Shown: piece after piece, positions 1 through 64,000 of the stretch
Layout of the letters: each line of letters starts with the position of its first letter
How positions within the stretch are numbered: the stretch's first letter is position 1
Source of the DNA: Escherichia phage BB1
Length of the DNA: 64,000 bases
Sequence record: NC_106597.1
Strand: one strand, 5' to 3'
Program-made: the position numbers and the translations under genes
The notes under the pieces: model-generated
Database searches by the model: none
What the model saw: only the letters and a program-made list of their open reading frames with translations
What the model was told of the DNA's origin: nothing

Positions 1-1506
1 CACACGGCAACCCAAACATACAAGATGATTGAAGAGATTATGGGTGGTGACTTCCAAACATTCACCAAACTAATTTATCAATCAGTGGGTTCCAATCTAG
101 ACTTTCTAAAAGCAACAGATGCAACACGTAAGGCTTTTCTTGTTAACTTGTTCAATCAAGAACAGTACAAAGAAATGTCAGAAACTATTAAGGCTGACCG
201 TAAAGAAATAGCAAATACCTTAAATAATTTGCAGGGCCAAATGGCTGTAATTACGAAAATCCTTAATGGAAAGAATAACTTGGGAACCTTACAAGAACCA
301 GTCGAAGTGCCGGAGTTTGATGAAGAGCCATTAGCACAAGAACTTACTGAATCGAAAATTAAGGCGGCATTAGCCAAGTCTCAAGAGGCTAATATTACTA
401 AATTGCGTAATTTGGACAAAGCTGTACAAGTTGCCGAACAATCTTTCGAGCCTTTTAAAAATTTGCCTGCGCCCACTGACCAAAACGAAGAGATCTCAAG
501 TGTTACGCGTGACCTAACGATTGTGACCTCACGTGCGGGCGAAGTTAAGAAACGTTATCAGAAGTTCAAGCAAGAGGCTTCAAATACTGAATGCCCTACC
601 TGTGGTACTCATCTAGATACAACTGCTGCTCAAAAAGCAATGGATATGGCTAGAACAGAATATGATCCTCTGTTCAAAGAGAAGCAATCTCTTGAAGCTA
701 AGCTAGAACAGTTGAAGAAAGAACAACTTGAGTATGTTGCGTATACTAGAGCAAAGGATGCTTTGGATAAAGCAGTGGTAGCTAGAGACGAGTTCAAAAA
801 TTCAATGAGTGATGCTTCTTTTGAAGAACTCAATGTGCAAATCCTACAGGTGCAAATCCGACAATTAGAACAGGAAATCGCTGATGGGCGTTCTAAGGTT
901 GCAATTGCTAAAGAACATAATGCAAATGTTGAGTTAGCCAATGCAAAATATAAAGCGAAACTAGAGCAGATTGAGAAAGCTGAAGCAGAAATGTCCGAGA
1001 TTACTTCTAAACTGGATGGAGTATCCGAAGCTGTTGCTGATCTCGATATTCTGATTGCTGCATTAAAGAATCTAGTAGGGTATAAACTAGAGCATAGTGT
1101 GAAAGTATTTGAAGAGCTAATTAATAAATACCTTTCAATTATGACTGGTGGTAAATTCGCACTTGGATTTGAACTTGATGAAACAAAATTACAAGTAGTA
1201 ATCTTCAATGATGGAAACCGTACCAGTATGGAGAACTGCTCTACTGGTCAGCAAAGTCGAATTAATCTAGCAACCCTGTTAGCTATTCGGATGCTGTTAA
1301 CATCTATTAGTAAAGTTAATATTAATCTTCTATTCCTTGATGAAGTAATTAGCTTTATTGATACAAAAGGACTTGATACTCTCGTTGAACTATTAAATGA
1401 GGAAGAGAGTCTAAATTCTATCATTGTTTCTCATGGGCATACGCATCCACTAGCTCATAAGATTACTGTCAAAAAAGATGCAGAAGGATTTTCCTACTTA
1501 GAATAA
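1..1506 (+). CDS. SbcC/Rad50-like recombination nuclease ATPase subunit, C-terminal part (5' end lies outside the window)
   Basis: Frame is open from position 1; long coiled-coil segment, CxxC zinc-hook-like ECPTCG, ABC signature STGQQSRINLA, Walker B LLFLDEV, SHGH near C-terminus. Confidence 0.7.
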   Translation, partial: HTATQTYKMIEEIMGGDFQTFTKLIYQSVGSNLDFLKATDATRKAFLVNLFNQEQYKEMSETIKADRKEIANTLNNLQGQMAVITKILNGKNNLGTLQEPVEVPEFDEEPLAQELTESKIKAALAKSQEANITKLRNLDKAVQVAEQSFEPFKNLPAPTDQNEEISSVTRDLTIVTSRAGEVKKRYQKFKQEASNTECPTCGTHLDTTAAQKAMDMARTEYDPLFKEKQSLEAKLEQLKKEQLEYVAYTRAKDALDKAVVARDEFKNSMSDASFEELNVQILQVQIRQLEQEIADGRSKVAIAKEHNANVELANAKYKAKLEQIEKAEAEMSEITSKLDGVSEAVADLDILIAALKNLVGYKLEHSVKVFEELINKYLSIMTGGKFALGFELDETKLQVVIFNDGNRTSMENCSTGQQSRINLATLLAIRMLLTSISKVNINLLFLDEVISFIDTKGLDTLVELLNEEESLNSIIVSHGHTHPLAHKITVKKDAEGFSYLE

Positions 1507-1509
1507 AAC

Positions 1510-1992
1510 ATGGCTGTAGATAGTAGAGAGAAAGGTAAACGTGGCGAATATCAGGTAAGAGATATTTTACGTGAACGTACAGGTCTTGAGTGGGAACGTG
1601 TTCCTGGTTCTGGTGCTTTTGGCCAGAGCCACGGACTGAAAGGTGACATCTACCTTCCACCACAAAGCGGGCACATTAGTAAATACTGCTTCGAAGTTAA
1701 GTGGTATAAAGATGATAATATATCAAGTAATTTATTTAATGTTGGTGAATCCACTCTAGAGAAATGGTGGCAGCAGTGCTCACGTGAAGGTGAGCAGATG
1801 AACTCCAAGCCTGCATTAATATTCAAAAAAGACAGAGGACAGTGGTTAATAGCTTTGGATAGCTCAGACCCGATGGTTGACAACTTAATGAGTCGTACCC
1901 ATATGGTGTTAAATAAGAAAGACATGGAAATCGTAATTGGCTTATTTGAACCGTGGCTACATCATGCATCTGTTGAGGACTTAATTAAATAA
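1510..1992 (+). CDS. PD-(D/E)xK-type nuclease (Holliday-junction-resolvase-like), putative
   Basis: 160 aa; GDIY followed by FEVK with spacing typical of a D...ExK catalytic core; sits between the SbcC-like and flap endonuclease genes. Confidence 0.45.
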   Translation: MAVDSREKGKRGEYQVRDILRERTGLEWERVPGSGAFGQSHGLKGDIYLPPQSGHISKYCFEVKWYKDDNISSNLFNVGESTLEKWWQQCSREGEQMNSKPALIFKKDRGQWLIALDSSDPMVDNLMSRTHMVLNKKDMEIVIGLFEPWLHHASVEDLIK

Positions 1993-2867
1993 TGAGTAAA
2001 TCCTGGGGAAAATTTATTGAAGAAGAGGAAGCTGAAATGGCTTCCCGTCGTAACCTAATGATTGTCGATGGAACTAACTTAGGCTTTCGCTTCAAGCATA
2101 ACAATAGTAAAAAACCATTTGCCTCAAGTTATGTTTCCACTATTCAGTCTCTTGCAAAATCTTATTCTGCTAGAACTACAATAGTTTTAGGAGATAAAGG
2201 GAAGTCTGCATTCCGCTTAGAGCATCTTCCCGAGTATAAAGGGAATCGAGATGAGAAATACTCACAGCGTACGGAAGAGGAGAAAGCATTAGATGAGCAG
2301 TTCTTCGAGTATTTGAAAGATGCTTTCGAATTATGTGAAACTACATTCCCAACTTTCACTATTCGTGGTGTAGAAGCAGATGATATGGCAGCTTATATTG
2401 TTAAGTTGATCGGACATCTATATGATCACGTTTGGCTGATTTCTACTGACGGTGACTGGGATACTTTATTAACTGATAAAGTATCTCGCTTCTCTTTCAC
2501 AACACGTCGTGAATATCATCTTCGTGATATGTATGAGCATCATAATGTTGACGATGTAGAGCAGTTTATCTCTCTAAAAGCAATTATGGGTGATTTAGGG
2601 GATAATATCCGTGGTGTTGAAGGTATTGGGGCAAAACGCGGGTATAACATTATTCGTGAATTTGGTAACGTTCTGGATATTATTGATCAGCTTCCACTGC
2701 CTGGAAAACAGAAATATATACAGAATTTAAATGCTTCGGAAGAATTGCTTTATCGAAACCTAATTCTGGTTGATTTACCTACCTACTGTGTGGATGCTAT
2801 TGCTGCAGTGGGTCAAGACGTATTAGATAAGTTTACAAAAGATATTTTGGAGATTGCAGGACAATGA
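1992..2867 (+). CDS. flap endonuclease / 5'-3' exonuclease (T5 D15-like)
   Basis: 291 aa; N-terminal MIVDGTNLGFR 5'-nuclease motif, acidic clusters, helix-hairpin-helix GDNIRGVEGIGAKRG; same length as the T5 exonuclease. Confidence 0.85.
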   Translation: MSKSWGKFIEEEEAEMASRRNLMIVDGTNLGFRFKHNNSKKPFASSYVSTIQSLAKSYSARTTIVLGDKGKSAFRLEHLPEYKGNRDEKYSQRTEEEKALDEQFFEYLKDAFELCETTFPTFTIRGVEADDMAAYIVKLIGHLYDHVWLISTDGDWDTLLTDKVSRFSFTTRREYHLRDMYEHHNVDDVEQFISLKAIMGDLGDNIRGVEGIGAKRGYNIIREFGNVLDIIDQLPLPGKQKYIQNLNASEELLYRNLILVDLPTYCVDAIAAVGQDVLDKFTKDILEIAGQ

Positions 2868-3310
2868 TTAAAATTAAATTAACCCATCCAGATTGTATGC
2901 CTAAGATTGGCTCCGAAGATGCCGCAGGTATGGATCTGCGAGCGTTCTTTGGTACTAACCCTGCTGCAGATTTACGTGCTATTGCACCAGGCAAATCTCT
3001 TATGATTGACACCGGTGTCGCGGTAGAAATTCCGCGAGGTTGGTTCGGTTTGGTGGTCCCTCGTAGCTCCTTAGGTAAACGTCATCTGATGATTGCAAAC
3101 ACCGCAGGAGTGATTGACTCAGACTATCGTGGAACTATTAAGATGAACCTTTATAACTATGGTTCTGAAATTCAAACTCTGGAAAATTTTGAAAGACTTT
3201 GTCAGCTAGTAGTAGTACCGCACTACTCAACTCATAATTTTGAAATCGTTGACGAACTAGGGGAGACTGGTCGTGGGGAAGGCGGATTTGGAAGTTCAGG
3301 AAGCAAATAA
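2864..3310 (+). CDS. dut: dUTP pyrophosphatase
   Basis: 148 aa; dUTPase motifs AAGMDLRA, GLVVPRSSLG, GVIDSDYRG and a Gly-rich C-terminus; start overlaps the upstream stop (ATGA). Confidence 0.85.
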   Translation: MIKIKLTHPDCMPKIGSEDAAGMDLRAFFGTNPAADLRAIAPGKSLMIDTGVAVEIPRGWFGLVVPRSSLGKRHLMIANTAGVIDSDYRGTIKMNLYNYGSEIQTLENFERLCQLVVVPHYSTHNFEIVDELGETGRGEGGFGSSGSK

Positions 3311-3536
3311 TTTTACCGATCCTAATATGGTAGGTATTAATACTAATACGTCAACTTATCAGATTAAAACTACTGAACCAGAAACGGTTGTACTAAAAAC
3401 AGATAAAGAAGGTAATGTTATTTTCTGGGATCCTGAAGGTTTTGTAGAGCTTTGTACTAATACGGATAATGAGCAGTTAAAAATATTATTAACTATTTAT
3501 AATCTTGGTATTATAGAAGGTTGTAGAAGTGAATAA
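3273..3536 (+). CDS. hypothetical protein
   Basis: 87-aa ORF overlapping the dut 3' end; ends just before the bidirectional terminator. Confidence 0.3.
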   Translation: MGKADLEVQEANNFTDPNMVGINTNTSTYQIKTTEPETVVLKTDKEGNVIFWDPEGFVELCTNTDNEQLKILLTIYNLGIIEGCRSE

Positions 3537-3540
3537 TAGA

Positions 3541-3580
3541 AAACCCCAGTGGATTTTGTCCACTGGGGTTTCTTTTTAGC
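3541..3580. terminator. bidirectional rho-independent terminator between convergent genes
   Basis: Hairpin CCCCAGTGG-attttgt-CCACTGGGG followed by TTTCTTTTT on plus strand and by a T-rich run on the minus strand. Confidence 0.75.
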
Positions 3581-3582
3581 TA

Positions 3583-6500
3583 TTATCTATTCGCTAGTAG
3601 AGAGTTAACTACTATGGTTAGATCTGCAATTTGCTTTTTAAGATCAGATACTTCTGATTCTAGAGCTGTGATCCTGCTATCAGATTCTCTGCTTACCTGT
3701 ACTAACAACCCGGTAATGGCCCCATAATCTACCGAATAGAATCGTTCCTCTCCAACGAGAGGCTCACCGTTTAGGGTGGCACCTGCGAGATCTGTATATT
3801 TTGTAAATCCACTTACAGCCTCCGGTAGCGCTTCCATCACTTCCTGGGCTATAACTCCCGCGTACGGCATACCGTTTTCTTTAAGGGTATATGTATATCC
3901 TTTCATTTTACGGAGAGATTCTGTAGCATTGGGTATCTCTACTATGTTATCTTTTAGATCCCTATCAGAAGCTTGGTTAAATGCGATTGCTTGAGCAGCC
4001 CCATTTACTTGGAGAACACGAGATCCATCAGTATTTTGTTGCGCATAAAATAAGTATCCATCAGTTAATTTACACTCAATAACAGAAGGTCTTCCAGTAG
4101 TATTACCCCATAATTGAAGTATAGCATCTTTAGCTGCATTTGATGTATTTTCAATTCTAAACTGTCGATTATTTGAACGACGTACAACTATAGCAGTACT
4201 ATCTGCAAAAACTCCACCACCATAATTAGGGGTCCTTATTGAAGTATTACCATCCTCCCCTAAACTTAATGAACTGCCCATCATCTCATTAGCTATAACA
4301 ACAGATTTTCCAGCTCCGGTTTTACCAAAATACCACATTCTAGTATTATTAGCTGTTCTACCTGCTAAATAACCACTTTCAGAAGTATCATCAACACTAG
4401 ATTTTAGGGTTAATGCCTCTCCATTTTTATTTATAAAAAGAGGGACTTTAAAATCAGCATATTGATCCGTAATTATACGATTCCATGCACCTATAGTGCC
4501 AGATTCAATACTTCTCAGATAATATTTATTACCCCTACCGGCTAGTTGAGTAGCATAGTTACCACTAAAACCTATATGTACCCCACCATATACAACATTG
4601 TTTTCAGGACTATTAACTTGACCAGCAATACCATAAAACTTATTGATAGTGTTATGTTGTGTATTCCAGTCTACACCAGTAGAAGATAACATACCTGAAG
4701 GAGCTGAGAAGGTCCCATCCTTATTAAAATTAAAGAATTTATGACTAGCAGAACTAGTCATATCCCTAACAATAATCTGTCCAGCTTCTTCTGTTGCCCT
4801 AAACTCACTTTGTCCTAATATGGTATCAGCACTATTTACTAACTGAGATGTGTATGTATTTTTTGTTACAGCATCGCCTCTAGCAGAAAAACTATTAGCA
4901 CCAACAACACTACCATTAAAAGTAAAAGAAGGTGCAGTAGCAGAAAAGGCGTTACCAGAGTTAAGATTATTAGTTAAAGCAAAATTAGGAGATAATCCCT
5001 GACGGAAAGGATGATTAGAGTAAAAGCCAGAACCGCCACCAGTAAAGTTCAAGAGGTTGCTAACATTACCCTCAGCATTTCCATCACCCGCATCTGTTAC
5101 TCCAAATTTAAATTTAACCCCGTTAGTTCCTAATACATAGTCTTCCGTTGGAACATTTATAACAACCTTTGGGTCTGTCATAATGTTCACAGGAAATGCT
5201 TTATAGTGCACATAAACTGCTATGTGTTGAGCATAGTCCTTGTTACTTCCTTTTATGCATAGAATACCCAACTCATTGGGGTCATACGTTGTGAATACTC
5301 CATATGCTATACTAGGGCTATCGCTCCAGCCACCACAAGTTACGTAGCCAGAAAAAACATTATTATTCATCTCATGGCCGGCCGATCTACCAGGAGTACG
5401 AATAGATATAGGTACTGGCATAACCCCATTACCATTAACACCTCCAGTATAAAATATAACTGGATAGTATTTCCCATCAACAGCACCTGAAGGCGCATTA
5501 ATAGTTTGGTAAGTACCTATAAATCCTGTAGTAGGTATACCTAAATTTTGTTGAGTTACAGTAAGATTCCTAACAGCTATAGTATCCGTATTAATCTCAT
5601 TTGGTACGAATAGTTGACCATTATGTTTAAAATGGAATGTTTTATAAGATGGGCCAGTATCTTCTCCCATAATCTGCAGAGTTGCAGCAGCAGTACCATC
5701 AGAAAGTTTTTCAGGGTATAAGCGCATACGCGCTCTTTGAGTACCATTCACAGCTCTTAAGTAACTATTAATAATACCTCCAGCAGCTGCCGTACTATCA
5801 CTATATCCAGTTAATGATAGACCAGCAAATAATGGTGCATGCTGGGAACCTAGCTCAATAAGCTGTCTACAGTAGCTAGGATCGTAACTATTAAGGATAG
5901 ATCCCCAGGCAGACCATGTTGAGGTACCTGGGTTATAACTACGTTCGTATATCCTATTAGTACTAAAGGTAATGTATATCTGACAACATCCAGCAACCCC
6001 ATTAGCACTATTTTGTAGTACCATTAAGTTTCCCGCTTCTTGAATAGGATAATTACGGGCTATAGTTGCATTAGCAGATAGATTCTGGTAATAGAAACCT
6101 GCAGACTCACCCGTAAGATCATTCAAGTTCTGATCTGTTAAGGTAGAAAATCTACGATACATTACTTCCAGATTTCTACGTGCGTCAGAAGTATTAAGAG
6201 CACCAGTGCCGCCCTGAGCTATTGCGAGAGGTTGCCACCTACTAGTTGTAGGATTAAATGCTCCCCACTGACCACCAGCATCAACCTGTAAGTAACAGCC
6301 ATCCGACTGAATATCTGTTGAACAAACGATGGTTCTTGTATCACTGGAACGTTGGAAGCGGTTTAGCTGTAGATTAGTTCTCGCTTCAGCAGCTGATCTA
6401 CCTCCGGTACCACCCTGTCCTACTGCAAGAGGTATGTATGTCCTATTCTCTATATCATAAGCTCCCCAGAGTTTATTGGAAGTAATAATTATTTTTGCAC

Positions 6501-7485
6501 CTTCATTAGGGTTTAATAGTTGAGTTTCAGAATTTAGTTGGACGAGCTTATCAACCTCATTCTTACGTGCATGACGTGTCCACTGCGGGCCAGTAGATGT
6601 ACTCCAACGATAGGTGTATAATGAGCGAGACGCCCATCCTTGGAAAACACCAGTGTACGCTGGACTACCATCCACTTGACTAATAAACCCTGTAAGACTA
6701 CTCTCACCAGAGGCTATTGATGGGAAGCCTACTGCATTACTCATGATACGCATAAAGCCAATATACGCAGAAGGATTACCAGAAATATCAGGACAATCAC
6801 GAGGGGCATTACCTAAACCTATAGAGGCTTTCATGCCGGAAGCTACATTTTCAGCTTTAGTAGCTGAAGCAGCCGCATTAGTTTCCGAAGTTTTAGCATT
6901 AGTTTCTGATACTTTAGCAGCATTAGCACTGTTAGCAGCAGCAGTTTTACTACTATTAGCGTTAGTTTCAGAAGTTTTAGCGGCAGAAGCAGATGCAGCA
7001 GCATTAGTTTCTGAGGTTTTTGCTGCGGAAGCAGATGCAGCAGCAGCAGTTTTGCTACTATTAGCATTGGTCTCAGAAGTTTTAGCCGCTGTTTCACTAG
7101 CTTTTGCATTGGTTTCTGAAGTTTTTGCAGCCGTCTCACTAGCTTTTGCGTTAGTCTCAGAAGTCTTAGCAGCTTTAGCGCTATTAGCAGAAGTAGTAGC
7201 AGAAGAGGCAGACTGAGTTGCAGATTGCTGGGAAGATGCTGCGGAAATTTCTGCTTCATTCTCAGAGTCTTTAGCGTTTAGCTCTGACTGTTTAGCATTA
7301 ATCTCTGATTGTTTAGCTGCTGCAGCAGAAGCTTTAGAGGATTCTATAGCAGTAGTTAGTTCTCCTGCCGTAATAGAGCTAATGGAATTAGAAAGCACAA
7401 CTGTATACTTAGGATACTTACTTGCAGTTATGCTATTCTGGTCCATAATGACCATTTGCTGTAAAATTATTTTAGTTATAGCCAT
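3583..7485 (-). CDS. L-shaped tail fibre protein (pb1-like) with C-terminal intramolecular chaperone domain
   Basis: 1300 aa; N-terminal Ala/Ser/Thr-rich tandem repeats (AKTSETNAKASETAAK...); C-terminal S74-type autoproteolytic chaperone motif (DRDLKDNI..., GYTYTLKENG); position matches ltf in T5. Confidence 0.8.
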   Translation of the reverse strand: MAITKIILQQMVIMDQNSITASKYPKYTVVLSNSISSITAGELTTAIESSKASAAAAKQSEINAKQSELNAKDSENEAEISAASSQQSATQSASSATTSANSAKAAKTSETNAKASETAAKTSETNAKASETAAKTSETNANSSKTAAAASASAAKTSETNAAASASAAKTSETNANSSKTAAANSANAAKVSETNAKTSETNAAASATKAENVASGMKASIGLGNAPRDCPDISGNPSAYIGFMRIMSNAVGFPSIASGESSLTGFISQVDGSPAYTGVFQGWASRSLYTYRWSTSTGPQWTRHARKNEVDKLVQLNSETQLLNPNEGAKIIITSNKLWGAYDIENRTYIPLAVGQGGTGGRSAAEARTNLQLNRFQRSSDTRTIVCSTDIQSDGCYLQVDAGGQWGAFNPTTSRWQPLAIAQGGTGALNTSDARRNLEVMYRRFSTLTDQNLNDLTGESAGFYYQNLSANATIARNYPIQEAGNLMVLQNSANGVAGCCQIYITFSTNRIYERSYNPGTSTWSAWGSILNSYDPSYCRQLIELGSQHAPLFAGLSLTGYSDSTAAAGGIINSYLRAVNGTQRARMRLYPEKLSDGTAAATLQIMGEDTGPSYKTFHFKHNGQLFVPNEINTDTIAVRNLTVTQQNLGIPTTGFIGTYQTINAPSGAVDGKYYPVIFYTGGVNGNGVMPVPISIRTPGRSAGHEMNNNVFSGYVTCGGWSDSPSIAYGVFTTYDPNELGILCIKGSNKDYAQHIAVYVHYKAFPVNIMTDPKVVINVPTEDYVLGTNGVKFKFGVTDAGDGNAEGNVSNLLNFTGGGSGFYSNHPFRQGLSPNFALTNNLNSGNAFSATAPSFTFNGSVVGANSFSARGDAVTKNTYTSQLVNSADTILGQSEFRATEEAGQIIVRDMTSSASHKFFNFNKDGTFSAPSGMLSSTGVDWNTQHNTINKFYGIAGQVNSPENNVVYGGVHIGFSGNYATQLAGRGNKYYLRSIESGTIGAWNRIITDQYADFKVPLFINKNGEALTLKSSVDDTSESGYLAGRTANNTRMWYFGKTGAGKSVVIANEMMGSSLSLGEDGNTSIRTPNYGGGVFADSTAIVVRRSNNRQFRIENTSNAAKDAILQLWGNTTGRPSVIECKLTDGYLFYAQQNTDGSRVLQVNGAAQAIAFNQASDRDLKDNIVEIPNATESLRKMKGYTYTLKENGMPYAGVIAQEVMEALPEAVSGFTKYTDLAGATLNGEPLVGEERFYSVDYGAITGLLVQVSRESDSRITALESEVSDLKKQIADLTIVVNSLLANR
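6838..7330 (-). repeat. in-frame tandem nucleotide repeats encoding the Ala/Thr/Ser-rich repeat region of the tail fibre
   Basis: Reiterated units of about 21-24 nt (gcattagtttctga.gttttagc variants); both antisense ORFs in the track show periodic low-complexity translations. Confidence 0.7.
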
Positions 7486-7907
7486 TATTGAGTTACCCCA
7501 TCGCTAATATAAACTTTGCCTTCCATAATACGGAAAGAGCTAGCAGCGCTACCAACAGCTGTTCTAGTAATTATAACATCGTAGTATCCAGCTAACCTTT
7601 GTCTAGGATTATACCTATCTCTTTCTTTAGATGCTTTAGATGCAATAGTAGTTACAGCATTAACAGGTAAACTTATAGATGCTACACCTTGTTTAGCATC
7701 TATAATAGAAGTGGTAAAGGATGCTAAATTTTCAGCCCCATCCTCTAAACTACTCTTAATACTTCCTCTAAGAGAGAAGCCAGTAAGATCTACTGGCTTA
7801 GATGTAGCAGGATAAACACTATCATCTACATCCATAAATTGCATAAGTAAACCATAAGGTACGTTTTCGTCTACTACTAAATCAATAACTCTATTTTCTG
7901 TACTCAT
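7485..7907 (-). CDS. tail collar protein (p132-like)
   Basis: 140 aa, start overlaps the tail-fibre stop; length and position match T5 p132. Confidence 0.5.
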
Positions 7908-7912
7908 TATTT

Positions 7913-10051
7913 TTACCTTATATGGATATACCCGTTTTGCAGGTCTATCTTCATTTTGTAAGATCCCTCTGGATTAGAGGATAGTGCGGCTGCACGATCA
8001 TATATAATATTTACACCAATTTGTGATAAGAAAGCGTTATTAGCAACAATTTTACTAGCAGTTACCGTACCATTAACTATCATATCACCATGTAAAACCA
8101 TTGCAGGGCTAGCCCATGCTGAACCATTCCACTGCCTAGTGAATGCTGTTCCTGGTGCCCCACTTTTATACTCGGTTAATACATCATATTTAACAGGACC
8201 AGTACCAAAATTAGATGTAAAAAACGAATTAGCCTGAGAATCATTCCATGCCGTTAAGTTAGCAATAGCAAGAGAATACATTCCAGGACCACGTTGTCCG
8301 TCTGCTCCTGGCCGCCCATCAGCACCTGGTTTTCCATCGGCACCTGGTTTTCCATCAGCACCTGGTAGTCCATCAGCTCCCGGCTTACCATCTACCCCTT
8401 CTGTACCGCTCCATTGAACTACATCTGACCAACTAGTTCCGGATACTAATTGATTAGTAACAGGGTCCAGAGTACCCGTAGAACAGTAAATATTCTGAGT
8501 ATTAGATATTCTATTCGGCGGAGTTTTAGACCAACCAGAAGGTGGGTATGCAGGGCTTGTTGGTTTAGCAGGTAATGAAGTACCTAGAATATAAATAAAT
8601 ACTGTTTGCTTACCTTGTATACCTGTTTCTATATCAATATCGCCATTAGGTGTACCAATTACAACTCCACTAGAAATTCTTAATGTATCACCATCGAAAC
8701 GAATATATTGCGTAGCATTACCAATATCTACTTTTGGCTTCGCAGTAGCATTATCCATGCCCATCCAAATACCAGATTTTGTATCTCCCCAAGTTTTACC
8801 TTGAGTATAAATTGCTGGGTTGTCTTGACCAGTTAAGTTAGTCATTACAAAGTTCGCAGCATTAATGGTTTTAGTTATTACACTTCCATCAACGTTAATT
8901 ATCTTTTTAATAGGGTCAAAAGATATTGGTGCTTTTCCTTCTGCATCTAGAAGACCTATATTAATAGCACCTGTAGCAGCATCTATTAGGAAGGTTTGTT
9001 TCCAGGTAGATCCATCTTTGATCTTACCCTTAATGTACGCGTAATTTACTTCGATACCAGTTTCATTAACAAAACTATTATCTAATGGAGTACTCTCATT
9101 TAATATAAATGTCTGTACTGCGGAATCAGTAACATCTTGAGCATCTGGTCCCCAGGCAATAGATGACACTTTAAATTTATGCTCTACTTTCCATGGAAAT
9201 GATATAATTGTTGCTGACTGAGCAGCACCCACGTTGATTTTTTGTGCCTTAGTCCATCCAGTTCTAGCAAATTCTGCTGAATCTATATATGATAGAACGA
9301 ATTCACGAACGTTGGCGCCTGTCCCTCTATTCCAATCCCATTGCACACGTAAATCATAGCGTTCTTTACCATCCGCTATACGCGCAGCTTTAAACACAAT
9401 ATTAACAGGAGCTGTAGGAGGTACAAAGTTATATCTAACTTCAAAGACAGTAGGATACTCATAGTATCCAGATGAATCAATAGTTACTCCGTCTGGCAGG
9501 GATACTTGTCCAGAAATTCTTACCTTATAGGATCCGATTGGCACACCACCAAACATAATAGTTGGCATCAACGCACCAACATAATATTTAACCCACGGAT
9601 TATTAGCATTAGAATTATTTTTTAATTCTATAGTACAATAATCAGCTTCTCCTGTAGTATCTATATAAACTATTGGCGCTCCAACACCTACGTCTACAGG
9701 CTCTGATTCACATCTAACACCTGTAATTCTAGGTGCTGACTTCATTTTAAAAGTTTGTTTATCAGATAGATTAATACCTATCTGAGCATTAAGTAGTTCA
9801 GAGTCTATTATAGAATCATAAAATGCACCCTGAACTTCATAAGTTGTTGTAGGTTTTAAGTTATTAATAGTTACAGAAAAGGTATCAACTCCAGTAAAAT
9901 CTCTACGAGTAACGTTGCTACCTTCTTTAAGCCAAAAAGATCTACCTATAACGTCATAATCAGAATAGATAGAATGCTGGATATACGCCAACGTATATCC
10001 AGTTAAGACGCTATTTAGAACCATTTTAGCTGGTGCATTATTTGAAATCAT
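7913..10051 (-). CDS. baseplate / central fibre protein (pb4-like) with collagen-like repeat
   Basis: 712 aa; contains [36 protein letters not shown]; position between collar and baseplate hub genes. Confidence 0.6.
8285..8400 (-). repeat. collagen-like G-X-Y coding repeat inside the pb4-like gene
   Basis: Three near-identical copies of ggttttccatc(g/a)gcacctggt on the plus strand encoding the GKPGADG heptad. Confidence 0.7.
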
Positions 10052-12901
10052 TTAAATAGTAGCCCAACCAACAGATTGCTCACCATTTTCCCCTTCTGCT
10101 CTAATCCTGAATCGTAGTTTACGATTAATTCCTAAAGCACCAGAGTTTAATAGTGCAAAATCCGCCTTATTATATGTTAATAGATAGTCATAGGTATAGG
10201 CATCCTCTATCCTAATACTACGAAGCATTCTATCCTGAGAATCATGTATTTCTAGAGTATAATAAATTTCTGGAATTATTTCTTCCTCGGGTATCTTATC
10301 CCAAGCAAGTTTCACGTCTGGTCCAACAAATTCAGTCACGTCTCCAGAAGCTGTATTAGTTACTCTAAAGTTACTAACTACACTTAAGTTTCTAGCAGAG
10401 TTAAGATCCACGGAAAGGGTAACAGGAGAACTACGTCTACCATTAATATCAACAGCACGTAACTCAAAAATAGCTAAACCAGCAGGCTCACCTATAATCT
10501 CCTGAACCATCCTTTCATTAGGATTATTCTCTAATTGCTGAATTATGTAAGGATCTACATGACCTGAATGAGCTATAGAATAATATACTACGTTATTAGT
10601 AAGACTAGGTAGCCAAGATAGTTCCCCATTTTTACCTATAGCACCTATCATACCACCAGGAGTTGGTGTATACTTAAAGTCCCTAGGAGGAAGTACATTA
10701 TTACTAATATCTGGAATATCATTACCACTGTTATCCACTTGATCAGAGTTGATAAATACATCTTCACCATACTCTTGTAGTGTTAAGTTAATCTTACCAT
10801 CACGAGTATTTTCTACTTCATCTACTAGGAAGAACTTATCCTTCCACCCATAACGCTCATAAGTAAAAGCAATCGGATCATTTGGCTCTATACCAATAAA
10901 CTTATAAGGTACTGAGAAGCTAAGTGTACGTGAGTATCTAGATTTTTTAAGTTCCCTATCTGCATAACTACGAGCAGTGTAGTAGTTAGTAATATTTGCA
11001 AAAGATAGCTGAAGTTTTTTATCCAAACCCTTATCTTGTTCTTTAAACTTAGAGTTATAGAATGTAATAGAGTTTGTTTTCCAACTTAGCGCAGGATCTA
11101 CTAGGGATGCTTGTACTGAGTTAAACTTATTTCTACCAGTAGTATCAGATAAGTCTAAGTCCCCGTAAGTATCTAGAAAACCTATCTTCAAAGGAGTTGT
11201 AGAATGCTTCTCTACAGTTATTCTATACTCACCAGATAAGTTATTTATAGCTCCGCCAAAAGAATCCAGTACTCCTTGAACATTTTTAAATACTGATTCG
11301 GAGGTATCTAATATAGTGTTTAACTGAACTACTTGGCGATGTTCAGAAATAGAATCACTCCAACCAACATATCTCCAATAGGGTTGCCAGCTAATCTGAT
11401 AAGATTCATCAATTATATCTAGAATTTTTGCTTCTGATATAATCTTTTGTAGCGGGAACTGATCCAGAGTTATATTAGCCCCATAACGTTCAGAGGTTAG
11501 ATAGTCCATGAGCTGCCAGATACCGTTAAGGCTAGTTTTATCAGCTTTAACAGACCCATCAGAGCTATATACTTTGACTTTCTTACCTTGTACTTCAGCA
11601 CTAATTTCTGGAATTTCAGTTCTATTCTCATTAATAGTAAATCTAACTACAGCGTAGGCTGTGTCTAAGAGCTTATAACGAGAATCCCAGTATTCTGGGC
11701 CATTGCCATTTTGATTTTGTAAATAGAAACCCTTTCTTTTAGCGATATCCACTAATACTTGAGCTGCTGTCTGATCTGGTTTGCCATGAAAAGTCCATAT
11801 TCTTATGTCACCATTACCATCATTATACTTATACTCCTGACCATGAACAGAAGGTTGAGAAGTGCTTGTACCAGCAGCTAGTCTATGCATTGTATCACCT
11901 ACTAGTTTCTTACGACCGAAGCAGGTTCTAGTATTGGAATCTGCTTCATCGAAACAGATCATTGGGCTGTCCCCAATATAGAAATCTAGGAATCCATCAA
12001 TTTCTCCTTCCGAAAAAGCATAGACTACATACACTATATTAGGGTTATTTAGCTCAGTATCTGCAAAAATAGGGATACCAGGGATTTTCTGAACCCCATA
12101 TACAACAGGTATAAATTTAGCAGCTAAGTTAAAGTCTAAATCAACTTCTTTAGTTACAGTCTCATAATACTTTTTAAGACTGTAACTTCTTGATAGCCCA
12201 AAAAGTTTCTTCTTGGACTGAAGTTTATAACGCTCTTCTTTTACTTGATATTTAGCTAATATAGTGGTACTTTTATTAGAGTGGAAGAAGCCATAGTCTT
12301 CTTGGTACTCAGGACGTTTAGCACCATTAGAAGGTTGTAATTGTCCATTAACAACTTCAAGCCCTCGGTGGGAAGCATCATCGGTATAACGACCGTTCAC
12401 TCTATCAAAATCATAGAACTGATTAGAACAGTTCCATGTTATAACAGAGGTTCCTATACCGGAAGTACTAACGTTGTCCTTTATTCCGCCGCCAGTAATT
12501 TTACCACGAAAGAATAGTAAAGGTCCATTAGTATCAGGATCTACAGGAAGAATATTACCTTCTTCATCAATTATAGCTTGATGTATAGTGATAGTTCTAT
12601 CTAAGAAAGATACTCCATTTTGAACTAGTTTTAATACTTCATCTTCTGCTGTACCAGTTATGGTAAAAGATAGACTACCAATAGATAGTTCACGGTTTTG
12701 CTTATGGGAGCCGATACTTTTTACTTTACCAGATCTATATAAGATTCCATTATAGGTAACATCTCTAAAGTAGTCAGTTAAATAAACATAAGTAGCAGCA
12801 GAGCCTGATGAACTAGGAAGCTCTAAAGCTATAAGACAAGCTGTTTTTAGCTTGTCATGAGTATTAAGATATGTTTTAGCACTATCGAGTATCTGCTTCA
12901 T
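10052..12901 (-). CDS. baseplate hub protein (pb3-like)
   Basis: 949 aa, same length as T5 pb3; position between the distal tail protein and pb4-like genes. Confidence 0.6.
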   Translation of the reverse strand: MKQILDSAKTYLNTHDKLKTACLIALELPSSSGSAATYVYLTDYFRDVTYNGILYRSGKVKSIGSHKQNRELSIGSLSFTITGTAEDEVLKLVQNGVSFLDRTITIHQAIIDEEGNILPVDPDTNGPLLFFRGKITGGGIKDNVSTSGIGTSVITWNCSNQFYDFDRVNGRYTDDASHRGLEVVNGQLQPSNGAKRPEYQEDYGFFHSNKSTTILAKYQVKEERYKLQSKKKLFGLSRSYSLKKYYETVTKEVDLDFNLAAKFIPVVYGVQKIPGIPIFADTELNNPNIVYVVYAFSEGEIDGFLDFYIGDSPMICFDEADSNTRTCFGRKKLVGDTMHRLAAGTSTSQPSVHGQEYKYNDGNGDIRIWTFHGKPDQTAAQVLVDIAKRKGFYLQNQNGNGPEYWDSRYKLLDTAYAVVRFTINENRTEIPEISAEVQGKKVKVYSSDGSVKADKTSLNGIWQLMDYLTSERYGANITLDQFPLQKIISEAKILDIIDESYQISWQPYWRYVGWSDSISEHRQVVQLNTILDTSESVFKNVQGVLDSFGGAINNLSGEYRITVEKHSTTPLKIGFLDTYGDLDLSDTTGRNKFNSVQASLVDPALSWKTNSITFYNSKFKEQDKGLDKKLQLSFANITNYYTARSYADRELKKSRYSRTLSFSVPYKFIGIEPNDPIAFTYERYGWKDKFFLVDEVENTRDGKINLTLQEYGEDVFINSDQVDNSGNDIPDISNNVLPPRDFKYTPTPGGMIGAIGKNGELSWLPSLTNNVVYYSIAHSGHVDPYIIQQLENNPNERMVQEIIGEPAGLAIFELRAVDINGRRSSPVTLSVDLNSARNLSVVSNFRVTNTASGDVTEFVGPDVKLAWDKIPEEEIIPEIYYTLEIHDSQDRMLRSIRIEDAYTYDYLLTYNKADFALLNSGALGINRKLRFRIRAEGENGEQSVGWATI

Positions 12902-13512
12902 AGACTTTCCCTCAAGGAAAGTGAAATACCAGAGTAAGTACCATTGTTATTTAATGTAGAACCAAAAGAATCAGCATTCATTAGCTTAGTTCTAAATAAG
13001 ATACCATTAAAAACTGGTTTTTCACTACCCGTAGTAGTAATAAATAGGTCAGGGTATAAGGATAAGTTCCATACATTTCCTGAGCTAGTAAAATTTGTTA
13101 TTTTATAGACTTTTGGGTGATTGGATAATTTAAATAGATCTCCAGCTTTTGGTAGTCCTGTCAAAGTTCCATTAGTATTTAGTATAATCTGAGAACCTTT
13201 CTGGCCTGCTGGTATAGTAACACTTTTAGTATCACCACGTACTCTAAATGCTTCATACTGAGGTAGAAGTACTTCTAGATAATCTCCAGTTCTTTTATAT
13301 TCTAAAATTTTAGAATCTAGGAATGCATATTCATCTGGGAAAAGTTCCGGGTATGAGATATTAATTCCCCAGTATTGAGCAGATATTTTAACCTCTTTGA
13401 CTTTACCATTAGGTAATTCATCACGAATCATAGGGTCATTATCTACTACGTTGACGCTTTCAAAACCTAACCCTGGGTACTCTGGGTTCGTGTATGGATC
13501 TGGTAGTCTCAT
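12898..13512 (-). CDS. distal tail protein (Dit, pb9-like)
   Basis: 204 aa; directly downstream of the tape measure gene with an overlapping stop/start with the hub gene. Confidence 0.55.
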   Translation of the reverse strand: MRLPDPYTNPEYPGLGFESVNVVDNDPMIRDELPNGKVKEVKISAQYWGINISYPELFPDEYAFLDSKILEYKRTGDYLEVLLPQYEAFRVRGDTKSVTIPAGQKGSQIILNTNGTLTGLPKAGDLFKLSNHPKVYKITNFTSSGNVWNLSLYPDLFITTTGSEKPVFNGILFRTKLMNADSFGSTLNNNGTYSGISLSLRESL

Positions 13513-13579
13513 AGTTAATTTCTCCTCTTTAATAACAATATTATAATAGTATTGGAAAATTTTATCAAGAAATTTTTAT

Positions 13580-13617
13580 TTTTCCATAAAGAAAAGGAGG
13601 ACATAAAGTCCTCCTCC
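13580..13617 (-). terminator. rho-independent terminator downstream of the tape measure gene
   Basis: Hairpin GGAGGAC-ataaa-GTCCTCC followed on the minus strand by TTTTCTTTATGG. Confidence 0.55.
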
Positions 13618-13621
13618 AATA

Positions 13622-16600
13622 TTACATATTACCAAGAGATTTAAGGGTGGATCCATTCTCATTAAGAGCCAGTTCCACGGCATCTCTTAAAGCAGTGCTG
13701 TTATTCGATGCAAAATCTCTAAAGCTAGCAGCATCCATTGTGCTAATATTCAGAATGATTGGTCTTCCAGAGGTAGTCTTTGATCCATCAGAAAGCTGAT
13801 CATTAGGTGTGGCTTTCATAGGAACCATAGGAGTTACTACTTCGGTACCATGCTCACCCATTTGATAACTAACCCCAGGGTACATCATACCACCTTCAGC
13901 ACGAGGAACAAATGAGTTGGCATTACCAATACCTTTATCACCACGTAGGTAGGATAATTCTCCTGAGCTAGCTTGCATAGATACATCAACGTTCTTCTGT
14001 CGCTCACCTAGGGTTAGGTACTGAGTAGTATCTGCTCCAGAATCTGCAATAGAAGACATACCAGATGCAGAAGATGCTTGAGCAAGAGCTAAGGCACCTG
14101 CTAAACCTGCCGCCACCATCAAAGGAATAGAGAACGGGTATGGTACAGCTGTTGCTGCCTGCATTACTGCCACTGCTGTCTGGATAATAATTTGTTTCTT
14201 TGCTGCGTCTTGCTGGATTTTTAACTTTTCAGCTTCTAACTTTTTCAGTTTAGCTTTAGATGCTTCAGATTTACCATCTCGTTTCTGTTCTGCTGCAATA
14301 GCCTGATCAATTGCACTAACCTGTTGACTAGTACTATATTGAATCATAGAGGCCACAGTCTGCATACCAGAAGCAATCATAGACGTAGTATCTAGAGATC
14401 CCTGTGAGAATTGAATCATAGAGTTAGTTAAATTACCCATGCTTTGAGCTACAGCAGTTGCTTCGGAATTTAACTCAGATAGTTTAGAGATTGCCTGATC
14501 ATATGAAGACATCCTATTCTGCATATCAGCAAAATCTTTATCTGCTCCAGATAGACCAGTTGTAGGAGTATAAGTAGCTCCAACAGAAGAACCTACCTGT
14601 TGCTGCATCTGAGCATTACGTTGTGCTGTTAAAGCTGACATCTGGGCCCTTGTCTTGGCTATTTCGGCATTCCAGCGCATTTGCTCGTTAGCATTACCTT
14701 TGGTAAGTTCTTTCATCTGAGTATAAAAATCTAACTGCATTTCCATTTTTTGCATTTCCCCTGCCAGAGGGAACATGGAAGTTAGAGTATTTTCAAAGGC
14801 TTCTTGCCTTTTACTGGTCATTTCAGCTTGCTGATCCTGACGGAATTTCCATATTTCACGTTCAATTTGGGCTTGAGAACGTCTAGACTGTTCAGCCTCT
14901 TTCTGTTTATCAGCTTGTTTTGTATACCATTCGTACTTCTCTTTTTCAATGGTCAATTCAAGATTTAACTGTGCTAGACGATACTGAGTATCTGTCATAG
15001 TACGGTTATTTAAGAGAGCTATCTCACGATCTACACCAAGAATTTTATCTGTGTAATCCTTGACCTTCTTCTGAGCTTCCATACCATGATTGGTAAGTTT
15101 AAGTTTCTCCAGCTGAATTTTTTCAATTTCTTTCTCAACAGCTTTATTTCCCTGGTTTGTTTGAAGAACACGGCGTAAAGCAGTTTCTTGCTCTTCTAAC
15201 TGTTGCAACTCTAAACGTCTACCAGCTTCCTGAGCTTTTTCCTTATCCTTAGTTTGATTATACACATCAGCTATTTTCTGTTGAACTGCTAACTGATTTT
15301 TAGTTTCATTACCCGTTAGTTTAACGTACTCGGATAAGGCTTGGGAAGCAGTTTTCATCTCAGATAGGGTGTTAAACCCTAAGTTGAGACTTTTAACATA
15401 CTCATCCGCACTCTTACCAGTTCCTGCGGAGAGAGATTCTACATTTCTAATTACCTCTTCAAAAGTTGCACTAGTTTTAGCAGCGGTATCTGTACTACTA
15501 GCTATATTTTGAAAGTCATTAGCTAAATCACTAGCCGTTTTCTTAGTCTGATTATATGCTTTTTGTTGTTCTGTCAGGCTCTTTAGAGCAGCAGAATTAA
15601 AGTCGTATACAGCATCTGGGTCATACACATCTTTCTGTAGATTAATCTGTTTCTGGAACTCTGGATTAGCTTTTGCAGCAGCAGCTCCAGCAGCTTGATA
15701 AGCCGATTTCCAAGCATTGAGGTTCTCTGTAGAATCCTCTACTTCCTTACCAAGTCTAGTTACTTGTAGACCCATAGCCGCTGTTTCTTCTACAAACTTT
15801 TTATTAGCTTCGGAAGCGCCCGCGGCTGCAATACCAACAGGAATACCTTCACCAACTTGACGTATAGCTAGTTTTGTATAGAAATCTGCTTGTTCCATTC
15901 GTTTATCGAACTCAGATTTTAGCTTATTACGCTTATCAAGAGATTCCTTATACATATCTAGAGCTTTATTATAGCCTTCTTCAGAAGCGGCCAAACTTAA
16001 AGCAACAGCACCAACGTTGGTAGGATCTATCTGTCTATTAGTTTTTTCTTGAGCTCTAGCTGCTTCAGCAGATACAGAAGCCTGAGAAGTATAAAATACT
16101 GTGTTGATAGCATCAATTACTGGCCCTAAGTACTTAGCAGCAGCTTGTTGTATTGTTCTTAGTGCAGCATCTGCGTTAGCAGCAAATTGCTCCCACGGAG
16201 TAGCACGTAAAACTTCATCTAAGTAACCAAAACGTTTAGTAGATTCTGCTATAACAGCATTAGCATACGCTTGCTGTTTCTGGAAGGTAGTAAGGCTATT
16301 AATATTATATGTTATACCCGTGTTTGCAGCATTTAACTGTTTAACGTAATCAGCATAAGCATCGTTAAGACGAATAGTAACACCAAGTTCATCCAGAAGT
16401 TCGATTTCTTGTTTAGATACACCCTTAATTACACGGTTAAGTGCGTCAGTCATATCAACGCCAAGAACAGCAGCAGCACGACGAGCTACTAGACCAAACT
16501 TATTAAGTTGTTCAGCATCAAATCCATAAGCGGACGCTGAGGATGCTTGTCTCATAGCTTCTTCAAAAGAGATTGCATAGCCAGCTGCCTCTTGCAGTGA

Positions 16601-17305
16601 TCTAGCAAGGGACTGAACAGGAGTACCTGTCTGAGTACCTACTATAACACCAAATTTTTCTAGACGATTTAGCTGATCACCTAGTTTAAGTTGTTCGAAT
16701 GCAGATTGCAAAACGAAGATGTTGGAAGCAAGAGCTGCGTACATAATAGGTAAACTACCACCTATCTTAGCCATTGCTGCAAAATCACGAGTTGCACCGC
16801 GTGCTGAACCAGAAGTATTACCAATAGCTCTAGAAGCTCTACCAGCAGCACCAGCAGTATCATTAAAACCTCTAGCTGTACCGCCTAAAACTCTATTGGT
16901 ATCATACAATCTATCTTGAACTTTCTCTGTTGCAGCTGCAACATCATTACCCATTGCTTTAACAGATCTAGAAACTCCATCGAATCCAATTTCTAGTTTA
17001 TCTGTTACTTCAATAAGTTGGATAGCCAGGTAATCTAGCTTATCACCAATACCATCAATGGATTTAGTGATACCAGCCATACCCCTACTAGCTTGCATTT
17101 TAGTAAGACTTTTTGCTGCTCTATCTGCTGCCCTCTCAATGGAGTATAGAGTTCTGGGCATTTTACCTAACTGTTCATTTGTTAGTTCAGAAGCAGCAGC
17201 AGCGTTCTCTAATGCATCAGCTACGTTTTCAATAGACTTTGCAGTACGAGTTGCCCCCTTCTGTTTAACGTCTATTAGTAATTCTCGTATTAGCTTATCA
17301 GTCAT
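13622..17305 (-). CDS. tail tape measure protein (pb2-like)
   Basis: 1227 aa; long Ala/Gln-rich coiled-coil segments, hydrophobic stretch and Gly-rich C-terminal region; size and position as in T5. Confidence 0.85.
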   Translation of the reverse strand: MTDKLIRELLIDVKQKGATRTAKSIENVADALENAAAASELTNEQLGKMPRTLYSIERAADRAAKSLTKMQASRGMAGITKSIDGIGDKLDYLAIQLIEVTDKLEIGFDGVSRSVKAMGNDVAAATEKVQDRLYDTNRVLGGTARGFNDTAGAAGRASRAIGNTSGSARGATRDFAAMAKIGGSLPIMYAALASNIFVLQSAFEQLKLGDQLNRLEKFGVIVGTQTGTPVQSLARSLQEAAGYAISFEEAMRQASSASAYGFDAEQLNKFGLVARRAAAVLGVDMTDALNRVIKGVSKQEIELLDELGVTIRLNDAYADYVKQLNAANTGITYNINSLTTFQKQQAYANAVIAESTKRFGYLDEVLRATPWEQFAANADAALRTIQQAAAKYLGPVIDAINTVFYTSQASVSAEAARAQEKTNRQIDPTNVGAVALSLAASEEGYNKALDMYKESLDKRNKLKSEFDKRMEQADFYTKLAIRQVGEGIPVGIAAAGASEANKKFVEETAAMGLQVTRLGKEVEDSTENLNAWKSAYQAAGAAAAKANPEFQKQINLQKDVYDPDAVYDFNSAALKSLTEQQKAYNQTKKTASDLANDFQNIASSTDTAAKTSATFEEVIRNVESLSAGTGKSADEYVKSLNLGFNTLSEMKTASQALSEYVKLTGNETKNQLAVQQKIADVYNQTKDKEKAQEAGRRLELQQLEEQETALRRVLQTNQGNKAVEKEIEKIQLEKLKLTNHGMEAQKKVKDYTDKILGVDREIALLNNRTMTDTQYRLAQLNLELTIEKEKYEWYTKQADKQKEAEQSRRSQAQIEREIWKFRQDQQAEMTSKRQEAFENTLTSMFPLAGEMQKMEMQLDFYTQMKELTKGNANEQMRWNAEIAKTRAQMSALTAQRNAQMQQQVGSSVGATYTPTTGLSGADKDFADMQNRMSSYDQAISKLSELNSEATAVAQSMGNLTNSMIQFSQGSLDTTSMIASGMQTVASMIQYSTSQQVSAIDQAIAAEQKRDGKSEASKAKLKKLEAEKLKIQQDAAKKQIIIQTAVAVMQAATAVPYPFSIPLMVAAGLAGALALAQASSASGMSSIADSGADTTQYLTLGERQKNVDVSMQASSGELSYLRGDKGIGNANSFVPRAEGGMMYPGVSYQMGEHGTEVVTPMVPMKATPNDQLSDGSKTTSGRPIILNISTMDAASFRDFASNNSTALRDAVELALNENGSTLKSLGNM

Positions 17306-17311
17306 ATTTTA

Positions 17312-17353
17312 TTTTTCCCAATAAAAAAGGCTCTGGGCAAATCACCCAGAGCC
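17312..17353 (-). terminator. terminator-like hairpin plus T-run immediately upstream of the tape measure start
   Basis: GGCTCTGGGC-aaatca-CCCAGAGCC followed on the minus strand by TTTTTTATTGGGAAAAATAAAAT then ATG. Confidence 0.5.
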
Positions 17354-17388
17354 AAGCCTCATCGTGGAACGCCCATTGGAGGAAACTT

Positions 17389-17757
17389 TTACCGTGCACG
17401 AGATCTAGCATGTGGCTTAACGTTAGGAATCCTTCCGTTTTGCGGTTTATGCTTCTCGGCACGTTTACGTGCAGCATCTACAGCTTTAGCATCAAATATA
17501 TTGATAATGTGTAGAACAAATTCTTTTTCTATAGGATCAGTAATCCCATAAATATCAAATAAAACACCTAAAGCAGCTTTGTCTTTACCTATAAAAATAG
17601 GAAAGTCACCAGGTATGAAACAGTCAATTAGACTATTATAAATATTCATACTAATAGCTACAATAGGTGGAAAGTCTTCAAGTTCAACAGGCATAGCCTT
17701 AGGATCAGGCTCTATACCCATTGATTCACAAAGTATTAAATATTGTTGTTTAGTCAT
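17389..17757 (-). CDS. putative tail assembly chaperone
   Basis: 122 aa, acidic N-terminus; sits in the position between tail tube and tape measure genes where siphophage chaperones lie. Confidence 0.3.
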   Translation of the reverse strand: MTKQQYLILCESMGIEPDPKAMPVELEDFPPIVAISMNIYNSLIDCFIPGDFPIFIGKDKAALGVLFDIYGITDPIEKEFVLHIINIFDAKAVDAARKRAEKHKPQNGRIPNVKPHARSRAR

Positions 17758-17818
17758 TTTAGATGCTGAGCTTTTAATACACTTATCTGCAAAATCAGCA
17801 ACAGCATCTAGTAATTCT

Positions 17819-18223
17819 TTACGCTTTTGAGCTACGAAAAGTGTCTAAGTGGAACACTGTCTGGTTGATCCAAGAATCAAACGCGGCGGAGTTCTGCATA
17901 AGCATTACAGCATTATCACGACTAAATGGAACTTCAGTAGCAGGATCAGCATCTGTTTCAATCAGCATCAGTTTTTCAACGTCACCTACAGTCAAACCAG
18001 TCCAACCTTTAATCGCAGCATCAACGAAGGCTTCAATGAACTTATCATCATCCTGTACCTGAATCAAAGTACCGTTAACCCACTCGTCACGCTTAGCAGA
18101 AGTGATAACTCGCTTAGAAGTAGCACGAGACATATAATTAAGCTCTAGCTTAAAGTTAGGCATACCTGGGTATGAAAGGGTGACAGTACGAGTTTCTAGG
18201 GTAATATCTTTTAAGTTAATCAT
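17819..18223 (-). CDS. putative tail assembly protein
   Basis: 134 aa; start overlaps the upstream gene stop. Confidence 0.3.
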   Translation of the reverse strand: MINLKDITLETRTVTLSYPGMPNFKLELNYMSRATSKRVITSAKRDEWVNGTLIQVQDDDKFIEAFVDAAIKGWTGLTVGDVEKLMLIETDADPATEVPFSRDNAVMLMQNSAAFDSWINQTVFHLDTFRSSKA

Positions 18224-19119
18224 TATTTTCTTTCTCCAAAGAAGTTTATTTCTACAGGATCTGAATCAGCAGTTGGTATTACATCATACTCTACCTGATA
18301 CAAATCTGAGAAGTTTAGGCGTTTTGAAATACGTGCTAAAGGGAATGTTATAGAAACATATTTATTTTTAATAATTAGTGGAGTTCTTGTTTCCGGGTCT
18401 AGATTCAAGAACTTATCTCCTACCAATCTCTTAACGTAATAGAAAGCTAGCGTTGCGGAAGCATTCATCTCATTGACATAAGCTCGTTTATTAGTATAAA
18501 CTTTATTTATATCAAATATACTTCTATCTTCTCTCCAAGAACATTGTTGCTGGAAGGACATAGATGCTGAAATTAATGCGGGCAATGGCGCGCTATTAGT
18601 ATACACAGCTGGAGGACTATATGGAAGTACTTCACCTTGTGTAATTGTATATCCATCGCGGAAAGTAGATACTTCAGAGAATTTTCCAGACTCAATACCA
18701 ACATTTAGGATCGGTATACTCTTATCTAAAGAAAAATCAACTGTTGATACATAACAGTTTTCGAAATAAATACAGCTATTATTATGATTAATAATATACA
18801 TATTGAACATAATAGGTTCAATATTGGGAGTATTTCTTGGCAAAAATAAAGAATTTCCCTCACGCGTGAATCCCATCCAATCAAAGAAATTAGATTCAAT
18901 AAGCGTAGTACTGAAATTTATTGCCAATGAAATAGATGAAGGATCTTGAGCATTAATAATAGAGTCTGCATAGTTGGTACGATTATGAATAGTACGTCTA
19001 AGAGTTTTAAACTCTTGAAAAGACGTACTAGCATCATAGTTAGAGAGGGCATCGAAATGATACCCTCTACCATCATACTCAATAACTATTTTAGACTCTC
19101 GCATGAGAGAATAAAACAT
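18223..19119 (-). CDS. tail protein (p140-like)
   Basis: 298 aa, immediately downstream of the tail tube gene. Confidence 0.4.
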   Translation of the reverse strand: MFYSLMRESKIVIEYDGRGYHFDALSNYDASTSFQEFKTLRRTIHNRTNYADSIINAQDPSSISLAINFSTTLIESNFFDWMGFTREGNSLFLPRNTPNIEPIMFNMYIINHNNSCIYFENCYVSTVDFSLDKSIPILNVGIESGKFSEVSTFRDGYTITQGEVLPYSPPAVYTNSAPLPALISASMSFQQQCSWREDRSIFDINKVYTNKRAYVNEMNASATLAFYYVKRLVGDKFLNLDPETRTPLIIKNKYVSITFPLARISKRLNFSDLYQVEYDVIPTADSDPVEINFFGERK

Positions 19120-19123
19120 TTAA

Positions 19124-20518
19124 TTAACCACCTGCTGTTACAGTAATCTGTTTAGTGCCTTTAACTCCAGAACCATCTTTAGCAGTAGCTTCTACAGTTA
19201 CTGCACCAGTTTTACTAACATCTGCTTTTAGTAATCCTGTTGCACTGATAGTAGCTGCATCACCAGCAGTGATAGCCCAAGTAACTTCCTTATTTTCTGC
19301 GGAAGAAGGAGTAACTTCAACACTCATCTGAAGAGTGGCAGAAGTGTTTACTGTAGTAACATTACCCGCAGATTTAACAGTAATTGCAGTTACAGCATCA
19401 GTAGCACCATTACCATTAACAATCAAGTTATTAATAGTTGTTTTGGTATACTTACTAGAGAAGCCTAAGTAACCCTCATCACCTGCATCCAGCTCTGACG
19501 GAATAGCCTTAAACTCTACTGATGTACCAAGTACATCATCAGTCTCAATCGTAGGAATATTAACGTGCGCTTGTTTGGCTACCAGAATAGCTGCAGGACG
19601 TTCATCCTCATACTCGCCACCAAGTACTAGAGCTATTTCGAAGCGGTTAACTACCTTCAGAGTTTTGATAAGATCTTTATACAGTTCCATAGAACCAAGA
19701 GATTTATCATTCAGATAAGCAGTTAACGAACCAGTTAATTCAAAAGCACCAGTAAAGGAACCAATTGGAATAGTAACACGGGACATTACATTAGGTGTTA
19801 GATAAGTAATGTTGTTGTTAATAGTAAAAGTACCACCGGTAATTGGTATGTCGTAAGACTTATTGGTATCCATGTCCTTGATCTTAAGGATCGTTAATTT
19901 GTTCTTGATGTAAGAACCCTGGATAGTCATATAAGTTTCATCATCAATACCTATTTCATCTGGGTCAAATGGTTGCTCATCCAGAGGAATAAGCTGATTA
20001 CCATTACCAGACCAAGTTACACGGCCAATATCTTCAATATCAACGTTAACTTCTGCTTGATTAATCTGACAGGAATCGATATAACTCCATGCTTTATCAG
20101 TCAGAATATAAATGTGTAACATTGCTAACTCGTGATAAGAGTTATCTTTGAAGTTAACCATAAAGTTAGCTTCGTTATTGTGTGCCCCCGTATTACCTTC
20201 TAGGTTAATAGCTTTACCACTAGAAAGTGCATGCCATAACATATAGTCAGGAACAATTTGTTTGTTAGTAGTTTTGTCTTTATATGGCAGGATATAGGTA
20301 GAGAAACTCCACTCAGCTGCGTTTAAAGAGTCGTTAAAACGTTTAGAACCACGAGTTGGACGCGGACCAGCCTCATTAACAGTAATATCTGTTGAGTTAC
20401 TGTCCTGACCCCAAGAAATATCATCCTGAACTAGAATCTCTTGCGTGTTGGTCTTATTATGACCAGTCTTAACCGTAGACACGAAGATTCGAGTATTACG
20501 TAATAGTTGTAAAGACAT
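19124..20518 (-). CDS. major tail tube protein (pb6-like) with C-terminal Ig-like domain
   Basis: 464 aa as in T5 pb6; C-terminal Thr/Val-rich Ig-like (BIG2-type) segment. Confidence 0.75.
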   Translation of the reverse strand: MSLQLLRNTRIFVSTVKTGHNKTNTQEILVQDDISWGQDSNSTDITVNEAGPRPTRGSKRFNDSLNAAEWSFSTYILPYKDKTTNKQIVPDYMLWHALSSGKAINLEGNTGAHNNEANFMVNFKDNSYHELAMLHIYILTDKAWSYIDSCQINQAEVNVDIEDIGRVTWSGNGNQLIPLDEQPFDPDEIGIDDETYMTIQGSYIKNKLTILKIKDMDTNKSYDIPITGGTFTINNNITYLTPNVMSRVTIPIGSFTGAFELTGSLTAYLNDKSLGSMELYKDLIKTLKVVNRFEIALVLGGEYEDERPAAILVAKQAHVNIPTIETDDVLGTSVEFKAIPSELDAGDEGYLGFSSKYTKTTINNLIVNGNGATDAVTAITVKSAGNVTTVNTSATLQMSVEVTPSSAENKEVTWAITAGDAATISATGLLKADVSKTGAVTVEATAKDGSGVKGTKQITVTAGG

Positions 20519-20544
20519 TTAATTATTTTCTCCTAATCTGTAAC

Positions 20545-21030
20545 TTATCTGCGAAGTGACCTACGTGGAGGCTGATACCTCACTGTTACATTTATTTCTG
20601 CTAAACCATATGGGGCCAGTAGACCCTCATCTGTACTAACTGATGTAATGATCATATCAGTTGCCTCACATGGGAAGGTCGATCCATTAGGTTTACTAAC
20701 AGTATATTCTAAATTTCCACCTGTGTCAATAACGGTTTTTATATCCGCTACGAGTTTTTCAAGTTGCTCTTGAATGTCTGTTTTCTCTTTATCGTACACC
20801 AGGATTGGAAGTTCTAAAAACATCCACTGTTGGCCTGAAGGAAGATACTGCCCAGTTTCAGTTCCGATATGAACTGCTACATAAGGAAACTCTCGTATTT
20901 CCTCAAATTTATAGGTTTGACGAGAAACGTTTCCGTATAGATTATTAAAATATTCGTCAGGTTGAGAACCATCCATTTGTTTAGAGATTCGGTCAACCAT
21001 AGCTTGTGCAATACTTGTTCTGTGGTCCAT
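20545..21030 (-). CDS. tail terminator protein (p142-like)
   Basis: 161 aa; position between head-completion genes and the tail tube gene. Confidence 0.45.
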   Translation of the reverse strand: MDHRTSIAQAMVDRISKQMDGSQPDEYFNNLYGNVSRQTYKFEEIREFPYVAVHIGTETGQYLPSGQQWMFLELPILVYDKEKTDIQEQLEKLVADIKTVIDTGGNLEYTVSKPNGSTFPCEATDMIITSVSTDEGLLAPYGLAEINVTVRYQPPRRSLRR

Positions 21031-21033
21031 TTA

Positions 21034-21801
21034 TTAGGTTCCTTGATTAACCTTAATTTTATATCTGGAGTGAATCAGGTCTCTTGCAGCTTTTGCTATA
21101 GCCTCACCAATAAGTTTTTGTGGGTTTCTAGCGCCAGGATAAGGTCGTAGAGATAATCTTCTGTATGTAGATACTGCCGGATTGAACACAGAATATGGAC
21201 GAGTCATATAATTATATGTTACGTTCAATTCAGGGGAGCCTTTACTAGTTTCAGAATCACGAAGCATAACATCTTTAATTTTTAAAGAGTTTGCAAAGCG
21301 ACCGGTCCTAAATTTTAGTGGTGCTCCCGCTTTTTTCATATCCTTTATTAAGTATTCTTTAGCAACTATCTCCAGTATAACCTTCATATTGCTATTAGAC
21401 ACGAAACGTCCAGAAGCACCTGTTACTGCACCAGAATATCCATCTTCAACATCACTAGGATCACCAAAATTTACCTGCACTCTACCAGTAGAACGTTTTT
21501 TACCTACTGAGGATTTTTTACCAGCGGTTGCTTGTATTAAGTTCTCTAGAGCACCTAAATCTCCAGAAAGATCTAAACTAGAGGATACAGCTTTTAATAT
21601 AGAAGCTGTTCTAATATTAAGGAGATCTTGTGATACAGGTTTTGAAAACTTAAAAGATACTTGAGCAACAGTACCATCTCTGGTAGGATCTTTTAATCCT
21701 GTTTCAACAGAGTATACAACAGTATTCTTATTGTTTTCAGATCGACTTGCAGTATCTAGCTGCTCTTTAATAATTTGTCTAGCTAGATCAGAAAGAGACA
21801 T
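21034..21801 (-). CDS. head-tail joining / tail completion protein, putative
   Basis: 255 aa; position only. Confidence 0.35.
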   Translation of the reverse strand: MSLSDLARQIIKEQLDTASRSENNKNTVVYSVETGLKDPTRDGTVAQVSFKFSKPVSQDLLNIRTASILKAVSSSLDLSGDLGALENLIQATAGKKSSVGKKRSTGRVQVNFGDPSDVEDGYSGAVTGASGRFVSNSNMKVILEIVAKEYLIKDMKKAGAPLKFRTGRFANSLKIKDVMLRDSETSKGSPELNVTYNYMTRPYSVFNPAVSTYRRLSLRPYPGARNPQKLIGEAIAKAARDLIHSRYKIKVNQGT

Positions 21802-22313
21802 TATACTCTCCTATATACTTCAATAATAGTACGAATATGCTCTGGAATACCAGATTTAGTATTATTGAAGGTTACTGTTTCACCACCAATTGTTTTAGCT
21901 TGGCGATAATCTTGTTTGTGCCAATGATCTACTAGCATACATGCTGCAAGTTTGAGATCTTCAGGTATTGGATTGAATCCACCTTGTGTATATGCTACAT
22001 CCATATAACCTTCTGGAGGATTAAATTTGAGAAGGATAATACCATCAGAGTATAGCTTATACTGCTCTGGGTCAATCTCATTATCGTTAATCGTCACTTT
22101 AGTTACGGAGGTAGCAGATGGTGAGCTCAGAAAATATTTCCTACGTGTAGGTTTTGTATTGATTAACTGGTCTACCGCATCAGCATCATCCATGCCTAGA
22201 AGGCTCGTGATCAGCGCATTGGCAGCAGTAATCATCATTTCTACACCAGATTCTAATTCAGGTCGTTTTAAACCGCCATATAATCTATAATCTTCGGCTG
22301 TGATGATTTGCAT
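21801..22313 (-). CDS. head completion (head-tail connector gp6-like) protein
   Basis: 170 aa; N-terminal ITAEDYRLY resembles gp6-type connector proteins; directly downstream of the capsid gene terminator. Confidence 0.4.
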   Translation of the reverse strand: MQIITAEDYRLYGGLKRPELESGVEMMITAANALITSLLGMDDADAVDQLINTKPTRRKYFLSSPSATSVTKVTINDNEIDPEQYKLYSDGIILLKFNPPEGYMDVAYTQGGFNPIPEDLKLAACMLVDHWHKQDYRQAKTIGGETVTFNNTKSGIPEHIRTIIEVYRRV

Positions 22314-22314
22314 T

Positions 22315-22351
22315 TATTTTTCCCAATAAAAAAGGAGAGCCGAAGCTCTCC
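22315..22351 (-). terminator. rho-independent terminator downstream of the major capsid gene
   Basis: GGAGAGC-cgaa-GCTCTCC followed on the minus strand by TTTTTTTATTGGGAAAAATAA. Confidence 0.65.
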
Positions 22352-22372
22352 TTATCGGCTGAAAAGCCTGTA

Positions 22373-23749
22373 TTAAGATGCAGCGTAAGCACCAGATACA
22401 ACGCCATTATTAAAGTAACGTTGCAGGTTAACACGCTGAGTAACGTAGTACGCATCACGCTGTTTACCAGCTTGGCGCTCACGTTCAACAGTAACAGCAC
22501 GCTGACGTGGCATTACGAAGTTATCTTTGTAAACAATAACTGCGAACTCTGCGGAGGTAGCTTTAGCCGGGAAGTACTCAGAAACTACAACCGGCAGACC
22601 GTAAATACGACCAACCTGACCTTGCAGTTTAACAGCATCATTACCAACCTGGGCAACATCCTGCCATTCTTCATCTTCCAGCAGATCGTAATAAGCATCC
22701 ATAGATACGATCAGTACCAGTTTGCTCAGTTTCAGACCATGACGGCCCAATTTACGACGCAGTTTAGAGATAGTTTTAGCAGTTACCAGAACAGAACCAT
22801 CAGCTTTAGCTTCAGTAATAACTTTAGCACTGTCTTCACTAGCAAGAGTCAGCAGACCTTTCGGCTTACCAGAACCATCACCAGTCATGAAAGCTTCTTC
22901 GATAGAAACAGCATGTGCTTCAATCAGACGCTTACGAAGCAGTGGCAGCAAGGAGAAGATTGCATCTTCTTCAGTTTCATCAGTAATGAAGGATTTAGCA
23001 GCCAGTTTGTAAGTTTTGAAACTGATCTCTTTAAGAGCGCCTTTAACTTCATTACCAGTAGTAGCATCAGTACCGTAAGTAGCGGCATCTACCCAAGTAG
23101 CTTTACCAGCATCTGGTTCAACCAGCATAGTAAGAATTTTGCTGGACATTGGCAGTTCTTCAAACAGAGCACCAACTACTAGTTCTTTCTGCAGGTCACG
23201 AATAATACGCTGGGAGAAAATAGTTTCATAGCTTTCACTAGAAACTTCTACTGAAGAGGACTGGTTTACAGTTTTCAGGTGTCTCTGGCCATGTTCGGTA
23301 TCAAATACACCTTTTTCCATCACGTAGGACAGAAGAACCAGTTTCTCCACTTCGTCTTCAAAGTTTTCTTGAGTACCGTACAGTGCTTTAGCTACGCTAT
23401 CACCGACGAAGGAACGCCCTTCACGAGCTGCCAGCAGAGATTTGATTTCGTCCTGAAGACCAACAATAGTTTCCTGCTGTTTTTCTACAGTCTGTGCAAA
23501 CAGTTCTGCGCTCTTCTTGGATTTTTCATCCAGGGATTTAACCAGTTCCAGAGCTTCTTCTAGCTTCTGACGATCTTCGCCAACTGCTTTAGAAACCAGA
23601 TCATTCATACGAGCCAGTTCTTTTTCTTCCTGCTCTTTACGCATACGTTCAGCTTCCTGAGCTTTCTGAGCAGCGGTCAGACCTTCCAGAGATTTAGCCA
23701 GATCACCCAGACCAAGTTCTTCTTTCAGCTTATTAATATCAATAGTCAT
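22373..23749 (-). CDS. major capsid protein (pb8-like, HK97 fold, with N-terminal scaffolding domain)
   Basis: 458 aa as in T5 pb8; N-terminal coiled-coil delta-like region followed by the capsid domain. Confidence 0.85.
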   Translation of the reverse strand: MTIDINKLKEELGLGDLAKSLEGLTAAQKAQEAERMRKEQEEKELARMNDLVSKAVGEDRQKLEEALELVKSLDEKSKKSAELFAQTVEKQQETIVGLQDEIKSLLAAREGRSFVGDSVAKALYGTQENFEDEVEKLVLLSYVMEKGVFDTEHGQRHLKTVNQSSSVEVSSESYETIFSQRIIRDLQKELVVGALFEELPMSSKILTMLVEPDAGKATWVDAATYGTDATTGNEVKGALKEISFKTYKLAAKSFITDETEEDAIFSLLPLLRKRLIEAHAVSIEEAFMTGDGSGKPKGLLTLASEDSAKVITEAKADGSVLVTAKTISKLRRKLGRHGLKLSKLVLIVSMDAYYDLLEDEEWQDVAQVGNDAVKLQGQVGRIYGLPVVVSEYFPAKATSAEFAVIVYKDNFVMPRQRAVTVERERQAGKQRDAYYVTQRVNLQRYFNNGVVSGAYAAS

Positions 23750-23766
23750 TTTTAAATAATTCTCCG

Positions 23767-24399
23767 TTATTCTTTAACGTAGCCTAAAGCTATCGCAAGT
23801 TTTTCTAGTTCAGAAAGATTACGTTCTTGAGCTGGGACAGCTTTAGAACTTATTGCAGTAAAAGATTTACGCCATTCAGTATAATCATGACCATTCATGC
23901 TCTTAGCGAGATTGAATGTCGAGTCCTGATTACAAGGTACAGAAACTACCGAAACTTCGTATAGTTCTAAATCTTTAATAATAAATATATCAGTAGCTTC
24001 ATCCCACTCTGCATCTAGGCAGCGGAATCCGATACTAAAAGTTTTCAGTACACCGTTTTTAATTAGTGAAAAGATAGCCGGGTCAGAACTTTCATAGATC
24101 TCGCATTCGATTTCGAGACCCATTTCAGTAGGATTAAGATCAATACACTTGCCGATTGGACGACGATGGTCGTGTCCGAAAAGAATAATCGGGTTTTTCA
24201 TGTAGTTAGCAAGTGCATTAGATGTTTTCCATGCCGAAGCAGGGATTACATCACCAGCGCGATCTTTACTAATTGTATTAGCGAATCCACGTATTTTTAC
24301 AACACCCTCTTTGGATTCGCTATCAATAGATTTAATATAAGCATCTAAATGAACCGGTGCTGATTTTAACTTGTTATAGTCAATAGCAGCTTGTGTCAT
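23767..24399 (-). CDS. prohead maturation protease (pb11-like)
   Basis: 210 aa; FGHDH motif typical of HK97-type prohead proteases; between decoration and capsid genes. Confidence 0.7.
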   Translation of the reverse strand: MTQAAIDYNKLKSAPVHLDAYIKSIDSESKEGVVKIRGFANTISKDRAGDVIPASAWKTSNALANYMKNPIILFGHDHRRPIGKCIDLNPTEMGLEIECEIYESSDPAIFSLIKNGVLKTFSIGFRCLDAEWDEATDIFIIKDLELYEVSVVSVPCNQDSTFNLAKSMNGHDYTEWRKSFTAISSKAVPAQERNLSELEKLAIALGYVKE

Positions 24400-24402
24400 T
24401 TA

Positions 24403-24882
24403 TTAGCCTCCACTTGGGTTTACTGTCACAGTACATGTAGTAGAAGGTTTACTAACTTTCTTACTATCTGTTACAGTTACTTTATAAGCTCCAGAATCCC
24501 CAGTAGCTGCTGTAGGCTTAGTATAGGTAGCTCCTGAAGCCTCTGGAATAGGAGAACCATCTTTAGTCCATGCATAAGTATATGGACCAATACCACCGGT
24601 TGCAGTAACAGAAAGGGTTAACGCTGCTCCCTCTTCAACGGACATGCTAGCAGTTAAATCCTTAGAAAGAGTTAATGGTGGAGCAGGAGGAACTGCTTTA
24701 CCATAGGTCTCTACAAATTTCTTCCATACTTTACGGTTAGTATGCGCAGATGAAAGTCCTAGTTCTCTACGCAGAAAAGCGTAGCTAGGAACATATTTAT
24801 GCGCAGCAACCGTAGCAAAGAAGATATGAGATTCTGGCAGTTTTTCACCAAAAATGGTCTTTAGACCACTATAATCAATCAT
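24403..24882 (-). CDS. capsid decoration protein (pb10-like) with C-terminal Ig-like domain
   Basis: 159 aa; C-terminal Ig-like segment (TLSVTATGGIGPYTYAWTKDG...KVTVTDS). Confidence 0.6.
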   Translation of the reverse strand: MIDYSGLKTIFGEKLPESHIFFATVAAHKYVPSYAFLRRELGLSSAHTNRKVWKKFVETYGKAVPPAPPLTLSKDLTASMSVEEGAALTLSVTATGGIGPYTYAWTKDGSPIPEASGATYTKPTAATGDSGAYKVTVTDSKKVSKPSTTCTVTVNPSGG

Positions 24883-26096
24883 TCTTTATCTCCCTCGGTG
24901 GAACCTTGAGGTCTACCACCTTCTTGACCAGATACGCCTGTTGCAGAACCAGCAACGTTAGCAGGAATACGAATCTTATTCATCTGCTCATCATCTAAAG
25001 GTTCAAGGTTCAGCTCTAAACGAGCTTCGTTACCAGTTATAATACCATTATTAACCAATGAGGTTAAATGTTTAGCCTCAGATTCTTTATCTGGTGTTAA
25101 TGCAGCTACTTCCTTAGTATTAGGAGTAATCTTATAACCAAAAAAGAAAGTAAGAGAACTAGTCAGCTTGTTCAGCATAGGGATGATAGTCATATAGTAG
25201 AACAATTCGATGTTTGGTCGAATGTTCGCATTATTACCACCATCAAGCAGTACTTGCGGAACACCAAAGGCTAGACAGATAGATTTATTAAATCCTTCAA
25301 TGTCTTCCTTAAAGTCTAGATCTTTAAAAGAGGATATTTGGGAGTACGGTTTAGCTTTCATACCACCATCTAGAATCAGGACAGAGGACTGACCAGTACT
25401 AGGATTATAATCTAGTTGTAATTCTTCTTGTTTACGCTCACGCAATTTCTTGTTCAGGATTTCATCCGTCTCAAGAATAAGACCAATCACGGTTCCGTTA
25501 TCGAGGAATTTCTCTTTAAAGTTAAGCATCTTGGAACGCTTCTCAAGAGAATCAATAACAGTAGCAACACGAGATTGTCCAGAAATTTGAGAGTTTGTGC
25601 CACACACGTAACTGTTATCCTTTATAAAGATAATCTCATCTACGCGATAGTCTATCTGATTATTAAATATAAATTTTTTGATAAACTTATTGGCATCTGC
25701 CTCTACTTGCATTAGTGCAGCAGGGACATGATAAAGTGCTGTGCCATCCCAATAGATGTATGCACAACCTTCAAAAAGTAGGTCAGTGACTACAAGTCTA
25801 CGGAATGTGCTTATATCCATGAATGGATTAGGTCGTACATTTAAGAGAGTGTCTAGAGTCTTTGTCTTGATGCCATTGGCATACGTGACAATATTATATT
25901 TATCTCCGACAGTATAAGAACACTCCGCCGCACTATCTATAACCATATTAGCAGTTCTATTGAGAATCTCAATTTTACTGTAGGCTTGTCCAGTGGTAAA
26001 AGGCTTACGGTTAGTGCGATGACTAACTGGTTCCATGTCTCTTATAATACGTTGACCCGGATTTAGCTTTTCAGTAATCCAGCTTTTAAAACCCAT
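24879..26096 (-). CDS. portal protein (pb7-like)
   Basis: 405 aa; position between terminase and protease genes; overlapping stop/start with the decoration gene. Confidence 0.75.
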   Translation of the reverse strand: MGFKSWITEKLNPGQRIIRDMEPVSHRTNRKPFTTGQAYSKIEILNRTANMVIDSAAECSYTVGDKYNIVTYANGIKTKTLDTLLNVRPNPFMDISTFRRLVVTDLLFEGCAYIYWDGTALYHVPAALMQVEADANKFIKKFIFNNQIDYRVDEIIFIKDNSYVCGTNSQISGQSRVATVIDSLEKRSKMLNFKEKFLDNGTVIGLILETDEILNKKLRERKQEELQLDYNPSTGQSSVLILDGGMKAKPYSQISSFKDLDFKEDIEGFNKSICLAFGVPQVLLDGGNNANIRPNIELFYYMTIIPMLNKLTSSLTFFFGYKITPNTKEVAALTPDKESEAKHLTSLVNNGIITGNEARLELNLEPLDDEQMNKIRIPANVAGSATGVSGQEGGRPQGSTEGDKE

Positions 26097-26533
26097 TATA
26101 AGAACCTTGCGAATCCTGATTTTGTTTCAGTCTTGACTTGTGTCTTTTCTTGAGGATTCTGTAATTTGTCTTTCTGCTTTTGAACCCACACTTTTTGCTT
26201 ATTAGCAGAAAATAAAGGAGGTTCTTTTGTGTAAACCTTATGTAATAATTGGTGATGGTGTACACAAAGGGTAACAGTGTCTTCTACTAGCTCATGCCTA
26301 TATCGATCATAGAATGCCGTCCTATTTGAAAGGACTGTTTCTTCGTCAGTGAAATCCAATTGGAGTTCTTTAGCAAATTTTTTAACTAGTAGAGACACCG
26401 TATGGTAATGATGAAGCTCTAATTCTTCAGCACAACCGCAGATAGCACATTGAGAGTCTTTTTTATATTGACTTTTTATTCCGTCTCTCATAAGGGATAT
26501 AGCATCGCGTTTATATTTTATATTGCTTGCCAT
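26096..26533 (-). CDS. small Cys/His-rich protein, possible HNH-type nuclease
   Basis: ORF 26096..26620; likely start at 26533 (SD GAGGAG upstream); CAICGC...LHHYH...CVHHH cluster. Confidence 0.35.
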   Translation of the reverse strand: MASNIKYKRDAISLMRDGIKSQYKKDSQCAICGCAEELELHHYHTVSLLVKKFAKELQLDFTDEETVLSNRTAFYDRYRHELVEDTVTLCVHHHQLLHKVYTKEPPLFSANKQKVWVQKQKDKLQNPQEKTQVKTETKSGFARFL

Positions 26534-26647
26534 AGTGTTCTCCTCAACTGTATGAATATAGTATACATAATCGTATCGAATTTGTAAAGGGGATTTTAAA
26601 ATGCAGGAATGGGATACCAACTGAGTAGTATCCCATCCTATATTTAT

Positions 26648-27964
26648 TTATTTACCACGGGAAATAGAGTAAATTCCATAGCGCAGCGCATCACAAAGGT
26701 GAGAGTTAGCATCATGACGTGGTTTTTCACGTGATAATTTCTCTTCACCCTCTTGGAAATCCCACTTGTAGTTCTGCAATGCATGGATTAATGAGGAACA
26801 TGAAGCATCTACAATAATCTTACCCTGCTGGAATAGCGCTTGCAAGCATGCTAGACCGTCTAGGACAGATTTTTTAGCTGGAGCTGATGCAATTTCATGT
26901 TCATAAGCTAAGTCCTGACGGAACTGAGCTGCGGCAGAGTCAACAAAAACACGATCAACTTTATAACGATCTATACAGTGCTGAATATACGCAGCATGCT
27001 GAGCTGTAGTTTTCTCCGCCTGCTGGTACTCTTCTAATACATAGTAAGTATCTGTATCATAGTGATATTTAATAGTAAGAACTGCTGTAGGGTCACGATA
27101 ACCAACGTCAATGCCAAGCAACGTTTCGAATGCCTCATCATCTTTAAAGAAGTGACGCATACCTTTGAGGTCTTTAACATGATCGATAGCATTAAAGGTA
27201 TCAAAGATCTGACCTTCGAATACAGAGAAGTCAGCCTCGTATTCCTGGCGGAAGTAGTTTTTACTAACTGTACGGCGTGCTTCCTCAATATCATTCAAGT
27301 CAGCACGCGGGTTATCACGATATGTACCATGAATAGATACCCAGTTAGGCAACGTATCATCAAATCCGTAGGCGTAAAACTCTTTAAACCAGTTACCTCC
27401 ACGAGGGGTGGAAATAAATAGAGCCTTAGAATTAGGTTTATCTAGAGTAGGACGCAGCTGAACCCTGAAGGCATCACCTCCCACATCGGAAATTGCCGCC
27501 TCGTCAAAAATGATAAAATCATATGAACGTCCAACTGCGGAGTCAGCCTGAGCCGCAGAAGCTAGTTTAAATAGAGAACCATTAGCTAACTCAATCTCTT
27601 TATCTTTAGCGTTCTCACGTTCGGTTTGTAGGCCATACTTCTTAATGAGACCACGAATCTGAGACCATCCGATATTGGCCAGTGAGTAGTTAGGGGCAAC
27701 TACTAGCACCTTCACATTAGGTTCCAGCAATTTTAGGAACCCAAGAGTATATGCTATAAAGGATTTACCTACACGGCGTGACACACACGCCGTTACAAAA
27801 CGATGTCTAGGATCTTCTAGAGCATTGATAATTGCTATTTGAGGACCATTAGGTGTAATACCTTCTTGCGCTAGTATTCCCGAAACAGGCAGACGAAAGA
27901 AACGTTTGTCTATTCCGAAATCAATAACATCTACTGTGTTAACGTAGGGTCTTGATACTTCCAT
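26648..27964 (-). CDS. terminase large subunit
   Basis: 438 aa; Walker A-like RRVGKS, ATPase then C-terminal nuclease-type acidic residues. Confidence 0.85.
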   Translation of the reverse strand: MEVSRPYVNTVDVIDFGIDKRFFRLPVSGILAQEGITPNGPQIAIINALEDPRHRFVTACVSRRVGKSFIAYTLGFLKLLEPNVKVLVVAPNYSLANIGWSQIRGLIKKYGLQTERENAKDKEIELANGSLFKLASAAQADSAVGRSYDFIIFDEAAISDVGGDAFRVQLRPTLDKPNSKALFISTPRGGNWFKEFYAYGFDDTLPNWVSIHGTYRDNPRADLNDIEEARRTVSKNYFRQEYEADFSVFEGQIFDTFNAIDHVKDLKGMRHFFKDDEAFETLLGIDVGYRDPTAVLTIKYHYDTDTYYVLEEYQQAEKTTAQHAAYIQHCIDRYKVDRVFVDSAAAQFRQDLAYEHEIASAPAKKSVLDGLACLQALFQQGKIIVDASCSSLIHALQNYKWDFQEGEEKLSREKPRHDANSHLCDALRYGIYSISRGK

Positions 27965-28446
27965 TACTTCTTACCTCCAGTAGCTAGGGAAGTAATTAAG
28001 TCCATGTAGTTTTGATCCCCGGCTCCAGCAATAATATTATTCTGGATATTGGTCTGACTAGCAGGAGCTCGGACGGCAGCTTTAGCTTTTTCTAGCTCCA
28101 CCATCATTTTCATCTCTTCCATCTTCATTTTATGTGCCTTCCATAGAATATCCATAATATCCTGGTCAGAACCCATGCCAGTTTCTTCCAGTTCCTCCAG
28201 CTTACGTTTAATAACTTCATCTAGAACACCGAACAAACGATCTCTGTTACGGAAACCACTTTCCATAAAAATATCGTTTAAATAGTTCTTAACTTCACTA
28301 CGATTCATAATATCTCGGAAAGCAATTTCGGACATTCCAAGACTACGTGCGGCAGAAGGCACATCGCTACCACACTGTAAATAAGCTTCAATTACATCCA
28401 TCCCTTCAGGGGACATAAGATCTGGTACTAATACATCATTTGCCAT
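27964..28446 (-). CDS. terminase small subunit, putative
   Basis: 160 aa with predicted HTH ([16 protein letters not shown]); directly upstream of and overlapping the TerL start. Confidence 0.5.
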
Positions 28447-28456
28447 ATTTCCTCCT

Positions 28457-30229
28457 TTAGGTAAGGCGTTGAACTGTTACTCGTAGTCTCGGTAAGAAAA
28501 CTGCAGAACCTAAACTAACGTGTAGTATAACACCTAATTCTGCATTACCATTACCAAGATTTTTTATTGTATATATAAAACTGTTTCTACTAAAAGCTCC
28601 GCTATCTGGAGTATATTTATAAGCAGAAGTAGTATGGAAAGGCACTAATTTTCCAGGAGGAAGAACTAAAATTTGGTGAAATATAGCATCCCCTCCCGTA
28701 TAACTTTGTGATTTTCTTCCTTGCACCTGAAAAACACTACCATTCCACGTATTTACTGGTAACCCAGCAACATTAAGGTTACCCGATAATATTTCACTAG
28801 TTAGTATAACAGTAGAGTTATTATTTGGTAGGCCTAGTCCAACTGTTGCTAGTGATTTATAAACATTACCAGTGCCCGGATAGGTCGGAGTAATATCATT
28901 ACCAATATAGGCACTAGCCACATTACCGGATAATAGGCGTAAAGGTATTGATGAAGGTCCCCAGACAACACCATTCTCATTACCAATAGTATTATTATTA
29001 GAGTTTACATACCAGGTCTTACTAGCAGAGAACTTATAAATACTAAGTTGTGCTCTTGTACCACTATAGTTGACTGGTGCCCATATAGATCCTTTGTTAG
29101 AGCATACAAATTCACATCTTCCAGTAGTATCCCCAAACACCCCACCATGCGCAGCGTTTACTCCAATATACTCCATATCAGCACGAGAACTTAGATTCCC
29201 TAGAGCATTCTGATTAATAAACTTCCAACCAGTAGTAGATAACTTAACTCCCTTAATAGTAAAGTTGGACGGAGAAATTATTATGTCAGAACCTGTAAAG
29301 GGATTGCTAGAAACAGACATACTACCATTAGAATACCTTAGGTTCAGCACATACCATATAACTTTTGTAGGGGTTACTCCATAACCATCTTGAACTATTT
29401 TTGTATTAGCTGATTGACTTACTAACTTAGTAGTAGAACCTCTACAAACATATCTATACCCACCATCACTAAAGTGCTGTACTATATTGCTAGGGATTGT
29501 TTGTTTGTATCCAGCATACCCCCTAATATTAGAATTACATACATAAAACCAGTTGTGCCCACGTTTACCAGCCCCCATTGGAGCCATCCAGTTAGGATCC
29601 CAATAGTACGTATCACCTGAAGATATAGGAACAGAAGTACTTCCTATAGGATACCCTAGTTGTTTGAAAGTTTCAGCTACAGTAGCACCTACAGGTGCAC
29701 CACCACCTGGTCTTACAACACCATGATAAGTACTATGTAGTACAGTACCGCCAGTACCACTTCTAGCTATAGATTCTTCATGCCCTAGAGAACTATTATA
29801 GGAATAAGTACCTGAAGCTAGACTATTACCAAAAGCAAATCCAGCAGTTTGACTTAAGCTAGCAAATGATCTAAAAGGATCGGCCTGAGGATCGGCCTGA
29901 GTAGAAGAAAGAAACTGCCCAACTTGAGATTGAGTACCATTCAAAAAACCACGATGGGTACCATTAACTTCTATAGCTGTTAGTATAACTCTACCAGGAT
30001 CATTACTCTTTAAGTTAGCTATTGCAGAAGGCATCTGGCATACATAGAAACCATTCCCAGCACTACTTAATGCGCTCTCATAAGTGCTTTCTACTAATAC
30101 GAAGGGCATATCAGAATGAAAAATAGTATTAGTACTAGGGTTTTTATGAGCATTAATATCTCCACCACTAGCAGTATTTAGTGATAATACAGTTTTACCA
30201 TCACTATATTTTCCAGCGAAAAAACCCAT
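28457..30229 (-). CDS. receptor-binding tail protein (pb5/Oad-like)
   Basis: 590 aa Gly/Ser/Thr/Asn-rich protein divergent from the llp-like gene, as oad and llp are arranged in T5. Confidence 0.6.
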
Positions 30230-30254
30230 ATAATCTCCTATTATAAAAATGTAT

Positions 30255-30283
30255 TTGCTTTCATCCCTCTATTTTGCTATAAT
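30255..30283 (+). promoter_or_regulatory. strong sigma70 promoter of T5 PN25 type driving the lipoprotein gene
   Basis: TTGCTT - 17 bp - TATAAT followed by AGATTCATAAATT; AT-rich upstream region. Confidence 0.7.
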
Positions 30284-30314
30284 AGATTCATAAATTAGAA
30301 ATGGAGAGATAAAT

Positions 30315-30581
30315 ATGAAAAAGTTTGTGATTGCACTAGTTGCCGCAGTTATGTTATCTGGTTGTGCACCTGCTCCCAAACCATTTTGTACAGGATTTGT
30401 AAAATCTTTTGGTGGTGTGGGAGAAGAACATTACGGTCTCAAGGTTCAAAAAGTTCGTATTAAGGGAGATCGCTTTCCAGTAGTACAGCTCCGTACTAAG
30501 TTTGGATGGTGGGATCTCAGTCAGTTTGACCTTAAATATGGTGATTGTAAATTTAAACTAGAACAATCTAATTACCTGTAA
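30315..30581 (+). CDS. llp: lytic-conversion lipoprotein (Llp-like receptor-blocking lipoprotein)
   Basis: 88 aa; signal peptide with lipobox LSGC; divergent from the receptor-binding protein gene. Confidence 0.7.
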   Translation: MKKFVIALVAAVMLSGCAPAPKPFCTGFVKSFGGVGEEHYGLKVQKVRIKGDRFPVVQLRTKFGWWDLSQFDLKYGDCKFKLEQSNYL

Positions 30582-30628
30582 TTAGTATAAAACAAAAAGA
30601 CATCCAAGTAAACTAAATTTTTTATTTC

Positions 30629-30967
30629 TTGGATGGTGTACTGGCAGAAAACACTATGCAAGAAAATGAGAAGCCCTTCCAGGAACCCATGCCACTTGAG
30701 ATGAATCCTAGGGCAAAAGCAGTTCATGATGCAATTAATGAAATCATTCAGGATGTCATACAAGACACTATGGAAGATGTAATGGGAACATCATTTCTTC
30801 TAGAAGAATCTGGATTTGATGAAATGATGGATCTCGTAGGAACAGTTATAATGGTTCGTGCAATTGCTAGAATATTCCAAATACCACATTTACGGGAGCA
30901 TGAAAGACATGTCAAACGGCAACAAAAGAAAGAACAGGCGCGGAGAAGTGTACGAAGCGTGGATTAA
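30629..30967 (+). CDS. hypothetical acidic protein
   Basis: 112-aa ORF; 3' part overlaps next ORF in another frame, true extent uncertain. Confidence 0.3.
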   Translation: MDGVLAENTMQENEKPFQEPMPLEMNPRAKAVHDAINEIIQDVIQDTMEDVMGTSFLLEESGFDEMMDLVGTVIMVRAIARIFQIPHLREHERHVKRQQKKEQARRSVRSVD

Positions 30968-31043
30968 CATTTACGGATTTGGCTTTGTATTATTCCTAAT
31001 CTTCGTAGGTTTTTGGTTAGCAGCTATGGCGGGGTGGATCTAA
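30900..31043 (+). CDS. small membrane protein
   Basis: ORF 30858..31043 with likely internal start; C-terminal hydrophobic helix; stop overlaps next start (TAATGG). Confidence 0.3.
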   Translation: MKDMSNGNKRKNRRGEVYEAWINIYGFGFVLFLIFVGFWLAAMAGWI

Positions 31044-31150
31044 TGGAATGGGTAATTATTGCACTACTGGGGATTGTGATTATTGGGCAGTGTATTTTAG
31101 ATAATCACTTAGCTAGAATTGAAACCTTACTATCGGAGAAACGTAAATGA
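31043..31150 (+). CDS. small membrane protein (35 aa)
   Basis: MEWVIIALLGIVIIGQ...; below the ORF-track threshold; ATGA overlap with next gene. Confidence 0.3.
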   Translation: MEWVIIALLGIVIIGQCILDNHLARIETLLSEKRK

Positions 31151-31341
31151 TGGAAGTGGCAGTTACACTAATAGTAATATTAGTCTGGGTAATCCTCATT
31201 GCCTCTCGTATCGTGTATATTCGCCTAAAAACTCTAGAAGCCCAGGTAAAACAACAACAAGTTGCGCTAGAAAAGCTAGTACTACTGCAACGGTGTGATA
31301 GCACCCGTATTCTGCAAATTGAGAAGGAATTAGATGTTTAG
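31147..31341 (+). CDS. small membrane protein (64 aa)
   Basis: N-terminal TM helix followed by a coiled-coil-like segment. Confidence 0.4.
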   Translation: MMEVAVTLIVILVWVILIASRIVYIRLKTLEAQVKQQQVALEKLVLLQRCDSTRILQIEKELDV

Positions 31342-31579
31342 TATTGTAATTGCTTTTATTATCGGGATACTCGCTGGAGTTTTCGGGACGACTGCGGCAA
31401 TCAATAAGCATCGGGAATATATTGCGGGAGTGACGCGGGAGATTGCGGAAAGGGAGCGGAAGTTTGACGAGAAACGTGCGGAGTTTGAGCGGAAGTGGTC
31501 GGATGGATCTCGGGCGTCGCGGAAGAGATTCCGTGAGTTCAGACCAGAACACAGGTTTGATGACCCTTCTATGCGCTAA
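31334..31579 (+). CDS. small membrane protein (81 aa)
   Basis: N-terminal TM helix then Arg/Glu-rich tail; start overlaps upstream gene. Confidence 0.4.
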   Translation: MFSIVIAFIIGILAGVFGTTAAINKHREYIAGVTREIAERERKFDEKRAEFERKWSDGSRASRKRFREFRPEHRFDDPSMR

Positions 31580-31744
31580 TTTGGAAATCTCGAAATTTCA
31601 TAAGATTACACATGGAGGTGTGCCCAGTGGGTCGGGGGAGAATACTTAGTCTGCTAACCGCCACCCCCCGTTACTATTAGCAGGGTAATTGTTTCATCCT
31701 GCAACCATTTTAATCGCAGGATGAAATTATTTCAACTTTAATTA

Positions 31745-32479
31745 TTACGCAACTTTTAATTTCTCAATATATTGTTGCGGGCTGCAACTATATTCTGCGC
31801 GTTCTTCCTCGGTCATACCTTCCCAGCATAGTTTTAAACGGTCAGCTAGGAATTGATAATCATTATCATCGTCGAGCGATTCATCAATAAAGGTTTCACC
31901 TATTAATGTTACACCTATTGATAGAATATCATTAACGGCTTGCGCGTCCAGCGTTTTAAATCCGTATGATGCTGCCGCCGATAGCACACCTTTATGATCA
32001 TCAATCATTGTAAAATCAGCGTTCGGATATAACTGTTTAAATAATTCAAAATAATAAGATTTATATACTGCGTCTTTGCTGTGGTATATTTCGCTAACTT
32101 TATCAGCTTTAAAATATTTATGCAGTGTGTCGCGGGAAAATACGCGGATATTGCTATTTCCTCGACCTCGCAAGCCTTGTTTGCGCAAGAAATAATAGTC
32201 CGACTTACTCATCAATCGAGCGGTGCAAATAATGTTTAAAGTATTTGCATCATTCATGCACTGGCGCATATATTCAACCAATGGCAATAAAGTATCTTGC
32301 ATTATTAAATGATGTTTGCAGGCTTCATTTTTATATTTATTTAAATCTAAATTGCCCTCATTATCAAAGCAAGGCGCTACACGATGGAAAGAATTAACGA
32401 TAGTGCCGTCTAAATCCCAAATCATGACGCGGGAAATATGCGGGAAATTACGGAAAGAATTAATAATAGATTTATTCAT
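31745..32479 (-). CDS. dmp: HAD-family 5'-deoxyribonucleotidase (Dmp-like)
   Basis: 244 aa; HAD motif I WDLDGTIV near N-terminus; length matches T5 dmp. Confidence 0.6.
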   Translation of the reverse strand: MNKSIINSFRNFPHISRVMIWDLDGTIVNSFHRVAPCFDNEGNLDLNKYKNEACKHHLIMQDTLLPLVEYMRQCMNDANTLNIICTARLMSKSDYYFLRKQGLRGRGNSNIRVFSRDTLHKYFKADKVSEIYHSKDAVYKSYYFELFKQLYPNADFTMIDDHKGVLSAAASYGFKTLDAQAVNDILSIGVTLIGETFIDESLDDDNDYQFLADRLKLCWEGMTEEERAEYSCSPQQYIEKLKVA

Positions 32480-32558
32480 TTGTTACGTTCTCCATTAAAG
32501 GGATTTAGTTATTTCAGCATTACCCGCTATTTATAAGCGGGTAATAATAAATTAACTA

Positions 32559-32954
32559 TTAAAGACCATAAGCCAACGCATCGGCAATAAAACTAACATC
32601 CTCACCTGATACGCTGGAACGAATACCAGCACAAGTATATACTTTTGCACTGATCAATTGATCATCAAGGCAAGCGGGGCAAGGCGCGACAACTGCAAAG
32701 GCAAGGCCGGATTTTACGGCGTCGATGATAATCGTTTCTTGCTTCACCGTATCAACATAAACACCTTTTGCTTTAATATGACTGGTTAGTTTGCCCTGCG
32801 TATATGCGAATGTTGTAACCTGTAAAGCGTCATTGAAATCTAATAGATCATCAATAACATGCCCCGCCTCGACGTGGTAACGTTCGCCGTTAGAATAAAC
32901 CAGAACAATTGAGGATTGAGCGCGGTCAAATGGGATGCGATTAGATTTAGCCAT
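32559..32954 (-). CDS. hypothetical protein
   Basis: 131-aa ORF in the pre-early block. Confidence 0.4.
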   Translation of the reverse strand: MAKSNRIPFDRAQSSIVLVYSNGERYHVEAGHVIDDLLDFNDALQVTTFAYTQGKLTSHIKAKGVYVDTVKQETIIIDAVKSGLAFAVVAPCPACLDDQLISAKVYTCAGIRSSVSGEDVSFIADALAYGL

Positions 32955-32990
32955 GTTTATAACTCCAGTTATTTTAATAAGGAATTTAAT

Positions 32991-33281
32991 TTATTTGATA
33001 ATAATCTGCATTTGGTACGGCGTTAATTCACCGTTTACGGGTAAATTATTATCACTCAACCATTCATAAAAAGCGTCATCATCATCAAAAGGAACAACAT
33101 CATTATCACGATAATCGACCGTAATAATACCATCAGTATTAGTTTTAGCGGCTAGGATAGGCCCGAAGCTGTAAACTTTATCGGATTCCATTTCATCCGG
33201 TGAAATGAATGCTTTTTCGTCCAATGTTTTGGGTAGTGTAACTTTCATTTTTTGACTCCTGTAATAGCGGCTATATTTCAA
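32991..33281 (-). CDS. hypothetical protein
   Basis: 96-aa acidic ORF. Confidence 0.4.
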   Translation of the reverse strand: MKYSRYYRSQKMKVTLPKTLDEKAFISPDEMESDKVYSFGPILAAKTNTDGIITVDYRDNDVVPFDDDDAFYEWLSDNNLPVNGELTPYQMQIIIK

Positions 33282-33302
33282 GCCGCTAGGGGAATAATTT
33301 AA

Positions 33303-34967
33303 TTATGCGAAGAATTTACCATTCTTAAAGTCGATCAAAGTACGCTGACCGTTTGCATAGGTAATTAAATGCGTTTGCGTCCAGCTTGACGCGCCAACGT
33401 TGTAACCCATATCCAGACTACCAGCTACTCCAGCGGTATAAACGCCACCGTAAATGCTAGCGGTATGGGTGTGTCCCGTGTTTAGCTTGCCCAATTTCTT
33501 AAACTGTTTAGGATTGCCACGACTGCCGTTAATGCCGTTGTGACCGTGTACACCGCACTCAATGCCTGCAATCTTGAAAGATTGGTCAGTGGTTAGGAAA
33601 ATGGCGTTAAACTCACAACCTGCAACCTTGCGCAGCGCATAATCTAGCACGTTAAAAGTATCATCATGATCACTGATCGCCGCGTAAATTGCAGCATTCA
33701 GGCGGTGATATAGTTCGGCGTTGGCTGGATCGTCTTTGATGTTAGCATTACGATCATCTAACCAGCGGGATAGCGCCAAATCGTGATTAGATTCAACAAT
33801 GATTGTTTGAGAGAAATCACGTTCCATTGATTCCAGCACGCGCCCCGTATCGATAAGATCATCCAGAACTTTATCACGTCCAGCGGCATACTGTTTTGCT
33901 AGGAATACACCGGATGCACGGTTATGATGATTGCGCGATGTAAAATCATGCACGTCATGAATAAACTGATATTTAGGTTTAAGAATATCAAGCAAGCTAT
34001 TTTCGCCAGCCCATGACGCAACGGCACAATCATCATCTAATTTTTCGGCGTGAATATCGCCATATTGCAAGCCTAAAACATGCCCCGACGTTTCATAGCA
34101 TCCAGCAGGAGTAGCGCAAACATTCAGATCATAAAACACCCCGCTTTCATCCATCGTTTCAAGCTGGCGAACAAAAAATTCCCCGTCGTCGTCGAACTCA
34201 ACAATAAGCGCACCGAAGTTATGCAGCGCCTCGGCCTTTTGTCCTGCTTTCTGCTGAATGTAGTTTTTGAGCGTTGCCGTTCCGGTTGAATACATACGGC
34301 GCACTACTTCACCTTTTAAAGCTGGCACGCTTTCAGCGGTAATTTTAGCGTGACCAATTGCCAGCCCTTCAATATTTAAAGCCGTTGCAGTTTCTGCAAA
34401 TCCTGAAAGCGGATAGTCTGCGGTAGGCAAAACATTAATTTCAGCCATGAAAGCAAAACGGCGGTTATTTAAAAACACGTTTTTGCTGCAAATATATTTA
34501 TCAAATGCGGGATCGTATTTGATACCGTCTGCACCTTCTCCATTCTGGAAGCCGTTTTTATTATAAATATACTTAGAAACAAGCAAATCAGCACCGATAT
34601 ATTCAGCGAATTTTTCCAGACTTGCTAAAAAGTTTTTATGTGGGAAAGTATTATTCTGAATCGACGTAATAATAAAGCGTTTACCCTGTTTTACTTCCCA
34701 TTGCTCAACCGTACTAGAAACAATCCCCGCCGCTTCTGGGCGCTCATCGTTTTTAATGGCTTTTGCTACTTTTGCCGCTTTCGGTTTAGCTGGTTTATTT
34801 GCTTCCAGCCAGTCGCAGATAGCGGTTGAATGCTTCGTTGTATCGTAGACCGCTTTTGATATATCGTCGCAGACTTCCAGTTTAGTAGCGCGCAGACGTT
34901 TACCATAGAAATTAAAGTCAGCGGCCATTTTCAGGATAACGGTTTGTTTTTCTGCGGAAATAATCAT
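33303..34967 (-). CDS. A1: pre-early protein A1-like (calcineurin-type metallophosphoesterase)
   Basis: 554 aa; metallophosphoesterase motifs GDIHAE, GHNG, GHTH; size close to T5 A1. Confidence 0.6.
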   Translation of the reverse strand: MIISAEKQTVILKMAADFNFYGKRLRATKLEVCDDISKAVYDTTKHSTAICDWLEANKPAKPKAAKVAKAIKNDERPEAAGIVSSTVEQWEVKQGKRFIITSIQNNTFPHKNFLASLEKFAEYIGADLLVSKYIYNKNGFQNGEGADGIKYDPAFDKYICSKNVFLNNRRFAFMAEINVLPTADYPLSGFAETATALNIEGLAIGHAKITAESVPALKGEVVRRMYSTGTATLKNYIQQKAGQKAEALHNFGALIVEFDDDGEFFVRQLETMDESGVFYDLNVCATPAGCYETSGHVLGLQYGDIHAEKLDDDCAVASWAGENSLLDILKPKYQFIHDVHDFTSRNHHNRASGVFLAKQYAAGRDKVLDDLIDTGRVLESMERDFSQTIIVESNHDLALSRWLDDRNANIKDDPANAELYHRLNAAIYAAISDHDDTFNVLDYALRKVAGCEFNAIFLTTDQSFKIAGIECGVHGHNGINGSRGNPKQFKKLGKLNTGHTHTASIYGGVYTAGVAGSLDMGYNVGASSWTQTHLITYANGQRTLIDFKNGKFFA

Positions 34968-35057
34968 AGTAATAAAACTCCATTAAAGGGATTAGATTAA
35001 TAACGGCAATATTGCCAAATATAACGCCTCAAATAATAGGCGTTATAATTTGCAACA

Positions 35058-35255
35058 TTAATTTAAAGGCACTAGGCTAGAACTAACACCACAAGCAACG
35101 GCAGCGATAAAACAAAGCAAGCCCAAACGTTTTGCTAACTTAGATTTACGTTTAAAATAATATGAATCTAAATCATTTTGAAAATAAGCAAATAATAATG
35201 AGGCCGCCATAATAAACAAGCCTAGAATTAATGATTCAGTAGGAAAGAAAATCAT
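35058..35255 (-). CDS. small membrane protein
   Basis: 65 aa, two hydrophobic helices. Confidence 0.3.
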   Translation of the reverse strand: MIFFPTESLILGLFIMAASLLFAYFQNDLDSYYFKRKSKLAKRLGLLCFIAAVACGVSSSLVPLN

Positions 35256-35346
35256 TTTTTAAAACTCCTGATTTAAGGGAAGAAAATAACTATCGCTAAA
35301 CAGTTATATTATTGCCCCCTCACTAAAAGGGGGCAAGGTATAACTA

Positions 35347-35754
35347 TTATTCGCCTGCGGCTTGTTTTACTTCATCGGCAACGCCTAACAGTTGCGCTAC
35401 TGCGTCCAGCGTTTCAAGTTTTGCACTTTCCAGACTTGCCAGATCGTCGGCGTCTTTGATAATGCCGGAATCAATAGCATGTTTAGCGATAACGCGCACA
35501 TAGTGAGCTTTACGCACAGAGCTACCGCCACCAACTTTACGCGGCTTATCGCTTTTTTGATAGGCTTTTGCACTGGTCAATTTTGAGCGAACGGATACAG
35601 GGGAAGCCGCGCCAACTGCTTTTGCAATCTCTTTTAAACCGTCGCTATTTGCGAAATCTAAACCGTTTTCATTAATTAACTGCTGATACATGGAAACAGC
35701 TTTCTGAGTGTTTTCTTCATTCCATGCGAATTTTGCGGTTTTAACGTTAGTCAT
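35347..35754 (-). CDS. pre-early DNA-binding protein, possibly A2-like
   Basis: 135 aa, basic central region; position downstream of the repeat region and upstream of the A1-like gene. Confidence 0.35.
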   Translation of the reverse strand: MTNVKTAKFAWNEENTQKAVSMYQQLINENGLDFANSDGLKEIAKAVGAASPVSVRSKLTSAKAYQKSDKPRKVGGGSSVRKAHYVRVIAKHAIDSGIIKDADDLASLESAKLETLDAVAQLLGVADEVKQAAGE

Positions 35755-35852
35755 GATATAAACTCCTATTAGTTTAATTTAAGGGATTAGATTAACTTAA
35801 TGTTAATCGTTATATCCCCCTGAAATAAGGGGGATATAAAGTTAACACTAAA

Positions 35853-36104
35853 TTACAGAACAGCTTCCCATTTTTCGTTACGTTGAACAACCTTTACAAC
35901 GTCGCCGGATTTAACGCGAACGTTAAAAACAGGTTTGCCGTTGTTACTACGTTCATTTTCAACATATACCGCGTCGATTGTATCAAACGGCATAAGCGCC
36001 GCGCCTTTAATACGTTCGGCCTTTCCGGTTAATTCATCCGTTTTAGTAACGAAAGGAATAAAAACGGATTGACCAATTTTTGGCGCGGTAATAACGTTTT
36101 GCAT
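35853..36104 (-). CDS. hypothetical protein
   Basis: 83-aa ORF. Confidence 0.4.
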   Translation of the reverse strand: MQNVITAPKIGQSVFIPFVTKTDELTGKAERIKGAALMPFDTIDAVYVENERSNNGKPVFNVRVKSGDVVKVVQRNEKWEAVL

Positions 36105-36332
36105 AATATAAACTCCGAGTTATTTGGTGGATTGTTCCGCATTACCTGCTAGAAAGTAGCAGGTAATAAGTAACAATCCGCTCGCCAGTATAATCGATTT
36201 AAAGAACTCCACGTAGGCCGCTATATCCCAGTTAGGGGGCGGGATGCATTATGGTAAGCACCGACCGTCAAATTTTATCAAGTTATCGCTCTTATCGAAC
36301 TGGGTACATCTTAAAACCTATCGGCTAGGTTG

Positions 36333-36536
36333 TCAAGCGGTTTTTTGCAGTTTTTTATGATTTTCTTTCAAGTCAATCATAATATTTCGCCAGATCATTT
36401 CTAAACCTTGCTGGCGACCTTTCTTGTACTGCGTGAATCTATATTTTACTGATCTTTGTGCTACTGTCAACAAGTTTTTTGTTTTGCTATCTAGTGCCTT
36501 AATAGGCTTGCCAGTGATCAAAAGCGTTTGTTTCAT
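36333..36536 (-). CDS. hypothetical basic protein
   Basis: 67 aa, Lys-rich; first ORF downstream of the DnaA-box region. Confidence 0.25.
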   Translation of the reverse strand: MKQTLLITGKPIKALDSKTKNLLTVAQRSVKYRFTQYKKGRQQGLEMIWRNIMIDLKENHKKLQKTA

Positions 36537-36945
36537 ATCGTCGATTCCTTATAATGAATAAGTTTACCGCCGATAGGCTTTAAGATGTACCCAATTTTTA
36601 AAGAGCGTGGCGGTAAACTTCCCGCCGTGTAGTTCGTCATTGCCGCCCTACGAAATAAATAATAGGGGATTCCCGAAAATGGCGCAACCTTATTTTTGTA
36701 AAGAAACGTAAAGACACGATCCACCGGACGGCGTGCGGCGACGGCCTAAAATTAAAAGAAACGGGCGCGCGAATACCACAAAACATAGCAAATAGGCAAG
36801 TAATTTTTTCATTTATATTTACTTTGCCCTACTTGACAAAACCTAAAAAGCTCGTGACAGCGATAAACGGCTTATCCCTTTATGATGAGATGGCTAAAAA
36901 CTTCATCGCGTTCTAGGGCGTTTTAGGCGCATTCTAGCCTTGTTG

Positions 36946-37020
36946 ATAACTTATCCCCAGAAGCAAAAATGAAATTTTCCTAGTTATCCACTTGACTTTT
37001 ATTTTCCAGTGGATAACTAC
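36946..37020. repeat. DnaA-box-like sites with a 12-bp inverted repeat
   Basis: TTATCCCCA (36951-36959); TAGTTATCCACT (36981-36992) and its reverse complement AGTGGATAACTA (37008-37019) around a TTGACTTTTATTTTCC spacer. Confidence 0.6.
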
Positions 37021-37139
37021 TTATTTTATAAAATAAATTAATTGACTTTTATCTGTTAGTATGCATCGGAAAGATAGCAGACTAATAATTGCTAGGATGA
37101 TAATCATGCTGGTGGATTGTAACGGCTTAAATTATTAGC

Positions 37140-37262
37140 AGACTATTAATCACGGAAAATCTCATTAGCCAACTAACTATTTCATGATATATAATATACT
37201 TATAAATTAATGAGAAATAATAATTATAATAAATAATAACTACAGTAAATAATAACTATAAG
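37140..37262. repeat. AT-rich tract with reiterated AATAATAACTA-type units
   Basis: About 120 bp of low-complexity A+T sequence between the DnaA-box groups. Confidence 0.5.
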
Positions 37263-37311
37263 AAACTATCGGCCTAAGTGAGAACCACTATCATTTAAGT
37301 TATTCACAACG

Positions 37312-37408
37312 TTATCCACAGCACAAAATAATTTGACACGATAGGCGGCGATATAAGGACTTTTGCACAGACTTATCCACAGGTTATTCCACTGTATAAA
37401 TATACAAG
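37312..37408. promoter_or_regulatory. two consensus DnaA boxes plus palindrome (left arm of a large imperfect inverted repeat)
   Basis: TTATCCACA at 37312-37320 and 37373-37381, followed by CTGTATAAATATACA. Confidence 0.6.
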
Positions 37409-37674
37409 GTAAAAAGGTAGTGTTAACAACTGCAATCAATTTTGAGCGGCCTAAATCGCATTCTAACGAGCTAAACGCTGCGGAGTAATATTAAAGTAAA
37501 GCCTTAATGCGGCGGCCTGGTGGCTTCACCGTGTTTTGCTCTTTATTACACCGCTGCGCGGTTAGCATAAAATTAGACGCTAGGCAAGGAAAATAAAAAG
37601 GTAAAATAATATTTGCCTATGCTAGAAAATTACCTTTATCATTCACTCACCGATTAACGAGGGAGGCCGAACAA

Positions 37675-38670
37675 ATGAGGCTGTATAAACCAGATAACGC
37701 AACCGTCTTAAAAGGTGCATTGCGCAACCTGCTGGAGGGTAGCAAGTCAACCAGCATTAAACATTTTATTAACAAGGCTGAAACTATTCATCAAAACTTT
37801 TTTGATGATTATGACGGTTATGATATAGATAGTTTTCTACCACTATATAAGCAAGGGGCAACGCTTGTTTTATATAACCGTGATTGCCATATCTTTACAG
37901 GCAGGGGAGCGGGGCCGGATGCCGATTTTATTATTGCGCAGGGCAATAATATTGTTGCGTATCATAGCAATTCAGGCCGTCAATCATTTAATATAAATGG
38001 TTTTGAGCTTATTGGACTTGATCTGATAAATGGACTTTCTAGTATTGAGGGATTTTTAAATGTTATCTGGAAGTATTTACCCGCTGGATGGCATAAGCCG
38101 GATAATGACGGATCTCAATATACCGCTATAATGGCTTTTGATGGCGACGGTAATTTTTTGTTACCACGGGAGCTATACCCGTATATTTATGATGGGGATA
38201 TTGAAAGCGCTGGTTTTTCTTTCTGGAAAGATGAAGATCAGATTATTGACAGTATAGAAAACCATGCTGTAAATTCTAACACTCAAACTACTGAAAACAA
38301 AGGAAAAAATACCATGACTAAGATTGCTAACATCGTTGCCGCTAATAAATCCGCTGTTGTAAATGCTGCAAAACTGGAGGCGGGTAAAATTGCATTAACT
38401 CAAATCACGAAAGTAGCGGCTAAAAAAGCGCCGTTTATGATTAAAGGTTATATTGATACGCCGATTGGTCGTGTAGTGATCGCTAACCTGCTAAGTGTAG
38501 CGGTTGACCAGTACGCACCGAGTAACCAAAAGGCGAAAGCGGTAGCAGGTGCAGCTATGGAGGCGGCAATGTTGGAAATGGTGCAAAGTTTTAACATCGC
38601 TGAAATGATTGATGAAATGGTAAAAGGTATTGATATTTCTACTTTTACCACTAGCACCGAAAGCGAGTAA
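37675..38670 (+). CDS. hypothetical protein (331 aa)
   Basis: SD GAGGGAGG upstream; first gene of the plus-strand island. Confidence 0.5.
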   Translation: MRLYKPDNATVLKGALRNLLEGSKSTSIKHFINKAETIHQNFFDDYDGYDIDSFLPLYKQGATLVLYNRDCHIFTGRGAGPDADFIIAQGNNIVAYHSNSGRQSFNINGFELIGLDLINGLSSIEGFLNVIWKYLPAGWHKPDNDGSQYTAIMAFDGDGNFLLPRELYPYIYDGDIESAGFSFWKDEDQIIDSIENHAVNSNTQTTENKGKNTMTKIANIVAANKSAVVNAAKLEAGKIALTQITKVAAKKAPFMIKGYIDTPIGRVVIANLLSVAVDQYAPSNQKAKAVAGAAMEAAMLEMVQSFNIAEMIDEMVKGIDISTFTTSTESE

Positions 38671-38735
38671 TAATAACTAGCGGGGATTATTTCCCCGCTT
38701 TACTATTCCCTTGTTAACTAATAGGAGGCTAATAA

Positions 38736-39230
38736 ATGGCTGAGGAAAAATACGGCTTCTCGCTAGGGGAAGTGAGCACGGCTAAACACGATATGATCAT
38801 TTTAGTCGATTGTCATACAGGTTATTGCGGAGAAGGTTGGACGGAGGAACATTTTGTTCCTGCTGGTACGGATCTGGACGCTTTCGCTCATGAAATGGCT
38901 GTTGATAATGCTTCTCGTTTTGGTAGCGATGGCTATGAAGACGAAGAAACTGGCGAATGGTATGAAAATGAAAACGTATATGCAAGCCTTTATCATTATC
39001 AATTAAGTAAATCCGGCACATATGTAAACGGCGGCGATCCTATTAATTCCGTCATGAAATTAATTATTAAACATGGTGGCGTCGAGATAATTGATAACAA
39101 AGCGGTAATATATGCAAACCGATTAAAACAGCTTATTTATATTCCTGATAGTACCCGATGGGAGGAATATGCTGTTTTGCATGACGAATTAAAACGATGT
39201 TTCAATATTGAAGCCTTACAAGTAGTCTAA
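38736..39230 (+). CDS. hypothetical acidic protein (164 aa)
   Basis: SD TAGGAGG upstream. Confidence 0.5.
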   Translation: MAEEKYGFSLGEVSTAKHDMIILVDCHTGYCGEGWTEEHFVPAGTDLDAFAHEMAVDNASRFGSDGYEDEETGEWYENENVYASLYHYQLSKSGTYVNGGDPINSVMKLIIKHGGVEIIDNKAVIYANRLKQLIYIPDSTRWEEYAVLHDELKRCFNIEALQVV

Positions 39231-39335
39231 TGTAAAGTTTTGTAAAGGTCGCCTTTTATGGTGGCCTTTTTTGTTATAATGCCTTTACACCAAAACGGTG
39301 GATTGAAAATTTTCCCAAAAATTTGGAGGCTTAAA

Positions 39336-39566
39336 ATGGTTGCTTATTCTTCTGCTAGTCATCTGTTTACCGCGCAAGGCTGGGTATCTAATCGTGCTGT
39401 CATCTATGAAATGGTGCAGGAGTTCGGCATTGCTAAAACCTATAATACCATTCAGGAACTATATAACGCCGATAAAATCGATCAGCAAACGGCTGGCTTT
39501 TTGCTGGATACCCTGAAAGCTGAACATTGCACTAAAAAACAAGCCGCTAAAATTGTTTTAATGTAA
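39336..39566 (+). CDS. hypothetical protein (76 aa)
   Basis: ORF 39258..39566; likely start at 39336 preceded by TGGAGG. Confidence 0.4.
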   Translation: MVAYSSASHLFTAQGWVSNRAVIYEMVQEFGIAKTYNTIQELYNADKIDQQTAGFLLDTLKAEHCTKKQAAKIVLM

Positions 39567-39615
39567 TTAATAACGGGGCGATACTTTCGCCCCGATAACT
39601 AGGAGGCTATCACAA

Positions 39616-39765
39616 ATGGTTATTTTTCGATCTATTTTAGCGGGTATCTTGGGCGCTATTTTATCGTTATTTGCGATAGCTTTCGGCGTTCACGCTGTTA
39701 TTATTGGCGCTGGCATTGCCGTATTTTCTTATCTGTTAGGCTGCATGACTAGTAAAGGAGAATAA
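39616..39765 (+). CDS. small membrane protein (49 aa)
   Basis: Below ORF-track threshold; SD AGGAGG 7 nt upstream; one long hydrophobic helix. Confidence 0.35.
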   Translation: MVIFRSILAGILGAILSLFAIAFGVHAVIIGAGIAVFSYLLGCMTSKGE

Positions 39766-39767
39766 AA

Positions 39768-39980
39768 ATGATTCGTAACGTTTCCCTTGCACGTTCGAAA
39801 GGCTTTAAGCTGGTGGATGTAAACACGTTTGAGCGGGAAGATTGTAAAATCGAATATGTAGCACGTAACAAAAATGCCTTTCGTGTTACCGAGAAAAAAT
39901 TCGACAAGCGCGGCAACGTGATAGCTGAAACAGTTAAACATTTTGCCACCTTTTATGCTGCCTTTCGTGGGGTGTTATAA
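39768..39980 (+). CDS. hypothetical protein (70 aa)
   Basis: Starts 2 nt after the previous stop. Confidence 0.4.
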   Translation: MIRNVSLARSKGFKLVDVNTFEREDCKIEYVARNKNAFRVTEKKFDKRGNVIAETVKHFATFYAAFRGVL

Positions 39981-39981
39981 A

Positions 39982-40326
39982 ATGGTTATTTATGAAGGCA
40001 ATCGCTTTGTTGCTAATTGCCGTCCGGCATTATTAGCAAACTATTTAAATCAGCTTTCCCCAGCCTATAAGGGCGTTATTAATATTTATGAGGGCAAGGC
40101 GCATTATAAAATTAATGCGGTCGTTGCCCGTGAACTAGCGTTTCAATTTTTGACTTTTGCATCTTGTGACGTTCAGGTTATGGGGGAAGCATTAATTGCA
40201 GAAAATGAAGAGGATTTTATTAATATTTTCCGTAAGGTATGCACTGAGCGCTTGATAATGAAAGGCGCGTATATTCAATCAACTGCGGAAAGTATTGAAA
40301 CAGCATTTCGAAAGGTGGCGCAATGA
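39982..40326 (+). CDS. hypothetical protein (114 aa)
   Basis: ORF 39943..40326; likely ATG at 39982 adjacent to the previous stop. Confidence 0.4.
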   Translation: MVIYEGNRFVANCRPALLANYLNQLSPAYKGVINIYEGKAHYKINAVVARELAFQFLTFASCDVQVMGEALIAENEEDFINIFRKVCTERLIMKGAYIQSTAESIETAFRKVAQ

Positions 40327-40392
40327 AATTATATATTTTCGTTGGTAATAGTAAGGCCGCTATTGGCAAAAATATATTTACTAGTGGTTATT

Positions 40393-40587
40393 ATGAGCAA
40401 TAAAATTATTGTTACCAAAACCAGTACAATGGTTGATGTTTTTTACGTTCCCGATACGCCGGAAAACCGACAAGCGGTCGAGCGTGGCGAGTATGATAAA
40501 GTGATTTATGATCACGATGGTTATTATCAACATTTGGTGGATTCCTACGGGGAGGAGGAAAAAATCACGCACCGACTACCAGACTAA
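40393..40587 (+). CDS. hypothetical protein (64 aa)
   Basis: ORF 40342..40587; internal ATG at 40393 more plausible. Confidence 0.35.
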   Translation: MSNKIIVTKTSTMVDVFYVPDTPENRQAVERGEYDKVIYDHDGYYQHLVDSYGEEEKITHRLPD

Positions 40588-40844
40588 TAATCACAGGGCA
40601 CAACTACTAGGAAGTGCCCCCCAATTCTCAAATGAGAATGATTCTCATTTGACCGCGCCCGAGATGGTTAGCCTGCTAATGGTTAGGGTGTTACGTGTCG
40701 CCTTGTGTGATCGTTAGCGAGCTAACCAATTTTTAAGCCTCCTCCAATTTTGCCATTGTTTTAGTATCCCCGCCAAAATTAAACGCGTTAGAATGCGATC
40801 TAGGACGTTTTAACGCTATATTAGAACTATTCACTGCGCAGGAA

Positions 40845-40956
40845 TACTGTATAAATATACAGTAGGATAAGCTGTGGATAAGTCTGTTAATAACGCCTCA
40901 AAATGGCTAGGATTCTGTCAAGTCAAATCGTGCTGTTAATAAGTCTGTGGATAACT
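40845..40956. promoter_or_regulatory. two consensus DnaA boxes (reverse orientation) plus 16-bp palindrome (right arm of the inverted repeat)
   Basis: CTGTATAAATATACAG at 40847-40862; TGTGGATAA at 40873-40881 and 40946-40954. Confidence 0.6.
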
Positions 40957-40974
40957 TAAATAACAGTGTTTCTC

Positions 40975-41160
40975 ACTTCCATTCTTAAATGCAAATTATT
41001 ATCATTTGTATTTCACTATCTAACTAATAATCATTTCACTTTTTAAATGAGAATCGTTTCACTTCCTGAATAATTTTCATTTCACTTTTTAAATGCGAAT
41101 GATTCTCATTATCATTCCGCTTTTTAAATGCGAATTATTATCATTATCATTCGCATTCAG
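40975..41160. repeat. AT-rich tandem repeats
   Basis: Three copies of TTTCACTTTTTAAATG(A/C)GAAT-like units and ATTATCATT reiterations. Confidence 0.6.
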
Positions 41161-41182
41161 GCTAGCAGGGCAATTGCCCTGC
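41161..41182. repeat. perfect palindrome CAGGGCAATTGCCCTG
   Basis: 16-bp palindrome centred on AATT, immediately before the direct-repeat array. Confidence 0.5.
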
Positions 41183-41188
41183 GCTTTT

Positions 41189-41788
41189 GTGCAAATCCGA
41201 CATTGCTCCATGGGTGTTACGTGCGGGCGTGTATGTGCGAATCCGACAATTTTTGGTAGTGTGCAAATCCGACCCGAAAAATTTTTATAGTGTGCAAATC
41301 CGACAATGAATTTTCCTAAAAACTCCAGCAATCACGAACTGCGTTCGAATCCTGTGGGGTATGTGCAAATCCGACATGGTTTTTCTAGGATTAAGATGTG
41401 CGAATCCGACAAGATTTTTGTGACTTCGATTGGAGGGTGTGTGATTGTGTGAGTTTGGGGAGAAGTTGAAAGAGTGAGAGAAATTTGGGGGAACTGCGGG
41501 AGGGGTGCATGTTTGGTGCGGAGCACCTGATTTGCGGGGATTTTGTGGAAGAGTTGAGAAGATTTGGGTTAATTTGAGATAAGTGCAGATAAAGTAAAAT
41601 TTTATTAGCTAAATGGGGCAAAATAGCTTGACAAGTGAAAATTTCTGTGGCTCCAAAAACTCAGGCAATCATGGGCCTTCGGCCCGAAATAATGCTGCCG
41701 TTTTCAGGAGATTATATGTTCCTAAAAACTTAGGCAATTGTGCAAATCCGACCAGTTTTTAAACTCTTGTCAGTGTGCAAATCCGACA
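41189..41788. repeat. array of 8 direct copies of a 14-bp motif GTGC(A/G)AATCCGAC(A/C)
   Basis: Copies at 41189, 41235, 41261, 41292, 41363, 41398, 41740, 41775, all same orientation, irregular spacing; non-coding. Confidence 0.7.
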
Positions 41789-42286
41789 GTAATTTCTAGA
41801 AATGTGTTTTGGAAAAATGTCTTCTAGAAATAACCGCCCTCCCAATAACCGCCCTGTATTAACCGCCTATTGCTGGAGTTTCTAGGAATATGAAAACCGC
41901 CTAAGTTGACTAGAGTTTTCCTAGAAACTTAGGAGTCTAGAAGAAAGTGTTGTGCCATCCTAGCAGATGAGCGGCAACAGGTGTATCATCTTGAACACAA
42001 ATATTGCCTTTAAATATTATAAGGTAAATAAAAGTTAATATACCCCCATTTCATGAGAGTTAGTCCCTCTAGGCGCGTGCGATTTGATACATCCTCCTGA
42101 GTCTCGGGGAGGAAGAACAATTGACGAGAACCTGCGAACAGAACCGTCATCAAGTGTTTTCCTACGAGGAATGATGTAAATCTACGGCCTAGAGGTAAAA
42201 ACAAGTTGATGTTTTTAATCTATGAGATTATTATAACACATTATTCTCACGAATGTCAAGCAAATTTCGTTACTTTTAAATTTTCG

Positions 42287-43015
42287 TCATGAGTTTGGAG
42301 TTGGGTAAATTTTTATGCAACCTTGACTTAATAGATATTTTTCTGCCTCTACAGCTTTAATATTGAATATCTCTTTTGCTCCATCGAATTTATAATGATT
42401 AGCAAATTTATTCTCGAAAAATTTATGTGCTTGGTGTTCTATTTTGTAAGCAAGTTCTTTCGATCCTTTCTTGTACTGGTAGATACCAAATACTTCCATA
42501 TCTTCAAAACCCGGCACACGCAATTTATCATACTCTAGATTCTTAAACCTTTGATGTGGCTCTCTAGAAACCCCAATCTTTGTCTTTAATTTCTTCCTAG
42601 ACTGATCTTTATTAGAGAAGATATAGAGATATGTGGGAAATTGAACATCTTCTTCTACTTCCGGTTTCTCGATAGGTGTATTGAGGTTGCTTTCTCTAGC
42701 ACATTGTAAACAACCGTGCCCATCTAGGTGAGATCTAGCAGTTTGCATAAAGTATCCTTTATGCTTATAGCACCATATCTCTACTAACTGATTGGCTGTC
42801 TTATAATTAACTCTTTCATACCCATACTCTTCTTTCTGGACTTTTAAAGCTTTCCTAATAAAGATAAGGTTTAAGGCCTCTTGTTGGAAGTCAGGGTGAA
42901 GTTGCCTAATCTTCGTTATATTAGTAGAGCCATTTGACTTCAAAAAGTTTTTAAGAGGAAACCTCCTGGCTTCCTCGCGTAGCTTTTTATTAATTTCAGC
43001 ACGTAAATCATCCAT
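42287..43015 (-). CDS. T5orf172 / GIY-YIG-like domain protein, putative
   Basis: 242 aa; YLYIFSNK ... KIGVSRE pattern resembling a GIY-YIG-related core, preceded by a Cys/His cluster (HLDGHGCLQCA). Confidence 0.35.
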   Translation of the reverse strand: MDDLRAEINKKLREEARRFPLKNFLKSNGSTNITKIRQLHPDFQQEALNLIFIRKALKVQKEEYGYERVNYKTANQLVEIWCYKHKGYFMQTARSHLDGHGCLQCARESNLNTPIEKPEVEEDVQFPTYLYIFSNKDQSRKKLKTKIGVSREPHQRFKNLEYDKLRVPGFEDMEVFGIYQYKKGSKELAYKIEHQAHKFFENKFANHYKFDGAKEIFNIKAVEAEKYLLSQGCIKIYPTPNS

Positions 43016-43733
43016 CTTTATTAACCTTTAGAATAACTCCTTTTGACGCCATGAAAAGGAATGTTGCTAAGTAAGATGACTCGGAGTTTAGCGCAGAATA
43101 ATCTACACTTCCTCTAGGTCTAGTTTCTTGTTTAGTGTCAAGAATTGTTGCTATATCAAACTTAACAGACTTTGCAACTTTTCTAGCTTGTTCAGGATCA
43201 CGTAAAATTTCAAAGTGTGCAGCATCTAGAATAGGATTAGATGTTGTTGAGTCGTCAACTATACTTAGATGAACCTGCGCAAGTGTCGATACAATTCCTA
43301 GCTTTAATTCAGATAGAGAAGAATAAGGTGGTTCTACTTTCTTTGTAAGTCTAGGAAGATGATCGTATTTACATTGCTTAGGTGGAATCATCAAAATCTT
43401 AGGATAACATTCTAGGGCTGTCTTTGCACTTCCTTCTTTAAAATGTGGGAGTTCTTTATCAGCAAAGACATGGAATGAATCTGCTGAAAATCCTTTAATA
43501 GTCGGATCAACAGTTTGAATCAGACGACGTATACTAATATAAGAAGGAGCTAACGTAACTTCTTCTGCATCTTTATTATATTTAGGTTGTCCACTAGCAT
43601 TAATGTATGCAGGATAGAACTCTGCACAAAATGCCACTGCATGTGCCTCTAACTCATTAAGCTGAGAAACACATTTCCCATTACAAGCTCTAGCTAATTT
43701 AATAATCTCTGCTAAATTCTTTTTTATACTCAT
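43008..43733 (-). CDS. hypothetical protein (241 aa)
   Basis: Overlaps both neighbours; middle gene of a three-gene operon. Confidence 0.45.
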   Translation of the reverse strand: MSIKKNLAEIIKLARACNGKCVSQLNELEAHAVAFCAEFYPAYINASGQPKYNKDAEEVTLAPSYISIRRLIQTVDPTIKGFSADSFHVFADKELPHFKEGSAKTALECYPKILMIPPKQCKYDHLPRLTKKVEPPYSSLSELKLGIVSTLAQVHLSIVDDSTTSNPILDAAHFEILRDPEQARKVAKSVKFDIATILDTKQETRPRGSVDYSALNSESSYLATFLFMASKGVILKVNKDG

Positions 43734-44344
43734 TAATTACCTCTCTTATCTTCATTAATAGCAGCTCCCAACGCTTCAAGGATAGTATCACTTATACTCC
43801 CAGGTCTAAGATTATTAAAGTGAGTAACATAGAGGGGACTTTTAAAACCTTCAGCATCCGCAGGTGCTACGCTTCGCATATCAGATTCAAAAGCTTCTTG
43901 AGTATGTTTCAACTGTACAGAAGGGCCGTAATCTTCCCCAAACTTATATGACTTCGTACTACTTACCACACCCCCACAAGGAACATTGTGCATATCCGAC
44001 ATTAACCTTTTATCGGAGTTACTCAGCATTGAGATTGTCCCTGACTGCCACGGATCTCTAATAGTTACAGGAGTACTAGGACGGTTAACCTCAGCCTTCA
44101 CTAGTTTGTATCCTGCATCGATCAGTGCATTAATCAGGTTATCAGCCGGGATGCGAGCCGTGCCAAAAATCTTACGAGCATCTTCGAGCTTACCTTCAAG
44201 ATCTTTACATGCTCTAAGGTCAGTGTGTGCAAATGTTAGCTTCATAGATTTGAGTTGTATAGTAGCAGTTAAATCTTTAAAGCTATAATCCCATGTGTTC
44301 AGTTCATGGTCTGGTACTACTTGAATAGGTTGTTGTGTAAACAT
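43733..44344 (-). CDS. hypothetical protein (203 aa)
   Basis: First gene of the three-gene operon; start overlaps the stop of the upstream small gene. Confidence 0.45.
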   Translation of the reverse strand: MFTQQPIQVVPDHELNTWDYSFKDLTATIQLKSMKLTFAHTDLRACKDLEGKLEDARKIFGTARIPADNLINALIDAGYKLVKAEVNRPSTPVTIRDPWQSGTISMLSNSDKRLMSDMHNVPCGGVVSSTKSYKFGEDYGPSVQLKHTQEAFESDMRSVAPADAEGFKSPLYVTHFNNLRPGSISDTILEALGAAINEDKRGN

Positions 44345-44529
44345 TATTTATTCTCCAGTTTGTCTAACAGTTTATGTGCTGCTAGATTATATTGTTTAAG
44401 TTCACGATTAAGGATTTGGTTTTCGCACTTTAACTCTAGATTCTTGTTGTTAAGAATGTTGCAGATTAGTAGAAGTGCTAGTATTAGTAACAGAGAACCT
44501 ACGAGCATTAAAAGAAAAAGAGTTTCCAT
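44344..44529 (-). CDS. small membrane-anchored coiled-coil protein
   Basis: 61 aa; N-terminal TM helix then heptad-like Leu/Asn/Lys segment. Confidence 0.4.
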   Translation of the reverse strand: METLFLLMLVGSLLLILALLLICNILNNKNLELKCENQILNRELKQYNLAAHKLLDKLENK

Positions 44530-44762
44530 TATTTGAGCCCTAAGTGCTTTTTAAGCTGTTTAATAAAATCTTCAGGAGTATGGTTTCTATTGCCCTGAAC
44601 TACAAATAACTTCAGAGCTTCATGCTGTAGGTTAAGCCTAGCCTTTTCACCACGTAGTTTTCTGTTATCATCTATAGTCCTATTAAGATCACGAGTCTTT
44701 TTAATAGATATGCTGATTGCAAATAATAGTGCTATTGCAAGAATAATTAATACAATTTCCAC
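44529..44762 (-). CDS. small membrane-anchored coiled-coil protein
   Basis: 77 aa; same architecture as its neighbour. Confidence 0.4.
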   Translation of the reverse strand: MEIVLIILAIALLFAISISIKKTRDLNRTIDDNRKLRGEKARLNLQHEALKLFVVQGNRNHTPEDFIKQLKKHLGLK

Positions 44763-44779
44763 TATAGTCTCCTTTTATA

Positions 44780-44817
44780 TGTACTCAAAAGGCCAGAACA
44801 ACTAAGTCCTGGCCTCC
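44780..44817 (-). terminator. rho-independent terminator
   Basis: AGGCCA ... TGGCCT hairpin followed on the minus strand by TTTGAG. Confidence 0.45.
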
Positions 44818-44822
44818 TAAAA

Positions 44823-45194
44823 TTAATGAAGTTGTTTACCACTTCTTAACATAGTGGCCGTTTCCATAAGACCTAGCGTAGCATCACGCTTATTGATCTG
44901 TTTACCAAGTTCATCAGTACGTTTACCGATGTAAGCATTAATAGCCATATTCATAGCTGTAGCGAGATCTTCTTTGGTTATCTCTTCATCGTCTAAAGCT
45001 AATTTAGCCAAAGAATCAAATGTGCTAGAGAGTCCTATAAGATCTGAGGTTTCTCCAGCCAAAATAGGATTAATGTTATCTACTGTTACTTCTAGCATGG
45101 AGTTGACAATATCTTCACCGTCTATTAGACCAGTTTCAATATTACTCTCCCACTCCTTCATCTGCTCCAATAATGGATTTTTCTTTTCTGTCAT
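44823..45194 (-). CDS. hypothetical acidic protein
   Basis: ORF 44823..45260 (TTG at 45260); internal ATG at 45194 more likely. Confidence 0.35.
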   Translation of the reverse strand: MTEKKNPLLEQMKEWESNIETGLIDGEDIVNSMLEVTVDNINPILAGETSDLIGLSSTFDSLAKLALDDEEITKEDLATAMNMAINAYIGKRTDELGKQINKRDATLGLMETATMLRSGKQLH

Positions 45195-45603
45195 GGTAGA
45201 GGTTTCCTGTATCAGTTGGTAAGAAGGACGATTGAGCTTTAGGCGGATGTTGTTTAGCAATCCAGTTAAGAATCAGTACACGACTAGGAACAATATCAGT
45301 GTTGTACCAGAAATCATGAACCCATTGACGAGCATCCTCAAACTTACCAAATTTATACGCTTTCTTAAACAATTCAAACCCAAAACAATCTGGTGTGAAG
45401 TCTACTTCACGATATTGAACTACTTTAGAACCAGTTAGGTCTTGGATCGCTGCATTAATTTCTGTATGCGAGAATTTTGTTTCGTGAAACTTGTTAAAGA
45501 ATCGGTAGTTGAAGCGTCCGTTCGTTTCGACAAACAACTGGATGAAAAGATCGTTAAATTGGTTATCAAACCAGTAATTCTGTAGTTGTTGTAGTGCTGT
45601 CAT
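45142..45603 (-). CDS. hypothetical protein (153 aa)
   Basis: ATG start at 45603; Trp/Phe-rich. Confidence 0.45.
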   Translation of the reverse strand: MTALQQLQNYWFDNQFNDLFIQLFVETNGRFNYRFFNKFHETKFSHTEINAAIQDLTGSKVVQYREVDFTPDCFGFELFKKAYKFGKFEDARQWVHDFWYNTDIVPSRVLILNWIAKQHPPKAQSSFLPTDTGNLYHDRKEKSIIGADEGVGE

Positions 45604-45800
45604 TTACGAACTCCGTTGATTGCCACGATGATGCCTTCGTACATAAAAGGAAGTAACCCAGAAGTGTAGAAGATATTTTCCGTTATTCCTAGATGTCGAA
45701 AAAGTGTATTAAATAATGCTGTTAGAAATACAATCTGAGGCAGTAATACAAAATACTCAGTTACAATCTTTGGTGCCTGATAAACAAGACGTTTTATCAT
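45600..45800 (-). CDS. small membrane protein (66 aa)
   Basis: Two hydrophobic helices; SD AAGGAGA upstream. Confidence 0.4.
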   Translation of the reverse strand: MIKRLVYQAPKIVTEYFVLLPQIVFLTALFNTLFRHLGITENIFYTSGLLPFMYEGIIVAINGVRK

Positions 45801-45837
45801 TGTTTTTAAGTCTCCTTATTACTTTGGCCTACTCCAC

Positions 45838-45868
45838 AATAATAAAAACTGCAAGCACTAATAGTGCT
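45838..45868 (-). terminator. rho-independent terminator
   Basis: AGCACT-aat-AGTGCT hairpin followed on the minus strand by GCAGTTTTTATTATT. Confidence 0.45.
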
Positions 45869-45899
45869 ATTAGCCCCGCAGTAATTGGTACTAAATCAA

Positions 45900-46226
45900 T
45901 CATGGGAGACGCCATACGTAATTAGCTGTCTGTAGAGTCTTAGCGGTATCATCATGGTACATTACTACAGACTTTGGTGAATAGCTATCAGCTAGTTCTT
46001 TACGAATCATCTTACATTCTTCACCAGTATCGATATTTTTAACTATCACTTTCATATTAAGGGGTGTTAATACAGAAAGCGGTTTCCAGGAGTCCTCAAT
46101 TTCAATTCCTACCTTTTTCTCGATTAACATGAGAACTTCTAGCGTATCATCTGGAATGCTAATATTATTATTCACAAACTGTAGTATCTTATGTAAGGTA
46201 TTTAATTCATTAAAATTAAGCTTCAT
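45900..46226 (-). CDS. hypothetical protein (108 aa)
   Basis: ORF with overlapping neighbour. Confidence 0.4.
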   Translation of the reverse strand: MKLNFNELNTLHKILQFVNNNISIPDDTLEVLMLIEKKVGIEIEDSWKPLSVLTPLNMKVIVKNIDTGEECKMIRKELADSYSPKSVVMYHDDTAKTLQTANYVWRLP

Positions 46227-46461
46227 CTTTAAGAATATCCTCTACCATATCACAAGACTGTTGCAATTCATCAGCAATACGTTTAATATCGGTTTTTGTT
46301 ATTTTACCGATTAACATCACCAGTAACATAGAAAGTATAATAAGCGGGACTGGAATAACAAACAGTGCTACCTTAACTATATTCTTTGGTGCCCATGTAT
46401 GGTACTTAGTAACCAGTACACCAACCACAATCAAATAAAACGCTAGAATAAACATCATCAT
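46216..46461 (-). CDS. membrane protein (81 aa)
   Basis: Two TM helices. Confidence 0.4.
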   Translation of the reverse strand: MMMFILAFYLIVVGVLVTKYHTWAPKNIVKVALFVIPVPLIILSMLLVMLIGKITKTDIKRIADELQQSCDMVEDILKDEA

Positions 46462-46739
46462 TTTTTAATCTCCGTGATTATCTGTGTACGCATTACTTTA
46501 GCAGGTAATTTATTATTCCCAACTATTGCTTCTATATTATTTAATTTTTCCTTAAGAATATCCGAGCGTCTTTGTGCTAATTCAATGTCCTGCTCTTGCT
46601 CTAGCAAACGGTGGTGTAGTCCATCATTAGTAATAAGCATATTTTCCATGCTTTTTCGTGCATTCACAATCCCAATAACTCCACCAATCGCTACTAGTGT
46701 CATAAGCACTAGCAATCCAATGAGAATTTCTGTAATCAT
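46458..46739 (-). CDS. small membrane-anchored coiled-coil protein
   Basis: 93 aa; N-terminal TM helix then coiled coil; start overlaps the HNH-copy stop (ATGA). Confidence 0.4.
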   Translation of the reverse strand: MITEILIGLLVLMTLVAIGGVIGIVNARKSMENMLITNDGLHHRLLEQEQDIELAQRRSDILKEKLNNIEAIVGNNKLPAKVMRTQIITEIKK

Positions 46740-46865
46740 TTATTTAAGTCCTCTAAAGTAGGTAAGGGTTTTGTATGATCAAAAGTTTCTATAACAGCAT
46801 TAGGCCCATGTAGTTCTAAACGTAGTTCATTAGCTCTTTGAACTGCCAACTCTAAATCTAGATAC

Positions 46866-47273
46866 CTAAAGTAGCCTCCGTGTACTGTAATGCTTTCGGC
46901 GCTTCTGGCCTGGACTCTCCATTGTTGTCGATCTTTTTTTCCAGGTAACTCCTAAGTACCCCGAATTAGATTGAGCGATTTTGCTACGATTATTCTCTTG
47001 GGACGTACAATCTTTTAAATTACACCATCTATTATCTTTTCTTATATTATTTAAGTGGTGTACTAGATTTGGAATATACCCCTCCATGTACAAAAAGGCT
47101 AATCTATGGGCTGCATATCTTTTTCTATTTATCCCAATAAATATATAACCATCCTTATCAGGACTACCAGCAATACTACCTGCTTTACCTCGTCCTCTAC
47201 TGACTTTCCTTATAAACTCGCCCGTTTCCGGGCGGTATTCAAATAACTCTTTTAATCTTTCTTGTGTTAGCAT
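46866..47273 (-). CDS. HNH homing endonuclease, apparently frameshifted copy (N-terminal frame)
   Basis: 135 aa homologous to the intact 178-aa HNH at 53813..54349 up to SGYLGVTWKKR, then diverges; the homologous C-terminus continues in another frame down to 46736. Confidence 0.5.
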   Translation of the reverse strand: MLTQERLKELFEYRPETGEFIRKVSRGRGKAGSIAGSPDKDGYIFIGINRKRYAAHRLAFLYMEGYIPNLVHHLNNIRKDNRWCNLKDCTSQENNRSKIAQSNSGYLGVTWKKRSTTMESPGQKRRKHYSTRRLL

Positions 47274-47545
47274 TTTTTCTTTAATTGCTTGACTTCACGC
47301 TCAAAGCTAGCTGCTCGGCGTTCTGCCACTGCTTGATGCTCCTTAGCAAAGCGTGCCTCTTGTTTTGCTAAGTTAAAGGCCATAGCGTTCTTGTTAAGAG
47401 AATCATACATCTTCTTCATCGCCGGAATAGACATTTTCATCAGTTGCCCCTCAAATCCTTGCATGTCGAGGAGAATTGCTAATACATTGGCCATTTCAGT
47501 CTTGGTAAGGTTAGAGGCGTCGAAGTCTTTAGTCATGTTTTCCAT
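47267..47545 (-). CDS. hypothetical protein
   Basis: ORF 47267..47563; the upstream ATG lies inside the conserved promoter leader, so ATG at 47545 after GAGAGG is more likely. Confidence 0.4.
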   Translation of the reverse strand: MENMTKDFDASNLTKTEMANVLAILLDMQGFEGQLMKMSIPAMKKMYDSLNKNAMAFNLAKQEARFAKEHQAVAERRAASFEREVKQLKKKC

Positions 47546-47577
47546 TAGAATTTCCTCTCTCATTAATTTATGAACTT

Positions 47578-47606
47578 ATTATACAGAATTTTAAGGCTTA
47601 AAGCAA
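47578..47606 (-). promoter_or_regulatory. T5-type early sigma70 promoter
   Basis: Minus-strand TTGCTT - 17 bp - TATAAT then conserved leader ...ATAAATTAATGAGAGAGG. Confidence 0.65.
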
Positions 47607-47623
47607 CTGAATTTTTTAATTAC

Positions 47624-48055
47624 TTACCAATCGTTAACAACGCCGGAGAACTCAGAAGCAAAAACTTTTTCAAATTTCTCTGCAATTTCAGGATGATCTT
47701 TGCAGATCAGCTCAATACAGGCTTCTGGAGTCATTCCTTCATCTTCAGGATCCCCATAGTATTTATCCCAAAGATCATCAGGAATGATATGCTCCGCCAA
47801 ATCTTGGAAAGAGATTAACTGATAACGTTCTGCTTCCTCGGGGATAAGGATTTCACAAAGATCTTTATCTATATCACTACGGTAATCAGCAATTAGCAGG
47901 GCATTGCAAGCATGACACTCCCAAACCATCAAGCGTTCAGAAATAGGATTAGACTTATCCTGTACGTAAGACTGAAACAGGGTTCGGAAAGTTGCCTTAA
48001 CTTGTTCAAACTTATCTGCTGCTGCGAAAACTAGAGCTTTATCAACTTTGTTCAT
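47624..48055 (-). CDS. hypothetical acidic protein (143 aa)
   Basis: Acidic, Cys-containing ORF. Confidence 0.4.
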   Translation of the reverse strand: MNKVDKALVFAAADKFEQVKATFRTLFQSYVQDKSNPISERLMVWECHACNALLIADYRSDIDKDLCEILIPEEAERYQLISFQDLAEHIIPDDLWDKYYGDPEDEGMTPEACIELICKDHPEIAEKFEKVFASEFSGVVNDW

Positions 48056-48085
48056 TTTGTTTCCTTCTCATCAATTTATAAAGTA

Positions 48086-48114
48086 ATTATACAGAAACTT
48101 AAGCATTTTAGCAA
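48086..48114 (-). promoter_or_regulatory. T5-type early sigma70 promoter
   Basis: TTGCTA - 17 bp - TATAAT, leader ...ATAAATTGATGAGAAGG, 23 nt to ATG. Confidence 0.65.
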
Positions 48115-48214
48115 ATAAAACTTTTAATTAAAATGCCTAGTCCTGTACCAATAGCAATACAAATGATTATAAGTATTGCTACTACTTGTATGATTCGTTT
48201 AATAATACCCATGA

Positions 48215-48736
48215 TTAGACATTTAACATCCAACTAGTTTTATCATGAGAGGTATATTTACCACTCATTATGTCTTCCAGCCGTACTGGTGATTTTGCAT
48301 ACTCAACGCAAACGTTAATATAACGAGGGTCTCCCATTAACTCAAAGTGAGTATGCCCGTGTAAGTTCTTCTTGCCCCTTAACTCTTCTGGATGTACTGG
48401 AGCATGGGAAAGCCAAAAGTTTTTATACTTAACTAGGGATTGTACATTATCTACTACTCCTACTAAGTCTTTGAAAGATAATCCTTCTCGCTCTAAGTCG
48501 TGGTTCCCCAAAACTAATGTAGTTCTAACATTGCTAAAGAGTTTTTCGAACTTCTCCAAACCATTTCTAGATACAAATGCATCTCCTAAAATATAAAATA
48601 CTGTACGCTTATCTTTCATGGATGTAATAGTATCCATAATAAATTCATCATGCTCTTCCATAGTAGAGAAGATTGGTCTGAATTTAGTAATATTTGCATG
48701 TCCTAAGTGGAGATCACTCCAAAAGCAAACTTTCAT
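48215..48736 (-). CDS. metallophosphoesterase
   Basis: 173 aa; DLHLGH, GDAF, GNHD, GHTH calcineurin-like motifs. Confidence 0.6.
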   Translation of the reverse strand: MKVCFWSDLHLGHANITKFRPIFSTMEEHDEFIMDTITSMKDKRTVFYILGDAFVSRNGLEKFEKLFSNVRTTLVLGNHDLEREGLSFKDLVGVVDNVQSLVKYKNFWLSHAPVHPEELRGKKNLHGHTHFELMGDPRYINVCVEYAKSPVRLEDIMSGKYTSHDKTSWMLNV

Positions 48737-49611
48737 TAAAGAATCCTCTGTATGCCACAGCTATCTTCTCGAAGCGTGGTAAATGTTGTAATTTTGCCAG
48801 TTTCATCATTAACTTGCGCAACCGTCAACTGCCCGTTGAAAACACCGCCAGTATCTAGGTAAACACGATTCTGGTATAAAATAGGGTAAGGTACTCCAGT
48901 ATGCCCATGAAACACAAAGTCTACCCCACTAACTGGGGGTACTTCTACCATGTATTTCTCTTTAAACCCTGCATAACGCTGGAAATGTGAGTGTTCTTCA
49001 CCATTTTTAGCTAAGTGAAAACCTATTTCTTGGATTACATCTCGATCCCATAAGTATGGCTCAACATGGTATCCAGGATGGTCATGTGGGTCTTCCTTAG
49101 CTGTTTCTACTTGTGCAATAAGGCTATCCCATACTGGGGTTTCTACTTCGTTACCGCATTCTTTGTACGTAAAAGATACACCACCATGAACAACACCATA
49201 CTTTTTACCACGATGCAATACAGTCAGAAATACTGGCATTTTTTCAGCCATGTCTTCAGCAATATTTTTAATGGTATCTGCATCTAGTTCATTCATGGCC
49301 CACATACCACCGTTATACATCCAGTTAGCCCAATCTCCCACAATCATAAATTGGTCATGATTACCACGGACACTGATAAAGCGTGGATTATACAGGAATT
49401 TGGCTAAAACTTGTAGGTTCTGCGTGCCTCGATCAATTAAATCCCCTACGCATACAACGCAGTCTTTCTTGCCGTTATAGCCAGCTAATTGTAGTGCATC
49501 TTCTAGTAAATCGTTGCATCCATGAATATCCCCAACAAAGAATAAGTTAACATCATCAGGTACTACTAGTGTTTTATGCACATTAAATTCTTTTTTCATA
49601 ATTATTCCCAA
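48736..49611 (-). CDS. Ser/Thr protein phosphatase (lambda-PPase-like)
   Basis: 291 aa; GDIHG, GDLIDRG, GNHD motifs. Confidence 0.75.
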   Translation of the reverse strand: MGIIMKKEFNVHKTLVVPDDVNLFFVGDIHGCNDLLEDALQLAGYNGKKDCVVCVGDLIDRGTQNLQVLAKFLYNPRFISVRGNHDQFMIVGDWANWMYNGGMWAMNELDADTIKNIAEDMAEKMPVFLTVLHRGKKYGVVHGGVSFTYKECGNEVETPVWDSLIAQVETAKEDPHDHPGYHVEPYLWDRDVIQEIGFHLAKNGEEHSHFQRYAGFKEKYMVEVPPVSGVDFVFHGHTGVPYPILYQNRVYLDTGGVFNGQLTVAQVNDETGKITTFTTLREDSCGIQRIL

Positions 49612-49847
49612 ATAACATTTAAAATAGTTGTACCATAATTATTTGATAGTTTGAGAGTATAACCCTCTTTATTGAGGGCTTTTATAGCTTCATAACTAAT
49701 TTCGTCACGATTAAGCTGTACAAAAGAACCTCCAATCTCGACAGAAGATACTATCCTCCGCTTAACCCATCTATACGTTTTCTTTCGGCTCTTGAGAAGA
49801 GCAGCTCTATTAACTCTAGCTAAACGTTTTGCTTGCTCTGCTAACAT
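49602..49847 (-). CDS. hypothetical protein (81 aa)
   Basis: Basic ORF directly downstream of a promoter cassette. Confidence 0.4.
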   Translation of the reverse strand: MLAEQAKRLARVNRAALLKSRKKTYRWVKRRIVSSVEIGGSFVQLNRDEISYEAIKALNKEGYTLKLSNNYGTTILNVIWE

Positions 49848-49874
49848 TTAATCCTCCTATCAATCTATATAAAT

Positions 49875-49903
49875 ATTATACCAAAATTTTTAGCAAAAAG
49901 CAA
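49875..49903 (-). promoter_or_regulatory. T5-type early sigma70 promoter
   Basis: TTGCTT - 17 bp - TATAAT, leader ...GATTGATAGGAGG. Confidence 0.6.
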
Positions 49904-49944
49904 GTAAAATAAAAGCCTGATCCGCTAAGATCAGGCTTGGTTTA

Positions 49945-50235
49945 TTAATCCTCTGGATTATCATCCAGGAAATTTTTAATAGCTTCGTGCATAGTTTCTT
50001 TACGAAGCTGACGTCCAATCAAAATATGGTTAGCTTCTACTCGACCATTAGGTAAGCGATCCGCCAGAACTACTACAGGAACTTGGCGCACACCAAATTT
50101 CTGCATTAATTCTGTATTATCAGTCTCTTTATGGATTTCCAAATTATAGTCACTGACTACTTTATCAAATACTGGCTCAAACATTTTGCAAGGATTGCAA
50201 GTGGAACCTTTCAATAGATATACTAATTTACTCAT
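49945..50235 (-). CDS. thioredoxin/glutaredoxin-like protein
   Basis: 96 aa; CNPC redox motif early in a thioredoxin-fold-sized protein. Confidence 0.45.
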   Translation of the reverse strand: MSKLVYLLKGSTCNPCKMFEPVFDKVVSDYNLEIHKETDNTELMQKFGVRQVPVVVLADRLPNGRVEANHILIGRQLRKETMHEAIKNFLDDNPED

Positions 50236-50659
50236 AGTTATTAATGGCCTCTAAGAAGTTTTTCATAGTTTTTACAGTTGCGGTGCTCAGATCAAGATTT
50301 ACACCCAAACACTCGGTTAATGCTTCCTGATAAGGAGCCTTTAATCTGCCTTCTGGGACTTCTACCTTCTTATATTCTTTATTTTTGACCTTTTTAATCA
50401 TAGTCTCTAGTACAAGAAGTGGTAATTTAGCACCTTCAATATCAGTACCCAAAAGTTCAGTTAAAATTTTATTAAGATCAAGACGAGTTAACTTTTTGCC
50501 TTTAGACATAGGAGCACCTACCTTTGTATCAATAGATTTTTCCGCTTTCTTTTCGAGCTTTTTGTACTCAGGAGAGTCATGATCGCGGAGTGCAATGTTT
50601 AGCTCGTAATGTGGTATACGAAAATGTTCCGCCATTTGAGTATAGAAACGATCAGACAT
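50228..50659 (-). CDS. hypothetical protein (143 aa)
   Basis: ORF downstream of a promoter cassette. Confidence 0.4.
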   Translation of the reverse strand: MSDRFYTQMAEHFRIPHYELNIALRDHDSPEYKKLEKKAEKSIDTKVGAPMSKGKKLTRLDLNKILTELLGTDIEGAKLPLLVLETMIKKVKNKEYKKVEVPEGRLKAPYQEALTECLGVNLDLSTATVKTMKNFLEAINNYE

Positions 50660-50692
50660 AATATATACCTCTCTTAACTAATTTATGTATAT

Positions 50693-50721
50693 ATTATATA
50701 ATAACTGGGGCTAAAAGTCAA
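50693..50721 (-). promoter_or_regulatory. T5-type early sigma70 promoter
   Basis: TTGACT - 17 bp - TATAAT, leader ...ATAAATTAGTTAAGAGAGG. Confidence 0.6.
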
Positions 50722-50734
50722 CTACTTTTTTATC

Positions 50735-51151
50735 TTAATCTACTGCATGTATAAATCTTTTCCTAACTAGATACATAGTTATTGGGTAAATTGAGTACAT
50801 AAGTATCGGGGAGAAAAGGGTGAAATACGCTGTAACTCCCCCAGCTAACATCAAAGGTATTAATGCTAGAGTAAGGGCCATAAGAATCATGCCGAATGAA
50901 ACAGCCAAAGCTATGGATATAGGATTCTCTAGTTCCATCCATAACCAACAATATTTCGTATCTCTATGGCAATTGCATTTACAAACGCCGAATGAACCCA
51001 TAATTATATACTCTAGTCCGTGAATAACCTTTATTAATAAGCTATTTCGGGTAGTTAATGCAATGATAGTAAAGACTATCATTAAAACGAATACTACTAG
51101 ACTTATTTTCCAGATACCTAGCAGCATCATAGTGAATAGTTCTGCAAACAT
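50735..51151 (-). CDS. integral membrane protein (138 aa)
   Basis: Four predicted TM helices and a CxCxC motif; immediately downstream of the endolysin gene. Confidence 0.4.
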   Translation of the reverse strand: MFAELFTMMLLGIWKISLVVFVLMIVFTIIALTTRNSLLIKVIHGLEYIIMGSFGVCKCNCHRDTKYCWLWMELENPISIALAVSFGMILMALTLALIPLMLAGGVTAYFTLFSPILMYSIYPITMYLVRKRFIHAVD

Positions 51152-51228
51152 GGCTTTCTCCTATCTTCAAAAATTATTAAAGCCCCCTTTGCCTAAAAAG
51201 GCGGGAATATTCCCGCCTCAGTTATTAA

Positions 51229-51642
51229 TTAAACTAGTTCGACATGACCGCCATCATAGGTACCACGTTTTATTTCGTCGTGATAATCTCCTGAAGCATT
51301 CCAATCAGCACCAAAACGAAGTTTAATGCCTAGTTCTTTACCAGCTTGTTCAAAAGCCTTTTTAACTGCCCAAAATGCTTCTAAGTCATTCCAATCAATT
51401 TTGCCATTAATGTATGGAGCAAAATCAAGGGCATCCCCAGTAATATGCTTGCTTTTACTAGGATCTTTTAAAAATGAAGTACCATTAGCAATATTCTGGG
51501 CACTTTGTGCTACTGTACGAATACCCTGTACGATCGTGAAATCATATGGAGATAATTCTAAAGCTCTACGAGCTACTTTTTGTAGCTCTGGCTTAACGGT
51601 AGCTAATTGTTTTTCGCTATTTTTACCAAATTTAAAACTCAT
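51229..51642 (-). CDS. endolysin, L-alanyl-D-glutamate peptidase (M15 family, EndoT5-like)
   Basis: 137 aa; SKHITGDALD and GGHVE zinc-ligand motifs. Confidence 0.75.
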   Translation of the reverse strand: MSFKFGKNSEKQLATVKPELQKVARRALELSPYDFTIVQGIRTVAQSAQNIANGTSFLKDPSKSKHITGDALDFAPYINGKIDWNDLEAFWAVKKAFEQAGKELGIKLRFGADWNASGDYHDEIKRGTYDGGHVELV

Positions 51643-52295
51643 ATTGATCTACCTAAAGATCTCTGTTGTGGAGAACAGAGCTTTGTTAAATACTCGTTAA
51701 ATTTCTCAGAATCGGCCGCATCTACAGGATTATCTTTCCAAGCAATACCAATATATCCAGCATAGATATTGTTTAGATTGAAATACGGACAAGTGTATAT
51801 GTAATTAAAAGTAACGTTCTTAAACGCAGGTATATTTAACCCCATGTATTTATTTACTTTTACACTTAAATCCGATGCGTAGTTAAAGCCCTCTAAGTGA
51901 CGTCTATATAGCTCAGACGTTTTATTTACCGCTTTATCGGCCAAGTCAGCCCTATCTAATTGCGCATTGCTTTCCCATGCAATAATGTTAGAATAATCAT
52001 TAATGGCATCGGGTTTATACTTGACGACAAAAACAGCATCTGCACCCGTTTGAGAAAAGAGAACCATGCTCTTTTCTCTAGCTACATTAGGAAAGTTATC
52101 TATCCTTTGAGTTTGAACATCCTGTAGAACCGCAGACGTGGAGAAAGTCTTTAAGAACGACATCACCTCGCTAGTATTACTAACAAATAAGAAAATAATG
52201 ACAGCAACTAAGATAGTTAGCAGACGTTTAAGAAGCGATGCTGGATCTTTCGCTTCTTGGAGCAGTACTGTTAATAATTGTAAGAACTTTTCCAA
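51639..52295 (-). CDS. holin (T4 T-like, large periplasmic domain)
   Basis: 218 aa; single N-terminal TM helix then large soluble domain; TTG start after GGAGG; overlaps the endolysin start (ATGA). Confidence 0.55.
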   Translation of the reverse strand: MEKFLQLLTVLLQEAKDPASLLKRLLTILVAVIIFLFVSNTSEVMSFLKTFSTSAVLQDVQTQRIDNFPNVAREKSMVLFSQTGADAVFVVKYKPDAINDYSNIIAWESNAQLDRADLADKAVNKTSELYRRHLEGFNYASDLSVKVNKYMGLNIPAFKNVTFNYIYTCPYFNLNNIYAGYIGIAWKDNPVDAADSEKFNEYLTKLCSPQQRSLGRSI

Positions 52296-52319
52296 TTGTA
52301 ACCTCCTCTAACCATTACC

Positions 52320-52348
52320 ATTATACTAATTTTGGAGGAAAATTACAA
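52320..52348 (-). promoter_or_regulatory. candidate sigma70 promoter for the holin-endolysin operon
   Basis: TTGTAA - 17 bp - TATAAT on the minus strand, 25 nt upstream of the holin start. Confidence 0.4.
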
Positions 52349-52404
52349 TGTGTTTTTAAAGATCACTTCTGGAGCATAAAATTTTATCGTTGTCAAGAAG
52401 AATT

Positions 52405-52442
52405 TTAGATAAAAGAAAAGCCAGGGTCGTTAAACCCTGGCT
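52405..52442 (-). terminator. rho-independent terminator
   Basis: AGCCAGGG-tcgttaaa-CCCTGGCT hairpin followed on the minus strand by TTTCTTTTATC. Confidence 0.6.
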
Positions 52443-52451
52443 TAAAATTAC

Positions 52452-53051
52452 TTACTCTTCGTTATGCTCCTCGGATTGAGGTAACTGGGCTTTATTATAT
52501 TGCTCAGATCGATATTTTGCCAAGATTTCAATACGCTTATGGATTTCTTTGCTATCTAGATAGATATTTTTGTTGTCTTTTACCATCTCGTCGATTTCGT
52601 CTATTGAGAAGAACGGATAGTAGACATCTAGCATCATATCTTCTACGAACTTATTGTAAGATTCATAGGCTTTCTTGATTTCTTGACCCTTCTCACAGAA
52701 TCCGCCGGAGAACGTGTGTCCCATTAGCGTAGCATGTGGATGTACTACCCATCCATGGCAGGATAGGAAAATTGTGCAGTAAGCAGAAGCACTAGGACCA
52801 ACCAGATGTCCTATAACTGTTCCACGGCAATTAGCAATTAAGTTAGATAACTGTGCAGCAGTATCAACATAACCACCAGGGCCATTAATCATCAGATTAA
52901 TTTCGTCGTCCTCATTTGCTTGCATAAGTACCATTGATAAATCACGGTATTCATCTGGCGGACCTAATTCTTCATCAAAGAAAAAGGTATACTCATTAGA
53001 TTGGCGAATGGAGTGAAACAGGTTAGTCTTTTCTTCTTTTTTATTAGTCAT
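52452..53051 (-). CDS. ClpP-like serine peptidase, putative
   Basis: 199 aa; INGPGG followed by a candidate active-site Ser (GPSASAY) and His, as in S14 peptidases. Confidence 0.4.
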   Translation of the reverse strand: MTNKKEEKTNLFHSIRQSNEYTFFFDEELGPPDEYRDLSMVLMQANEDDEINLMINGPGGYVDTAAQLSNLIANCRGTVIGHLVGPSASAYCTIFLSCHGWVVHPHATLMGHTFSGGFCEKGQEIKKAYESYNKFVEDMMLDVYYPFFSIDEIDEMVKDNKNIYLDSKEIHKRIEILAKYRSEQYNKAQLPQSEEHNEE

Positions 53052-53063
53052 AGCGATCCTTGA

Positions 53064-53816
53064 TTATCCAACTAGTGGTTCTAGCTCTAAGTCACAGAAG
53101 TTATAAACTTCTAGTTTAAGGTTATTGATACCATCGAATTTATTAACTAATTCGTGAGTAATATATTTTGCAGGAATACCACTTTCAGATGGATGATCTG
53201 ATTTAATAGTAAACTTCTGCTCAGCGGGTACTACATTTACTATCAAAGAATCCATATCTAAATGGTTTGTTTCTCTGAGTAGCTCTCCTTCATTGGGGAA
53301 TCTAACATCTGTTATTACGGCGACGTCTGGGTCGTCTTTAGCGATGGATTGCTCCAGAATTATGAGCCAAATGCGTTCATGCACCAGCTGCCTTCCTAGC
53401 TCTGTCCCTACGAGCTGTAACATTTTTCTCGGAGAAATAAATAAACTATAAAGTCCGTCTTCTTTATTCTCTGAGATAAGTTGTTGAGGATTAAGGTATT
53501 TTTCCTCAAAAATAGGCCAAACGTACGAGAAGTCTTCAAACTTATCGATACCGTACTTAAACCACACATCTCTGGCTCGCTCCAATTGAGATTGTGTGAC
53601 CGTAAACCATTGGTCAACCTCTTTCCCCCTGCGCTCTCCTAGAAACTCTGGAGTTACACCGAGGATTACGGATGCAAGTTCATAAACGGGCTTAGCAAAA
53701 CTATAACGACGGGATAAACACGTTGGATACGTGTCATTACACCAATCGATAATTAATTTTGCAACGGTATCTTTTCCTGCACCTGCTTCGCCATGCAGAC
53801 CCACTAGTACACTCAT
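53064..53816 (-). CDS. deoxynucleoside monophosphate kinase
   Basis: 250 aa; P-loop GEAGAGKDT at the N-terminus. Confidence 0.6.
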   Translation of the reverse strand: MSVLVGLHGEAGAGKDTVAKLIIDWCNDTYPTCLSRRYSFAKPVYELASVILGVTPEFLGERRGKEVDQWFTVTQSQLERARDVWFKYGIDKFEDFSYVWPIFEEKYLNPQQLISENKEDGLYSLFISPRKMLQLVGTELGRQLVHERIWLIILEQSIAKDDPDVAVITDVRFPNEGELLRETNHLDMDSLIVNVVPAEQKFTIKSDHPSESGIPAKYITHELVNKFDGINNLKLEVYNFCDLELEPLVG

Positions 53817-54349
53817 TTATTAAGTTCCTCTAAAGTTGGTAAAGATTTTGTAGAATCAAAAGTTTCTATAACAGCATTTTCACCGTGCAATTGTAAACGA
53901 AGTTCATTGGCTCTTTTAACGGCGGATCCTAGATATAGGTAATCAAAGTGACCTCCGTATATATTATTACCCTTAGAATTAGCAACGTTTACTTCCCACT
54001 TCTGGTCACGTTTCTTCCAGCTAACTCCTAGATAACCAGATTTACTTCTGGCAGCTTTATTTCTCTGGTTTTCTTGGTTATTGGACTCTCTAAGATTTAG
54101 CCAACGATTGTCACCACCTACGCGGTTTATGTGATCCACCATCTCAGGAAAATAGCCCTCCATATAAAGGAATGCTAGCTGATGTGCTAGGTAAGGTTTT
54201 CCATCTACCTTTATTTGTATATACCCATCTTTCCTAAGTGTACCTGCAATATTACCCGCTTTTTGATTACCAACACTCACTAATCTAGTAAATAATCCAG
54301 TATCAGGGGTATATTCAAGTAATTCCTTTAACCTTTCTTGTGTCACCAC
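53813..54349 (-). CDS. HNH homing endonuclease (intact copy)
   Basis: 178 aa; AHQLAFLYMEGY...VDHINRVGGDNRWLNL...NQENQRNKA HNH core plus AP2-like YLGVSW; stop overlaps the kinase start. Confidence 0.7.
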   Translation of the reverse strand: MVTQERLKELLEYTPDTGLFTRLVSVGNQKAGNIAGTLRKDGYIQIKVDGKPYLAHQLAFLYMEGYFPEMVDHINRVGGDNRWLNLRESNNQENQRNKAARSKSGYLGVSWKKRDQKWEVNVANSKGNNIYGGHFDYLYLGSAVKRANELRLQLHGENAVIETFDSTKSLPTLEELNK

Positions 54350-54350
54350 A

Positions 54351-54704
54351 TTAATCTTTCCTATTGTTAATTGGTGGATAATATACTAAACAACGTTTTT
54401 CTTGCAAATCTTGACGATAGAAGCAAACCATACTTGTCAGTCGTGAAATATATGAATATTCTGCCTCACGGCATTTTGCCAACATATTCCAATCTTTGTA
54501 TGGTACAACAACTACTACGCCATCTTCTCCATTTGTAGCTAGTTTCTTTTCAAACTTAAAGTCAAAGCTACAAGGTTGAAGTCCTTTAGGCCAGTCTACA
54601 TGAGCTTGCTTTAACTCATGAGATGGCTCTGGTTTTATTTCTTCTGCACAGCCTGTGATTGTGATTGCGGCTGCGAGCAGTATTCCAAGTTTCCAGTTAA
54701 ACAT
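54351..54704 (-). CDS. lipoprotein, candidate o-spanin
   Basis: 117 aa; signal peptide with lipobox ITGC; Cys- and Pro-containing mature part; start overlaps the 3' end of the upstream TM/coiled-coil gene. Confidence 0.4.
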   Translation of the reverse strand: MFNWKLGILLAAAITITGCAEEIKPEPSHELKQAHVDWPKGLQPCSFDFKFEKKLATNGEDGVVVVVPYKDWNMLAKCREAEYSYISRLTSMVCFYRQDLQEKRCLVYYPPINNRKD

Positions 54705-55084
54705 GCTAATCTTTCCTCGAACTCTTTACTCTGCTTTTTAGCAATTAATGTTACCAATCCAGGCTTTGCAGCGATAATATCTTGGCGACTAAGAGCTTTG
54801 TCTAACTGCTTAATCTTTTTGTCTAGATCTGCTTGAGAAATATTATTCATTGTGAAATACTGGTTCATTCGAGTCTCACGAAGTTCGCTTTCAGCTTTCA
54901 CCTTATTGAGGGAAGTCTCTAGAGAAGAAATCTTTTTAGTAGCTACCGCAAGATCTCCTGCTAAAGTCTCCACTTTATCTACTAAGTGATAAGCACCGAA
55001 CCCGATGCCTATCGCTAGACCTGCTCCCAGGATATACCACTTACCGTGCCATATTCCTGAAAGAAGTTTTTGTATCAAATCCAT
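54635..55084 (-). CDS. membrane-anchored coiled-coil protein, candidate i-spanin
   Basis: 149 aa; N-terminal TM helix, long coiled coil, C-terminal Cys. Confidence 0.4.
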   Translation of the reverse strand: MDLIQKLLSGIWHGKWYILGAGLAIGIGFGAYHLVDKVETLAGDLAVATKKISSLETSLNKVKAESELRETRMNQYFTMNNISQADLDKKIKQLDKALSRQDIIAAKPGLVTLIAKKQSKEFEERLACLTGNLEYCSQPQSQSQAVQKK

Positions 55085-55739
55085 GCGCTGCTAACCTGTC
55101 TTTATCTGATACTTTAATCATATCAGGCTCACCAGTTCCTAGTACACCGAAGATATACTGTTCGAGAACTTGGTGTAAACGGTATAAGTTACTTTCAATT
55201 TCCTGCCACGGAATACCTGACTGATGGAAACGAATGTTAGTCTGAATTACGAAGTTACGAACATCATCGTTATCGTTCTTTTTAATACCTTTCACATATG
55301 CAATCGGTACACGTAGTTCGGATAAGATACGTTCTGCTTTAGGTTTTGCCTCAACAAGCAAATCACGCATTGTTTCACGAACATCTCCACGACTCTTATC
55401 CAGTAAGTAAGAGCGAGCATGCAATCCCATCTCTTCCATTTTATCGAACATAGTGTCGAGATTAAACGTTTTGAAGCTAAATGCTGGATGCCAACAGTAC
55501 AACTCGTGTAACCAGTAAACTTCACCTGCAACAAATAGTGGGTTTACAAAATATTCGAAATCACCACGGAAAGATAGCGAACCATCACGAAATACCTGGC
55601 GACTATGCACGATATTCTTTTCTGCATCATCAGTTACTTTAACCAGTAGCTCTTCAGTTTTACGCTCCCAAACACGATCGGGGTCAAACAAACTATTCTG
55701 CAAATCATATACATCGGCGAATTTAGAAATGATCCTCAT
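55041..55739 (-). CDS. hypothetical protein (232 aa)
   Basis: ORF directly downstream of a promoter cassette. Confidence 0.45.
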   Translation of the reverse strand: MRIISKFADVYDLQNSLFDPDRVWERKTEELLVKVTDDAEKNIVHSRQVFRDGSLSFRGDFEYFVNPLFVAGEVYWLHELYCWHPAFSFKTFNLDTMFDKMEEMGLHARSYLLDKSRGDVRETMRDLLVEAKPKAERILSELRVPIAYVKGIKKNDNDDVRNFVIQTNIRFHQSGIPWQEIESNLYRLHQVLEQYIFGVLGTGEPDMIKVSDKDRLAAHGFDTKTSFRNMAR

Positions 55740-55770
55740 ATTTAATCCTCTTGCCTCAATCTATAAACAT

Positions 55771-55799
55771 ATTATACAAAAGTTTGGGCATCTAAGCAA
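55771..55799 (-). promoter_or_regulatory. T5-type early sigma70 promoter
   Basis: TTGCTT - 17 bp - TATAAT, leader ...ATAGATTGAGGCAAGAGG. Confidence 0.6.
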
Positions 55800-55807
55800 C
55801 TAAAATT

Positions 55808-55849
55808 TTGTTATAAAAATAGCCCAGTCGCAAAAGTGCAGGCTGGGCT
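55808..55849 (-). terminator. rho-independent terminator
   Basis: AGCCCAG ... CTGGGCT hairpin followed on the minus strand by ATTTTTATAAC. Confidence 0.5.
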
Positions 55850-55893
55850 TTGTCATTATTTGCTTTTGCTAGTAAGTTGACTTAGTGTCAATC

Positions 55894-56274
55894 TTATGTG
55901 ATATTAGTTTCTCTAGCTTTGCGTAGTACCCCTGCATTTCTCCATAATTTGATGTCAGCAACTGTTTCTTTGTACGGAGCAATAGTAGAACCAATTGGGC
56001 CAGCAATTAATAACCCAAAGAATCCTACAATACGCATGTAGAATAAACATTCTTTGCCTGTCATTTTCTCTACTGCCTTTTTCTGCTTTTCATCCTTAAA
56101 TTCATGTTCCTGATCATCAATACGTAGATACTTAACAAACCATTCAGCAGAATATTCGTCCAAATGTCTAATAATAGCTATCGCATATCCAGCACCAATT
56201 AAAAACCAAGTTGTAACAAGAATTAGTAATATAGTCATATCATCTCCAGTTATGGCTAGCAGCCACCTCACCAC
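55894..56274 (-). CDS. membrane protein (126 aa)
   Basis: Three predicted TM helices. Confidence 0.4.
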   Translation of the reverse strand: MVRWLLAITGDDMTILLILVTTWFLIGAGYAIAIIRHLDEYSAEWFVKYLRIDDQEHEFKDEKQKKAVEKMTGKECLFYMRIVGFFGLLIAGPIGSTIAPYKETVADIKLWRNAGVLRKARETNIT

Positions 56275-56348
56275 TTACCGCACTAAGGGGCACGACTCCC
56301 TTATCCGTAACAGTTGCAGGTGACGCAACTCGGTCCTACGCGAGTTCT

Positions 56349-56633
56349 TTAAATATTCCGCATTTCAGCTTTAAACTTTTTCATATTACGAGTTTTTCTA
56401 TAAAAGAAAAGTACAGATGCTGGCCCTAAAAGAATATCCATAGTAAATATCATAGATCTAGCACACCTGAGTAATGTTTTATCATCAAGAGGTGGTAGGT
56501 CTAATGGTCGGGTTTTATGTATAACGTATAATATTACATCTTTATTCTTAGAAATATATAGATCATCAATCAAGCTGTAAATAGCAACCACAGACCCGAT
56601 GACGAACCAAAGAGCAAAGGGAGAGATAATCAT
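56349..56633 (-). CDS. membrane protein (94 aa)
   Basis: Two TM helices. Confidence 0.35.
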   Translation of the reverse strand: MIISPFALWFVIGSVVAIYSLIDDLYISKNKDVILYVIHKTRPLDLPPLDDKTLLRCARSMIFTMDILLGPASVLFFYRKTRNMKKFKAEMRNI

Positions 56634-56926
56634 TTCAGATCCTTTTCATTAATTAGAATATCAGTAAACAGTGGAGTAAATCCTAGACTCATAGTGGGTC
56701 CAAAGGTTTTCATAGCTATCCATAACTGCATAGTAATCATCCCATCTTTAATCTCTGGATCTTTATACTCCCCAATACGTTTCTTGGCAAAAGCAACTAT
56801 ATCTGGATTATTTTTATTTTCCTGAATATAGTCATGCCAAAACTGGGTATTCTCACTACGTAGGAATGTTAAAATATCCTTAGTTGCTGGAATCTGCACC
56901 GTGCTGTTGATGTTTAGCCTTTTCAC
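56630..56926 (-). CDS. hypothetical protein (98 aa)
   Basis: Overlaps neighbours. Confidence 0.35.
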   Translation of the reverse strand: MKRLNINSTVQIPATKDILTFLRSENTQFWHDYIQENKNNPDIVAFAKKRIGEYKDPEIKDGMITMQLWIAMKTFGPTMSLGFTPLFTDILINEKDLK

Positions 56927-57323
56927 GTTCTTCTCTCCGACGTTTACATTCTTTCATCATATGAGCTGCTACAACTTCGTGGTAGTAGTCATTAATGTTA
57001 TCTTCTGGCAAGAAATGCTTGATAGTCTCTAGCTGACAAATAACTCGATGAAGATGGTTATTTGGTAGACACAATTTTATACCTGAAACAAATCCAGAGA
57101 AGCCTGGAACACTGAACATGGGTTGGGCTTCTACTCTACCTTCAGAGTTGATATTAAGCTCAATTGAGATACCCATTTTCATGCTATAAAGCTGGCAATA
57201 TTCTCCATTACCAGACCTTGACCAAACAGTGAAGTCCTCATCAATTTGATCTTGGATTTCTGTAATTGCAAATTTAATTCTAGGGTCTAAATTATTCATC
57301 TTCACCTTCAAAGTCGCAATCAT
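56880..57323 (-). CDS. hypothetical protein (147 aa)
   Basis: ORF with Cys/His residues. Confidence 0.35.
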   Translation of the reverse strand: MIATLKVKMNNLDPRIKFAITEIQDQIDEDFTVWSRSGNGEYCQLYSMKMGISIELNINSEGRVEAQPMFSVPGFSGFVSGIKLCLPNNHLHRVICQLETIKHFLPEDNINDYYHEVVAAHMMKECKRRREEREKAKHQQHGADSSN

Positions 57324-57597
57324 AACGACAAGTAAAAGAACTAGAGCTATTAGTACGTTGAGTAGTTATTTCACCATGTTTACTAATAGTAACGGCTGGA
57401 GTAGAGAAGTTTTTATTAGTATATATTTCTACTTTACCATTACGTTCCTTAACATCACGAACTTTACCATATTCAGTAATAATGCCGTTCTGTTGGACTT
57501 TAACATTGCCATTTTTCATAGAAACTTTGGTAGACGCCAGAGAACCGAAACTAACTGCGGAGATCATCAGTGCAATAATAAACTTATTCATCTTCAT
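57292..57597 (-). CDS. secreted small protein
   Basis: ORF 57292..57657; likely start at 57597 giving an MKMNKFIIALMISAVSFGSLAS signal peptide. Confidence 0.35.
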   Translation of the reverse strand: MKMNKFIIALMISAVSFGSLASTKVSMKNGNVKVQQNGIITEYGKVRDVKERNGKVEIYTNKNFSTPAVTISKHGEITTQRTNSSSSFTCRYDCDFEGEDE

Positions 57598-57865
57598 CCT
57601 CCCCACTACAATCACGACATACATCATAATCGTTGAAAGAGCGTTCGTGAGCTTCACACCACCAAGAACAAGAATCGCAGAGGAACATTTCGGTTTTCTC
57701 CAGTGCTTGACCTAAAAGATCATCAGCTTCCTCAGCAGTAATCTTCAATCCGCACACATCTGCCACACGTTCTTTAATTAAACGACCTGCTTCATGGTAA
57801 GACATACAGGTTCCCGCAACATCATGTTCAAGAACATGAATGGCACAGTCTAGGCGATTTTTCAT
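57584..57865 (-). CDS. Cys-rich small protein (93 aa)
   Basis: Paired CxxC-like motifs; directly downstream of a promoter cassette. Confidence 0.4.
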   Translation of the reverse strand: MKNRLDCAIHVLEHDVAGTCMSYHEAGRLIKERVADVCGLKITAEEADDLLGQALEKTEMFLCDSCSWWCEAHERSFNDYDVCRDCSGEDEDE

Positions 57866-57895
57866 TTCAAACCTCTCTCATCAATTTATAAATAT

Positions 57896-57924
57896 ATTAT
57901 AGCAAGAAAAGAGAGGTTTAGCAA
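57896..57924 (-). promoter_or_regulatory. T5-type early sigma70 promoter
   Basis: TTGCTA - 17 bp - TATAAT, leader ATATTTATAAATTGATGAGAGAGGTTTGAA then ATG. Confidence 0.65.
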
Positions 57925-57941
57925 ATGAATTATTTCAGAAT

Positions 57942-58289
57942 TTAGTCATAGCACCACCATAACCCACGCTTACGCATGTCATGATCGCGATTATAATCGT
58001 AATTTTCTGGATCTTTCATCACGCGGTGGAGTTCTTGACGATTCCCTTGACGAACCATTTTATTAGAATGCCACTTAACATTCTTACTAATAGAATTCCA
58101 GTTATAACCATCCTTTTTCTCATTACGAATGGTTGCTTCCTTCATTTCCTGTTCTACATCATCCCAGGATTTAGTATAAATAACACGAATCCAGTAGCCA
58201 TTTTCTTTAAGGAAAGAATATTCTTGAGAGAATTGTTCTTTAGACTTCCACCACTGATCACCAGATTGTTTACGATAAGTACGGCTCAT
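57942..58289 (-). CDS. hypothetical protein (115 aa)
   Basis: Trp/Lys-rich ORF. Confidence 0.4.
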   Translation of the reverse strand: MSRTYRKQSGDQWWKSKEQFSQEYSFLKENGYWIRVIYTKSWDDVEQEMKEATIRNEKKDGYNWNSISKNVKWHSNKMVRQGNRQELHRVMKDPENYDYNRDHDMRKRGLWWCYD

Positions 58290-58360
58290 ATTACCTCCAT
58301 TAAGTCTTTTAAATTAACCTAATGTGGATGAATTTTATTATACATAAATTATTTACCTAT

Positions 58361-58400
58361 ATACAGAAAAACCCCAGACTACTTATTCAATAGCTGGGGT
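58361..58400 (-). terminator. rho-independent terminator
   Basis: CCCCAG ... CTGGGG hairpin followed on the minus strand by GTTTTTCTG. Confidence 0.5.
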
Positions 58401-58410
58401 TTGTTATTAA

Positions 58411-58725
58411 TCACAGATCGGGGCGTTCATCTTCGAAACAGCTTGAGCTGATTCCTTCTCCGAATCCTACAAAGCCATCAAATTCATCATTTGAGATGCC
58501 CATAATCATTGCTTCCATTTTTCTAATCTCCGAAATTTTCATGCCTGCTTTACTATTCTTATAGTATTTGCGAGGGTTCCCACACATCCAACAAGAACAG
58601 ATGCAAGGAGTAGTAGTGATAATACCTAACCGCTTAGGGCTTTCTTCATGTGGGAAGACTGTCCAATACTTCTTGCGGTTGTTCTTCACACGTTGCCGGT
58701 GATGGCGTCTTAATGCTCGATCCAC
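58411..58725 (-). CDS. Cys-rich small protein (104 aa)
   Basis: CICSCWMCG cluster. Confidence 0.35.
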   Translation of the reverse strand: MDRALRRHHRQRVKNNRKKYWTVFPHEESPKRLGIITTTPCICSCWMCGNPRKYYKNSKAGMKISEIRKMEAMIMGISNDEFDGFVGFGEGISSSCFEDERPDL

Positions 58726-58806
58726 ACATTTCTCCTAAAACTTGGGAGATAAACGGAGTTTGCTCGACTACCTTGCGTAGTTCGGAGAAATCGTATCCAA
58801 ACCCCA

Positions 58807-59175
58807 TTACATCGCCTGAGTAAATGTACGACTAATAACGTCGTTCTGTTGTTCACGAGTCAGTGCGTTAAATCGAACAGCGTAGCCAGAGACACGGATG
58901 GTCAACTGAGGGTATTTTTCAGGATGTTTCTGCGCATCCAAAAGCTGATCACGGCTTAACACATTGACATTTAGGTGCTGACCACCTTCGATTTGAGGGG
59001 CGACTTCCACTTTGACTTCACGGAAGGCTTCGGGATCGAATTGTGGTGTGATACCTTCTAGATCTTCAACTAGAACTTTCTGTTTAAGTTCACCGTTGTC
59101 GGAGTATAGCTGAATAATCTGATTTTCATGAACAAGGTTAATTACGCCAGATTTAAGATTTTGATATGCTTTCAT
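58807..59175 (-). CDS. autonomous glycyl radical cofactor (GrcA/YfiD-like)
   Basis: 122 aa; glycyl-radical signature [25 protein letters not shown] and GGQHLNVNV...[10 protein letters not shown]. Confidence 0.8.
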
Positions 59176-59217
59176 TAGATCTCCCCGATGTTAGAATTTG
59201 GCTCAGCTATTTATTCT

Positions 59218-59412
59218 TTATACTTTTCCATAGTATACGGAAACTGTCTTACCAGTTTGGTTCATGACATATGCTACTTCATCTTCTTTTAAAAAGATGG
59301 CTTGGTCTACTCCAACTATAGCCAATCTTTTATTTCTAGGATTAAAGCTTACACTTTTGCCTGTATGAATCTGTTCCCCATTCTTGGCTGACATTATTTT
59401 AATTGTTAACAT
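59218..59412 (-). CDS. hypothetical protein (64 aa)
   Basis: Small ORF before the first tRNA. Confidence 0.35.
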   Translation of the reverse strand: MLTIKIMSAKNGEQIHTGKSVSFNPRNKRLAIVGVDQAIFLKEDEVAYVMNQTGKTVSVYYGKV

Positions 59413-59449
59413 AGCTGCTCCTAAAGTTAGCTATCTCTAGCTCTTTTAA

Positions 59450-59525
59450 TGGTAGTTAGTAGTGGATTTGAACCACTGTAGTCGCTCCGTATGAAGGAGG
59501 TGCATAACCTCTCTGCCAACTAACT
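59450..59525 (-). tRNA. tRNA-Met (anticodon CAT; could be an Ile2 or initiator type)
   Basis: Hand-folded: 7-bp acceptor, T-arm AGTGG-TTCAAAT-CCACT, anticodon loop TTCATAC, encoded CCA. Confidence 0.55.
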
Positions 59526-59678
59526 AGTTAATTCTTTATAGGTTAGATCTAGAAGATCTTTCTTACTGATAAGTCCTTCTCTATATTGGTCAATAAACAT
59601 ATCTATTCTAGAGTTCTCTGAGACTTCTATATCAGAAAGTTCAGCAAATATTTTTGCAAGTTTATCAATATCTTCCAT
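59521..59678 (-). CDS. hypothetical small protein (52 aa)
   Basis: Sub-threshold ORF between two tRNAs. Confidence 0.25.
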
Positions 59679-59692
59679 ACATAACCTTAATT

Positions 59693-59769
59693 TGGTACTC
59701 CGGGAGGGATTTAAACCCCCGATCTCTCGGTTATCAGCCGAGTGCTTTAGATCGCTAAGCTACCGAAGC
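59693..59769 (-). tRNA. tRNA-Ile (anticodon GAT)
   Basis: Hand-folded: acceptor with G-U pairs, anticodon stem CTCGG/CCGAG, loop CTGATAA, T-arm GGGGG-TTTAAAT-CCCTC, encoded CCA. Confidence 0.55.
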
Positions 59770-59770
59770 A

Positions 59771-59998
59771 TTAACATTTTACAGCAGAGCGTTTGCCATT
59801 TCTAGGTGCACCTGGAAGTCGTGCACGTTCTGCCATTCTTCGCTTAATCTTTGAGATATTTTCTAGTGTTTGTTCTTCAGGCTTAATACTTGAAACACTA
59901 CACCACTGATTACCATCCCATGCGGTAATGATCATAACACCATTACTCATGATCTTTTCTGTAAAAGTAATCCTCATTATAGCAACTCGTCTAAGCAA
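59771..59998 (-). CDS. hypothetical protein
   Basis: 75-aa ORF. Confidence 0.3.
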   Translation of the reverse strand: MLRRVAIMRITFTEKIMSNGVMIITAWDGNQWCSVSSIKPEEQTLENISKIKRRMAERARLPGAPRNGKRSAVKC

Positions 59999-60270
59999 GA
60001 GGTATATTTAAGTTTACCATCTTTATCTACTTTGATTTCGACTTCCGCTCGTGGTACTTGACGAACTGCACCATGAATCATCTTATAGTTAATAGACTTA
60101 GACGGTTCATAATCTTTTGGAAAGACTTGCTTAACCGTTACTACCTTGTACCCCTCACGCGGTGTTAGTACAACTACTTGATCACCTTCTTTGATTTTCC
60201 AAGAGCCAGGAAATTCATAGGTATAGCGTTGACCACCAGTTTGGAACACAACAGAAAGATAACGTTTCAT
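59977..60270 (-). CDS. hypothetical protein (97 aa)
   Basis: Directly downstream of a promoter cassette. Confidence 0.4.
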   Translation of the reverse strand: MKRYLSVVFQTGGQRYTYEFPGSWKIKEGDQVVVLTPREGYKVVTVKQVFPKDYEPSKSINYKMIHGAVRQVPRAEVEIKVDKDGKLKYTSCLDELL

Positions 60271-60300
60271 TTGGTTTCCCTCTCATTAATTTATATAAAT

Positions 60301-60329
60301 ATTATAACAATAAATAAGAGAGAAAGCAA
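60301..60329 (-). promoter_or_regulatory. T5-type early sigma70 promoter
   Basis: TTGCTT - 17 bp - TATAAT, leader ...ATAAATTAATGAGAGGG. Confidence 0.65.
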
Positions 60330-60337
60330 ATGAATTT

Positions 60338-60505
60338 TTAATAAAGTTTAGTCACTTCATAAACTATACTACGAGATTCTTTATTACGTTCTATTAAATT
60401 AGCATATGCTTTTTCAGCTTCATTTTTAGTATTAAAGTCTATAACGTGGGAGGTATTCGCTCTATTTGAATAACTATACCAGATAACTACTAATAATTTA
60501 AACAT
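60338..60505 (-). CDS. hypothetical small protein
   Basis: ORF 60338..60532 starts at GTG inside the adjacent tRNA; ATG at 60505 more likely. Confidence 0.3.
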   Translation of the reverse strand: MFKLLVVIWYSYSNRANTSHVIDFNTKNEAEKAYANLIERNKESRSIVYEVTKLY

Positions 60506-60519
60506 AATAGTCCTTAAAT

Positions 60520-60606
60520 TGGTGCTGGGCACAGGATTCGAACCTGCAACGGGATTACTCCTCCTGATTACAAATCAGGTGCATTCAACCATTCTGCCAA
60601 CCCAGC
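60520..60606 (-). tRNA. tRNA, class II-like (long variable arm), anticodon reads TGT; identity uncertain
   Basis: Perfect 7-bp acceptor, T-arm GCAGG-TTCGAAT-CCTGT, encoded CCA, 3-bp D-stem, 16-nt variable region, anticodon stem CCTGA/TCAGG with loop TTTGTAA. Confidence 0.4.
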
Positions 60607-60614
60607 AGAACCCG

Positions 60615-60779
60615 TTATTTCAACGGGATTTCTTTTTCAATAACAGGAGACTTATCAGTCATAACTGTCATTGCCATTTGTTGTAGAAATTCAAAGGTGA
60701 AGGCTACACGCTCTTCACCAATCTCTACTTCTACACGTTTCTTTTGTTTGTCGATCTTGACTTTTAGGTTATCAGCCAT
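60615..60779 (-). CDS. hypothetical small protein (53 aa)
   Basis: Sub-threshold ORF; ATG overlaps the stop of the upstream 83-aa ORF. Confidence 0.25.
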   Translation of the reverse strand: MADNLKVKIDKQKKRVEVEIGEERVAFTFEFLQQMAMTVMTDKSPVIEKEIPLK

Positions 60780-61023
60780 TAGATAGTACAGTACTGGTAG
60801 TTGGCAATACTACAGATGAAGCAACAGTGTTTAAATGCTTTCTCCAGTCTAGGTTAAATTGTTTTCGAAACTCTTCATAAGGTTCTTCTGGATAAAAGCT
60901 AAAACCTCCTTTCTCATCATTCAGGATAACAGAGCCGTCAGTTTGTTCGTATGCTCGGTATGTTTCTCCAATAACAATAACTCGTTTATCGGTACTTTTA
61001 TTACGAAACTCAAAAACGTGCAT
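60772..61023 (-). CDS. hypothetical protein (83 aa)
   Basis: ATG start at 61023. Confidence 0.35.
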   Translation of the reverse strand: MHVFEFRNKSTDKRVIVIGETYRAYEQTDGSVILNDEKGGFSFYPEEPYEEFRKQFNLDWRKHLNTVASSVVLPTTSTVLSNG

Positions 61024-61039
61024 AATGTTTCCTTAAAGT

Positions 61040-61115
61040 TGGAGCGGCTAGAGGGAATCGAACCCTACTCAGCGAGGCTTGGAAGGCCTGCGACACAACC
61101 CGTGTGCTTAACCGC
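61040..61115 (-). tRNA. tRNA-Gly (anticodon TCC; Trp-CCA reading not excluded)
   Basis: Acceptor GCGGTTA/TAGCCGC, T-loop TTCGATT, anticodon loop CTTCCAA, encoded CCA. Confidence 0.45.
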
Positions 61116-61123
61116 TTATTATT

Positions 61124-61199
61124 TGGCTGGAGAAGGAGGAATCGAACCTACCATTAACGGAGTCAAAGGCCGTTGTGCTAACCGTTACACTACTCTCCA
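61124..61199 (-). tRNA. tRNA-Gln (anticodon TTG)
   Basis: Acceptor TGGAGAG/TTCTCCA, anticodon stem ACGGC/TCCGT, loop CTTTGAC, T-loop TTCGATT, encoded CCA. Confidence 0.5.
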
Positions 61200-61205
61200 A
61201 TTATT

Positions 61206-61281
61206 TGGCTGGAGTGCCTGGGATCGAACCAGGAACCTTCGGAGTCAGAGGCCGACGATCTGCCAATTGATCTACACTCCA
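61206..61281 (-). tRNA. tRNA-Gln (anticodon CTG)
   Basis: Acceptor TGGAGTG/CACTCCA, D-arm GATC-AATTGGCA-GATC, anticodon loop CTCTGAC, T-arm CCTGG-TTCGATC-CCAGG, encoded CCA. Confidence 0.5.
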
Positions 61282-61290
61282 AAAATGCTA

Positions 61291-61527
61291 TTAACTAGAC
61301 GCTGTTTCTACCGGCTGAGATACAGCAGGCTGTTCTAACGTATCTGGTACTGATACAGAGAAAAGAGCTTGTAATGCTGCAATATCACGCTCGTAAGTAT
61401 CAATACGAGTAGTAAGAGTATCTACCATCTGTTTATGGTAGGCTAAGTTATTCTGAGATTCATCTCGAAGAGTTTGCAGTTCTGCAAGACGTGTTAACAT
61501 AATTTCACTAATTAAAGCATTACTCAT
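61291..61527 (-). CDS. hypothetical coiled-coil protein (78 aa)
   Basis: ORF between tRNAs. Confidence 0.35.
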   Translation of the reverse strand: MSNALISEIMLTRLAELQTLRDESQNNLAYHKQMVDTLTTRIDTYERDIAALQALFSVSVPDTLEQPAVSQPVETASS

Positions 61528-61717
61528 TTGTTTCTCCTAAGTTTTCCGGTTCTTCTAAACGTTTGCCTTCATGATCTACTCGAATAACTCCGCATCCTTC
61601 GCAAATCACAACTGCACCATAACCTTCTTTGACCTCAGCTTCTGTAATCAAACCAGAAAGATCACCAGTATCTCTGCCCCACATATCAATGGAGCATTGT
61701 TTGCAGAAATCAGCCAT
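61520..61717 (-). CDS. zinc-ribbon-like small protein (65 aa)
   Basis: CKQC ... CEGCG Cys pairs. Confidence 0.35.
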   Translation of the reverse strand: MADFCKQCSIDMWGRDTGDLSGLITEAEVKEGYGAVVICEGCGVIRVDHEGKRLEEPENLGETNE

Positions 61718-61742
61718 ATTTTATTTCCTATTTAAGTTAATT

Positions 61743-61819
61743 TGGGGTGGCTAGTGGAATTCGAATCCACATAGGCCTGATTCACAATCAGGATCATTAA
61801 CCAGTTATGATATAGCCAC
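61743..61819 (-). tRNA. tRNA-His (anticodon GTG)
   Basis: Acceptor GTGGCTA/TAGCCAC, D-stem TCAT/ATGA, anticodon stem CCTGA/TCAGG with loop TTGTGAA, T-arm GTGGA-TTCGAAT-TCCAC, encoded CCA. Confidence 0.6.
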
Positions 61820-62187
61820 AATTGAAAACTCGCAGGGTTAGCGAAACCATCCTCAATTAGCATGTTCTAGAATACTAATCAAGTTATCTCCTATTGCACG
61901 CAGCTCAAGACGAGTACGAATTTTCAATTGTGGCGGCTCTCAGAAACTCTTCTCCTCTAGCCTTAGCAGCTTACTCCCGAACGCATGTCGGGTAAGTCTT
62001 ACTAAGAACATCAAGTAGCACCGTTACACTTTGAGCCATAGATATATCAAGAAGCAGAAGGACTTGAACCTTCATGAGATAGACCATTTATCTCAGCCGC
62101 TTTATGAGGTATGTTGCAGGGAGTGGATGTTCCCTATAAACCTTTTAGGCAGCCCCGTCTACCGATTCCGGCATACTTCAAGAATTT

Positions 62188-62361
62188 TTATAAACCAGCA
62201 GAAGCCTCATTCAAAGCATCAACAATAGCTTCACGTTGGGTCATTCCATACCCGGTGGAATCTAGGTGGGGCAAATAAGCCATCCATCCCTTATCTGTTT
62301 CATGAAGACATGCTTTAAATTTTTTACCATCCTTCATTGTTACAGTAACTGTTTTGCTCAT
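62188..62361 (-). CDS. hypothetical small protein (57 aa)
   Basis: Sub-threshold ORF with SD AAGGAAA; MSKTVTVTMKDGKKF... Confidence 0.3.
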   Translation of the reverse strand: MSKTVTVTMKDGKKFKACLHETDKGWMAYLPHLDSTGYGMTQREAIVDALNEASAGL

Positions 62362-62381
62362 AAGATTTCCTTATAGTTAAT

Positions 62382-62471
62382 TGGCAGAAGATAATGGAGT
62401 CGAACCATCACCGTATCACTACAGCGGGCTGGTTTTCAAGACCAGTTACGTACCACTACGTCCTATCTTCT
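62382..62471 (-). tRNA. tRNA-Ser (anticodon TGA)
   Basis: 90 nt with long variable arm; anticodon arm CTGGT-CTTGAAA-ACCAG; T-arm GATGG-TTCGACT-CCATT; perfect 7-bp acceptor; encoded CCA. Confidence 0.65.
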
Positions 62472-62477
62472 ATTATT

Positions 62478-62568
62478 TGGCGGAAGAGGAGAGATTTGAA
62501 CTCTCAAGCCGTTTTACCAGTCAGCCACTTTCCAAGCGGTTTTCGTCGCCAATTCGATTTGCTCTTCC
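62478..62568 (-). tRNA. tRNA-Ser (anticodon GGA)
   Basis: 91 nt with long variable arm; anticodon loop TTGGAAA; T-arm GAGAG-TTCAAAT-CTCTC; perfect acceptor GGAAGAG/CTCTTCC; encoded CCA. Confidence 0.6.
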
Positions 62569-62680
62569 AATAATAAGATGATGCCTCTATCACACCAGGC
62601 AGTTACGCCCCGCTGGGATTCGAACCCATTAAAACAGCTCAACCGAGATAGTAGGTTTAATTTACTCTGACCATCAAATT

Positions 62681-62757
62681 TGGTGCGTGACAAGGGATTC
62701 GAACCCTCAAAACCCGACTTCTAAGGACGGTATGTATGCCAATTCCATCAATCACGC
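62681..62757 (-). tRNA. tRNA with anticodon reading TAG (Leu-type anticodon in a short-variable-arm scaffold); identity uncertain
   Basis: Acceptor GCGTGAT/GTCACGC, T-arm GAGGG-TTCGAAT-CCCTT, encoded CCA, anticodon stem CCGTC/GTCGG (one mismatch) with loop CTTAGAA. Confidence 0.4.
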
Positions 62758-62762
62758 ATATT

Positions 62763-62841
62763 TGGTGGAGAATAACGGAATCGAACCGTTCTGATGTCCT
62801 CGGTGCAAGCGAGGTGTCCACTCCATGCAGACCCATTCCCC
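62763..62841 (-). tRNA. tRNA-Ala (anticodon TGC)
   Basis: Acceptor GGGGAAT/ATTCTCC with the G3-U70 pair diagnostic of tRNA-Ala; anticodon stem CCTCG/CGAGG, loop CTTGCAC; T-arm AACGG-TTCGATT-CCGTT; encoded CCA. Confidence 0.6.
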
Positions 62842-63079
62842 AAATTCTTTAGTTTACTAAGGCTATTAGCTCGGCGTAACTACAGCACCTTCGCTTCGAG
62901 CGGAAGGAACCGCGTCATCTCGCAAACCCGATACACTATTCAGTTGCCGCTGAATCTAGTGGACTAATCTAGAACTTCTCCCGAATCGTAGGGATCGTGC
63001 TTTTTGGCAGCCAGTCCTAGGTCGAGCTAATACCTTAGTGAACTATGATGAGGATTTCTCCTCATCAATTTATATAAAT

Positions 63080-63108
63080 ATTATAACAAGAAATTAAGCA
63101 TCAAGCAA
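63080..63108 (-). promoter_or_regulatory. T5-type early sigma70 promoter with no downstream ORF (drives a non-coding leader and the tRNA cluster)
   Basis: TTGCTT - 17 bp - TATAAT; leader ATTTATATAAATTGATGAGGAGAAATCCTCATC forms a hairpin over the SD-like GAGGAG; no ATG follows. Confidence 0.6.
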
Positions 63109-63126
63109 CTGCATTTTTCTTGAAAT

Positions 63127-63205
63127 TGGTAGATCGCCTGGGACTCGAACCCAGAACCTTCCGATTAAAAGTCGGATGCTACTAAACCTATTGAGCTAGC
63201 GATCT
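63127..63205 (-). tRNA. tRNA-Lys (anticodon TTT)
   Basis: Perfect acceptor AGATCGC/GCGATCT, anticodon stem TCCGA/TCGGA with loop CTTTTAA, T-arm CTGGG-TTCGAGT-CCCAG, encoded CCA. Confidence 0.55.
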
Positions 63206-63206
63206 A

Positions 63207-63374
63207 TTAGTAACCATTATATACTTCTTTAATAGAGTGAACTTTCAAGTAAGGGTGATTAATCCCAAACTTCGCCATTACTTCTTTCTCATCTTTTCCA
63301 TAATGAGCAAGTAAGGATTTTGAGGTATTCTTACCTAAACGTTTGTCACTTACTACTAATCGAAATACTTTCAT
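63207..63374 (-). CDS. hypothetical small protein (55 aa)
   Basis: Sub-threshold ORF with SD AGAGGA 6 nt upstream, between two tRNAs. Confidence 0.3.
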   Translation of the reverse strand: MKVFRLVVSDKRLGKNTSKSLLAHYGKDEKEVMAKFGINHPYLKVHSIKEVYNGY

Positions 63375-63394
63375 TTCGAAATCCTCTATTAAAA

Positions 63395-63472
63395 TGGAAG
63401 CGGGTGCAGGAATCGAACCTACCTCTTTCTAGCTTATGAGACTAGCGATCTCTACCAGAGATCTAACCCGCA
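63395..63472 (-). tRNA. tRNA-Met (anticodon CAT), second copy
   Basis: Anticodon loop CTCATAA, T-arm GTAGG-TTCGATT-CCTGC, encoded CCA; 1:72 position unpaired. Confidence 0.5.
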
Positions 63473-63478
63473 ATTGTT

Positions 63479-63554
63479 TGGTCAGTGCGGCAGGACTCGA
63501 ACCTGCGACCCGAAGCATCCAAGGCTCCCACGCTACCAACTGCGCTACGCACTG
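63479..63554 (-). tRNA. tRNA-Pro (anticodon TGG)
   Basis: Perfect acceptor CAGTGCG/CGCACTG, D-arm GCGC-AGTTGGTA-GCGT, anticodon loop CTTGGAT, T-arm GCAGG-TTCGAGT-CCTGC, encoded CCA. Confidence 0.6.
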
Positions 63555-63563
63555 TTAATTCTT

Positions 63564-63761
63564 TTATTGTGGAGGAATATTAATAATTCGTCCGTCTACA
63601 CAATAAACGGTACTAGGAATTGTACTATATATGTAGAAATTCTTTATATTACTCTCTCCGCCACAGAAATTTTTAGCAAATTCATACTCTTTATTAATGG
63701 TTGAGTCAAGTTTAAAACAACCAGTAAGTAGGAATACAGACAGCAGTAAAACTTTTTTCAT
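63564..63761 (-). CDS. small lipoprotein (65 aa)
   Basis: Signal peptide with lipobox LTGC; directly downstream of a promoter cassette. Confidence 0.4.
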   Translation of the reverse strand: MKKVLLLSVFLLTGCFKLDSTINKEYEFAKNFCGGESNIKNFYIYSTIPSTVYCVDGRIINIPPQ

Positions 63762-63793
63762 TTTGCTTTCCTTCTCAACACTTTATAAGGTAT

Positions 63794-63822
63794 ATTATAC
63801 CGAGAATTAAGCGAAATAGCAA
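63794..63822 (-). promoter_or_regulatory. T5-type early sigma70 promoter
   Basis: TTGCTA - 17 bp - TATAAT, leader ...AAGTGTTGAGAAGGAAAGCAAA then ATG. Confidence 0.6.
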
Positions 63823-63971
63823 ATGAATTTTTAATAAATTTACTTATTGTGTAGGCCACCTGGAGGCTACCAACCCCACGGCTGACAAAGAAGTTTGCGA
63901 GACTTCTCTTAACTGCCAGAATAGACCCGCCGATCTATCGGAACCTACTCAATAAGTAAACTTTATAGTAT

Positions 63972-64000
63972 CATTCTAGACAGGACTCGAACCTGCTATC
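63972..64000 (-). tRNA. partial tRNA (3' half only; 5' part beyond window end)
   Basis: T-arm ACAGGACTCGAACCTGC nearly identical to that of the tRNA-Pro gene, followed by a 7-nt acceptor strand; no encoded CCA. Confidence 0.3.

What the first reader, a model, noticed from the sequence alone, without database searches (positions are those of the whole stretch)
37675..40590. Plus-strand island of seven unknown genes enclosed by the inverted DnaA-box repeats
The seven small genes (331, 164, 76, 49, 70, 114 and 64 aa) are the only plus-strand genes in 30 kb of otherwise minus-strand transcription. They are tightly packed with good Shine-Dalgarno sites and sit between the two DnaA-box inverted-repeat arms. 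None has a recognisable catalytic motif. Being cassette-like and positioned in the first DNA to enter the cell fits a host-takeover or anti-defence module, or an exchangeable moron.
Basis: inference. Interest (0 to 1): 0.7.

Follow-up and report, generated by a model that had tools for sequence, protein, structure and literature searches.

The report
T5-type pre-early host-takeover gene cassette
The seven-gene island is the already described second "pre-early" operon of a T5-like phage: dispensable host-sabotage genes in the first DNA injected, between two conserved repeat arms, so the finding is mostly ordinary although the arms have features not yet reported.

Summary
The window is a T5-like coliphage (protein-identical to Escherichia phage BB1) assembled with one copy of its ~10-kb terminal repeat (~31621-41650). 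The island 37675-40590 is real. Its genes are orthologues of T5.011, .012, .013, .014, .015 and .017, plus a 164-aa gene that T5 lacks; T5.016 is absent. The 131-nt inverted arms carrying eight DnaA boxes are Davison's IRC-spacer-IRD and IRD'-spacer-IRC'. Published T5 work shows that this unit is dispensable, that 011, 013 and 015 are toxic to E. coli, and that T5.015 is a Ung-dependent nickase of abasic sites. "Unknown genes" and "only plus-strand genes in 30 kb" are inaccurate.

I add four points:
- The cassette is inverted relative to A1/A2 in Sugarlandvirus and Mccorquodalevirinae, but in none of 301 close relatives.
- In a Vibrio phage the arms enclose unrelated genes.
- Each arm ends, on the cassette side, in a palindrome that matches the E. 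coli LexA (SOS) box at up to 19/20 positions. It is conserved family-wide, and I found no paper that discusses it.
- RefSeq/PHROGs put the nickase label on the 70-aa T5.014, whereas UniProt and the papers' numbering point to the 114-aa T5.015.

The parts
31621..41650 (.). Single collapsed copy of the ~10-kb terminal repeat (first-step-transfer DNA). It carries dmp (31745-32479), A1 (33303-34967) and A2 (35347-35754) on the minus strand.
   Evidence: Collinear BLASTN to T5 position 1 and to MM-1 position 3. The repeat end was extrapolated from the annotated LTR ends (10219 in T5, 10407 in MM-1). The end coordinate is approximate.
37276..37475 (.). Left inverted-repeat arm (Davison's IRC-spacer-IRD, Repeat Region 2). 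DnaA boxes at 37300-37308, 37312-37320, 37361-37369 and 37373-37381.
   Evidence: the repeat finder I1/I2; DnaA-box scan; arm-to-arm alignment; described in bioRxiv 10.1101/866236.
37390..37409 (.). SOS-box-like palindrome at the cassette-side end of the left arm: CACTGTATAAATATACAAGG. It matches TACTG(TA)5CAGTA at 15/20 positions, and CAG is degraded to CAA in this phage.
   Evidence: Sequence read. Scans. The equivalent site in T5, MM-1 and KS_S14 keeps CTGT-N8-ACAG.
37613..37642 (+). Sigma-70 promoter of the cassette: TTGCCT, 18-nt spacer, TATCAT, preceded by an A-rich tract.
   Evidence: Consensus scan. Near-identical over the corresponding stretch to the region upstream of T5.011 (two differences upstream of the hexamers, one single-base indel downstream), where NC_005859 annotates a promoter at 6411-6489. 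A promoter upstream of 011 is reported as experimentally characterised.
37675..38670 (+). T5.011 orthologue (331 aa, DUF7566). It has a variable N-terminal domain and a highly conserved ~120-aa C-terminal helical module.
   Evidence: 88% identity to T5.011. PF24450, E 7e-109. Alignment A2. T5.011 is toxic and disorganises the nucleoid.
38679..38699 (+). G+C-rich hairpin after 011. It belongs to the g164 module, which T5 lacks.
   Evidence: Terminator scan; alignment with T5 and KS_S14.
38736..39230 (+). g164: acidic 164-aa protein (pI 4.6, net charge -17) with no T5 orthologue. Function unknown.
   Evidence: phrog_6741, unknown function. Homologues in 343 phage records. Syntenic homologues in DU_PP_V and My1. 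AF2 pLDDT 84, with no informative fold match.
39244..39280 (+). Intrinsic terminator (stem 39244-39269 followed by a T run). It is immediately followed by an invariant extended -10-like element, TGTTATAAT (39272-39280), 55 nt upstream of 012.
   Evidence: Conserved in T5, KS_S14 and phiR2-01, with substitutions in the loop and stem of the hairpin. Promoter activity is inferred only.
39336..39566 (+). T5.012 orthologue (76 aa). Function unknown; not toxic in the published screens.
   Evidence: 83% identity. The SD GGAGG supports this start rather than the 102-aa ORF start..
39616..39765 (+). T5.013 orthologue (49 aa), with two hydrophobic segments; a small membrane protein.
   Evidence: 67% identity with a 10-aa deletion. 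Kyte-Doolittle maximum 2.54. T5.013 expression lysed a fraction of cells in one study.
39768..39980 (+). T5.014 orthologue (70 aa, pI 10). Function unknown. It is the most constrained gene of the set.
   Evidence: 100% amino-acid identity to T5, with 22 synonymous codon changes. It carries the RefSeq/PHROG 'Ung nickase' label, which is probably misplaced.
39982..40326 (+). T5.015 orthologue (114 aa): an endonuclease that depends on Ung in vivo and nicks abasic sites.
   Evidence: 94% identity. UniRef name 'DNA-(apurinic or apyrimidinic site) endonuclease'. Function shown for T5.015 in PMC8201957. The numbering follows NC_005859.
40393..40587 (+). T5.017 orthologue (64 aa, acidic). Function unknown.
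   Evidence: 92% identity. Homologues in DU_PP_V, My1 and KEY.
40779..40978 (.). Right inverted-repeat arm (IRD'-spacer-IRC', the start of the injection-stop region). Minus-strand DnaA boxes at 40873-40881 and 40946-40954; variant TTATTAACA boxes at 40885-40893 and 40934-40942.
   Evidence: bioRxiv 10.1101/866236.
40845..40864 (.). SOS-box-like palindrome TACTGTATAAATATACAGTA. It matches the E. coli LexA-box consensus at 19/20 positions and sits at the cassette-side end of the right arm.
   Evidence: None of 300 Markov-simulated 64-kb sequences exceeded 17/20. Conserved in all 12 arms aligned.
40979..42000 (.). Remainder of the non-coding injection-stop region: direct-repeat families (seven copies of a 22-nt unit, and others) and palindromes.
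   Evidence: the repeat finder D1-D4, I3; T5 annotation 'injection stop signal'.

Best explanation
The island is the rightward pre-early transcription unit of a T5-like phage, orthologous to T5.011-T5.017, in the terminal-repeat DNA that enters the cell during first-step transfer.

Proposed mechanism:
- Host sigma-70 RNA polymerase starts at the promoter 37613-37642. It may also start at a second extended -10 element after the g164 terminator. Transcription occurs during the pause of a few minutes before the rest of the genome enters.
- The products are accessory host-sabotage proteins, none needed for plaque formation.
- The 011 protein disturbs the nucleoid. It has a conserved C-terminal module joined to a rapidly evolving N-terminal domain.
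- The 49-aa 013 protein damages the membrane.
- The 114-aa 015 protein binds host Ung and nicks the abasic sites Ung creates, preferentially damaging uracil-containing host DNA.
- g164, 012, 014 and 017 are conserved accessory factors of unknown target.
- The two DnaA-box arms are cis elements of the injection-stop region. They delimit a slot whose content can be deleted, replaced or flipped.

Shown here: orthology, anatomy, selection on the genes, conservation of the arms, and inversion in other genera.
Taken from T5 papers: toxicity, the 015 mechanism, dispensability.
Inferred: that the BB1 proteins behave like their T5 orthologues, the second promoter, and any role for the arms.
For: Identity and orthology:
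- The region matches 489 T5-like records.
- Six genes are 67-100% identical to T5.011-.015 and .017.
- All seven proteins match Escherichia phage BB1 proteins exactly.
- The island lies at about 6.05-8.97 kb of a ~10-kb terminal repeat.

Expression signals:
- The promoter region is near-identical to T5's annotated promoter region, including both hexamers and the spacer.
- Terminators and hairpins are conserved.

Genes under selection: synonymous changes far outnumber nonsynonymous ones in 014, 015, 017 and g164.

Literature:
- Two inversely oriented pre-early units (PMC10644984).
- 011 and 015 toxic; 015 binds Ung and cleaves abasic sites (PMC8201957).
- 011, 013 and 015 toxic, with distinct cell phenotypes; a mutant lacking hegG-017 is viable but makes smaller plaques (bioRxiv 10.64898/2026.04.02.716235).
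- Pre-early transcripts and ten pre-early proteins were detected in the relative Bas33 (PMC13250531).

Arms:
- Described by Davison as conserved repeat regions 2 and 3 with eight DnaA boxes.
- Found here flanking the cassette in Tequintavirus, Epseptimavirus, KEY, Sugarlandvirus, Hongcheonvirus, Myunavirus and a Vibrio phage.
Against: - No experiment exists for this phage; every function is transferred from T5 orthologues.
- Four of the seven proteins (g164, 012, 014, 017) have no known activity or phenotype.
- Toxicity on over-expression does not prove a role in takeover.
- The deletion mutant's defect cannot be assigned to these genes, because it was made in a mutant that already lacked several left-hand pre-early genes, and a continuous hegG-017 deletion would also remove hegG and, by position, the left arm.
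- Mahata et al. did not find 013 toxic.
- Databases disagree on which protein is the nickase.
- Structure prediction of 011 was poor (pLDDT 61), so its mechanism is open.
Confidence: 0.85

Rival explanations
1. Anti-defence module: one or more of the unknown proteins (especially the acidic g164 or 017, or the basic 014) neutralises restriction or other host immunity as the DNA enters, as T7 Ocr does.
For: - T5-like phages resist type I/II/III restriction when the sites lie outside the repeat, and the responsible pre-early gene is unknown (PMC10644984; PMC8594841).
- g164 is strongly acidic (pI 4.6, net -17) and 017 has pI 4.8.
- The position in first-entering DNA is what such a function would need.
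Against: - T5, reported as largely restriction-resistant, lacks g164.
- Restriction-sensitive Epseptimavirus phages keep 011-015.
- There are no Pfam or NCBIfam hits.
- Davison's candidate for restriction insensitivity is T5.007, in the other operon.
Confidence: 0.2
2. Recently acquired, exchangeable moron cassette: foreign genes with their own signals, inserted between the arms.
For: - Gene-sized indels relative to T5: g164 with its hairpin is present here, and T5.016 and hegG are absent.
- DT571/2 keeps only 013-015.
- Vibrio phage phi 3 has six unrelated genes between equivalent elements.
- Davison reports that this region is the most divergent part of the repeat.
Against: - G+C content (0.36-0.41) matches the rest of the genome.
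- 011, g164, 015 and 017 occur in the same order in Markadamsvirinae and Mccorquodalevirinae, so the core is ancestral.
- g164 is in 343 records against 506 for 011, which fits loss in T5 rather than gain here.
Confidence: 0.12
3. Programmed or ongoing invertible segment: the arms are recombination sites that flip the cassette within phage populations, as in the Mu G and P1 C segments.
For: - Inverted repeats bound the segment.
- The cassette is in the opposite orientation in Spivey, DU_PP_V and My1, while both flanks stay collinear.
Against: - A synthetic inverted-junction query found no record covering 80% or more among 301 matching genomes.
- The arms are only 73% identical, so they are not being homogenised by frequent exchange.
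- No recombinase domain was found in the seven proteins, and none is annotated in the T5 repeat.
Confidence: 0.03
4. The DNA matters more than the genes: the cassette is mainly spacer or loop DNA between two protein-binding arms that together form the injection-stop complex, and the genes are passengers.
For: - The arms are better conserved than the genes between them.
- Davison proposes that both arms belong to the stop signal, and cites a second transfer band of about 5.8 kb.
- The mutant that also lacks hegG-017 was the only mutant reported with smaller plaques.
Against: - There is strong purifying selection on the proteins.
- Published protein-level phenotypes exist.
- The distance between arms varies from about 3.0 to 4.6 kb, and orientation is free.
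- The T5 deletion from hegG to 017 would, by position, also remove the left arm, yet the phage is viable (inference).
Confidence: 0.1

Closest known systems
Bacteriophage T5 rightward pre-early operon T5.011-T5.017, between Repeat Regions 2 and 3 of the terminal repeat (Wang 2005 and Davison 2015, cited from my own knowledge and via other papers' reference lists, not read here; Davison 2020 preprint; Mahata 2021; Annor et al. 2026 preprint)
   Same: Same position in the repeat, near-identical promoter region, same arms with eight DnaA boxes, and six orthologous genes at 67-100% identity in the same order and orientation.
   Different: This phage has the 164-aa gene between 011 and 012. It lacks T5.016 and the hegG homing endonuclease. 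Its 013 is 10 aa shorter, and the left SOS-box-like site is degraded.
T7 class I early genes (0.3 Ocr, 0.4, 0.7), in the first DNA to enter
   Same: Small, dispensable, host-directed and often toxic proteins, encoded on the leading end of the genome and transcribed by host polymerase before the rest of the DNA enters. This rests on established knowledge; Mahata et al. used T7 gene 0.4 as a toxicity control.
   Different: There is no sequence or fold similarity. T5 entry pauses at a cis signal and needs A1/A2, rather than being driven by transcription.
Invertible segments of Mu (G/Gin) and P1 (C/Cin)
   Same: A gene block of a few kb bounded by inverted repeats and found in both orientations among related phages.
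   Different: No invertase is present. The arms are long and diverged. No polymorphism occurs among 301 close relatives. The genes are not tail fibres, and orientation does not switch between alternative reading frames.
E. coli oriC-type DnaA-box clusters and LexA operators (SOS boxes)
   Same: Consensus TTATCCACA boxes in closely spaced pairs, and a 19/20 match to TACTG(TA)5CAGTA.
   Different: The literature places T5 replication origins near the centre of the genome. No SOS-regulated promoter could be assigned to the palindromes. Some copies carry CATG in place of CTG or CAG, so the binding protein may not be LexA.

Membership tests
T5 rightward pre-early operon (T5.011-T5.017) | Lies inside the terminal repeat, between Repeat Region 2 (IRC-spacer-IRD) and Repeat Region 3 (IRD'-spacer-IRC' / injection-stop signal) | tested here: met
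   Repeat mapped to ~31621-41650. The arms at 37276-37475 and 40779-40978 flank the genes.
T5 rightward pre-early operon (T5.011-T5.017) | Genes orthologous to T5.011-T5.017, in the same order and divergent from dmp-A1-A2 | tested here: met
   Six of the seven T5 genes are present at 67-100% identity. T5.016 is absent and there is one extra gene.
T5 rightward pre-early operon (T5.011-T5.017) | Sigma-70 promoter immediately upstream of 011 | tested here: met
   TTGCCT-18-TATCAT. The hexamers and spacer are identical to T5's, and the surrounding stretch differs at only two bases and one indel. Promoter activity was not tested.
T5 rightward pre-early operon (T5.011-T5.017) | Expressed before second-step transfer and shut off by A1 | not testable with these tools
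   Needs time-resolved transcriptomics. Shown only for relatives.
T5.015 Ung-dependent AP-site nickase | Sequence orthology to T5.015 (locus tag of NC_005859, 114 aa) | tested here: met
   94% identity over 114 aa. The UniRef name agrees. The papers use NC_005859 numbering.
T5.015 Ung-dependent AP-site nickase | Binds Ung, cleaves abasic sites, and is toxic only when ung is present | not testable with these tools
   This is biochemistry and genetics. There is no solved structure and no sequence relative in the PDB.
DUF7566 (PF24450) | Score above the Pfam gathering threshold | tested here: met
   364.8 bits against a cut-off of 27; E 7e-109.
Site-specific invertible segment (Gin/Cin/Hin type) | Recombinase (invertase) encoded in or next to the segment | tested here: not met
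   No recombinase domain in the seven proteins. None is annotated in the T5 repeat.
Site-specific invertible segment (Gin/Cin/Hin type) | Both orientations present among close relatives or within a population | tested here: not met
   None of 301 records carries the inverted junction. Only distant genera differ. Within-population frequency is not testable here.
Moron | Own promoter and terminator, atypical composition, sporadic distribution | tested here: not met
   The g164 module has flanking hairpins, but no promoter of its own was found. G+C is typical. Syntenic homologues occur in other subfamilies.
DNA-mimic anti-restriction proteins (Ocr/ArdA type) | Acidic protein with a fold that mimics DNA | tested here: not met
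LexA operator (SOS box) | CTGT-N8-ACAG palindrome close to TACTG(TA)5CAGTA | tested here: met
   The right arm matches at 19/20. The left arm matches at 15/20 and has lost CAG.
LexA operator (SOS box) | Bound by LexA and overlapping a regulated promoter | tested here: inconclusive
   Only weak promoter-like matches overlap the sites; the best is the minus-strand TTAACA-16-TATATT at 37426-37399. Binding is not testable here.

The most novel reading that the evidence does not exclude
The two arms may be composite landing pads for host DNA-binding proteins. Each carries two pairs of DnaA boxes plus a near-consensus LexA operator at its cassette-side edge. Equivalent brackets surround the pre-early accessory slot in every Demerecviridae lineage examined, whatever genes the slot holds and whichever way it points.

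If LexA (with DnaA) really occupies these sites on the incoming DNA, the injection-stop region would be coupled to the host's SOS state. A1-driven destruction of host DNA might then remove LexA and help release or time the second step of transfer.

The arms have also served as breakpoints for at least one whole-cassette inversion between subfamilies.
Probability: 0.2. Interest if true: 0.7.

Novelty: already known. Interest (0 to 1): 0.33.

Why it matters
The island itself adds nothing new. It is a close orthologue of a locus that has been sequenced, compared across relatives, deleted and partly characterised in T5.

What could matter is what surrounds it. How T5 stops and restarts DNA injection has been an open question since the 1960s, and the only current molecular proposal rests on the DnaA boxes in these arms.

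Three observations here give concrete, cheap experiments on that question:
- A near-perfect SOS-box-like palindrome sits next to those boxes in both arms.
- The palindrome is conserved from coliphages to Vibrio phages.
- The enclosed genes can be flipped or wholly replaced.

The experiments are LexA and DnaA binding assays, infection of lexA and dnaA mutant hosts, and point mutations in the palindrome.

The misplaced nickase label in RefSeq and PHROGs also matters in practice, because it is being propagated to new phage annotations.

Tried and rejected
- Profile searches of all seven proteins gave only DUF7566 for 011. PHROGs gave 'unknown function' except for the disputed nickase label. Libraries searched: Pfam, PHROGs, NCBIfam.
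- PDB sequence searches with 011, g164, 014 and 015 found nothing below E 0.5.
- The afdb50 library was unavailable.
- hhalign found no relation between the N-terminal domain of 011 and the HIRAN-containing relatives.
- Rfam found nothing credible in 36000-42300.
- I tried to settle the T5.014/T5.015 identity from the Mahata supplement, but the file is not held.
- I considered that the two SOS-box-like palindromes always have their AA/TT centres in direct orientation, and that this records inversion history. I dropped the idea because MM-1 breaks the pattern.
- I considered transcription-driven DNA entry through the rightward operon. I rejected it because the operon points away from the stop signal in three genera.
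- Vibrio phage pVp-1 was fetched at the wrong end of its genome and was not pursued; phi 3 was used instead.

Full report
**What the window is.** The region 36800-41900 matches 489 phage records, nearly all T5-like phages of Escherichia, Salmonella and Klebsiella, at up to 94% identity. All seven island proteins match exactly proteins BB1_0102 to BB1_0108 of Escherichia phage BB1, a 110,099-bp record.

BLASTN against T5 and phage MM-1 shows that window position ~31621 corresponds to base 1 of the left terminal repeat. The repeat ends near 41650. The window is therefore a permuted assembly with one collapsed copy of the ~10-kb terminal repeat:
- late structural genes, minus strand, 3.6-30.2 kb;
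- the terminal repeat;
- early genes and tRNAs, minus strand.

Inside the repeat, dmp (31745-32479), A1 (33303-34967), A2 (35347-35754), T5.007 and hdi read leftward. The island reads rightward.

**Checking the observation.** The seven ORFs exist with exactly the stated lengths. Start sites and ribosome-binding sites are as follows:
- Five genes have strong Shine-Dalgarno sequences.
- The 114-aa gene overlaps the preceding stop region (TAA-A-ATG).
- The 64-aa gene has a weak site.
- The 76-aa start, not the longer 102-aa ORF, is the one with a GGAGG. The longer ORF would begin inside a terminator.

Codon comparisons show that the genes are under purifying selection. Changed codons, synonymous versus nonsynonymous:
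- 014 against T5: 22 and 0;
- 015 against T5: 24 and 7;
- 017 against T5: 19 and 5;
- g164 against KS_S14: 17 and 7.

The inverted repeat is real: 37276-37406 against 40848-40978 (131 nt, 73%), extended by a 29-nt pair. It is the strongest inverted repeat in the whole window (E 8e-15). Six of the nine consensus DnaA boxes in 64 kb fall in the arms. With two TTATTAACA variants they form four pairs, each separated by 3 bp.

- The island is not the only plus-strand coding in 30 kb. A lipoprotein gene (30315-30581; signal peptide and lipobox) and two small genes (31147-31341, 31334-31579) lie on the plus strand between the receptor-binding protein gene and the repeat. Their counterparts are annotated in KS_S14.
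- The genes are not all unknown.

**What it is.** Pairwise comparison gives the following identities to T5:

| Window gene | T5 orthologue | Identity |
|---|---|---|
| 331 aa | T5.011 | 88% |
| 76 aa | T5.012 | 83% |
| 49 aa | T5.013 | 67%, with a 10-aa deletion |
| 70 aa | T5.014 | 100% |
| 114 aa | T5.015 | 94% |
| 64 aa | T5.017 | 92% |

T5.016 is absent, and the 164-aa gene has no T5 counterpart.

The T5 record annotates the same layout: a promoter at 6411-6489, T5.011 to T5.017 on the plus strand, then the injection stop signal. Over the corresponding stretch the window is near-identical to T5 (TTGCCT, 18-nt spacer, TATCAT, with an A-rich tract upstream), with both hexamers and the spacer unchanged.

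After 011 there is a hairpin (38679-38699). After g164 there is a good intrinsic terminator (39244-39269). It is followed at once by an invariant TGTTATAAT (39272-39280). That element is conserved in T5, KS_S14 and phiR2-01, while the hairpin's loop and stem carry substitutions. I read it as a possible second, extended -10 promoter for 012-017; this is inference only.

Differences from T5 are clean, gene-sized indels:
- the hairpin plus g164 (553 bp) is present here;
- T5.016 (about 270 bp) is missing;
- the hegG homing endonuclease is missing.

**What is already published.**
- Davison's preprint (bioRxiv 10.1101/866236) describes three untranslated repeat regions in the T5 repeat. It describes the 131-bp IRC-spacer-IRD and IRD'-spacer-IRC' inverted pair and their eight DnaA boxes in pairs 3 bp apart. 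It notes that the coding region between them is highly divergent among relatives, and it proposes that DnaA binding at these sites stops injection.
- The BF23 paper states that pre-early genes form two inversely oriented transcription units (PMC10644984).
- Mahata et al. cloned T5.011-T5.017. They found 011 and 015 toxic, and showed that T5.015 binds Ung and cleaves the abasic sites it makes (PMC8201957).
- Annor et al. (bioRxiv 10.64898/2026.04.02.716235) found 011, 013 and 015 toxic. The phenotypes were nucleoid disorganisation, partial lysis, and elongation with guillotined nucleoids, respectively. They deleted hegG through 017 and obtained a viable phage with smaller plaques. They report that 016 is rare and that 011 is present in most Demerecviridae.
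- In the relative Bas33, pre-early transcripts and ten pre-early proteins are detected (PMC13250531).

**The individual proteins.**

*011.* This protein is DUF7566. Alignment of T5-like and Klebsiella-phage homologues shows a fast-evolving N-terminal ~200 residues and an almost invariant C-terminal ~120 residues. That C-terminal module alone finds 685 clusters (at 50% identity) in 1.8 billion proteins. In the 150 best matches listed it lies at or near the C-terminus of proteins of 84-544 aa. In two of ten long members scanned, the N-terminus is a HIRAN domain, a 3'-DNA-end binder, above Pfam's threshold; a third scores below it. The N-terminus of this phage's 011 is unrelated to those. This fits a DNA-directed role but does not prove one. 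The AF2 model was poor and its fold hits are meaningless.

*g164.* This protein is acidic (pI 4.6) and models well (pLDDT 84). It has no informative fold or sequence relatives. Homologues occur in 343 phage records, against 506 for 011. They include syntenic copies in Pectobacterium phages DU_PP_V (E 4e-16) and My1. The gene is therefore ancestral and was lost in T5, not gained here.

*013.* It is a two-segment membrane peptide.

*012, 014 and 017.* These have no hits in any library.

**An annotation conflict.** RefSeq NC_005859 and PHROG 4227 place 'endonuclease nicking abasic sites generated by Ung' on the 70-aa T5.014. UniRef names the 114-aa T5.015 family 'DNA-(apurinic or apyrimidinic site) endonuclease'.

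The DT571/2 record notes that T5.014 equals ORF015 of another T5 record, and that T5.015 equals ORF016. That offers an off-by-one explanation. Mahata's gene list and the 2026 preprint both follow NC_005859 locus tags; for example, 013 is the protein with two transmembrane segments. I conclude that the 114-aa protein is the nickase and that the label on the 70-aa protein is probably wrong. I could not verify this from primary data.

**Synteny and inversion.** I mapped markers by tblastn in eleven relatives.

| Orientation of cassette relative to A1/A2 | Phages |
|---|---|
| Divergent, as here | T5, MM-1, KS_S14, DT571/2 (Tequintavirus); phiR2-01 (Epseptimavirus; in Ob_P, whose fetched locus lacks A1/A2, only against the early-gene marker); Erwinia phage KEY; Proteus phage PM135 |
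| Same strand as A1/A2 and the early genes | Klebsiella phage Spivey (Sugarlandvirus); Pectobacterium phages DU_PP_V and My1 (Mccorquodalevirinae) |

In the second group the internal gene order is preserved: 011-like, then g164-like, 015-like, 017-like. The markers on both sides stay collinear with the window. This is a whole-cassette inversion.

Inverted arms flank the cassette in both orientation classes:
- Spivey: 5511-5574 and 8985-9048;
- DU_PP_V: 6851-6911 and 11526-11586;
- My1: 7801-7957 and 11721-11877;
- KEY: 7117-7171 and 11293-11347;
- phiR2-01: 5937-6072 and 9027-9162.

PM135 has no such arms.

To look for the inverted form among close relatives, I built a chimeric query. It joined the outside-left flank and left arm to the reverse complement of the right interior. 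None of 301 matching records covered 80% or more of it. The best, at 64%, is the native right junction read backwards.

The arms are only 73% identical to each other, so they are not being homogenised by frequent exchange. Inversion is thus an old, rare event and not a switch.

The word 'inversion' does not occur in Davison's preprint, and I found no paper describing this event. The 2015 review is not in the library.

**The arms in more detail.** Aligning twelve arms from six phages shows one invariant core: TTATCCACA-gac-TTATCCACA-gg-TTATCC-TACTGTATAwwTATACAGTA. The last 20 bases form a palindrome at the cassette-side end of each arm.

In the window the right copy (40845-40864, TACTGTATAAATATACAGTA) matches the E. 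coli SOS-box consensus TACTG(TA)5CAGTA at 19 of 20 positions. The consensus is from my own knowledge of the LexA literature. The left copy (37390-37409) matches at 15 of 20 and has lost one CAG. In 300 simulated 64-kb sequences no match exceeded 17 of 20.

Sites scoring 16-19 of 20 bracket the cassette in all eleven relatives whose locus includes both sides. This includes PM135, which lacks the DnaA arms.

Vibrio cholerae phage phi 3 (A1 only 34% identical) shows the same bracket. Its six plus-strand pre-early genes have no detectable similarity to the seven here. They are enclosed by the same palindrome core, by adjacent TTATCCACA boxes on the right side and by a 34-nt inverted repeat.

Some copies have CATG in place of CTG or CAG, so the protein that reads the site may be LexA or a phage protein such as A2. 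I could not assign a convincing promoter to the sites. LexA and SOS are not mentioned in the four T5 papers that discuss the stop signal. None of the seven papers containing both 'phage T5' and 'LexA' appears, from title and abstract, to concern these sites; I opened only one of them.

From memory, and unverified, T5 plates on recA hosts. If so, LexA cleavage cannot be essential for infection.

**Verdict.** The finding is a correct recognition of a known locus. The best-supported explanation is a dispensable, promoter-driven pre-early operon of host-sabotage proteins, sitting in a slot bounded by conserved cis elements of the injection-stop region.

Anti-defence, moron, programmed-inversion and pure-spacer readings are each weaker, for the reasons given under the rival explanations.

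The parts worth a specialist's attention lie at the edges of the finding:
- the evolutionary inversion and replacement of the cassette between conserved brackets;
- the SOS-box-like palindromes next to the DnaA boxes;
- the misplaced nickase annotation.

Noticed in passing
window 40845-40864 and 37390-37409; L001 6211-6230 and 9409-9428; L005 5545-5564 and 8995-9014; L007 7596-7615; L014 4294-4313 and 7227-7246: A 20-bp palindrome matching the E. coli LexA-box consensus at up to 19/20 positions sits at the cassette-side end of each DnaA-box arm. It brackets the pre-early cassette in every Demerecviridae genome examined, including Proteus and Vibrio phages. It is not mentioned in the T5 injection-stop papers I could read.
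   Followed up: partly
window 39768-39980 (70 aa) versus 39982-40326 (114 aa): Annotation conflict. RefSeq NC_005859 and PHROG 4227 label the 70-aa T5.014 family as the Ung-dependent abasic-site nickase. UniRef and the papers' numbering point to the 114-aa T5.015. The cause is probably confusion between ORF015 and T5.015. The label is being propagated to new phage records.
   Followed up: partly
L005 5539-8340; L006 8242-10982; L012 8019-10487: The whole pre-early cassette is inverted relative to A1/A2 and the early genes in Sugarlandvirus (Spivey), Hongcheonvirus (DU_PP_V) and Myunavirus (My1). Gene order is preserved and inverted-repeat arms are still on both sides.
   Followed up: yes
L014 4746-6996: Vibrio phage phi 3 has six plus-strand pre-early genes with no detectable similarity to the seven here. 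They are enclosed by the same palindrome and inverted-repeat elements, with DnaA boxes on the right side only. The slot is conserved while its content is replaced.
   Followed up: partly
window 38287-38667 (C-terminal 127 aa of the 331-aa protein): The near-invariant C-terminal module of T5.011/DUF7566 finds 685 clusters (50% identity) in a 1.8-billion-protein library. In the 150 best matches listed it lies at or near the C-terminus of proteins of 84-544 aa. In two of ten long members scanned, the N-terminus is a HIRAN (3'-DNA-end-binding) domain above Pfam's threshold.
   Followed up: partly
window 39768-39980: The 70-aa basic protein (T5.014) is 100% identical to T5 despite 22 synonymous codon changes. 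Only one base (39981) separates its stop codon from the start codon of the nickase gene. This is unusually strong constraint for a gene with no phenotype in two toxicity screens.
   Followed up: partly
window 30315-30581, 31147-31341, 31334-31579: Three small plus-strand genes lie between the receptor-binding protein gene (28457-30229, minus strand) and the start of the terminal repeat. The first encodes a lipoprotein (signal peptide with an LSGC lipobox). By position it is probably the Llp-type receptor-blocking lipoprotein.
   Followed up: partly
window 39244-39280: An intrinsic terminator is followed at once by an invariant TGTTATAAT (an extended -10-like element). The element is conserved in T5, KS_S14 and phiR2-01, with substitutions in the hairpin's loop and stem. 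It may be a terminator-promoter junction that splits the island into two transcription units.
   Followed up: partly
L005 6404-6898: Spivey has a 164-aa gene in the position of g164 with no detectable sequence similarity to it. Other Klebsiella phages have a g164 homologue of about 40% identity. This may be a non-homologous replacement of the same length.
   Followed up: no
window 38575-38605 and 39408-39438: A short shared motif (EMVQxFxIA) and a 31-nt direct repeat at 71% identity link the C-terminus of the 011 protein with the 012 protein. It may be chance or a small duplicated element.
   Followed up: no
window 36287-36325 and 36569-36607: The second-best inverted repeat in the window (39 nt, 85%) flanks the hdi (T5.008) gene, whose T5 counterpart overlaps the strong pre-early promoters.
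   Followed up: no
window 59450-63554: A cluster of 12 tRNA genes on the minus strand in the early region, typical of T5-like phages.
   Followed up: no

Follow-up and report, generated by a model that had tools for sequence, protein, structure and literature searches.

How the DNA of phage T5 stops entering the cell after 8 % of the genome, how entry restarts and how the 10-kb terminal repeat forms are parts of a question that is about 60 years old and is still being posed in papers from 2026. The locus analyzed here, eight same-strand copies of a 14-bp motif in the non-coding DNA of a T5-like phage, bears on that question: what do these copies bind, and which process do they serve? We conclude that the eight copies are probably the DRD repeats of T5 Repeat Region 3, the region of the injection stop signal (iss), and a putative docking array for one sequence-specific DNA-binding protein. 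The array is an already described feature, and the finding as submitted is a rediscovery. What is added here is comparative: a footprint that extends across genera, a strict orientation throughout the genome, and an array that always brackets a sequence-conserved right terminus. Taken together, these allow terminase, A2, and DnaA to be told apart by concrete predictions. Only four or five classes of element within these 1.6 kb survive across genera, and the DRD array is among them, making it a prime target for mutagenesis and binding experiments.

The array and its surroundings

A motif scan of both strands of the window (the whole 64-kb stretch of DNA that was analyzed) returned eight exact matches to GTGCRAATCCGACM, all on the plus strand between 41189 and 41788 (Table 1), exactly the eight co-oriented 14-bp copies that the first-pass annotation had described. 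When up to two mismatches are allowed, the whole window holds 11 matches, against 0.54 expected and a maximum of 3 in 100 shuffles; the original count was therefore right for the array but missed three further plus-strand copies elsewhere in the window. Start-to-start spacings within the array are 46, 26, 31, 71, 35, 342, and 35 bp. The irregularity of this spacing had been recognized, but the range then given (25-70 bp) overlooked a split into two clusters, six copies (cluster A) and two (cluster B), with a 328-bp gap between them. The full DRD site spans about 25 bp, with the core TGTGCRAATCCGAY, a T-run 4-6 nt downstream, and the extended form TATGTGCRAATCCGAY; its best-conserved part is ATCCGA. 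Every DRD copy lies on the same strand whatever the direction of the gene around it, and this includes the solitary copies in D13, in the T5.019 homologue, and in three early-gene positions of Erwinia phage KEY. The D13 copies lie in frame, encode VQILQ VQIRQ, and are identical in T5; selection on them beyond protein coding was rejected, as the homologue in Klebsiella phage GZ8 is without them. The copy in the T5.019 homologue is exact in both T5 and SPC35.

Table 1. Positions of the DRD copies and associated features in the window (a slash within a sequence marks the boundary)
Feature	Position	Strand	Remarks
DRD copy 1	41189-41202	+	GTGCAAATCCGACA; between the two blocks of the nick consensus
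DRD copy 2	41235-41248	+	GTGCGAATCCGACA, then T-run
DRD copy 3	41261-41274	+	GTGCAAATCCGACC
DRD copy 4	41292-41305	+	
DRD copy 5	41363-41376	+	
DRD copy 6	41398-41411	+	Last copy within the terminal repeat
DRD copy 7	41740-41753	+	First copy past the terminal-repeat end
DRD copy 8	41775-41788	+	
Two adjacent solitary DRD copies	835-847, 850-862	+	In D13 (SbcC-like, coiled-coil) gene; 1 mismatch and exact, respectively
Solitary DRD copy	43988-44000	+	1 mismatch; in minus-strand early gene, phrog_5271 = T5.019 homologue
Two pairs of DnaA / DnaA*-type boxes	40873-40954	+	DRD orientation; TGTGGATAA at 40873-40881 and 40946-40954, TGTTAATAA at 40885-40893 and 40934-40942; boxes in each pair 3 bp apart
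18-bp perfect palindrome	41165-41182		GCAGGGCAATTGCCCTGC; terminator-like hairpin, overlaps nick-site block
T5 7.9 % major nick-site homologue, bipartite	41177-41228	-	CCCTGCGC (41177-41184), about 30 nt, GTTACGTGCGGG
C-depleted, G-rich tract	41412-41640	+	Many GGG/GGGG runs; GC skew about +0.66
Conserved right end of terminal repeat	41645-41654		CTGTGGCTC/C; boundary between 41653 and 41654; from homology to annotated ends
Conserved hairpin	41673-41685		GGGCCTTCGGCCC; just past the terminal-repeat boundary
Four AACCGCC(C) repeats	41829-41901	+	Right of array; kept in GZ8, KEY, and the Proteus phage
Inferred terminal repeat	31621-41653		About 10,033 bp; left boundary between 31620 and 31621

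The non-coding setting claimed for the array was confirmed: it occupies a 1.57-kb stretch between convergent genes ending at 40717 (plus strand) and 42287 (minus strand), and across 18 relatives no ORF over the array keeps its frame or its length. A1, A2, and dmp homologues are encoded upstream of the array in the window, and the ORFs near it comprise small pre-early proteins of no known function, a T5orf172 endonuclease, and other unknowns. On its left side the array is preceded by the AT-rich tandem repeats of the first-pass annotation (~40970-41157; periods 23, 29, and 35; GC 0.23-0.27), within which the T5 FST shear point (about 7.9 %) maps by homology. The palindrome that follows had been given as 16 bp at 41161-41182; it is indeed perfect, but it is 18 bp long and begins at 41165. 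The gap between the two clusters is mostly filled by a 230-bp C-depleted tract, which lies between copy 6 and the genome terminus.

Several other elements were recorded in the region. Where the window has the C-depleted tract, Proteus phage 1 has purine-rich tandem repeats of 15-18 bp. A 20-bp palindrome, TACTGTATAAATATACAGTA (40845-40864), lies to the left of the first DnaA box and is conserved in GZ8 and KEY. One more copy of AACCGCC(C) stands at 31657-31664, just inside the left end of the terminal repeat. A perfect sigma-70 promoter on the minus strand (42259-42230; TTGACA, 18 nt with TG, TATAAT) is aimed leftwards at copies 8 and 7, and its -35 element is conserved in GZ8 and KEY. A T5orf172 / GIY-YIG-like gene of the homing-endonuclease type (42287-43015, minus strand) forms an insertion that parts the iss region from the first conserved early gene; it is missing from T5 at this place, where several relatives carry the annotation 'endonuclease'.

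A number of candidate explanations for the array were tried and set aside. One was a hidden gene: in some records a minus-strand ORF of 177 aa is annotated across the array, but neither its frame nor its length is conserved, and the window has it in broken form. The motif is T-loop-like (GTTCGAATCC at 41343), but ARAGORN finds no tRNA in the array, and a tRNA or tRNA-derived origin was rejected. No Rfam family matches beyond one sub-threshold chance match. Single-strand folding of the array does not surpass that of shuffles (z = +1.44), and only the palindrome forms a stable hairpin. Promoter-like sites within the array do not exceed expectation, and the sole terminator-like site is the palindrome at the nick.

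Kinship with the T5 injection stop signal and conservation across genera

The window is a T5-like phage of the Tequintavirus type, and its array region matches about 450 T5-like phage records, being 86-96 % identical to T5-like phages. Against T5 itself, identity is 86 % over 651 bp, and beneath the match is annotated 'injection stop signal'. In the T5 record (AY543070), iss covers 9140-10149, the left terminal repeat ends at 10219, and 9748/9749 is annotated as a 'major DNA single-chain interruption'. The motif starts in T5 at 9753, 9799, 9825, 9856, 9937, 9962, 10306, and 10341, plus 10478 with one mismatch; six copies (9753-9975) stand before position 10219 and three after it. The part of Davison's preprint drawn on here (bioRxiv 10.1101/866236) describes a succession of DRD repeats, nine in number, in T5 Repeat Region 3, alongside palindromes, 66-bp DRE repeats, and DnaA boxes, and presents these elements as conserved among T5-like phages, in that part without an assigned role. 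Because copy count and position fit, we infer that our motif is the 'DRD' of this literature. The window has everything that locates iss, namely a long untranslated stretch, convergent pre-early and early genes, and the right end of the terminal repeat, and where about nine co-oriented copies straddle the left terminal-repeat end in T5, it has 6 + 2 with the T5 spacings. The DRD repeats, Repeat Region 3, and iss of T5 are reportedly covered by Heusterspreute et al. 1987, Wang et al. 2005, and Davison 2015. The first-pass annotation had framed the array without this named family of the injection-stop-signal region, and likewise without two facts of position, the abutment of copy 1 on the 7.9 % nick site and the straddling of the terminal-repeat end.

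The two phages are alike in the motif, its orientation, and the order and spacing of its copies, and in both the copies sit at the terminal repeat's right edge, with pre-early genes on one side and early genes on the other. They also share the neighboring DnaA boxes, AT-rich repeats, palindrome, and 7.9 % nick. They are unlike in that T5 has nine copies whereas eight are recognizable in the window, the T5 copy at 10478 having no counterpart there, and in the T5orf172-type gene, which only the window has; there is no other difference.

The first-pass annotation had let its reading stand or fall by the conservation of the copies among close relatives, and more than 30 T5-like loci proved to share copy number, order, and spacing. 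The spacing pattern 46, 26, 31, 71/81, 35/25, ~343, 35, ~137 recurs in about 30 such loci from GenBank and IMG/VR, and the number, order, and spacing of copies are conserved across Tequintavirus and Epseptimavirus, with one additional copy in the Epseptimaviruses. In Klebsiella phage GZ8 (Sugarlandvirus; A1 73 % identical) and Erwinia phage KEY (A1 66 %), the spacers have diverged and the spacings differ, while each phage holds eight copies of TGTGC(A/G)(A/T)A(T/A)CCGA(C/T). Only 50 9-mers are common to the non-coding regions of the three genera, against 0.17 expected from shuffles, and these fall in the DnaA-box pairs, one palindrome, the cores of the AT-rich units, all eight DRD copies, the AACCGCCCT repeats, and one promoter -35 element. 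Proteus phage 1 (Novosibvirus) has degenerate DRD copies only, and no DRD array was found in Vibrio phage Dax, though its DnaA boxes remain. Since the core is kept while the spacers diverge in the Sugarlandvirus and in the Erwinia T5-like phage, the array, as far as comparison of sequences can speak for it, clearly appears to be a conserved, oriented, double-stranded functional cis element. The view that these are conserved same-orientation sites rather than slippage repeats thus held up, and the copies are best read as putative protein-recognition sites.

A nick at the border and a terminus in the gap

By homology with T5, the 7.9 % nick would fall between 41184 and 41185 on the minus strand of the window. 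The four major nicks of T5 share the bipartite pattern CCYGCGC-N26-34-DTTACR, whose second block is (A/G/T)TTAC(A/G) and which is longer than the annotated consensus NPu/GCGCN. This pattern recovers exactly the four T5 major nicks in the 74 kb scanned (AY543070 9742, 22330, 39740, and 78567), and in the window it finds only the three expected homologues (466-507, 41178-41221, and 53628-53670). Copy 1 starts 4 bp past the nick-site block CCCTGCGC, and across lineages cluster A starts 2-4 bp past the conserved 7.9 % site, which is the border between first-step-transfer (FST) and second-step-transfer (SST) DNA. A general link between DRD copies and nicks was rejected: no major nick site but the 7.9 % one adjoins a copy, the 64.8 % nick-site homologue (466-472) has the D13 copies 363 bp to its right, and there is no nick in the vicinity of the T5.019 copy.

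The right end of the terminal repeat was placed in the window from the annotated ends of T5, SPC35, MM-1, Sw2, SIY1lw, and Klebsiella GZ8. As a single copy of the terminal repeat is present, the window would be a collapsed or permuted assembly. In eight lineages, the annotated or contig-end right terminus falls in the gap between the clusters, with the copies split 6+3 in T5, 5+3 in SPC35, 6+2 in MM-1, 7+3 in Sw2, 7+2 in SIY1lw, 4+4 in GZ8, and 6+4 and 5+3 in two IMG/VR lineages (L066/67 and L089/91, respectively). The array is always split in two clusters, and wherever the genome end has been mapped it lies between them. In six of the eight, the terminus lies at the same sequence, ..TTGACA..TGAAAA..CTGTGGCTC/(C)TAAAAA, a right end common to Tequintavirus, Epseptimavirus, and Sugarlandvirus. 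Cluster B begins about 90-250 bp beyond this sequence-conserved terminus; copy 7 starts 87 bp past the boundary in the window and likewise in T5, SPC35, MM-1, Sw2, and SIY1lw. The chee24 and saus176N records put the repeat end about 200 bp further left, which is still between the clusters. In Salmonella phage Seafire (MK050846), the repeat end called by PhageTerm (L129, locus 1241) is the 7.9 % nick site rather than the conserved terminus and is probably a nick artefact; this case suggests that terminus calls made from reads of T5-like phages can be led astray by nicks.

At the left end of the terminal repeat (31560-31621), the conserved block AAATTTCATAAGATTACACATGRAGGTG runs up to the boundary. 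It holds TGCGC-N28-ATTACACATG, a nick-site-like element just outside the repeat. No DRD copies were found near the left terminus.

Candidate proteins and known systems

The best reading of these comparisons is a multi-site docking array for a polar process at a DNA end, with recognition of the right end by terminase, A1/A2-dependent restart of transfer, and DnaA-like binding as its candidates. On this view, a single sequence-specific DNA-binding protein would dock, in several molecules, on the double-stranded DRD copies at the junction, and the docked protein would serve a process that is polar relative to the whole genome. The mechanism that we tentatively favor is a pac/cos-like recognition element for the packaging machinery, with the small terminase as candidate ligand, which would position the right-end cut between the clusters. 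Both terminase genes lie in the window (TerS, 27964-28446; TerL, 26648-27964), and the small terminase, once loaded on the co-oriented copies, would guide the cutting of the right genome end. The array does contain a site where the genome end is cut, in eight lineages and at a conserved sequence in six. The terminus-bracketing architecture suggests a packaging role, which is absent from discussion in the iss/DRD literature examined. Phage DNA follows, as a general rule only, a last-in-first-out order; as the left end of T5 is ejected first, packaging should begin with the right end, cluster A would lie on the side that is packaged, and on this basis we infer right-end-first packaging. With somewhat greater doubt, we propose that the split DRD array and CTGTGGCTC/TAAAAA could be the long-sought pac-like packaging-initiation signal of T5-like phages. 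If so, the 'injection stop signal' element would be at least partly a DNA-maturation signal, and the reason for its overlap with the first-step-transfer border would be the position at which the terminal repeat has to end. The terminase mechanism leaves without explanation why cluster A begins exactly at the nick and FST border, and why single copies in the same orientation occur at distances of 1.7-4 kb and about 69 kb. The left terminus without DRD copies and the records that set the repeat end elsewhere also count against it. A 174-aa gene located between those for the large terminase and the portal (26096-26620, minus strand) weakly matches an HNH endonuclease (phrog_8048, E = 8e-6); it is a candidate for an accessory nuclease that cuts ends or makes nicks, as in HK97-type phages.

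We rank an A1/A2-dependent restart of DNA transfer nearly as likely as the terminase mechanism. Here the pre-early protein A2, which binds DNA, would occupy the DRD copies by itself or together with A1, a membrane-associated protein, taking successive co-oriented sites as these reach the cytoplasm after the pause and so restarting or ratcheting second-step transfer. This gives concrete form to the A2-like ligand that the first-pass annotation had offered as speculation. In the literature, A2 forms a dimer that binds dsDNA and associates with A1, and second-step transfer requires both proteins. The FST/SST border is where cluster A starts, 4 bp past the 7.9 % nick, and sites become sparser toward the right, with same-orientation solitary copies in early genes of T5, the window, and KEY; this would suit a process running in the direction in which the DNA enters. 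The first-pass annotation had called A2 a neighbor of the array, but its gene lies 5.4 kb upstream (35347-35754, phrog_1725), and nothing ties A2 specifically to the motif. A structural model of A2 (pLDDT 85) has a small N-terminal helical domain with weak HTH/Myb-like fold matches. These are not significant (best E = 0.7), leaving sequence-specific binding by A2 putative, and in the absence of a significant PDB match or a solved homologue, we rejected A2 as a recognizable sequence-specific fold. The copies also lie to the right of the shear point (in T5, about 9618 versus 9753 for the first copy) and should therefore still be outside the cytoplasm at the pause. Moreover, the Vibrio T5-like phages keep A2 where the DRD array is absent, and binding by A2 leaves the bracketing of the genome terminus in every lineage without explanation. 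Host DnaA is the less probable, indeed unlikely, ligand. Building on Davison's DnaA model, the DRD copies would be low-affinity DnaA-type boxes with a conserved extension that extend the platform of true upstream DnaA boxes, and DnaA, which is partly membrane-bound, would oligomerize over iss and hold the DNA. The left half of the motif, TGTGCAAAT, is indeed one mismatch from a DnaA box on this strand (TGTGNAWAA; TTWTNCACA on the other), a match whose chance in a random 14-mer we estimate at about 1 %, and a perfect fit to the box is seen in one copy from GZ8 and one from SPC35 (TGTGCAAAA). In all four genera examined, the true boxes (40873 and 40946 in the window) are oriented like the DRD copies, and DnaA boxes are the most widely conserved element of the region, present even in Vibrio phage Dax. 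The best-conserved ATCCGA, however, lies outside the 9-bp DnaA box, and the conserved motif reaches 5 bp past it; the frequent G variant, TGTGCGAAT, has two mismatches to the box, where the A variant has one; and spacings of 26-81 bp are unlike those of oriC low-affinity arrays. Eight DnaA boxes are listed in the part of Davison's preprint drawn on here (bioRxiv 10.1101/866236), none of them within the DRD repeats.

The layout of the locus, from DnaA boxes through an AT-rich repeat block to a direct-repeat array, is the classical plan of an iteron plasmid origin, and the same part of the preprint notes a resemblance to oriC (bioRxiv 10.1101/866236). It would follow from true iterons that the region is a replication origin whose copies bind an initiator, and the first-pass annotation had used the word. 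The window does have adjacent DnaA boxes and an AT-rich unwinding region, and it resembles the theta-type iterons of plasmids and phages (P1 oriR, pSC101, F, and lambda ori) in its co-oriented reiterated sites beside them. In the strict sense, however, the term fails: iterons are regularly spaced and helically phased, typically at about 22 bp, whereas the spacing here is irregular and unphased and includes an interval of 342 bp; no linked initiator gene is found among the neighboring ORFs; and T5 origins have been mapped elsewhere, near the genome center according to the electron microscopy that Davison cites in the part of the preprint drawn on here (bioRxiv 10.1101/866236). The gene for a putative origin-binding protein in T5 is likewise far off, at 59.5 kb. 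We regard an iteron origin as very improbable. Less credible still is the notion that the copies have no function of their own as protein sites, being relics of local duplication or part of a secondary-structure or RNA element. Some copies do sit within longer repeated units of 24-31 nt, and with the sigma-70 promoter aimed into it the region may be transcribed. The cross-genus footprint, in which the core is conserved while the spacers diverge, largely refutes this idea, and the folding, Rfam, and tRNA results given above also count against it.

Set among known systems, a docking array of this kind can be compared with two groups of elements. Chi and KOPS/SRS are genome-polar short motifs read by DNA-processing motors, and the DRD copies resemble them in a strictly uniform genome-wide orientation that is independent of gene direction. 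They differ in being far too few and too clustered for a guidance code and in a sequence unrelated to E. coli Chi or KOPS. The second group consists of terminase recognition elements: P1 pac with its 4 + 3 hexamers, the R sites of lambda cosB, SPP1 pacL/pacR, and the T7 SRL/SRR arrays beside the terminal repeat. The DRD clusters lie farther from the cut (87-255 bp) than their counterparts in lambda and P1, and only here are the terminase sites putative; the DRD array, unlike these elements, also coincides with an injection-pause border and has solitary copies elsewhere in the genome. What the DRD array shares with P1, lambda, SPP1, and T7 is a set of short reiterated sites, irregularly spaced and accompanied by A/T tracts, that flank a sequence-specific end cut, with the larger cluster, as in lambda cosB, on the side expected to be packaged first.

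Follow-up and report, generated by a model that had tools for sequence, protein, structure and literature searches.

The C-poor tract lies at the inner end of the long terminal repeat

The window, the whole 64,000-nt stretch of Escherichia phage BB1 DNA analysed here (NC_106597.1), holds a concatemer-type junction in which a unique right end is followed by a 10,033-bp repeat (31621–41653) and then by the unique left (early) region. The T5-like identity implied in an earlier sequence-only reading holds: the phage belongs to the Demerecviridae, and its best matches are Tequintavirus phages at 92–94% identity. A G-rich, C-poor tract occupies the inner (right) end of the ~10-kb direct repeat, with DnaA boxes and DRD repeats nearby, as in T5-type repeat ends. 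The landmarks of the locus are as follows, with the strand given where one is assigned:

31620..31621: left boundary of the terminal repeat (alignment with T5 111532)
40873–40881 and 40946–40954, minus strand: two perfect DnaA boxes, TTATCCACA, part of the IRD'-spacer-IRC' of the T5 stop-signal region
41165–41185: palindrome J, intrinsic terminator for rightward pre-early transcription (terminator scan; T5 annotation)
41184/41185, minus strand: homologue of the T5 major 7.9% nick, at the foot of palindrome J (identical sequence in the alignment)
41189–41410, plus strand: six DRD copies, GTGCRAATCCGAC, on the left side of the tract (copies 1-6 of 'direct repeat D' in T5 AY587007)
41317–41332, plus strand: motif M1 (TAAAAACTCCAGCAAT), followed by a hairpin; paralogue of motif M2, sitting among the DRD copies
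41412–41653, plus strand: the tract (composition; homology to T5; 242–244 bp in 15 phages)
41415–41463, plus strand: near-invariant G/T-rich opening block, …AGGGTGTGTGATTGTGTGAGTTTGGGGAG (column conservation 0.93–0.97)
41515–41527: central palindrome or hairpin, GGTGC-GGA-GCACC, set 138 nt before the repeat end
41595–41699: ~105-bp hyper-conserved block across the repeat end (conservation 0.92–0.98 in 15 phages)
41653..41654: right boundary of the terminal repeat, equated with the physical right genome end and terminase cut, between …CTGTGGCTC and CAAAAACT
41723–41738, plus strand: motif M3
41740–41787, plus strand: two DRD copies to the right of the repeat end, within unique DNA (copies 7-8 of T5 'direct repeat D')
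41869–41884: inverted copy of motif M
41925–42222, minus strand: predicted highly structured untranslated RNA downstream of the leftward promoter (MFE −90.5 kcal/mol, z = −6.0 versus shuffles)
42230–42259, minus strand: consensus extended −10 sigma-70 promoter, TTGACA-18-TGtTATAAT (12/12 match), pointing leftward at the tract

The position of the tract is well supported: it makes up the final ~243 bp of the T5-like phage's long direct terminal repeat and borders on the right genome end, the same end at which concatemers are cut. The T5 left-repeat end (10219) corresponds to window position 41653, and the T5 record terminates in the same sequence as the repeat end, …TTGACAAGTGAAAATTTCTGTGGCTC. 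The repeat ends of T5, Sw2 (PhageTerm), Sepoy (PhageTerm), and phiR2-01 all map to 41653, and those of Providencia phage PR1 and Pectobacterium phage My1 lie at the homologous position, so that six phages agree. The annotated repeat end of Klebsiella phage IME260 is located ~20 nt further right. A telomere-like symmetry of the two genome ends was considered and rejected: the left end is unskewed here and has no similarity to the right junction. A G-rich stretch found 100–200 bp ahead of the left cut is coding.

The tract is conserved in ~444 phage records. Segment 41100–41900 is 87% identical to T5 over 800 bp, and the tract itself aligns as the homologue of T5 NC_005859 ~9976–10219, inside the non-coding 'repeat region 3'. 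This T5 region, also termed the injection stop region, is orthologous DNA with the same order of landmarks: DnaA boxes, DRC repeats, palindrome J with the nick, DRD1–6, the tract, the repeat end, and DRD7–9. The detailed T5 record places the tract between copies 6 and 7 of 'direct repeat D' and within it copies 2–3 of 'direct repeat A'; copy 1 of the latter repeat is located within a gene.

The elements left of the tract can be described briefly. The IRD'-spacer-IRC' arrangement of the T5 stop-signal region, to which the DnaA boxes belong, has been described by Davison (bioRxiv 10.1101/866236). A+T-rich DRC-type repeats lie between the DnaA boxes and palindrome J, and the latter (terminator at 41165–41182 plus a T run) is the sole intrinsic terminator found, on the plus strand. 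The 14-bp repeats noticed from the letters alone, GTGCRAATCCGA(C), are real, with six copies left of the tract and two right of it, all on the plus strand, where 0.24 matches are expected by chance; DRD copies at 835–861 are a coincidence within coding sequence.

The hyper-conserved block across the repeat end includes TTGACA (41628–41633), motif M2 (41654–41669), which begins at the first base past the repeat end, and the hairpin GGGCCTTCGGCCC (41673–41685). The TTGACA does not mark a rightward promoter: it has no acceptable −10 element, and the promoter scan lists none. Exact motif M occurs in the 64 kb only at M1, M2, M3, and the site of the inverted copy, and its copies correspond to repeats D4, D6, and I1 in the repeat listing. 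The opening block of the tract (41415–41463) resembles an inverted, C-purged copy of M2, and its predicted plus-strand pairing with 41652–41691 is kept in 99% of cells, without compensatory change. Right of M3 are the two DRD copies, AACCGCC repeats, and then a structured, variable stretch.

The leftward promoter is kept in six aligned phages, including T5, DaisyDussoix, Sw2, phiR2-01, and GreteKellenberger, and is present also in Sugarlandvirus K30lambda2.2 and in PR1; the T5 records carry no annotation of its homologue. There is no conserved ORF in 41925–42222, the predicted structured RNA downstream of it.

Strand composition of the tract is extreme within the window

The sequence-only reading had described 41412–41640 as almost devoid of C on the plus strand, and the counts agree: A65 C15 G81 T68 in 229 nt. 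Composition was computed for every 229-nt window in the 64 kb, with means of 46.4 ± 7.5 C and 41.8 ± 7.7 G. The refuting condition named in that reading, a skew unexceptional for this genome, does not hold: the skew of this segment is extreme. In particular, the segment is the global C minimum of the 64 kb (the next non-overlapping minimum has 24 C) and lies within the global G maximum (86 G, 229-nt window at 41340), with a GC skew of up to +0.67 in 200-nt windows. The runs GGGG, GTGTGTG, and GAGAG named in that reading are all present.

The skew extends 13 nt beyond the limit first reported, and the tract is thus 41412–41653, 242 bp, with 65% G+T on the plus strand. A large share of its few C residues is contained in the central hairpin (41515–41527). 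The best internal 16-mer self-match is 13/16, inside the shuffle range, and an origin of the skew in internal repeats, tandem or dispersed, was rejected.

Length and composition are conserved while the sequence varies

The tract was aligned across 15 Tequintavirus and Epseptimavirus phages (Markadamsvirinae; 245 columns). Its length is 242–244 bp in 15/15 phages, with five gapped columns that are single-nucleotide and mutually compensating, and 129 of the 245 columns are variable. Across the same phages, G stays at 33–36% and C at 7–11% despite the variation, and C accounts for 17 of the 166 minor states at variable columns. Because it is the composition of one strand that is constrained, and not the sequence, a role of the tract as a transcript is probable.

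Specific elements are held in register. The opening and closing blocks of the tract are conserved, with DRD repeats flanking, and its interior has no significant repeats. The stem of the central hairpin is swapped yet kept, reading GGCGT…ACGCC in GreteKellenberger and TGGCG…CGCCA in phiR2-01, and a 1-nt difference in loop length is offset by an adjoining 1-nt indel. In My1, which belongs to another subfamily, an unrelated 13-bp stem lies 141 nt from the repeat end, versus 138 nt here. The segment from the nick to DRD6 is also fixed in length, at 227 bp despite two 10-nt indels.

A similar tract is found at the same place in five genera. G-rich, C-poor tracts ending at the homologous block are 135–156 bp long in Sugarlandvirus and ~150 bp in Priunavirus PR1, and in Myunavirus My1 the last 229 bp of the repeat are the maximum of the locus for G (86) and the minimum for C (14). 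Sugarlandvirus, Priunavirus, and Myunavirus thus have the same skew in the same place with little or no alignable sequence, and the 41595–41699 block is still recognisable in Sugarlandvirus, PR1, and My1. In Sugarlandvirus the G-runs recur with a period of 10.25 bp, near the helical repeat of DNA. Such phasing is significant in Sugarlandvirus only, being absent in this phage and in PR1, and was rejected as a general feature.

The tract is a non-coding element

The ORFs annotated at the tract differ in strand and frame between records, and a protein-coding gene was rejected. Two minus-strand frames are open simultaneously, as expected from the scarcity of stop codons on a G-poor strand. The variable sites lack 3-periodicity (47/44/36), the indels are single-nucleotide and frameshifting, and the ORFs of the tract have no Pfam or PHROG matches. 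A search of 40500–42400 with Rfam covariance models found nothing near a gathering score. The C-poor tract is a conserved non-coding element in a region already described.

The sequence-only reading had offered a nick or pause site and G-quadruplex-like or R-loop structures as meanings of the skew. The pause part of the first idea retains some footing, since most of the tract lies under the T5 'injection stop signal'; the nick part fails, the nick being mapped 228 bp upstream. T5-like virions do have minus-strand nicks, and one major nick is in the same non-coding region, but the T5 major interruption (minus strand, between …CCCTGCGC and TTTT) corresponds by T5 annotation to 41184/41185, outside the tract, and the tract contains no GCGC, with 15 G on the minus strand of the reported 229 nt. 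That the tract is itself a strand-specific nick site in virion DNA is scarcely credible. A G-quadruplex or R-loop forming element is also very improbable. The G4Hunter maximum of the whole window, 1.8, is indeed located in the tract, at 41483, many canonical motifs occur in Sugarlandvirus tracts, the only ones with true G4 motifs, and the G-runs sit at conserved positions. However, the tract contains no canonical motif with four runs of ≥3 G, even with loops of up to 12 nt, such a motif is absent in 14 of 15 Markadamsvirinae, this phage included, and the top-scoring segment is not conserved in T5. An R-loop would need a rightward, G-rich RNA; upstream on the plus strand there are terminators and no convincing promoter was found, and the only strong conserved promoter points leftward, giving a C-rich RNA. 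The ColE1 and mitochondrial CSBII primer sites share with the tract a strong excess of G over C on one strand and G-runs, whereas in the tract the available transcription runs in the opposite direction and the G4 motif is not conserved.

The predicted minus-strand RNA of the tract has computable hallmarks of a Rho loading site

In the usual picture, Rho-dependent terminators comprise C-rich, G-poor, unstructured RNA downstream of a promoter. The predicted minus-strand RNA of the tract carries the computable hallmarks of a Rho loading site. Specifically, it offers at least ~80 nt with C well above G, is rich in YC, and has little secondary structure: (C − G)/78 nt reaches 0.46, the highest value on either strand in the 64 kb (99.9th percentile 0.35); YC dinucleotides number 55 per 242 nt, versus 22.9 ± 6.7; G-free runs extend for 66 and 50 nt; and, of 1,054 windows taken from both strands, none is predicted to fold more weakly (−21.9 versus −52.9 ± 9.4 kcal/mol for 242 nt). 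The plus-strand RNA of the tract has average predicted folding.

The surroundings may suit leftward transcription. The conserved consensus promoter lies ~600 nt upstream of the tract on the minus strand, there is no conserved ORF, and a scan of this phage found no intrinsic terminator on the minus strand between the 42259 promoter and the tract. In the leftward direction, a stable hairpin is positioned just ahead of the tract, and a conserved hairpin 126–138 nt into it. With rut sites the tract shares a predicted RNA that is C-rich, G-poor, YC-rich, and unstructured, with one hairpin ahead and another within ~130 nt, and that may be untranslated and made from an upstream promoter; it differs in being far longer and more extreme than needed, in its fixed length, and in abutting a genome end. 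A weak hairpin with a U-rich stretch is visible by eye near 41945, in the conserved block of alignment A4.

Discussion

We tentatively favor, at less than even odds, the reading of the tract as a Rho-loading zone that would terminate, and so insulate against, leftward transcription at the repeat boundary, a reading drawn from sequence features. RNA polymerase in the left repeat, and likewise in concatemers, would arrive from the early operon and from the promoter at 42259, pass the GC-rich hairpin (41685–41673), and then make ~240 nt of C-rich, nearly G-free RNA. Rho would load on this unstructured, untranslated RNA, and transcription would stop at the central hairpin or the DRD array, which would shield the repeat, with its pre-early genes, stop-signal region, and cut site, from antisense transcription. 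A second constraint would account for the fixed length and the hairpin register, the tract serving also to space the DRD array from the conserved block at the cut site.

Several observations weigh against Rho-dependent termination as a complete account. A rut site needs no fixed length, position-locked hairpin, or adjacency to a cut site, and these properties of the tract (hairpin register of 138 versus 141 nt included) fit a role at the DNA level better. The right-repeat copy in the virion has nothing to its right from which transcription could start. Most leftward transcription might already be halted by the structured RNA predicted at 42222–41925, or, likewise, by the hairpin and U-rich stretch at 41945. 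In PR1, a canonical intrinsic terminator lies between the leftward promoter and the repeat end and the skew is still present, which argues against termination as the whole story.

A close rival, not mutually exclusive with Rho loading, is that the tract is a terminase recognition or architecture element (cosB/pac-like), a platform where terminase or accessory proteins would gather for cutting at 41653/41654 and for the start of packaging; this is possible, if rather doubtful. T5 injects its left end first, which by the last-in, first-out rule makes the right end the probable start of packaging; the terminase recognition region would then be expected exactly at the tract, and the packaging direction of T5 is here probable on the strength of general phage biology. 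The tract adjoins a genome end mapped in six phages, the ~105-bp block is conserved on both sides of the cut and exists as such only in the left repeat and in concatemers, and motif M starts at the first base past the cut, with direct DRD repeats flanking both sides. The length of 242–244 bp, held through compensating 1-nt indels beside neighboring segments also fixed in length (227 bp), the hairpin register kept across subfamilies, and the 10.25-bp spacing of Sugarlandvirus G-runs point the same way. Binding to a duplex, however, leaves the purging of C from a single strand, at positions that vary freely, without explanation, and more than half of the columns vary (53% in the interior). The tract has no significant internal repeats and no IHF consensus site, the left-end junction has no similarity to it, and neither this phage nor PR1 shows the ~10-bp phasing. 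The comparison with lambda cosB and the T7/T3 concatemer junction is similarly divided: the tract likewise lies beside a mapped end, on what is presumably the first-packaged side, with short direct repeats flanking, but it has no repeated binding motif inside and no IHF site. At the T7/T3 concatemer junction, a promoter is aimed at the junction and transcription pauses there; the 42259 promoter is here also aimed at the junction. The Rho and terminase readings are compatible and could both apply, with composition set at the level of RNA and length at the level of DNA.

Two further proposals concern the behavior of virion DNA. The tract may be part of the signal that stops and restarts injection in first-step transfer, through unusual duplex or partly single-stranded properties, since in the pause after 8% of genome entry it would sit in the tail or at the cell envelope; this we regard as distinctly unlikely. 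The 'injection stop signal' of the T5 record NC_005859 (9140–10149) covers most of the tract, and the region is conserved in all T5-like phages, with a mechanism still called unknown. Against this, the tract starts ~280 bp to the right of the estimated stop or shear point (~9618 in AY587007), and across genera the tract goes with the repeat end, not with the DnaA boxes. Davison's candidates, DnaA-box inverted repeats and DRE repeats, lie further left, and the piece from the stop signal to the repeat end is there assigned to second-step DNA (bioRxiv 10.1101/866236). Less likely again is a recombination-prone right end, in which a G/T-rich 3' strand, exposed by 5' resection or by loss of the 469-nt minus-strand piece (99.6% nick to end), would promote both invasion of another copy of the repeat and the formation of concatemers. 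At the right terminus, the 3' end belongs to the G/T-rich strand (65% G+T), RecA-type proteins prefer GT-rich DNA, the nick homologue lies 469 nt from the right end on the opposite strand, and two Chi octamers occur on the same strand within the repeat, versus ~0.05 expected. However, the plus strand is no less structured than usual, nothing comparable exists at the left end, and RecBCD would degrade the tract before reaching those Chi sites.

The region itself is not new. The T5 segment orthologous to the tract was reportedly sequenced by Heusterspreute et al. in 1987. Repeat region 3, or the injection stop region, has been annotated in T5 since 2005 (Wang et al. 2005), its repeats have been catalogued, papers of 2020–2026 still call its function unknown, and the published candidates for the T5 stop signal are placed left of the tract (Davison, bioRxiv 10.1101/866236). 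In the literature searched, which comprised sources other than the key 1987 and 2015 papers, we found no report of strand asymmetry, fixed length, or hairpin register, nor of the coincidence of M2 with the cut or the family-wide conservation of the skew. The region is thus known, while the skew, the fixed length, and the Rho and terminase readings are absent from the literature searched; older papers outside it may mention some of these features.

The pause in T5 injection, and the cutting and packaging of genomes with 10-kb terminal repeats, are long-standing questions, and for both, suspicion usually falls on the non-coding DNA where the repeat ends. This region is now split into several parts: the site of the nick and terminator, the DRD arrays, a tract of fixed length constrained only in composition and strand, a position-locked hairpin, and a hyper-conserved block straddling the exact cut. 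The layout of the repeat end is common to five genera. For annotators there is a warning, in that ORFs called in the tract are spurious and that some deposited 'terminal repeat ends' are at the nick or within the tract, not at the true end.

The tract overturns nothing established; it turns an old puzzle into specific constructs to test. A bolder proposal, which we consider unlikely, is that the tract is a cis element coupling transcription to genome-end processing, or else the true determinant of the T5 injection pause and restart. In the case of coupling, the stalling of polymerase at precisely the concatemer junction, or its removal there by Rho, would flag the site for terminase or clear it, and the tract would be the host-polymerase counterpart of the T7/T3 concatemer-junction pause. 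If either were true, a composition-coded, strand-specific signal at the repeat end would amount to a novel class of genome-end element in phages.

Repeated motif, flank lengths and a predicted helix at the repeat end

The motif YAAAAACTNNRGCAAT has four exact matches in the 64 kb, and no others:

41317-41332 (+), copy 1
41654-41669 (+), copy 2
41723-41738 (+), copy 3
41869-41884 (minus), inverted copy

Copy 2 starts at the first base past the terminal-repeat end, and a hairpin follows both copy 1 and copy 2. The left flank of the C-poor, G-rich tract (41185-41411) is 227 bp long in four phages, with two 10-nt indels that compensate each other, and the right flank (41654-41880) is 227-228 bp long. 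Like the tract, both flanks are held to a fixed length, and the junction taken together has the look of a spaced nucleoprotein architecture.

A long-range helix is predicted, on one strand only, to enclose the tract and take in the cut site:

41426-41463 with 41652-41691 (+ only), predicted helix of 29 pairs

G.U pairs are abundant in the predicted helix. Pairing is preserved in 99% of cells (15 phages), and no compensatory changes were found among these 15 phages.

Deposited records place the terminal-repeat end differently (MF431730, MF431736 and NC_048110, mapped to ~41445-41447 and ~41190). Specifically, the ends of chee24 and chee130_1 fall within the tract, at GTGTGATTG (~41445-41447), which lies ~207 bp before the T5-type end, and the end of Seafire, assigned by PhageTerm, falls at the nick site, the homologue of the T5 major single-strand interruption. 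The deviating ends of these three phages are probably annotation or method artefacts; possibly they instead mark another physical discontinuity.

G-rich sequence at the left boundary and in Sugarlandvirus

Within the last gene of the late region, 100-200 bp ahead of the left repeat boundary (region 31400-31680), lies the second-strongest excess of G over C in the window; in Klebsiella phage IME260, a G-rich 50 bp lies directly at that phage's own left boundary. Just within the boundary, T5 has CCACTGCCTCCGGCG whereas BB1 has CCAGTGGGTCGGGGG, a difference of five C/G swaps.

In Sugarlandvirus the tract is shorter than in BB1:

757-891, Klebsiella phage IME260 (L021)
~2436-2573, compared sequence L012

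It is built of GGGG runs with a 10.25-nt period (reached by 0/2000 shuffles), and contains numerous canonical G-quadruplex motifs.

Chi octamers and DnaA boxes in the terminal repeat

37108 (+), Chi octamer
39809 (+), Chi octamer
37300-37381 (+), cluster of four DnaA boxes
40873-40954 (minus), pair of DnaA boxes

The terminal repeat is enriched in Chi (GCTGGTGG), with two on the + strand vs ~0.05 expected per 10 kb, in the orientation active toward RecBCD entering at the right end. Chi is also present in T5 (AY587007, 8048 and 8610) and in compared sequences L001, L008, L025 and L026. In Providencia phage PR1 and Pectobacterium phage My1 it occurs on both strands. The two groups of DnaA boxes are inverted relative to each other, with 3.5 kb between them, in agreement with Davison's IRC-spacer-IRD and IRD'-spacer-IRC' for T5.

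Two more copies resembling DRD, the 14-bp repeat flanking the tract, occur at 835-861 within a long coiled-coil ORF (…VQILQVQIRQ…); they were rejected as members of the element, being a coding coincidence.

A leftward promoter and a candidate RNA

42230-42259 (minus), extended -10 promoter, 12/12 consensus match
41925-42222 (minus), structured stretch of ~300 nt downstream of the promoter, from folding energy

The promoter is kept in at least four genera, and its homologue carries no annotation in the T5 records. The downstream stretch has a predicted fold of -90.5 kcal/mol (z = -6.0), and no conserved ORF was found in it. The stretch 41925-42222 is a candidate non-coding RNA directed toward the repeat end.

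Follow-up and report, generated by a model that had tools for sequence, protein, structure and literature searches.

The window analysed here, a stretch of 64,000 nucleotides from Escherichia phage BB1 (sequence record NC_106597.1), carries on its minus strand a homing-endonuclease gene at positions 46736..47273 that consists of 178 codons and one extra base and is frameshifted after codon 114. The gene runs from 47273 to 46736 and begins with ATG (protein start MLTQERLKEL...), its start codon lying in a 7-nt stretch (47267..47273) shared with the 3' end of the upstream 'protein 2C' gene (47267..47563). At the other end, there is an ATGA stop/start overlap (46736..46739) with a downstream membrane-protein gene (46458..46739). 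Inspection of the sequence revealed a GAGGA motif at 46749..46753, on the same strand, within the final 20 nt of the HNH gene and 9 nt upstream of the ATG of the downstream gene, for which it is the probable Shine-Dalgarno sequence. A second, paralogous HNH gene, located at 53813..54349, is arranged in the same way at its 3' end.

As written, the 5' part of the gene is an open reading frame of 135 codons (46866..47273, minus strand). The plus strand at 46930-46945 reads GATCTTTTTTTCCAGG, and the coding strand thus has seven consecutive A residues at 46940..46934 (T7 on the plus strand), which form the sole A/T run of at least seven in the window. In the zero frame, residues 1-114 of the product are authentic, and the last 21 residues before the stop codon, RSTTMESPGQKRRKHYSTRRLL, are out of frame and resemble nothing. 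The +1 frame after the run reads DRQQWRVQARSAESITVHGGYFRYLDLELAVQRANELRLELHGPNAVIETFDHTKPLPTLEDLNK and stops at 46736; this C-terminal part (46736..46939) has AP2 homology and corresponds in tblastn to homologue residues 112-178. In the comparison with the 178-aa paralogue protein (53813..54349), the first ~113-119 residues of the 135-aa product could be aligned, and the match to paralogue residues 112-178 continued in the +1 frame at 46939..46739, with a combined E-value of 3e-58. When one A was deleted, a 537-nt ORF was obtained, whose product is identical to the protein of NBEco001/RP5 and aligns with the 178-aa paralogue protein without gaps from end to end (108/178 residues identical, 61%; E 1e-79), far above chance.

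A preliminary description of this DNA had placed the split exactly at the T7 run at 46934-46940, matched the ORF at 46866..47273 to the start of the 178-aa HNH protein, and traced the remaining homology to another frame ending at 46736 in an overlap like that at the start of the kinase gene next to the paralogue. All of these points were reproduced by the sequence, the frame check and tblastn. Its statement that six or eight T would restore a single frame held for six and failed for eight: in the frame check, six A gave 178 codons and nine A gave 179 codons with the two parts joined, and eight A did not join them.

The nuclease domain is intact in the truncated product. Pfam family PF13392 (HNH_3) was found at residues 53-96 (46986..47117, minus strand) and scored 42-43 bits in the truncated ORF, the repaired protein and the paralogue, against a gathering cutoff of 24.8; a search of PHROGs matched phrog_99 'HNH endonuclease' (E 2e-58). 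Both matches bear out the earlier assignment of the gene to the HNH homing-endonuclease type. Residues H56, H73, N81 and N94, which are invariant among 58 homologues, are all present, and a profile built from these homologues matched among solved structures I-HmuI (1U3E) over positions 32-109 (E 5e-7). Judged by the Pfam match and the conserved residues, the protein is an HNH_3 / His-Me finger endonuclease and is predicted to be a nuclease. At codon 72 (47056-47058), directly before the codon of the catalytic His, the protein has His-His in place of the Asp-His found in 55 of the 58 homologues, His being found there only in P0003 and P0027. The His at position 72 may represent a change of metal ligand as in other HNH enzymes.

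The C-terminal half has PF00847 (AP2) as its sole family match, covering profile positions 2-52 of 54, with scores of 15-21 bits that lie below the cutoff of 33.3. Precomputed matches to both HNH_3 and AP2 (PF00847) are recorded for many more distant homologues. Positions 101-159 of the 58-homologue profile matched the AP2 domain of WRINKLED1 (WRI1, 7WQ5; E 4.5e-6), followed by TEM1 (E 0.004) and an ApiAP2 domain. The AlphaFold (AF2) model of P0003, which is 99% identical to the repaired protein, has a mean pLDDT of 93.5 and shows the layout of an AP2 domain, with strands at residues 109-112, 117-123 and 129-135 followed by a helix at 137-158. When this model was compared with the PDB using Foldseek, AP2 domains ranked first, namely 7WQ5, 7ET5 (rmsd 2.9 Å over 63 columns) and 1GCC (TM-score 0.75 on the target); the E-values were modest, in line with a 60-residue domain. 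Taken together, the profile, the predicted model and the Foldseek matches identify the C-terminal half as an AP2 DNA-binding domain despite the sub-threshold Pfam score. The homopolymer encodes Lys113-Lys114, located between AP2 strands 1 and 2. Hence, the DNA-binding domain is lost from the product as written, and the nuclease domain is retained.

The site occupied by the gene was identified in other phages using the two flanks joined as a query, followed by alignment of representative loci. It lies between homologues of T5p031 ('protein 2C') and T5p029 (membrane protein) and was found in four states. In DT57C the slot is empty, with a 22-nt spacer; in T5 (AY692264.1, 15823-15987) it holds 165 nt with the 54-aa ORF T5p030; in T5_ev212 (16187-16612) it holds 426 nt with an unrelated 141-aa ORF; and in ~60 of ~360 records it holds the 537-nt HNH gene. 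Presence and absence of the gene at a fixed site were thus observed among close relatives. The insertion is seamless, in that the ATG of the HNH gene overlaps the end of the upstream gene, whose final codons are not the same as at empty sites. These features make the gene a candidate free-standing HNH-AP2 homing endonuclease located in a variable slot between genes. Most of the variation among T5-like genomes is due to homing endonuclease genes, among them those of the F-Tfl H-N-H enzymes (PMC10644984; PMC2330249; PMC12639943). The slot, filled by T5p030 in T5 and by the 141-aa ORF in T5_ev212, is flanked by two conserved early genes and appears to be a hot spot for insertions in general.

The paralogue at 53813..54349 (minus strand) is an intact 178-aa protein gene with HNH_3 and AP2 domains. 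It starts with GTG and shares an ATGA overlap (53813-53816) with a dNMP-kinase-like ORF at 53064..53816, and its product is identical to CUR49046.1 of Escherichia phage slur09. The paralogue is rare, being found at 99% or more protein identity in eight phage records and at 80-90% in one; related HNH-AP2 genes are present in 2971 phage records from many hosts. A tblastn search of the whole window found only these two copies, the number given in the preliminary description. That account had also called the last 60 nt of the two copies nearly identical and proposed a recent duplication or homing, and none of this is supported. The number of identical positions in the last 60 nt is 52 (87%), and nucleotide identity is 64% overall, falling from 72% over the first 60 nt to 53-63% in the middle and rising to 86% over the last 57 nt. 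Moreover, many Tequintavirus paralogues with an overall identity of only 55-80% share the C-terminal tail ...ETFD.TK.LPTLEELNK. A recent duplication within the window is therefore rejected on the 61% amino acid and 64% nucleotide identity of the two copies and on a tail common to many paralogues. Judged by these sequence comparisons, the two copies are old paralogues, and the conserved ends are a family feature and not the result of recent copying.

A similar pattern was seen between the allele classes found at the slot, whose nucleotide identity is 98% over the first 60 nt, drops to 52-72% in the middle of the gene and returns to 90-96% over the last ~117 nt. In the second allele class, represented by IrisVonRoten, oldekolle and H8, the middle of the gene is closer to the kinase-adjacent paralogue than to the allele of the window type. 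The mosaic structure of this class suggests that gene middles have been exchanged between paralogues. The conserved ends may reflect recombination of cassette middles, a role of the 3' end in the start of the downstream gene, or both.

Comparison with related genomes, which the preliminary description had proposed, revealed an intact frame with six A in ~20 phages and seven A only in this genome. A 1.2 kb segment around the gene matched 367 phage records, all of them T5-like (Tequintavirus), the best being slur09 at 99.3% identity. The exact 135-aa truncated product was found on one contig only, where it is annotated as 'putative HNH endonuclease [Escherichia phage BB1]' (QNL29634.1, MT843274.1), and a protein identical to the repaired 178-aa product is encoded on 12 contigs. 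A 91-nt query spanning the run retrieved 29 phage records representing ~20 distinct phages. None was identical to the query; the run is one base shorter (A6), and in ECOP18 it is two bases shorter (A5). Run length was read directly in nine of the phage records and taken from the alignment of the 91-nt query in the rest. NR01, ESCO40, MET_P1_179_112, SelmaRatti and VAH1 (left copy) have A6 and a single 537-nt ORF. The right-hand HNH copy of VAH1 is in fragments, and the differences between the two VAH1 copies have the look of sequencing errors left uncorrected in one of them. Four IMG/VR loci and two metagenome contigs also have A6, and GTDB genomes gave no match to the run query. The A7 allele was not found outside this genome in INPHARED, IMG/VR, metagenomes, GTDB genomes or the contig look-up.

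Two relatives have lesions of their own in this gene. In ECOP18 (MT080103.1, 41063-41598), the A5 run shifts the frame in the opposite direction, and the annotation lists two 'homing endonuclease' CDS, of 137 and 37 aa, for this gene. In slur09, the closest relative, the run is A6, and a TCG to TAG nonsense change is present at Ser105, 22 nt upstream of the run and equivalent to window positions 46962-46964; owing to this nonsense codon, only a 103-aa 'hypothetical protein' is annotated at the gene. Besides the two lesions, slur09 and the window differ in the HNH gene by two synonymous changes. The two thus represent sister lineages with independent knock-outs.

In the paralogue, AAGAAA is found in place of the run, and CATAAA is found there in the second allele class. 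The run is absent from these other lineages and thus is not conserved across the family. Pairwise comparison of eight alleles gave dN/dS values of 0.03-0.3 over all 178 codons, indicative of purifying selection, and the full-length frame is thus the selected one. The frame of the window gene is disrupted relative to intact orthologues under such selection, as expected for a pseudogene.

The homopolymer is also exceptional within the window. A/T runs number 908 of at least four, 275 of at least five, 55 of at least six and one of at least seven, with a sharp stop at six. The motif AAAAAAA has one match against 43 +/- 9 expected from shuffled sequences, and AAAAAA has 56 matches against 138 +/- 16 expected. 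These counts suggest strong selection against slippage-prone runs in T5-like genomes. The same avoidance of long runs was observed in slur09, which has two runs of at least seven in 50 kb, and in NR01.

The reading preferred here, with a probability of roughly 0.6, is that the locus carries a free-standing homing endonuclease gene that was inactivated very recently, in the ordinary decay of a selfish gene. In the functional form, as carried by ~20 related phages, the run would consist of six A's encoding Lys113-Lys114, and in this lineage it would have gained one A by replication slippage. Translation would then leave the frame after codon 114 and stop 21 codons later, so that the N-terminal region and the HNH nuclease domain would be made and the DNA-binding domain would be missing. 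The extra A would thus really be present in the phage DNA, and the truncated protein is presumably inactive.

Expansion of a mononucleotide run by one base is a classic product of replication slippage and also a classic sequencing error. The preliminary description had listed a pseudogene and a sequencing error among its options, and both remain live. If the seventh A were a homopolymer miscall in the deposited assembly, the phage would truly have A6 and an intact 178-codon gene; this is judged a possible, though less likely, explanation. Such errors concentrate in long runs, and the run in question is the longest A/T homopolymer of the 64-kb window. The residue-for-residue identity of the repaired protein to that on 12 other contigs also points this way, as does VAH1 (MK373792.1), in which the region is present twice (118602-120090 and 5680-7452) with 12 gaps in 1.5 kb between the copies. 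The method by which BB1 was sequenced was not found, the only paper mentioning BB1 giving its accession and length, and the window gene, compared with slur09, has no secondary decay that would prove the lesion old or real.

The quality of the assembly was assessed from the integrity of its reading frames. Slur09 was dropped as a reference for homopolymer errors, its identity to the window being 86-99% outside 42-54 kb, and a census of ORF integrity was used instead. Of the slur09 ORFs of at least 80 aa, 55 matched the window at 80% identity or more; besides the HNH gene, a single one was split, and this split does not involve a homopolymer, which indicates that the assembly is not generally frameshift-prone. 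The window contains 54 runs of exactly six A/T, and no other homopolymer-linked break was seen in the 55 ORFs, so that the error rate per run appears low. Furthermore, real lesions are known in the same gene, as the TCG to TAG change in slur09, being a substitution, cannot have arisen as a homopolymer artefact. On balance, the comparative evidence leans towards a real lesion over an artefact.

The other split found in the census lies at window positions 36536-36812 (minus strand), where a 96-aa slur09 ORF is in two frames and the window has ORFs of 40 and 63 aa. It is due to an 11-nt difference (8+1+2 nt) near 36742-36746 and is possibly another disrupted small gene.

The recorded contraction (A5 in ECOP18) and expansion (A7 in the window) of the same run would also be expected if the A-run were a contingency locus, that is, a selected on/off toggle with A5, A6 and A7 alleles in circulation and the gene switched off when the nuclease is costly. 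This is very improbable. Of ~22 independent sequences, only two have the gene switched off at the run, contingency loci usually need a run longer than six, and the Lys-Lys position has non-repetitive codons in paralogues. Slur09 was inactivated by another route, and plain decay is a better fit than a dedicated switch. An extended version, in which the Lys-Lys run is a reversible hot spot that uncouples the nuclease from its DNA-binding domain and the A7 form leaks traces of full-length protein through +1 or RNA polymerase slippage, is speculative and equally hard to credit; if true, it would mean that a toxic homing endonuclease is kept at a very low, heritably switchable level.

Least probable among the readings that assign the run a function is recoding, in which full-length enzyme is made from the A7 template and the split keeps the level of nuclease low. 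The frame would be regained either by a +1 slip of tRNA-Lys on AAA-A before a rare AGA codon or by transcriptional slippage dropping one A. A-runs are slippery for both RNA polymerase and tRNA-Lys, and in the zero frame the run is followed by AGA, a rare codon in E. coli. Some leakiness that is not under selection is conceivable through either kind of slippage. Tight down-regulation has been described for phage homing endonucleases (PMC2330249). However, the shifted arrangement is not conserved, as the homologues have A6 in frame (A5 in ECOP18), and the paralogue and the other allele class lack the run. The zero frame is not in phase with the A_AAA_AAG heptamer, and the restoring shift is +1, a -1 shift ending in a dead-end frame. 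No such +1 signal is known, and seven A's are below the usual length for efficient transcriptional slippage. A programmed frameshift or slippage site was thus rejected, as neither a conserved split nor a slippery motif in the correct frame and direction was found, and the slippery-run option of the preliminary description falls with it, given that the related sequences have a single frame with A6 (A5 in ECOP18) and that the shift needed is +1. A separately translated AP2 fragment, as part of a split two-protein enzyme, is unlikely because the +1 frame, when searched for ATG, had none, and its sole start codon, TTG at 46849, comes after the AP2 sheet.

Decay of a homing endonuclease gene is an ordinary phenomenon that is already known, and the public record already annotates a putative HNH endonuclease at this locus. 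For the annotation, the two ORFs in 46736-47273 should be replaced by one disrupted HNH-AP2 gene, or by a single 178-codon gene if the run is A6. The locus provides a small example of the cycle of gain, decay and loss of selfish nuclease genes in T5-like phages, in which A7 here, A5 in ECOP18 and the nonsense codon in slur09 are independent lesions of the same gene, three in all, set against purifying selection. DT57C and T5 offer candidate empty target sites for characterising the enzyme.

In its architecture, with an N-terminal HNH_3 domain and a C-terminal AP2 domain, and in its sporadic occurrence among close relatives, the gene resembles the free-standing HNH-AP2 homing endonucleases of phages (PHROG 99). 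Magnani et al. are said to have described this class of HNH-AP2 homing endonucleases in 2004. A parallel to the frameshift is gp115-gp116 of Vibrio phage ICP1 ('IPA-HNH', Barth et al. 2023, PMC10448857), where a frameshift likewise parts an HNH ORF from an AP2 ORF. The authors read the split HNH/AP2 gene as one inactivated gene and noted that frameshifts are frequent in phage homing endonuclease genes (PMC10448857). Unlike the ICP1 proteins, which belong to another sequence lineage, the protein examined here has a canonical HNH_3 domain that Pfam detects; and in contrast to gp115/gp116, the break is confined to a single genome and interrupts the AP2 domain itself, between strands 1 and 2.

Among enzymes of solved structure, I-HmuI of Bacillus phage SPO1 (1U3E), an HNH homing and nicking endonuclease, is the best match of the nuclease half, with the same H...N...N catalytic pattern. 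However, I-HmuI is intron-encoded and has a different C-terminal DNA-binding module, and in this comparison the allele class of the window differs in having His in place of the usual Asp before the catalytic His. Within the Tequintavirus group, the gene is comparable to those of the F-Tfl enzymes, HNH homing-type genes that are scattered through these genomes and constitute their main difference in gene content (PMC10644984). The characterised F-Tfl enzymes, as far as the 2004 study is cited in PMC2330249 and PMC10644984, differ in being located in the tRNA gene cluster, and T5 itself has no HNH gene at the slot and carries the 54-aa T5p030 there instead. In the annotation of one relative, the orthologue was automatically named 'hegJ_2: putative H-N-H-endonuclease P-TflX'.
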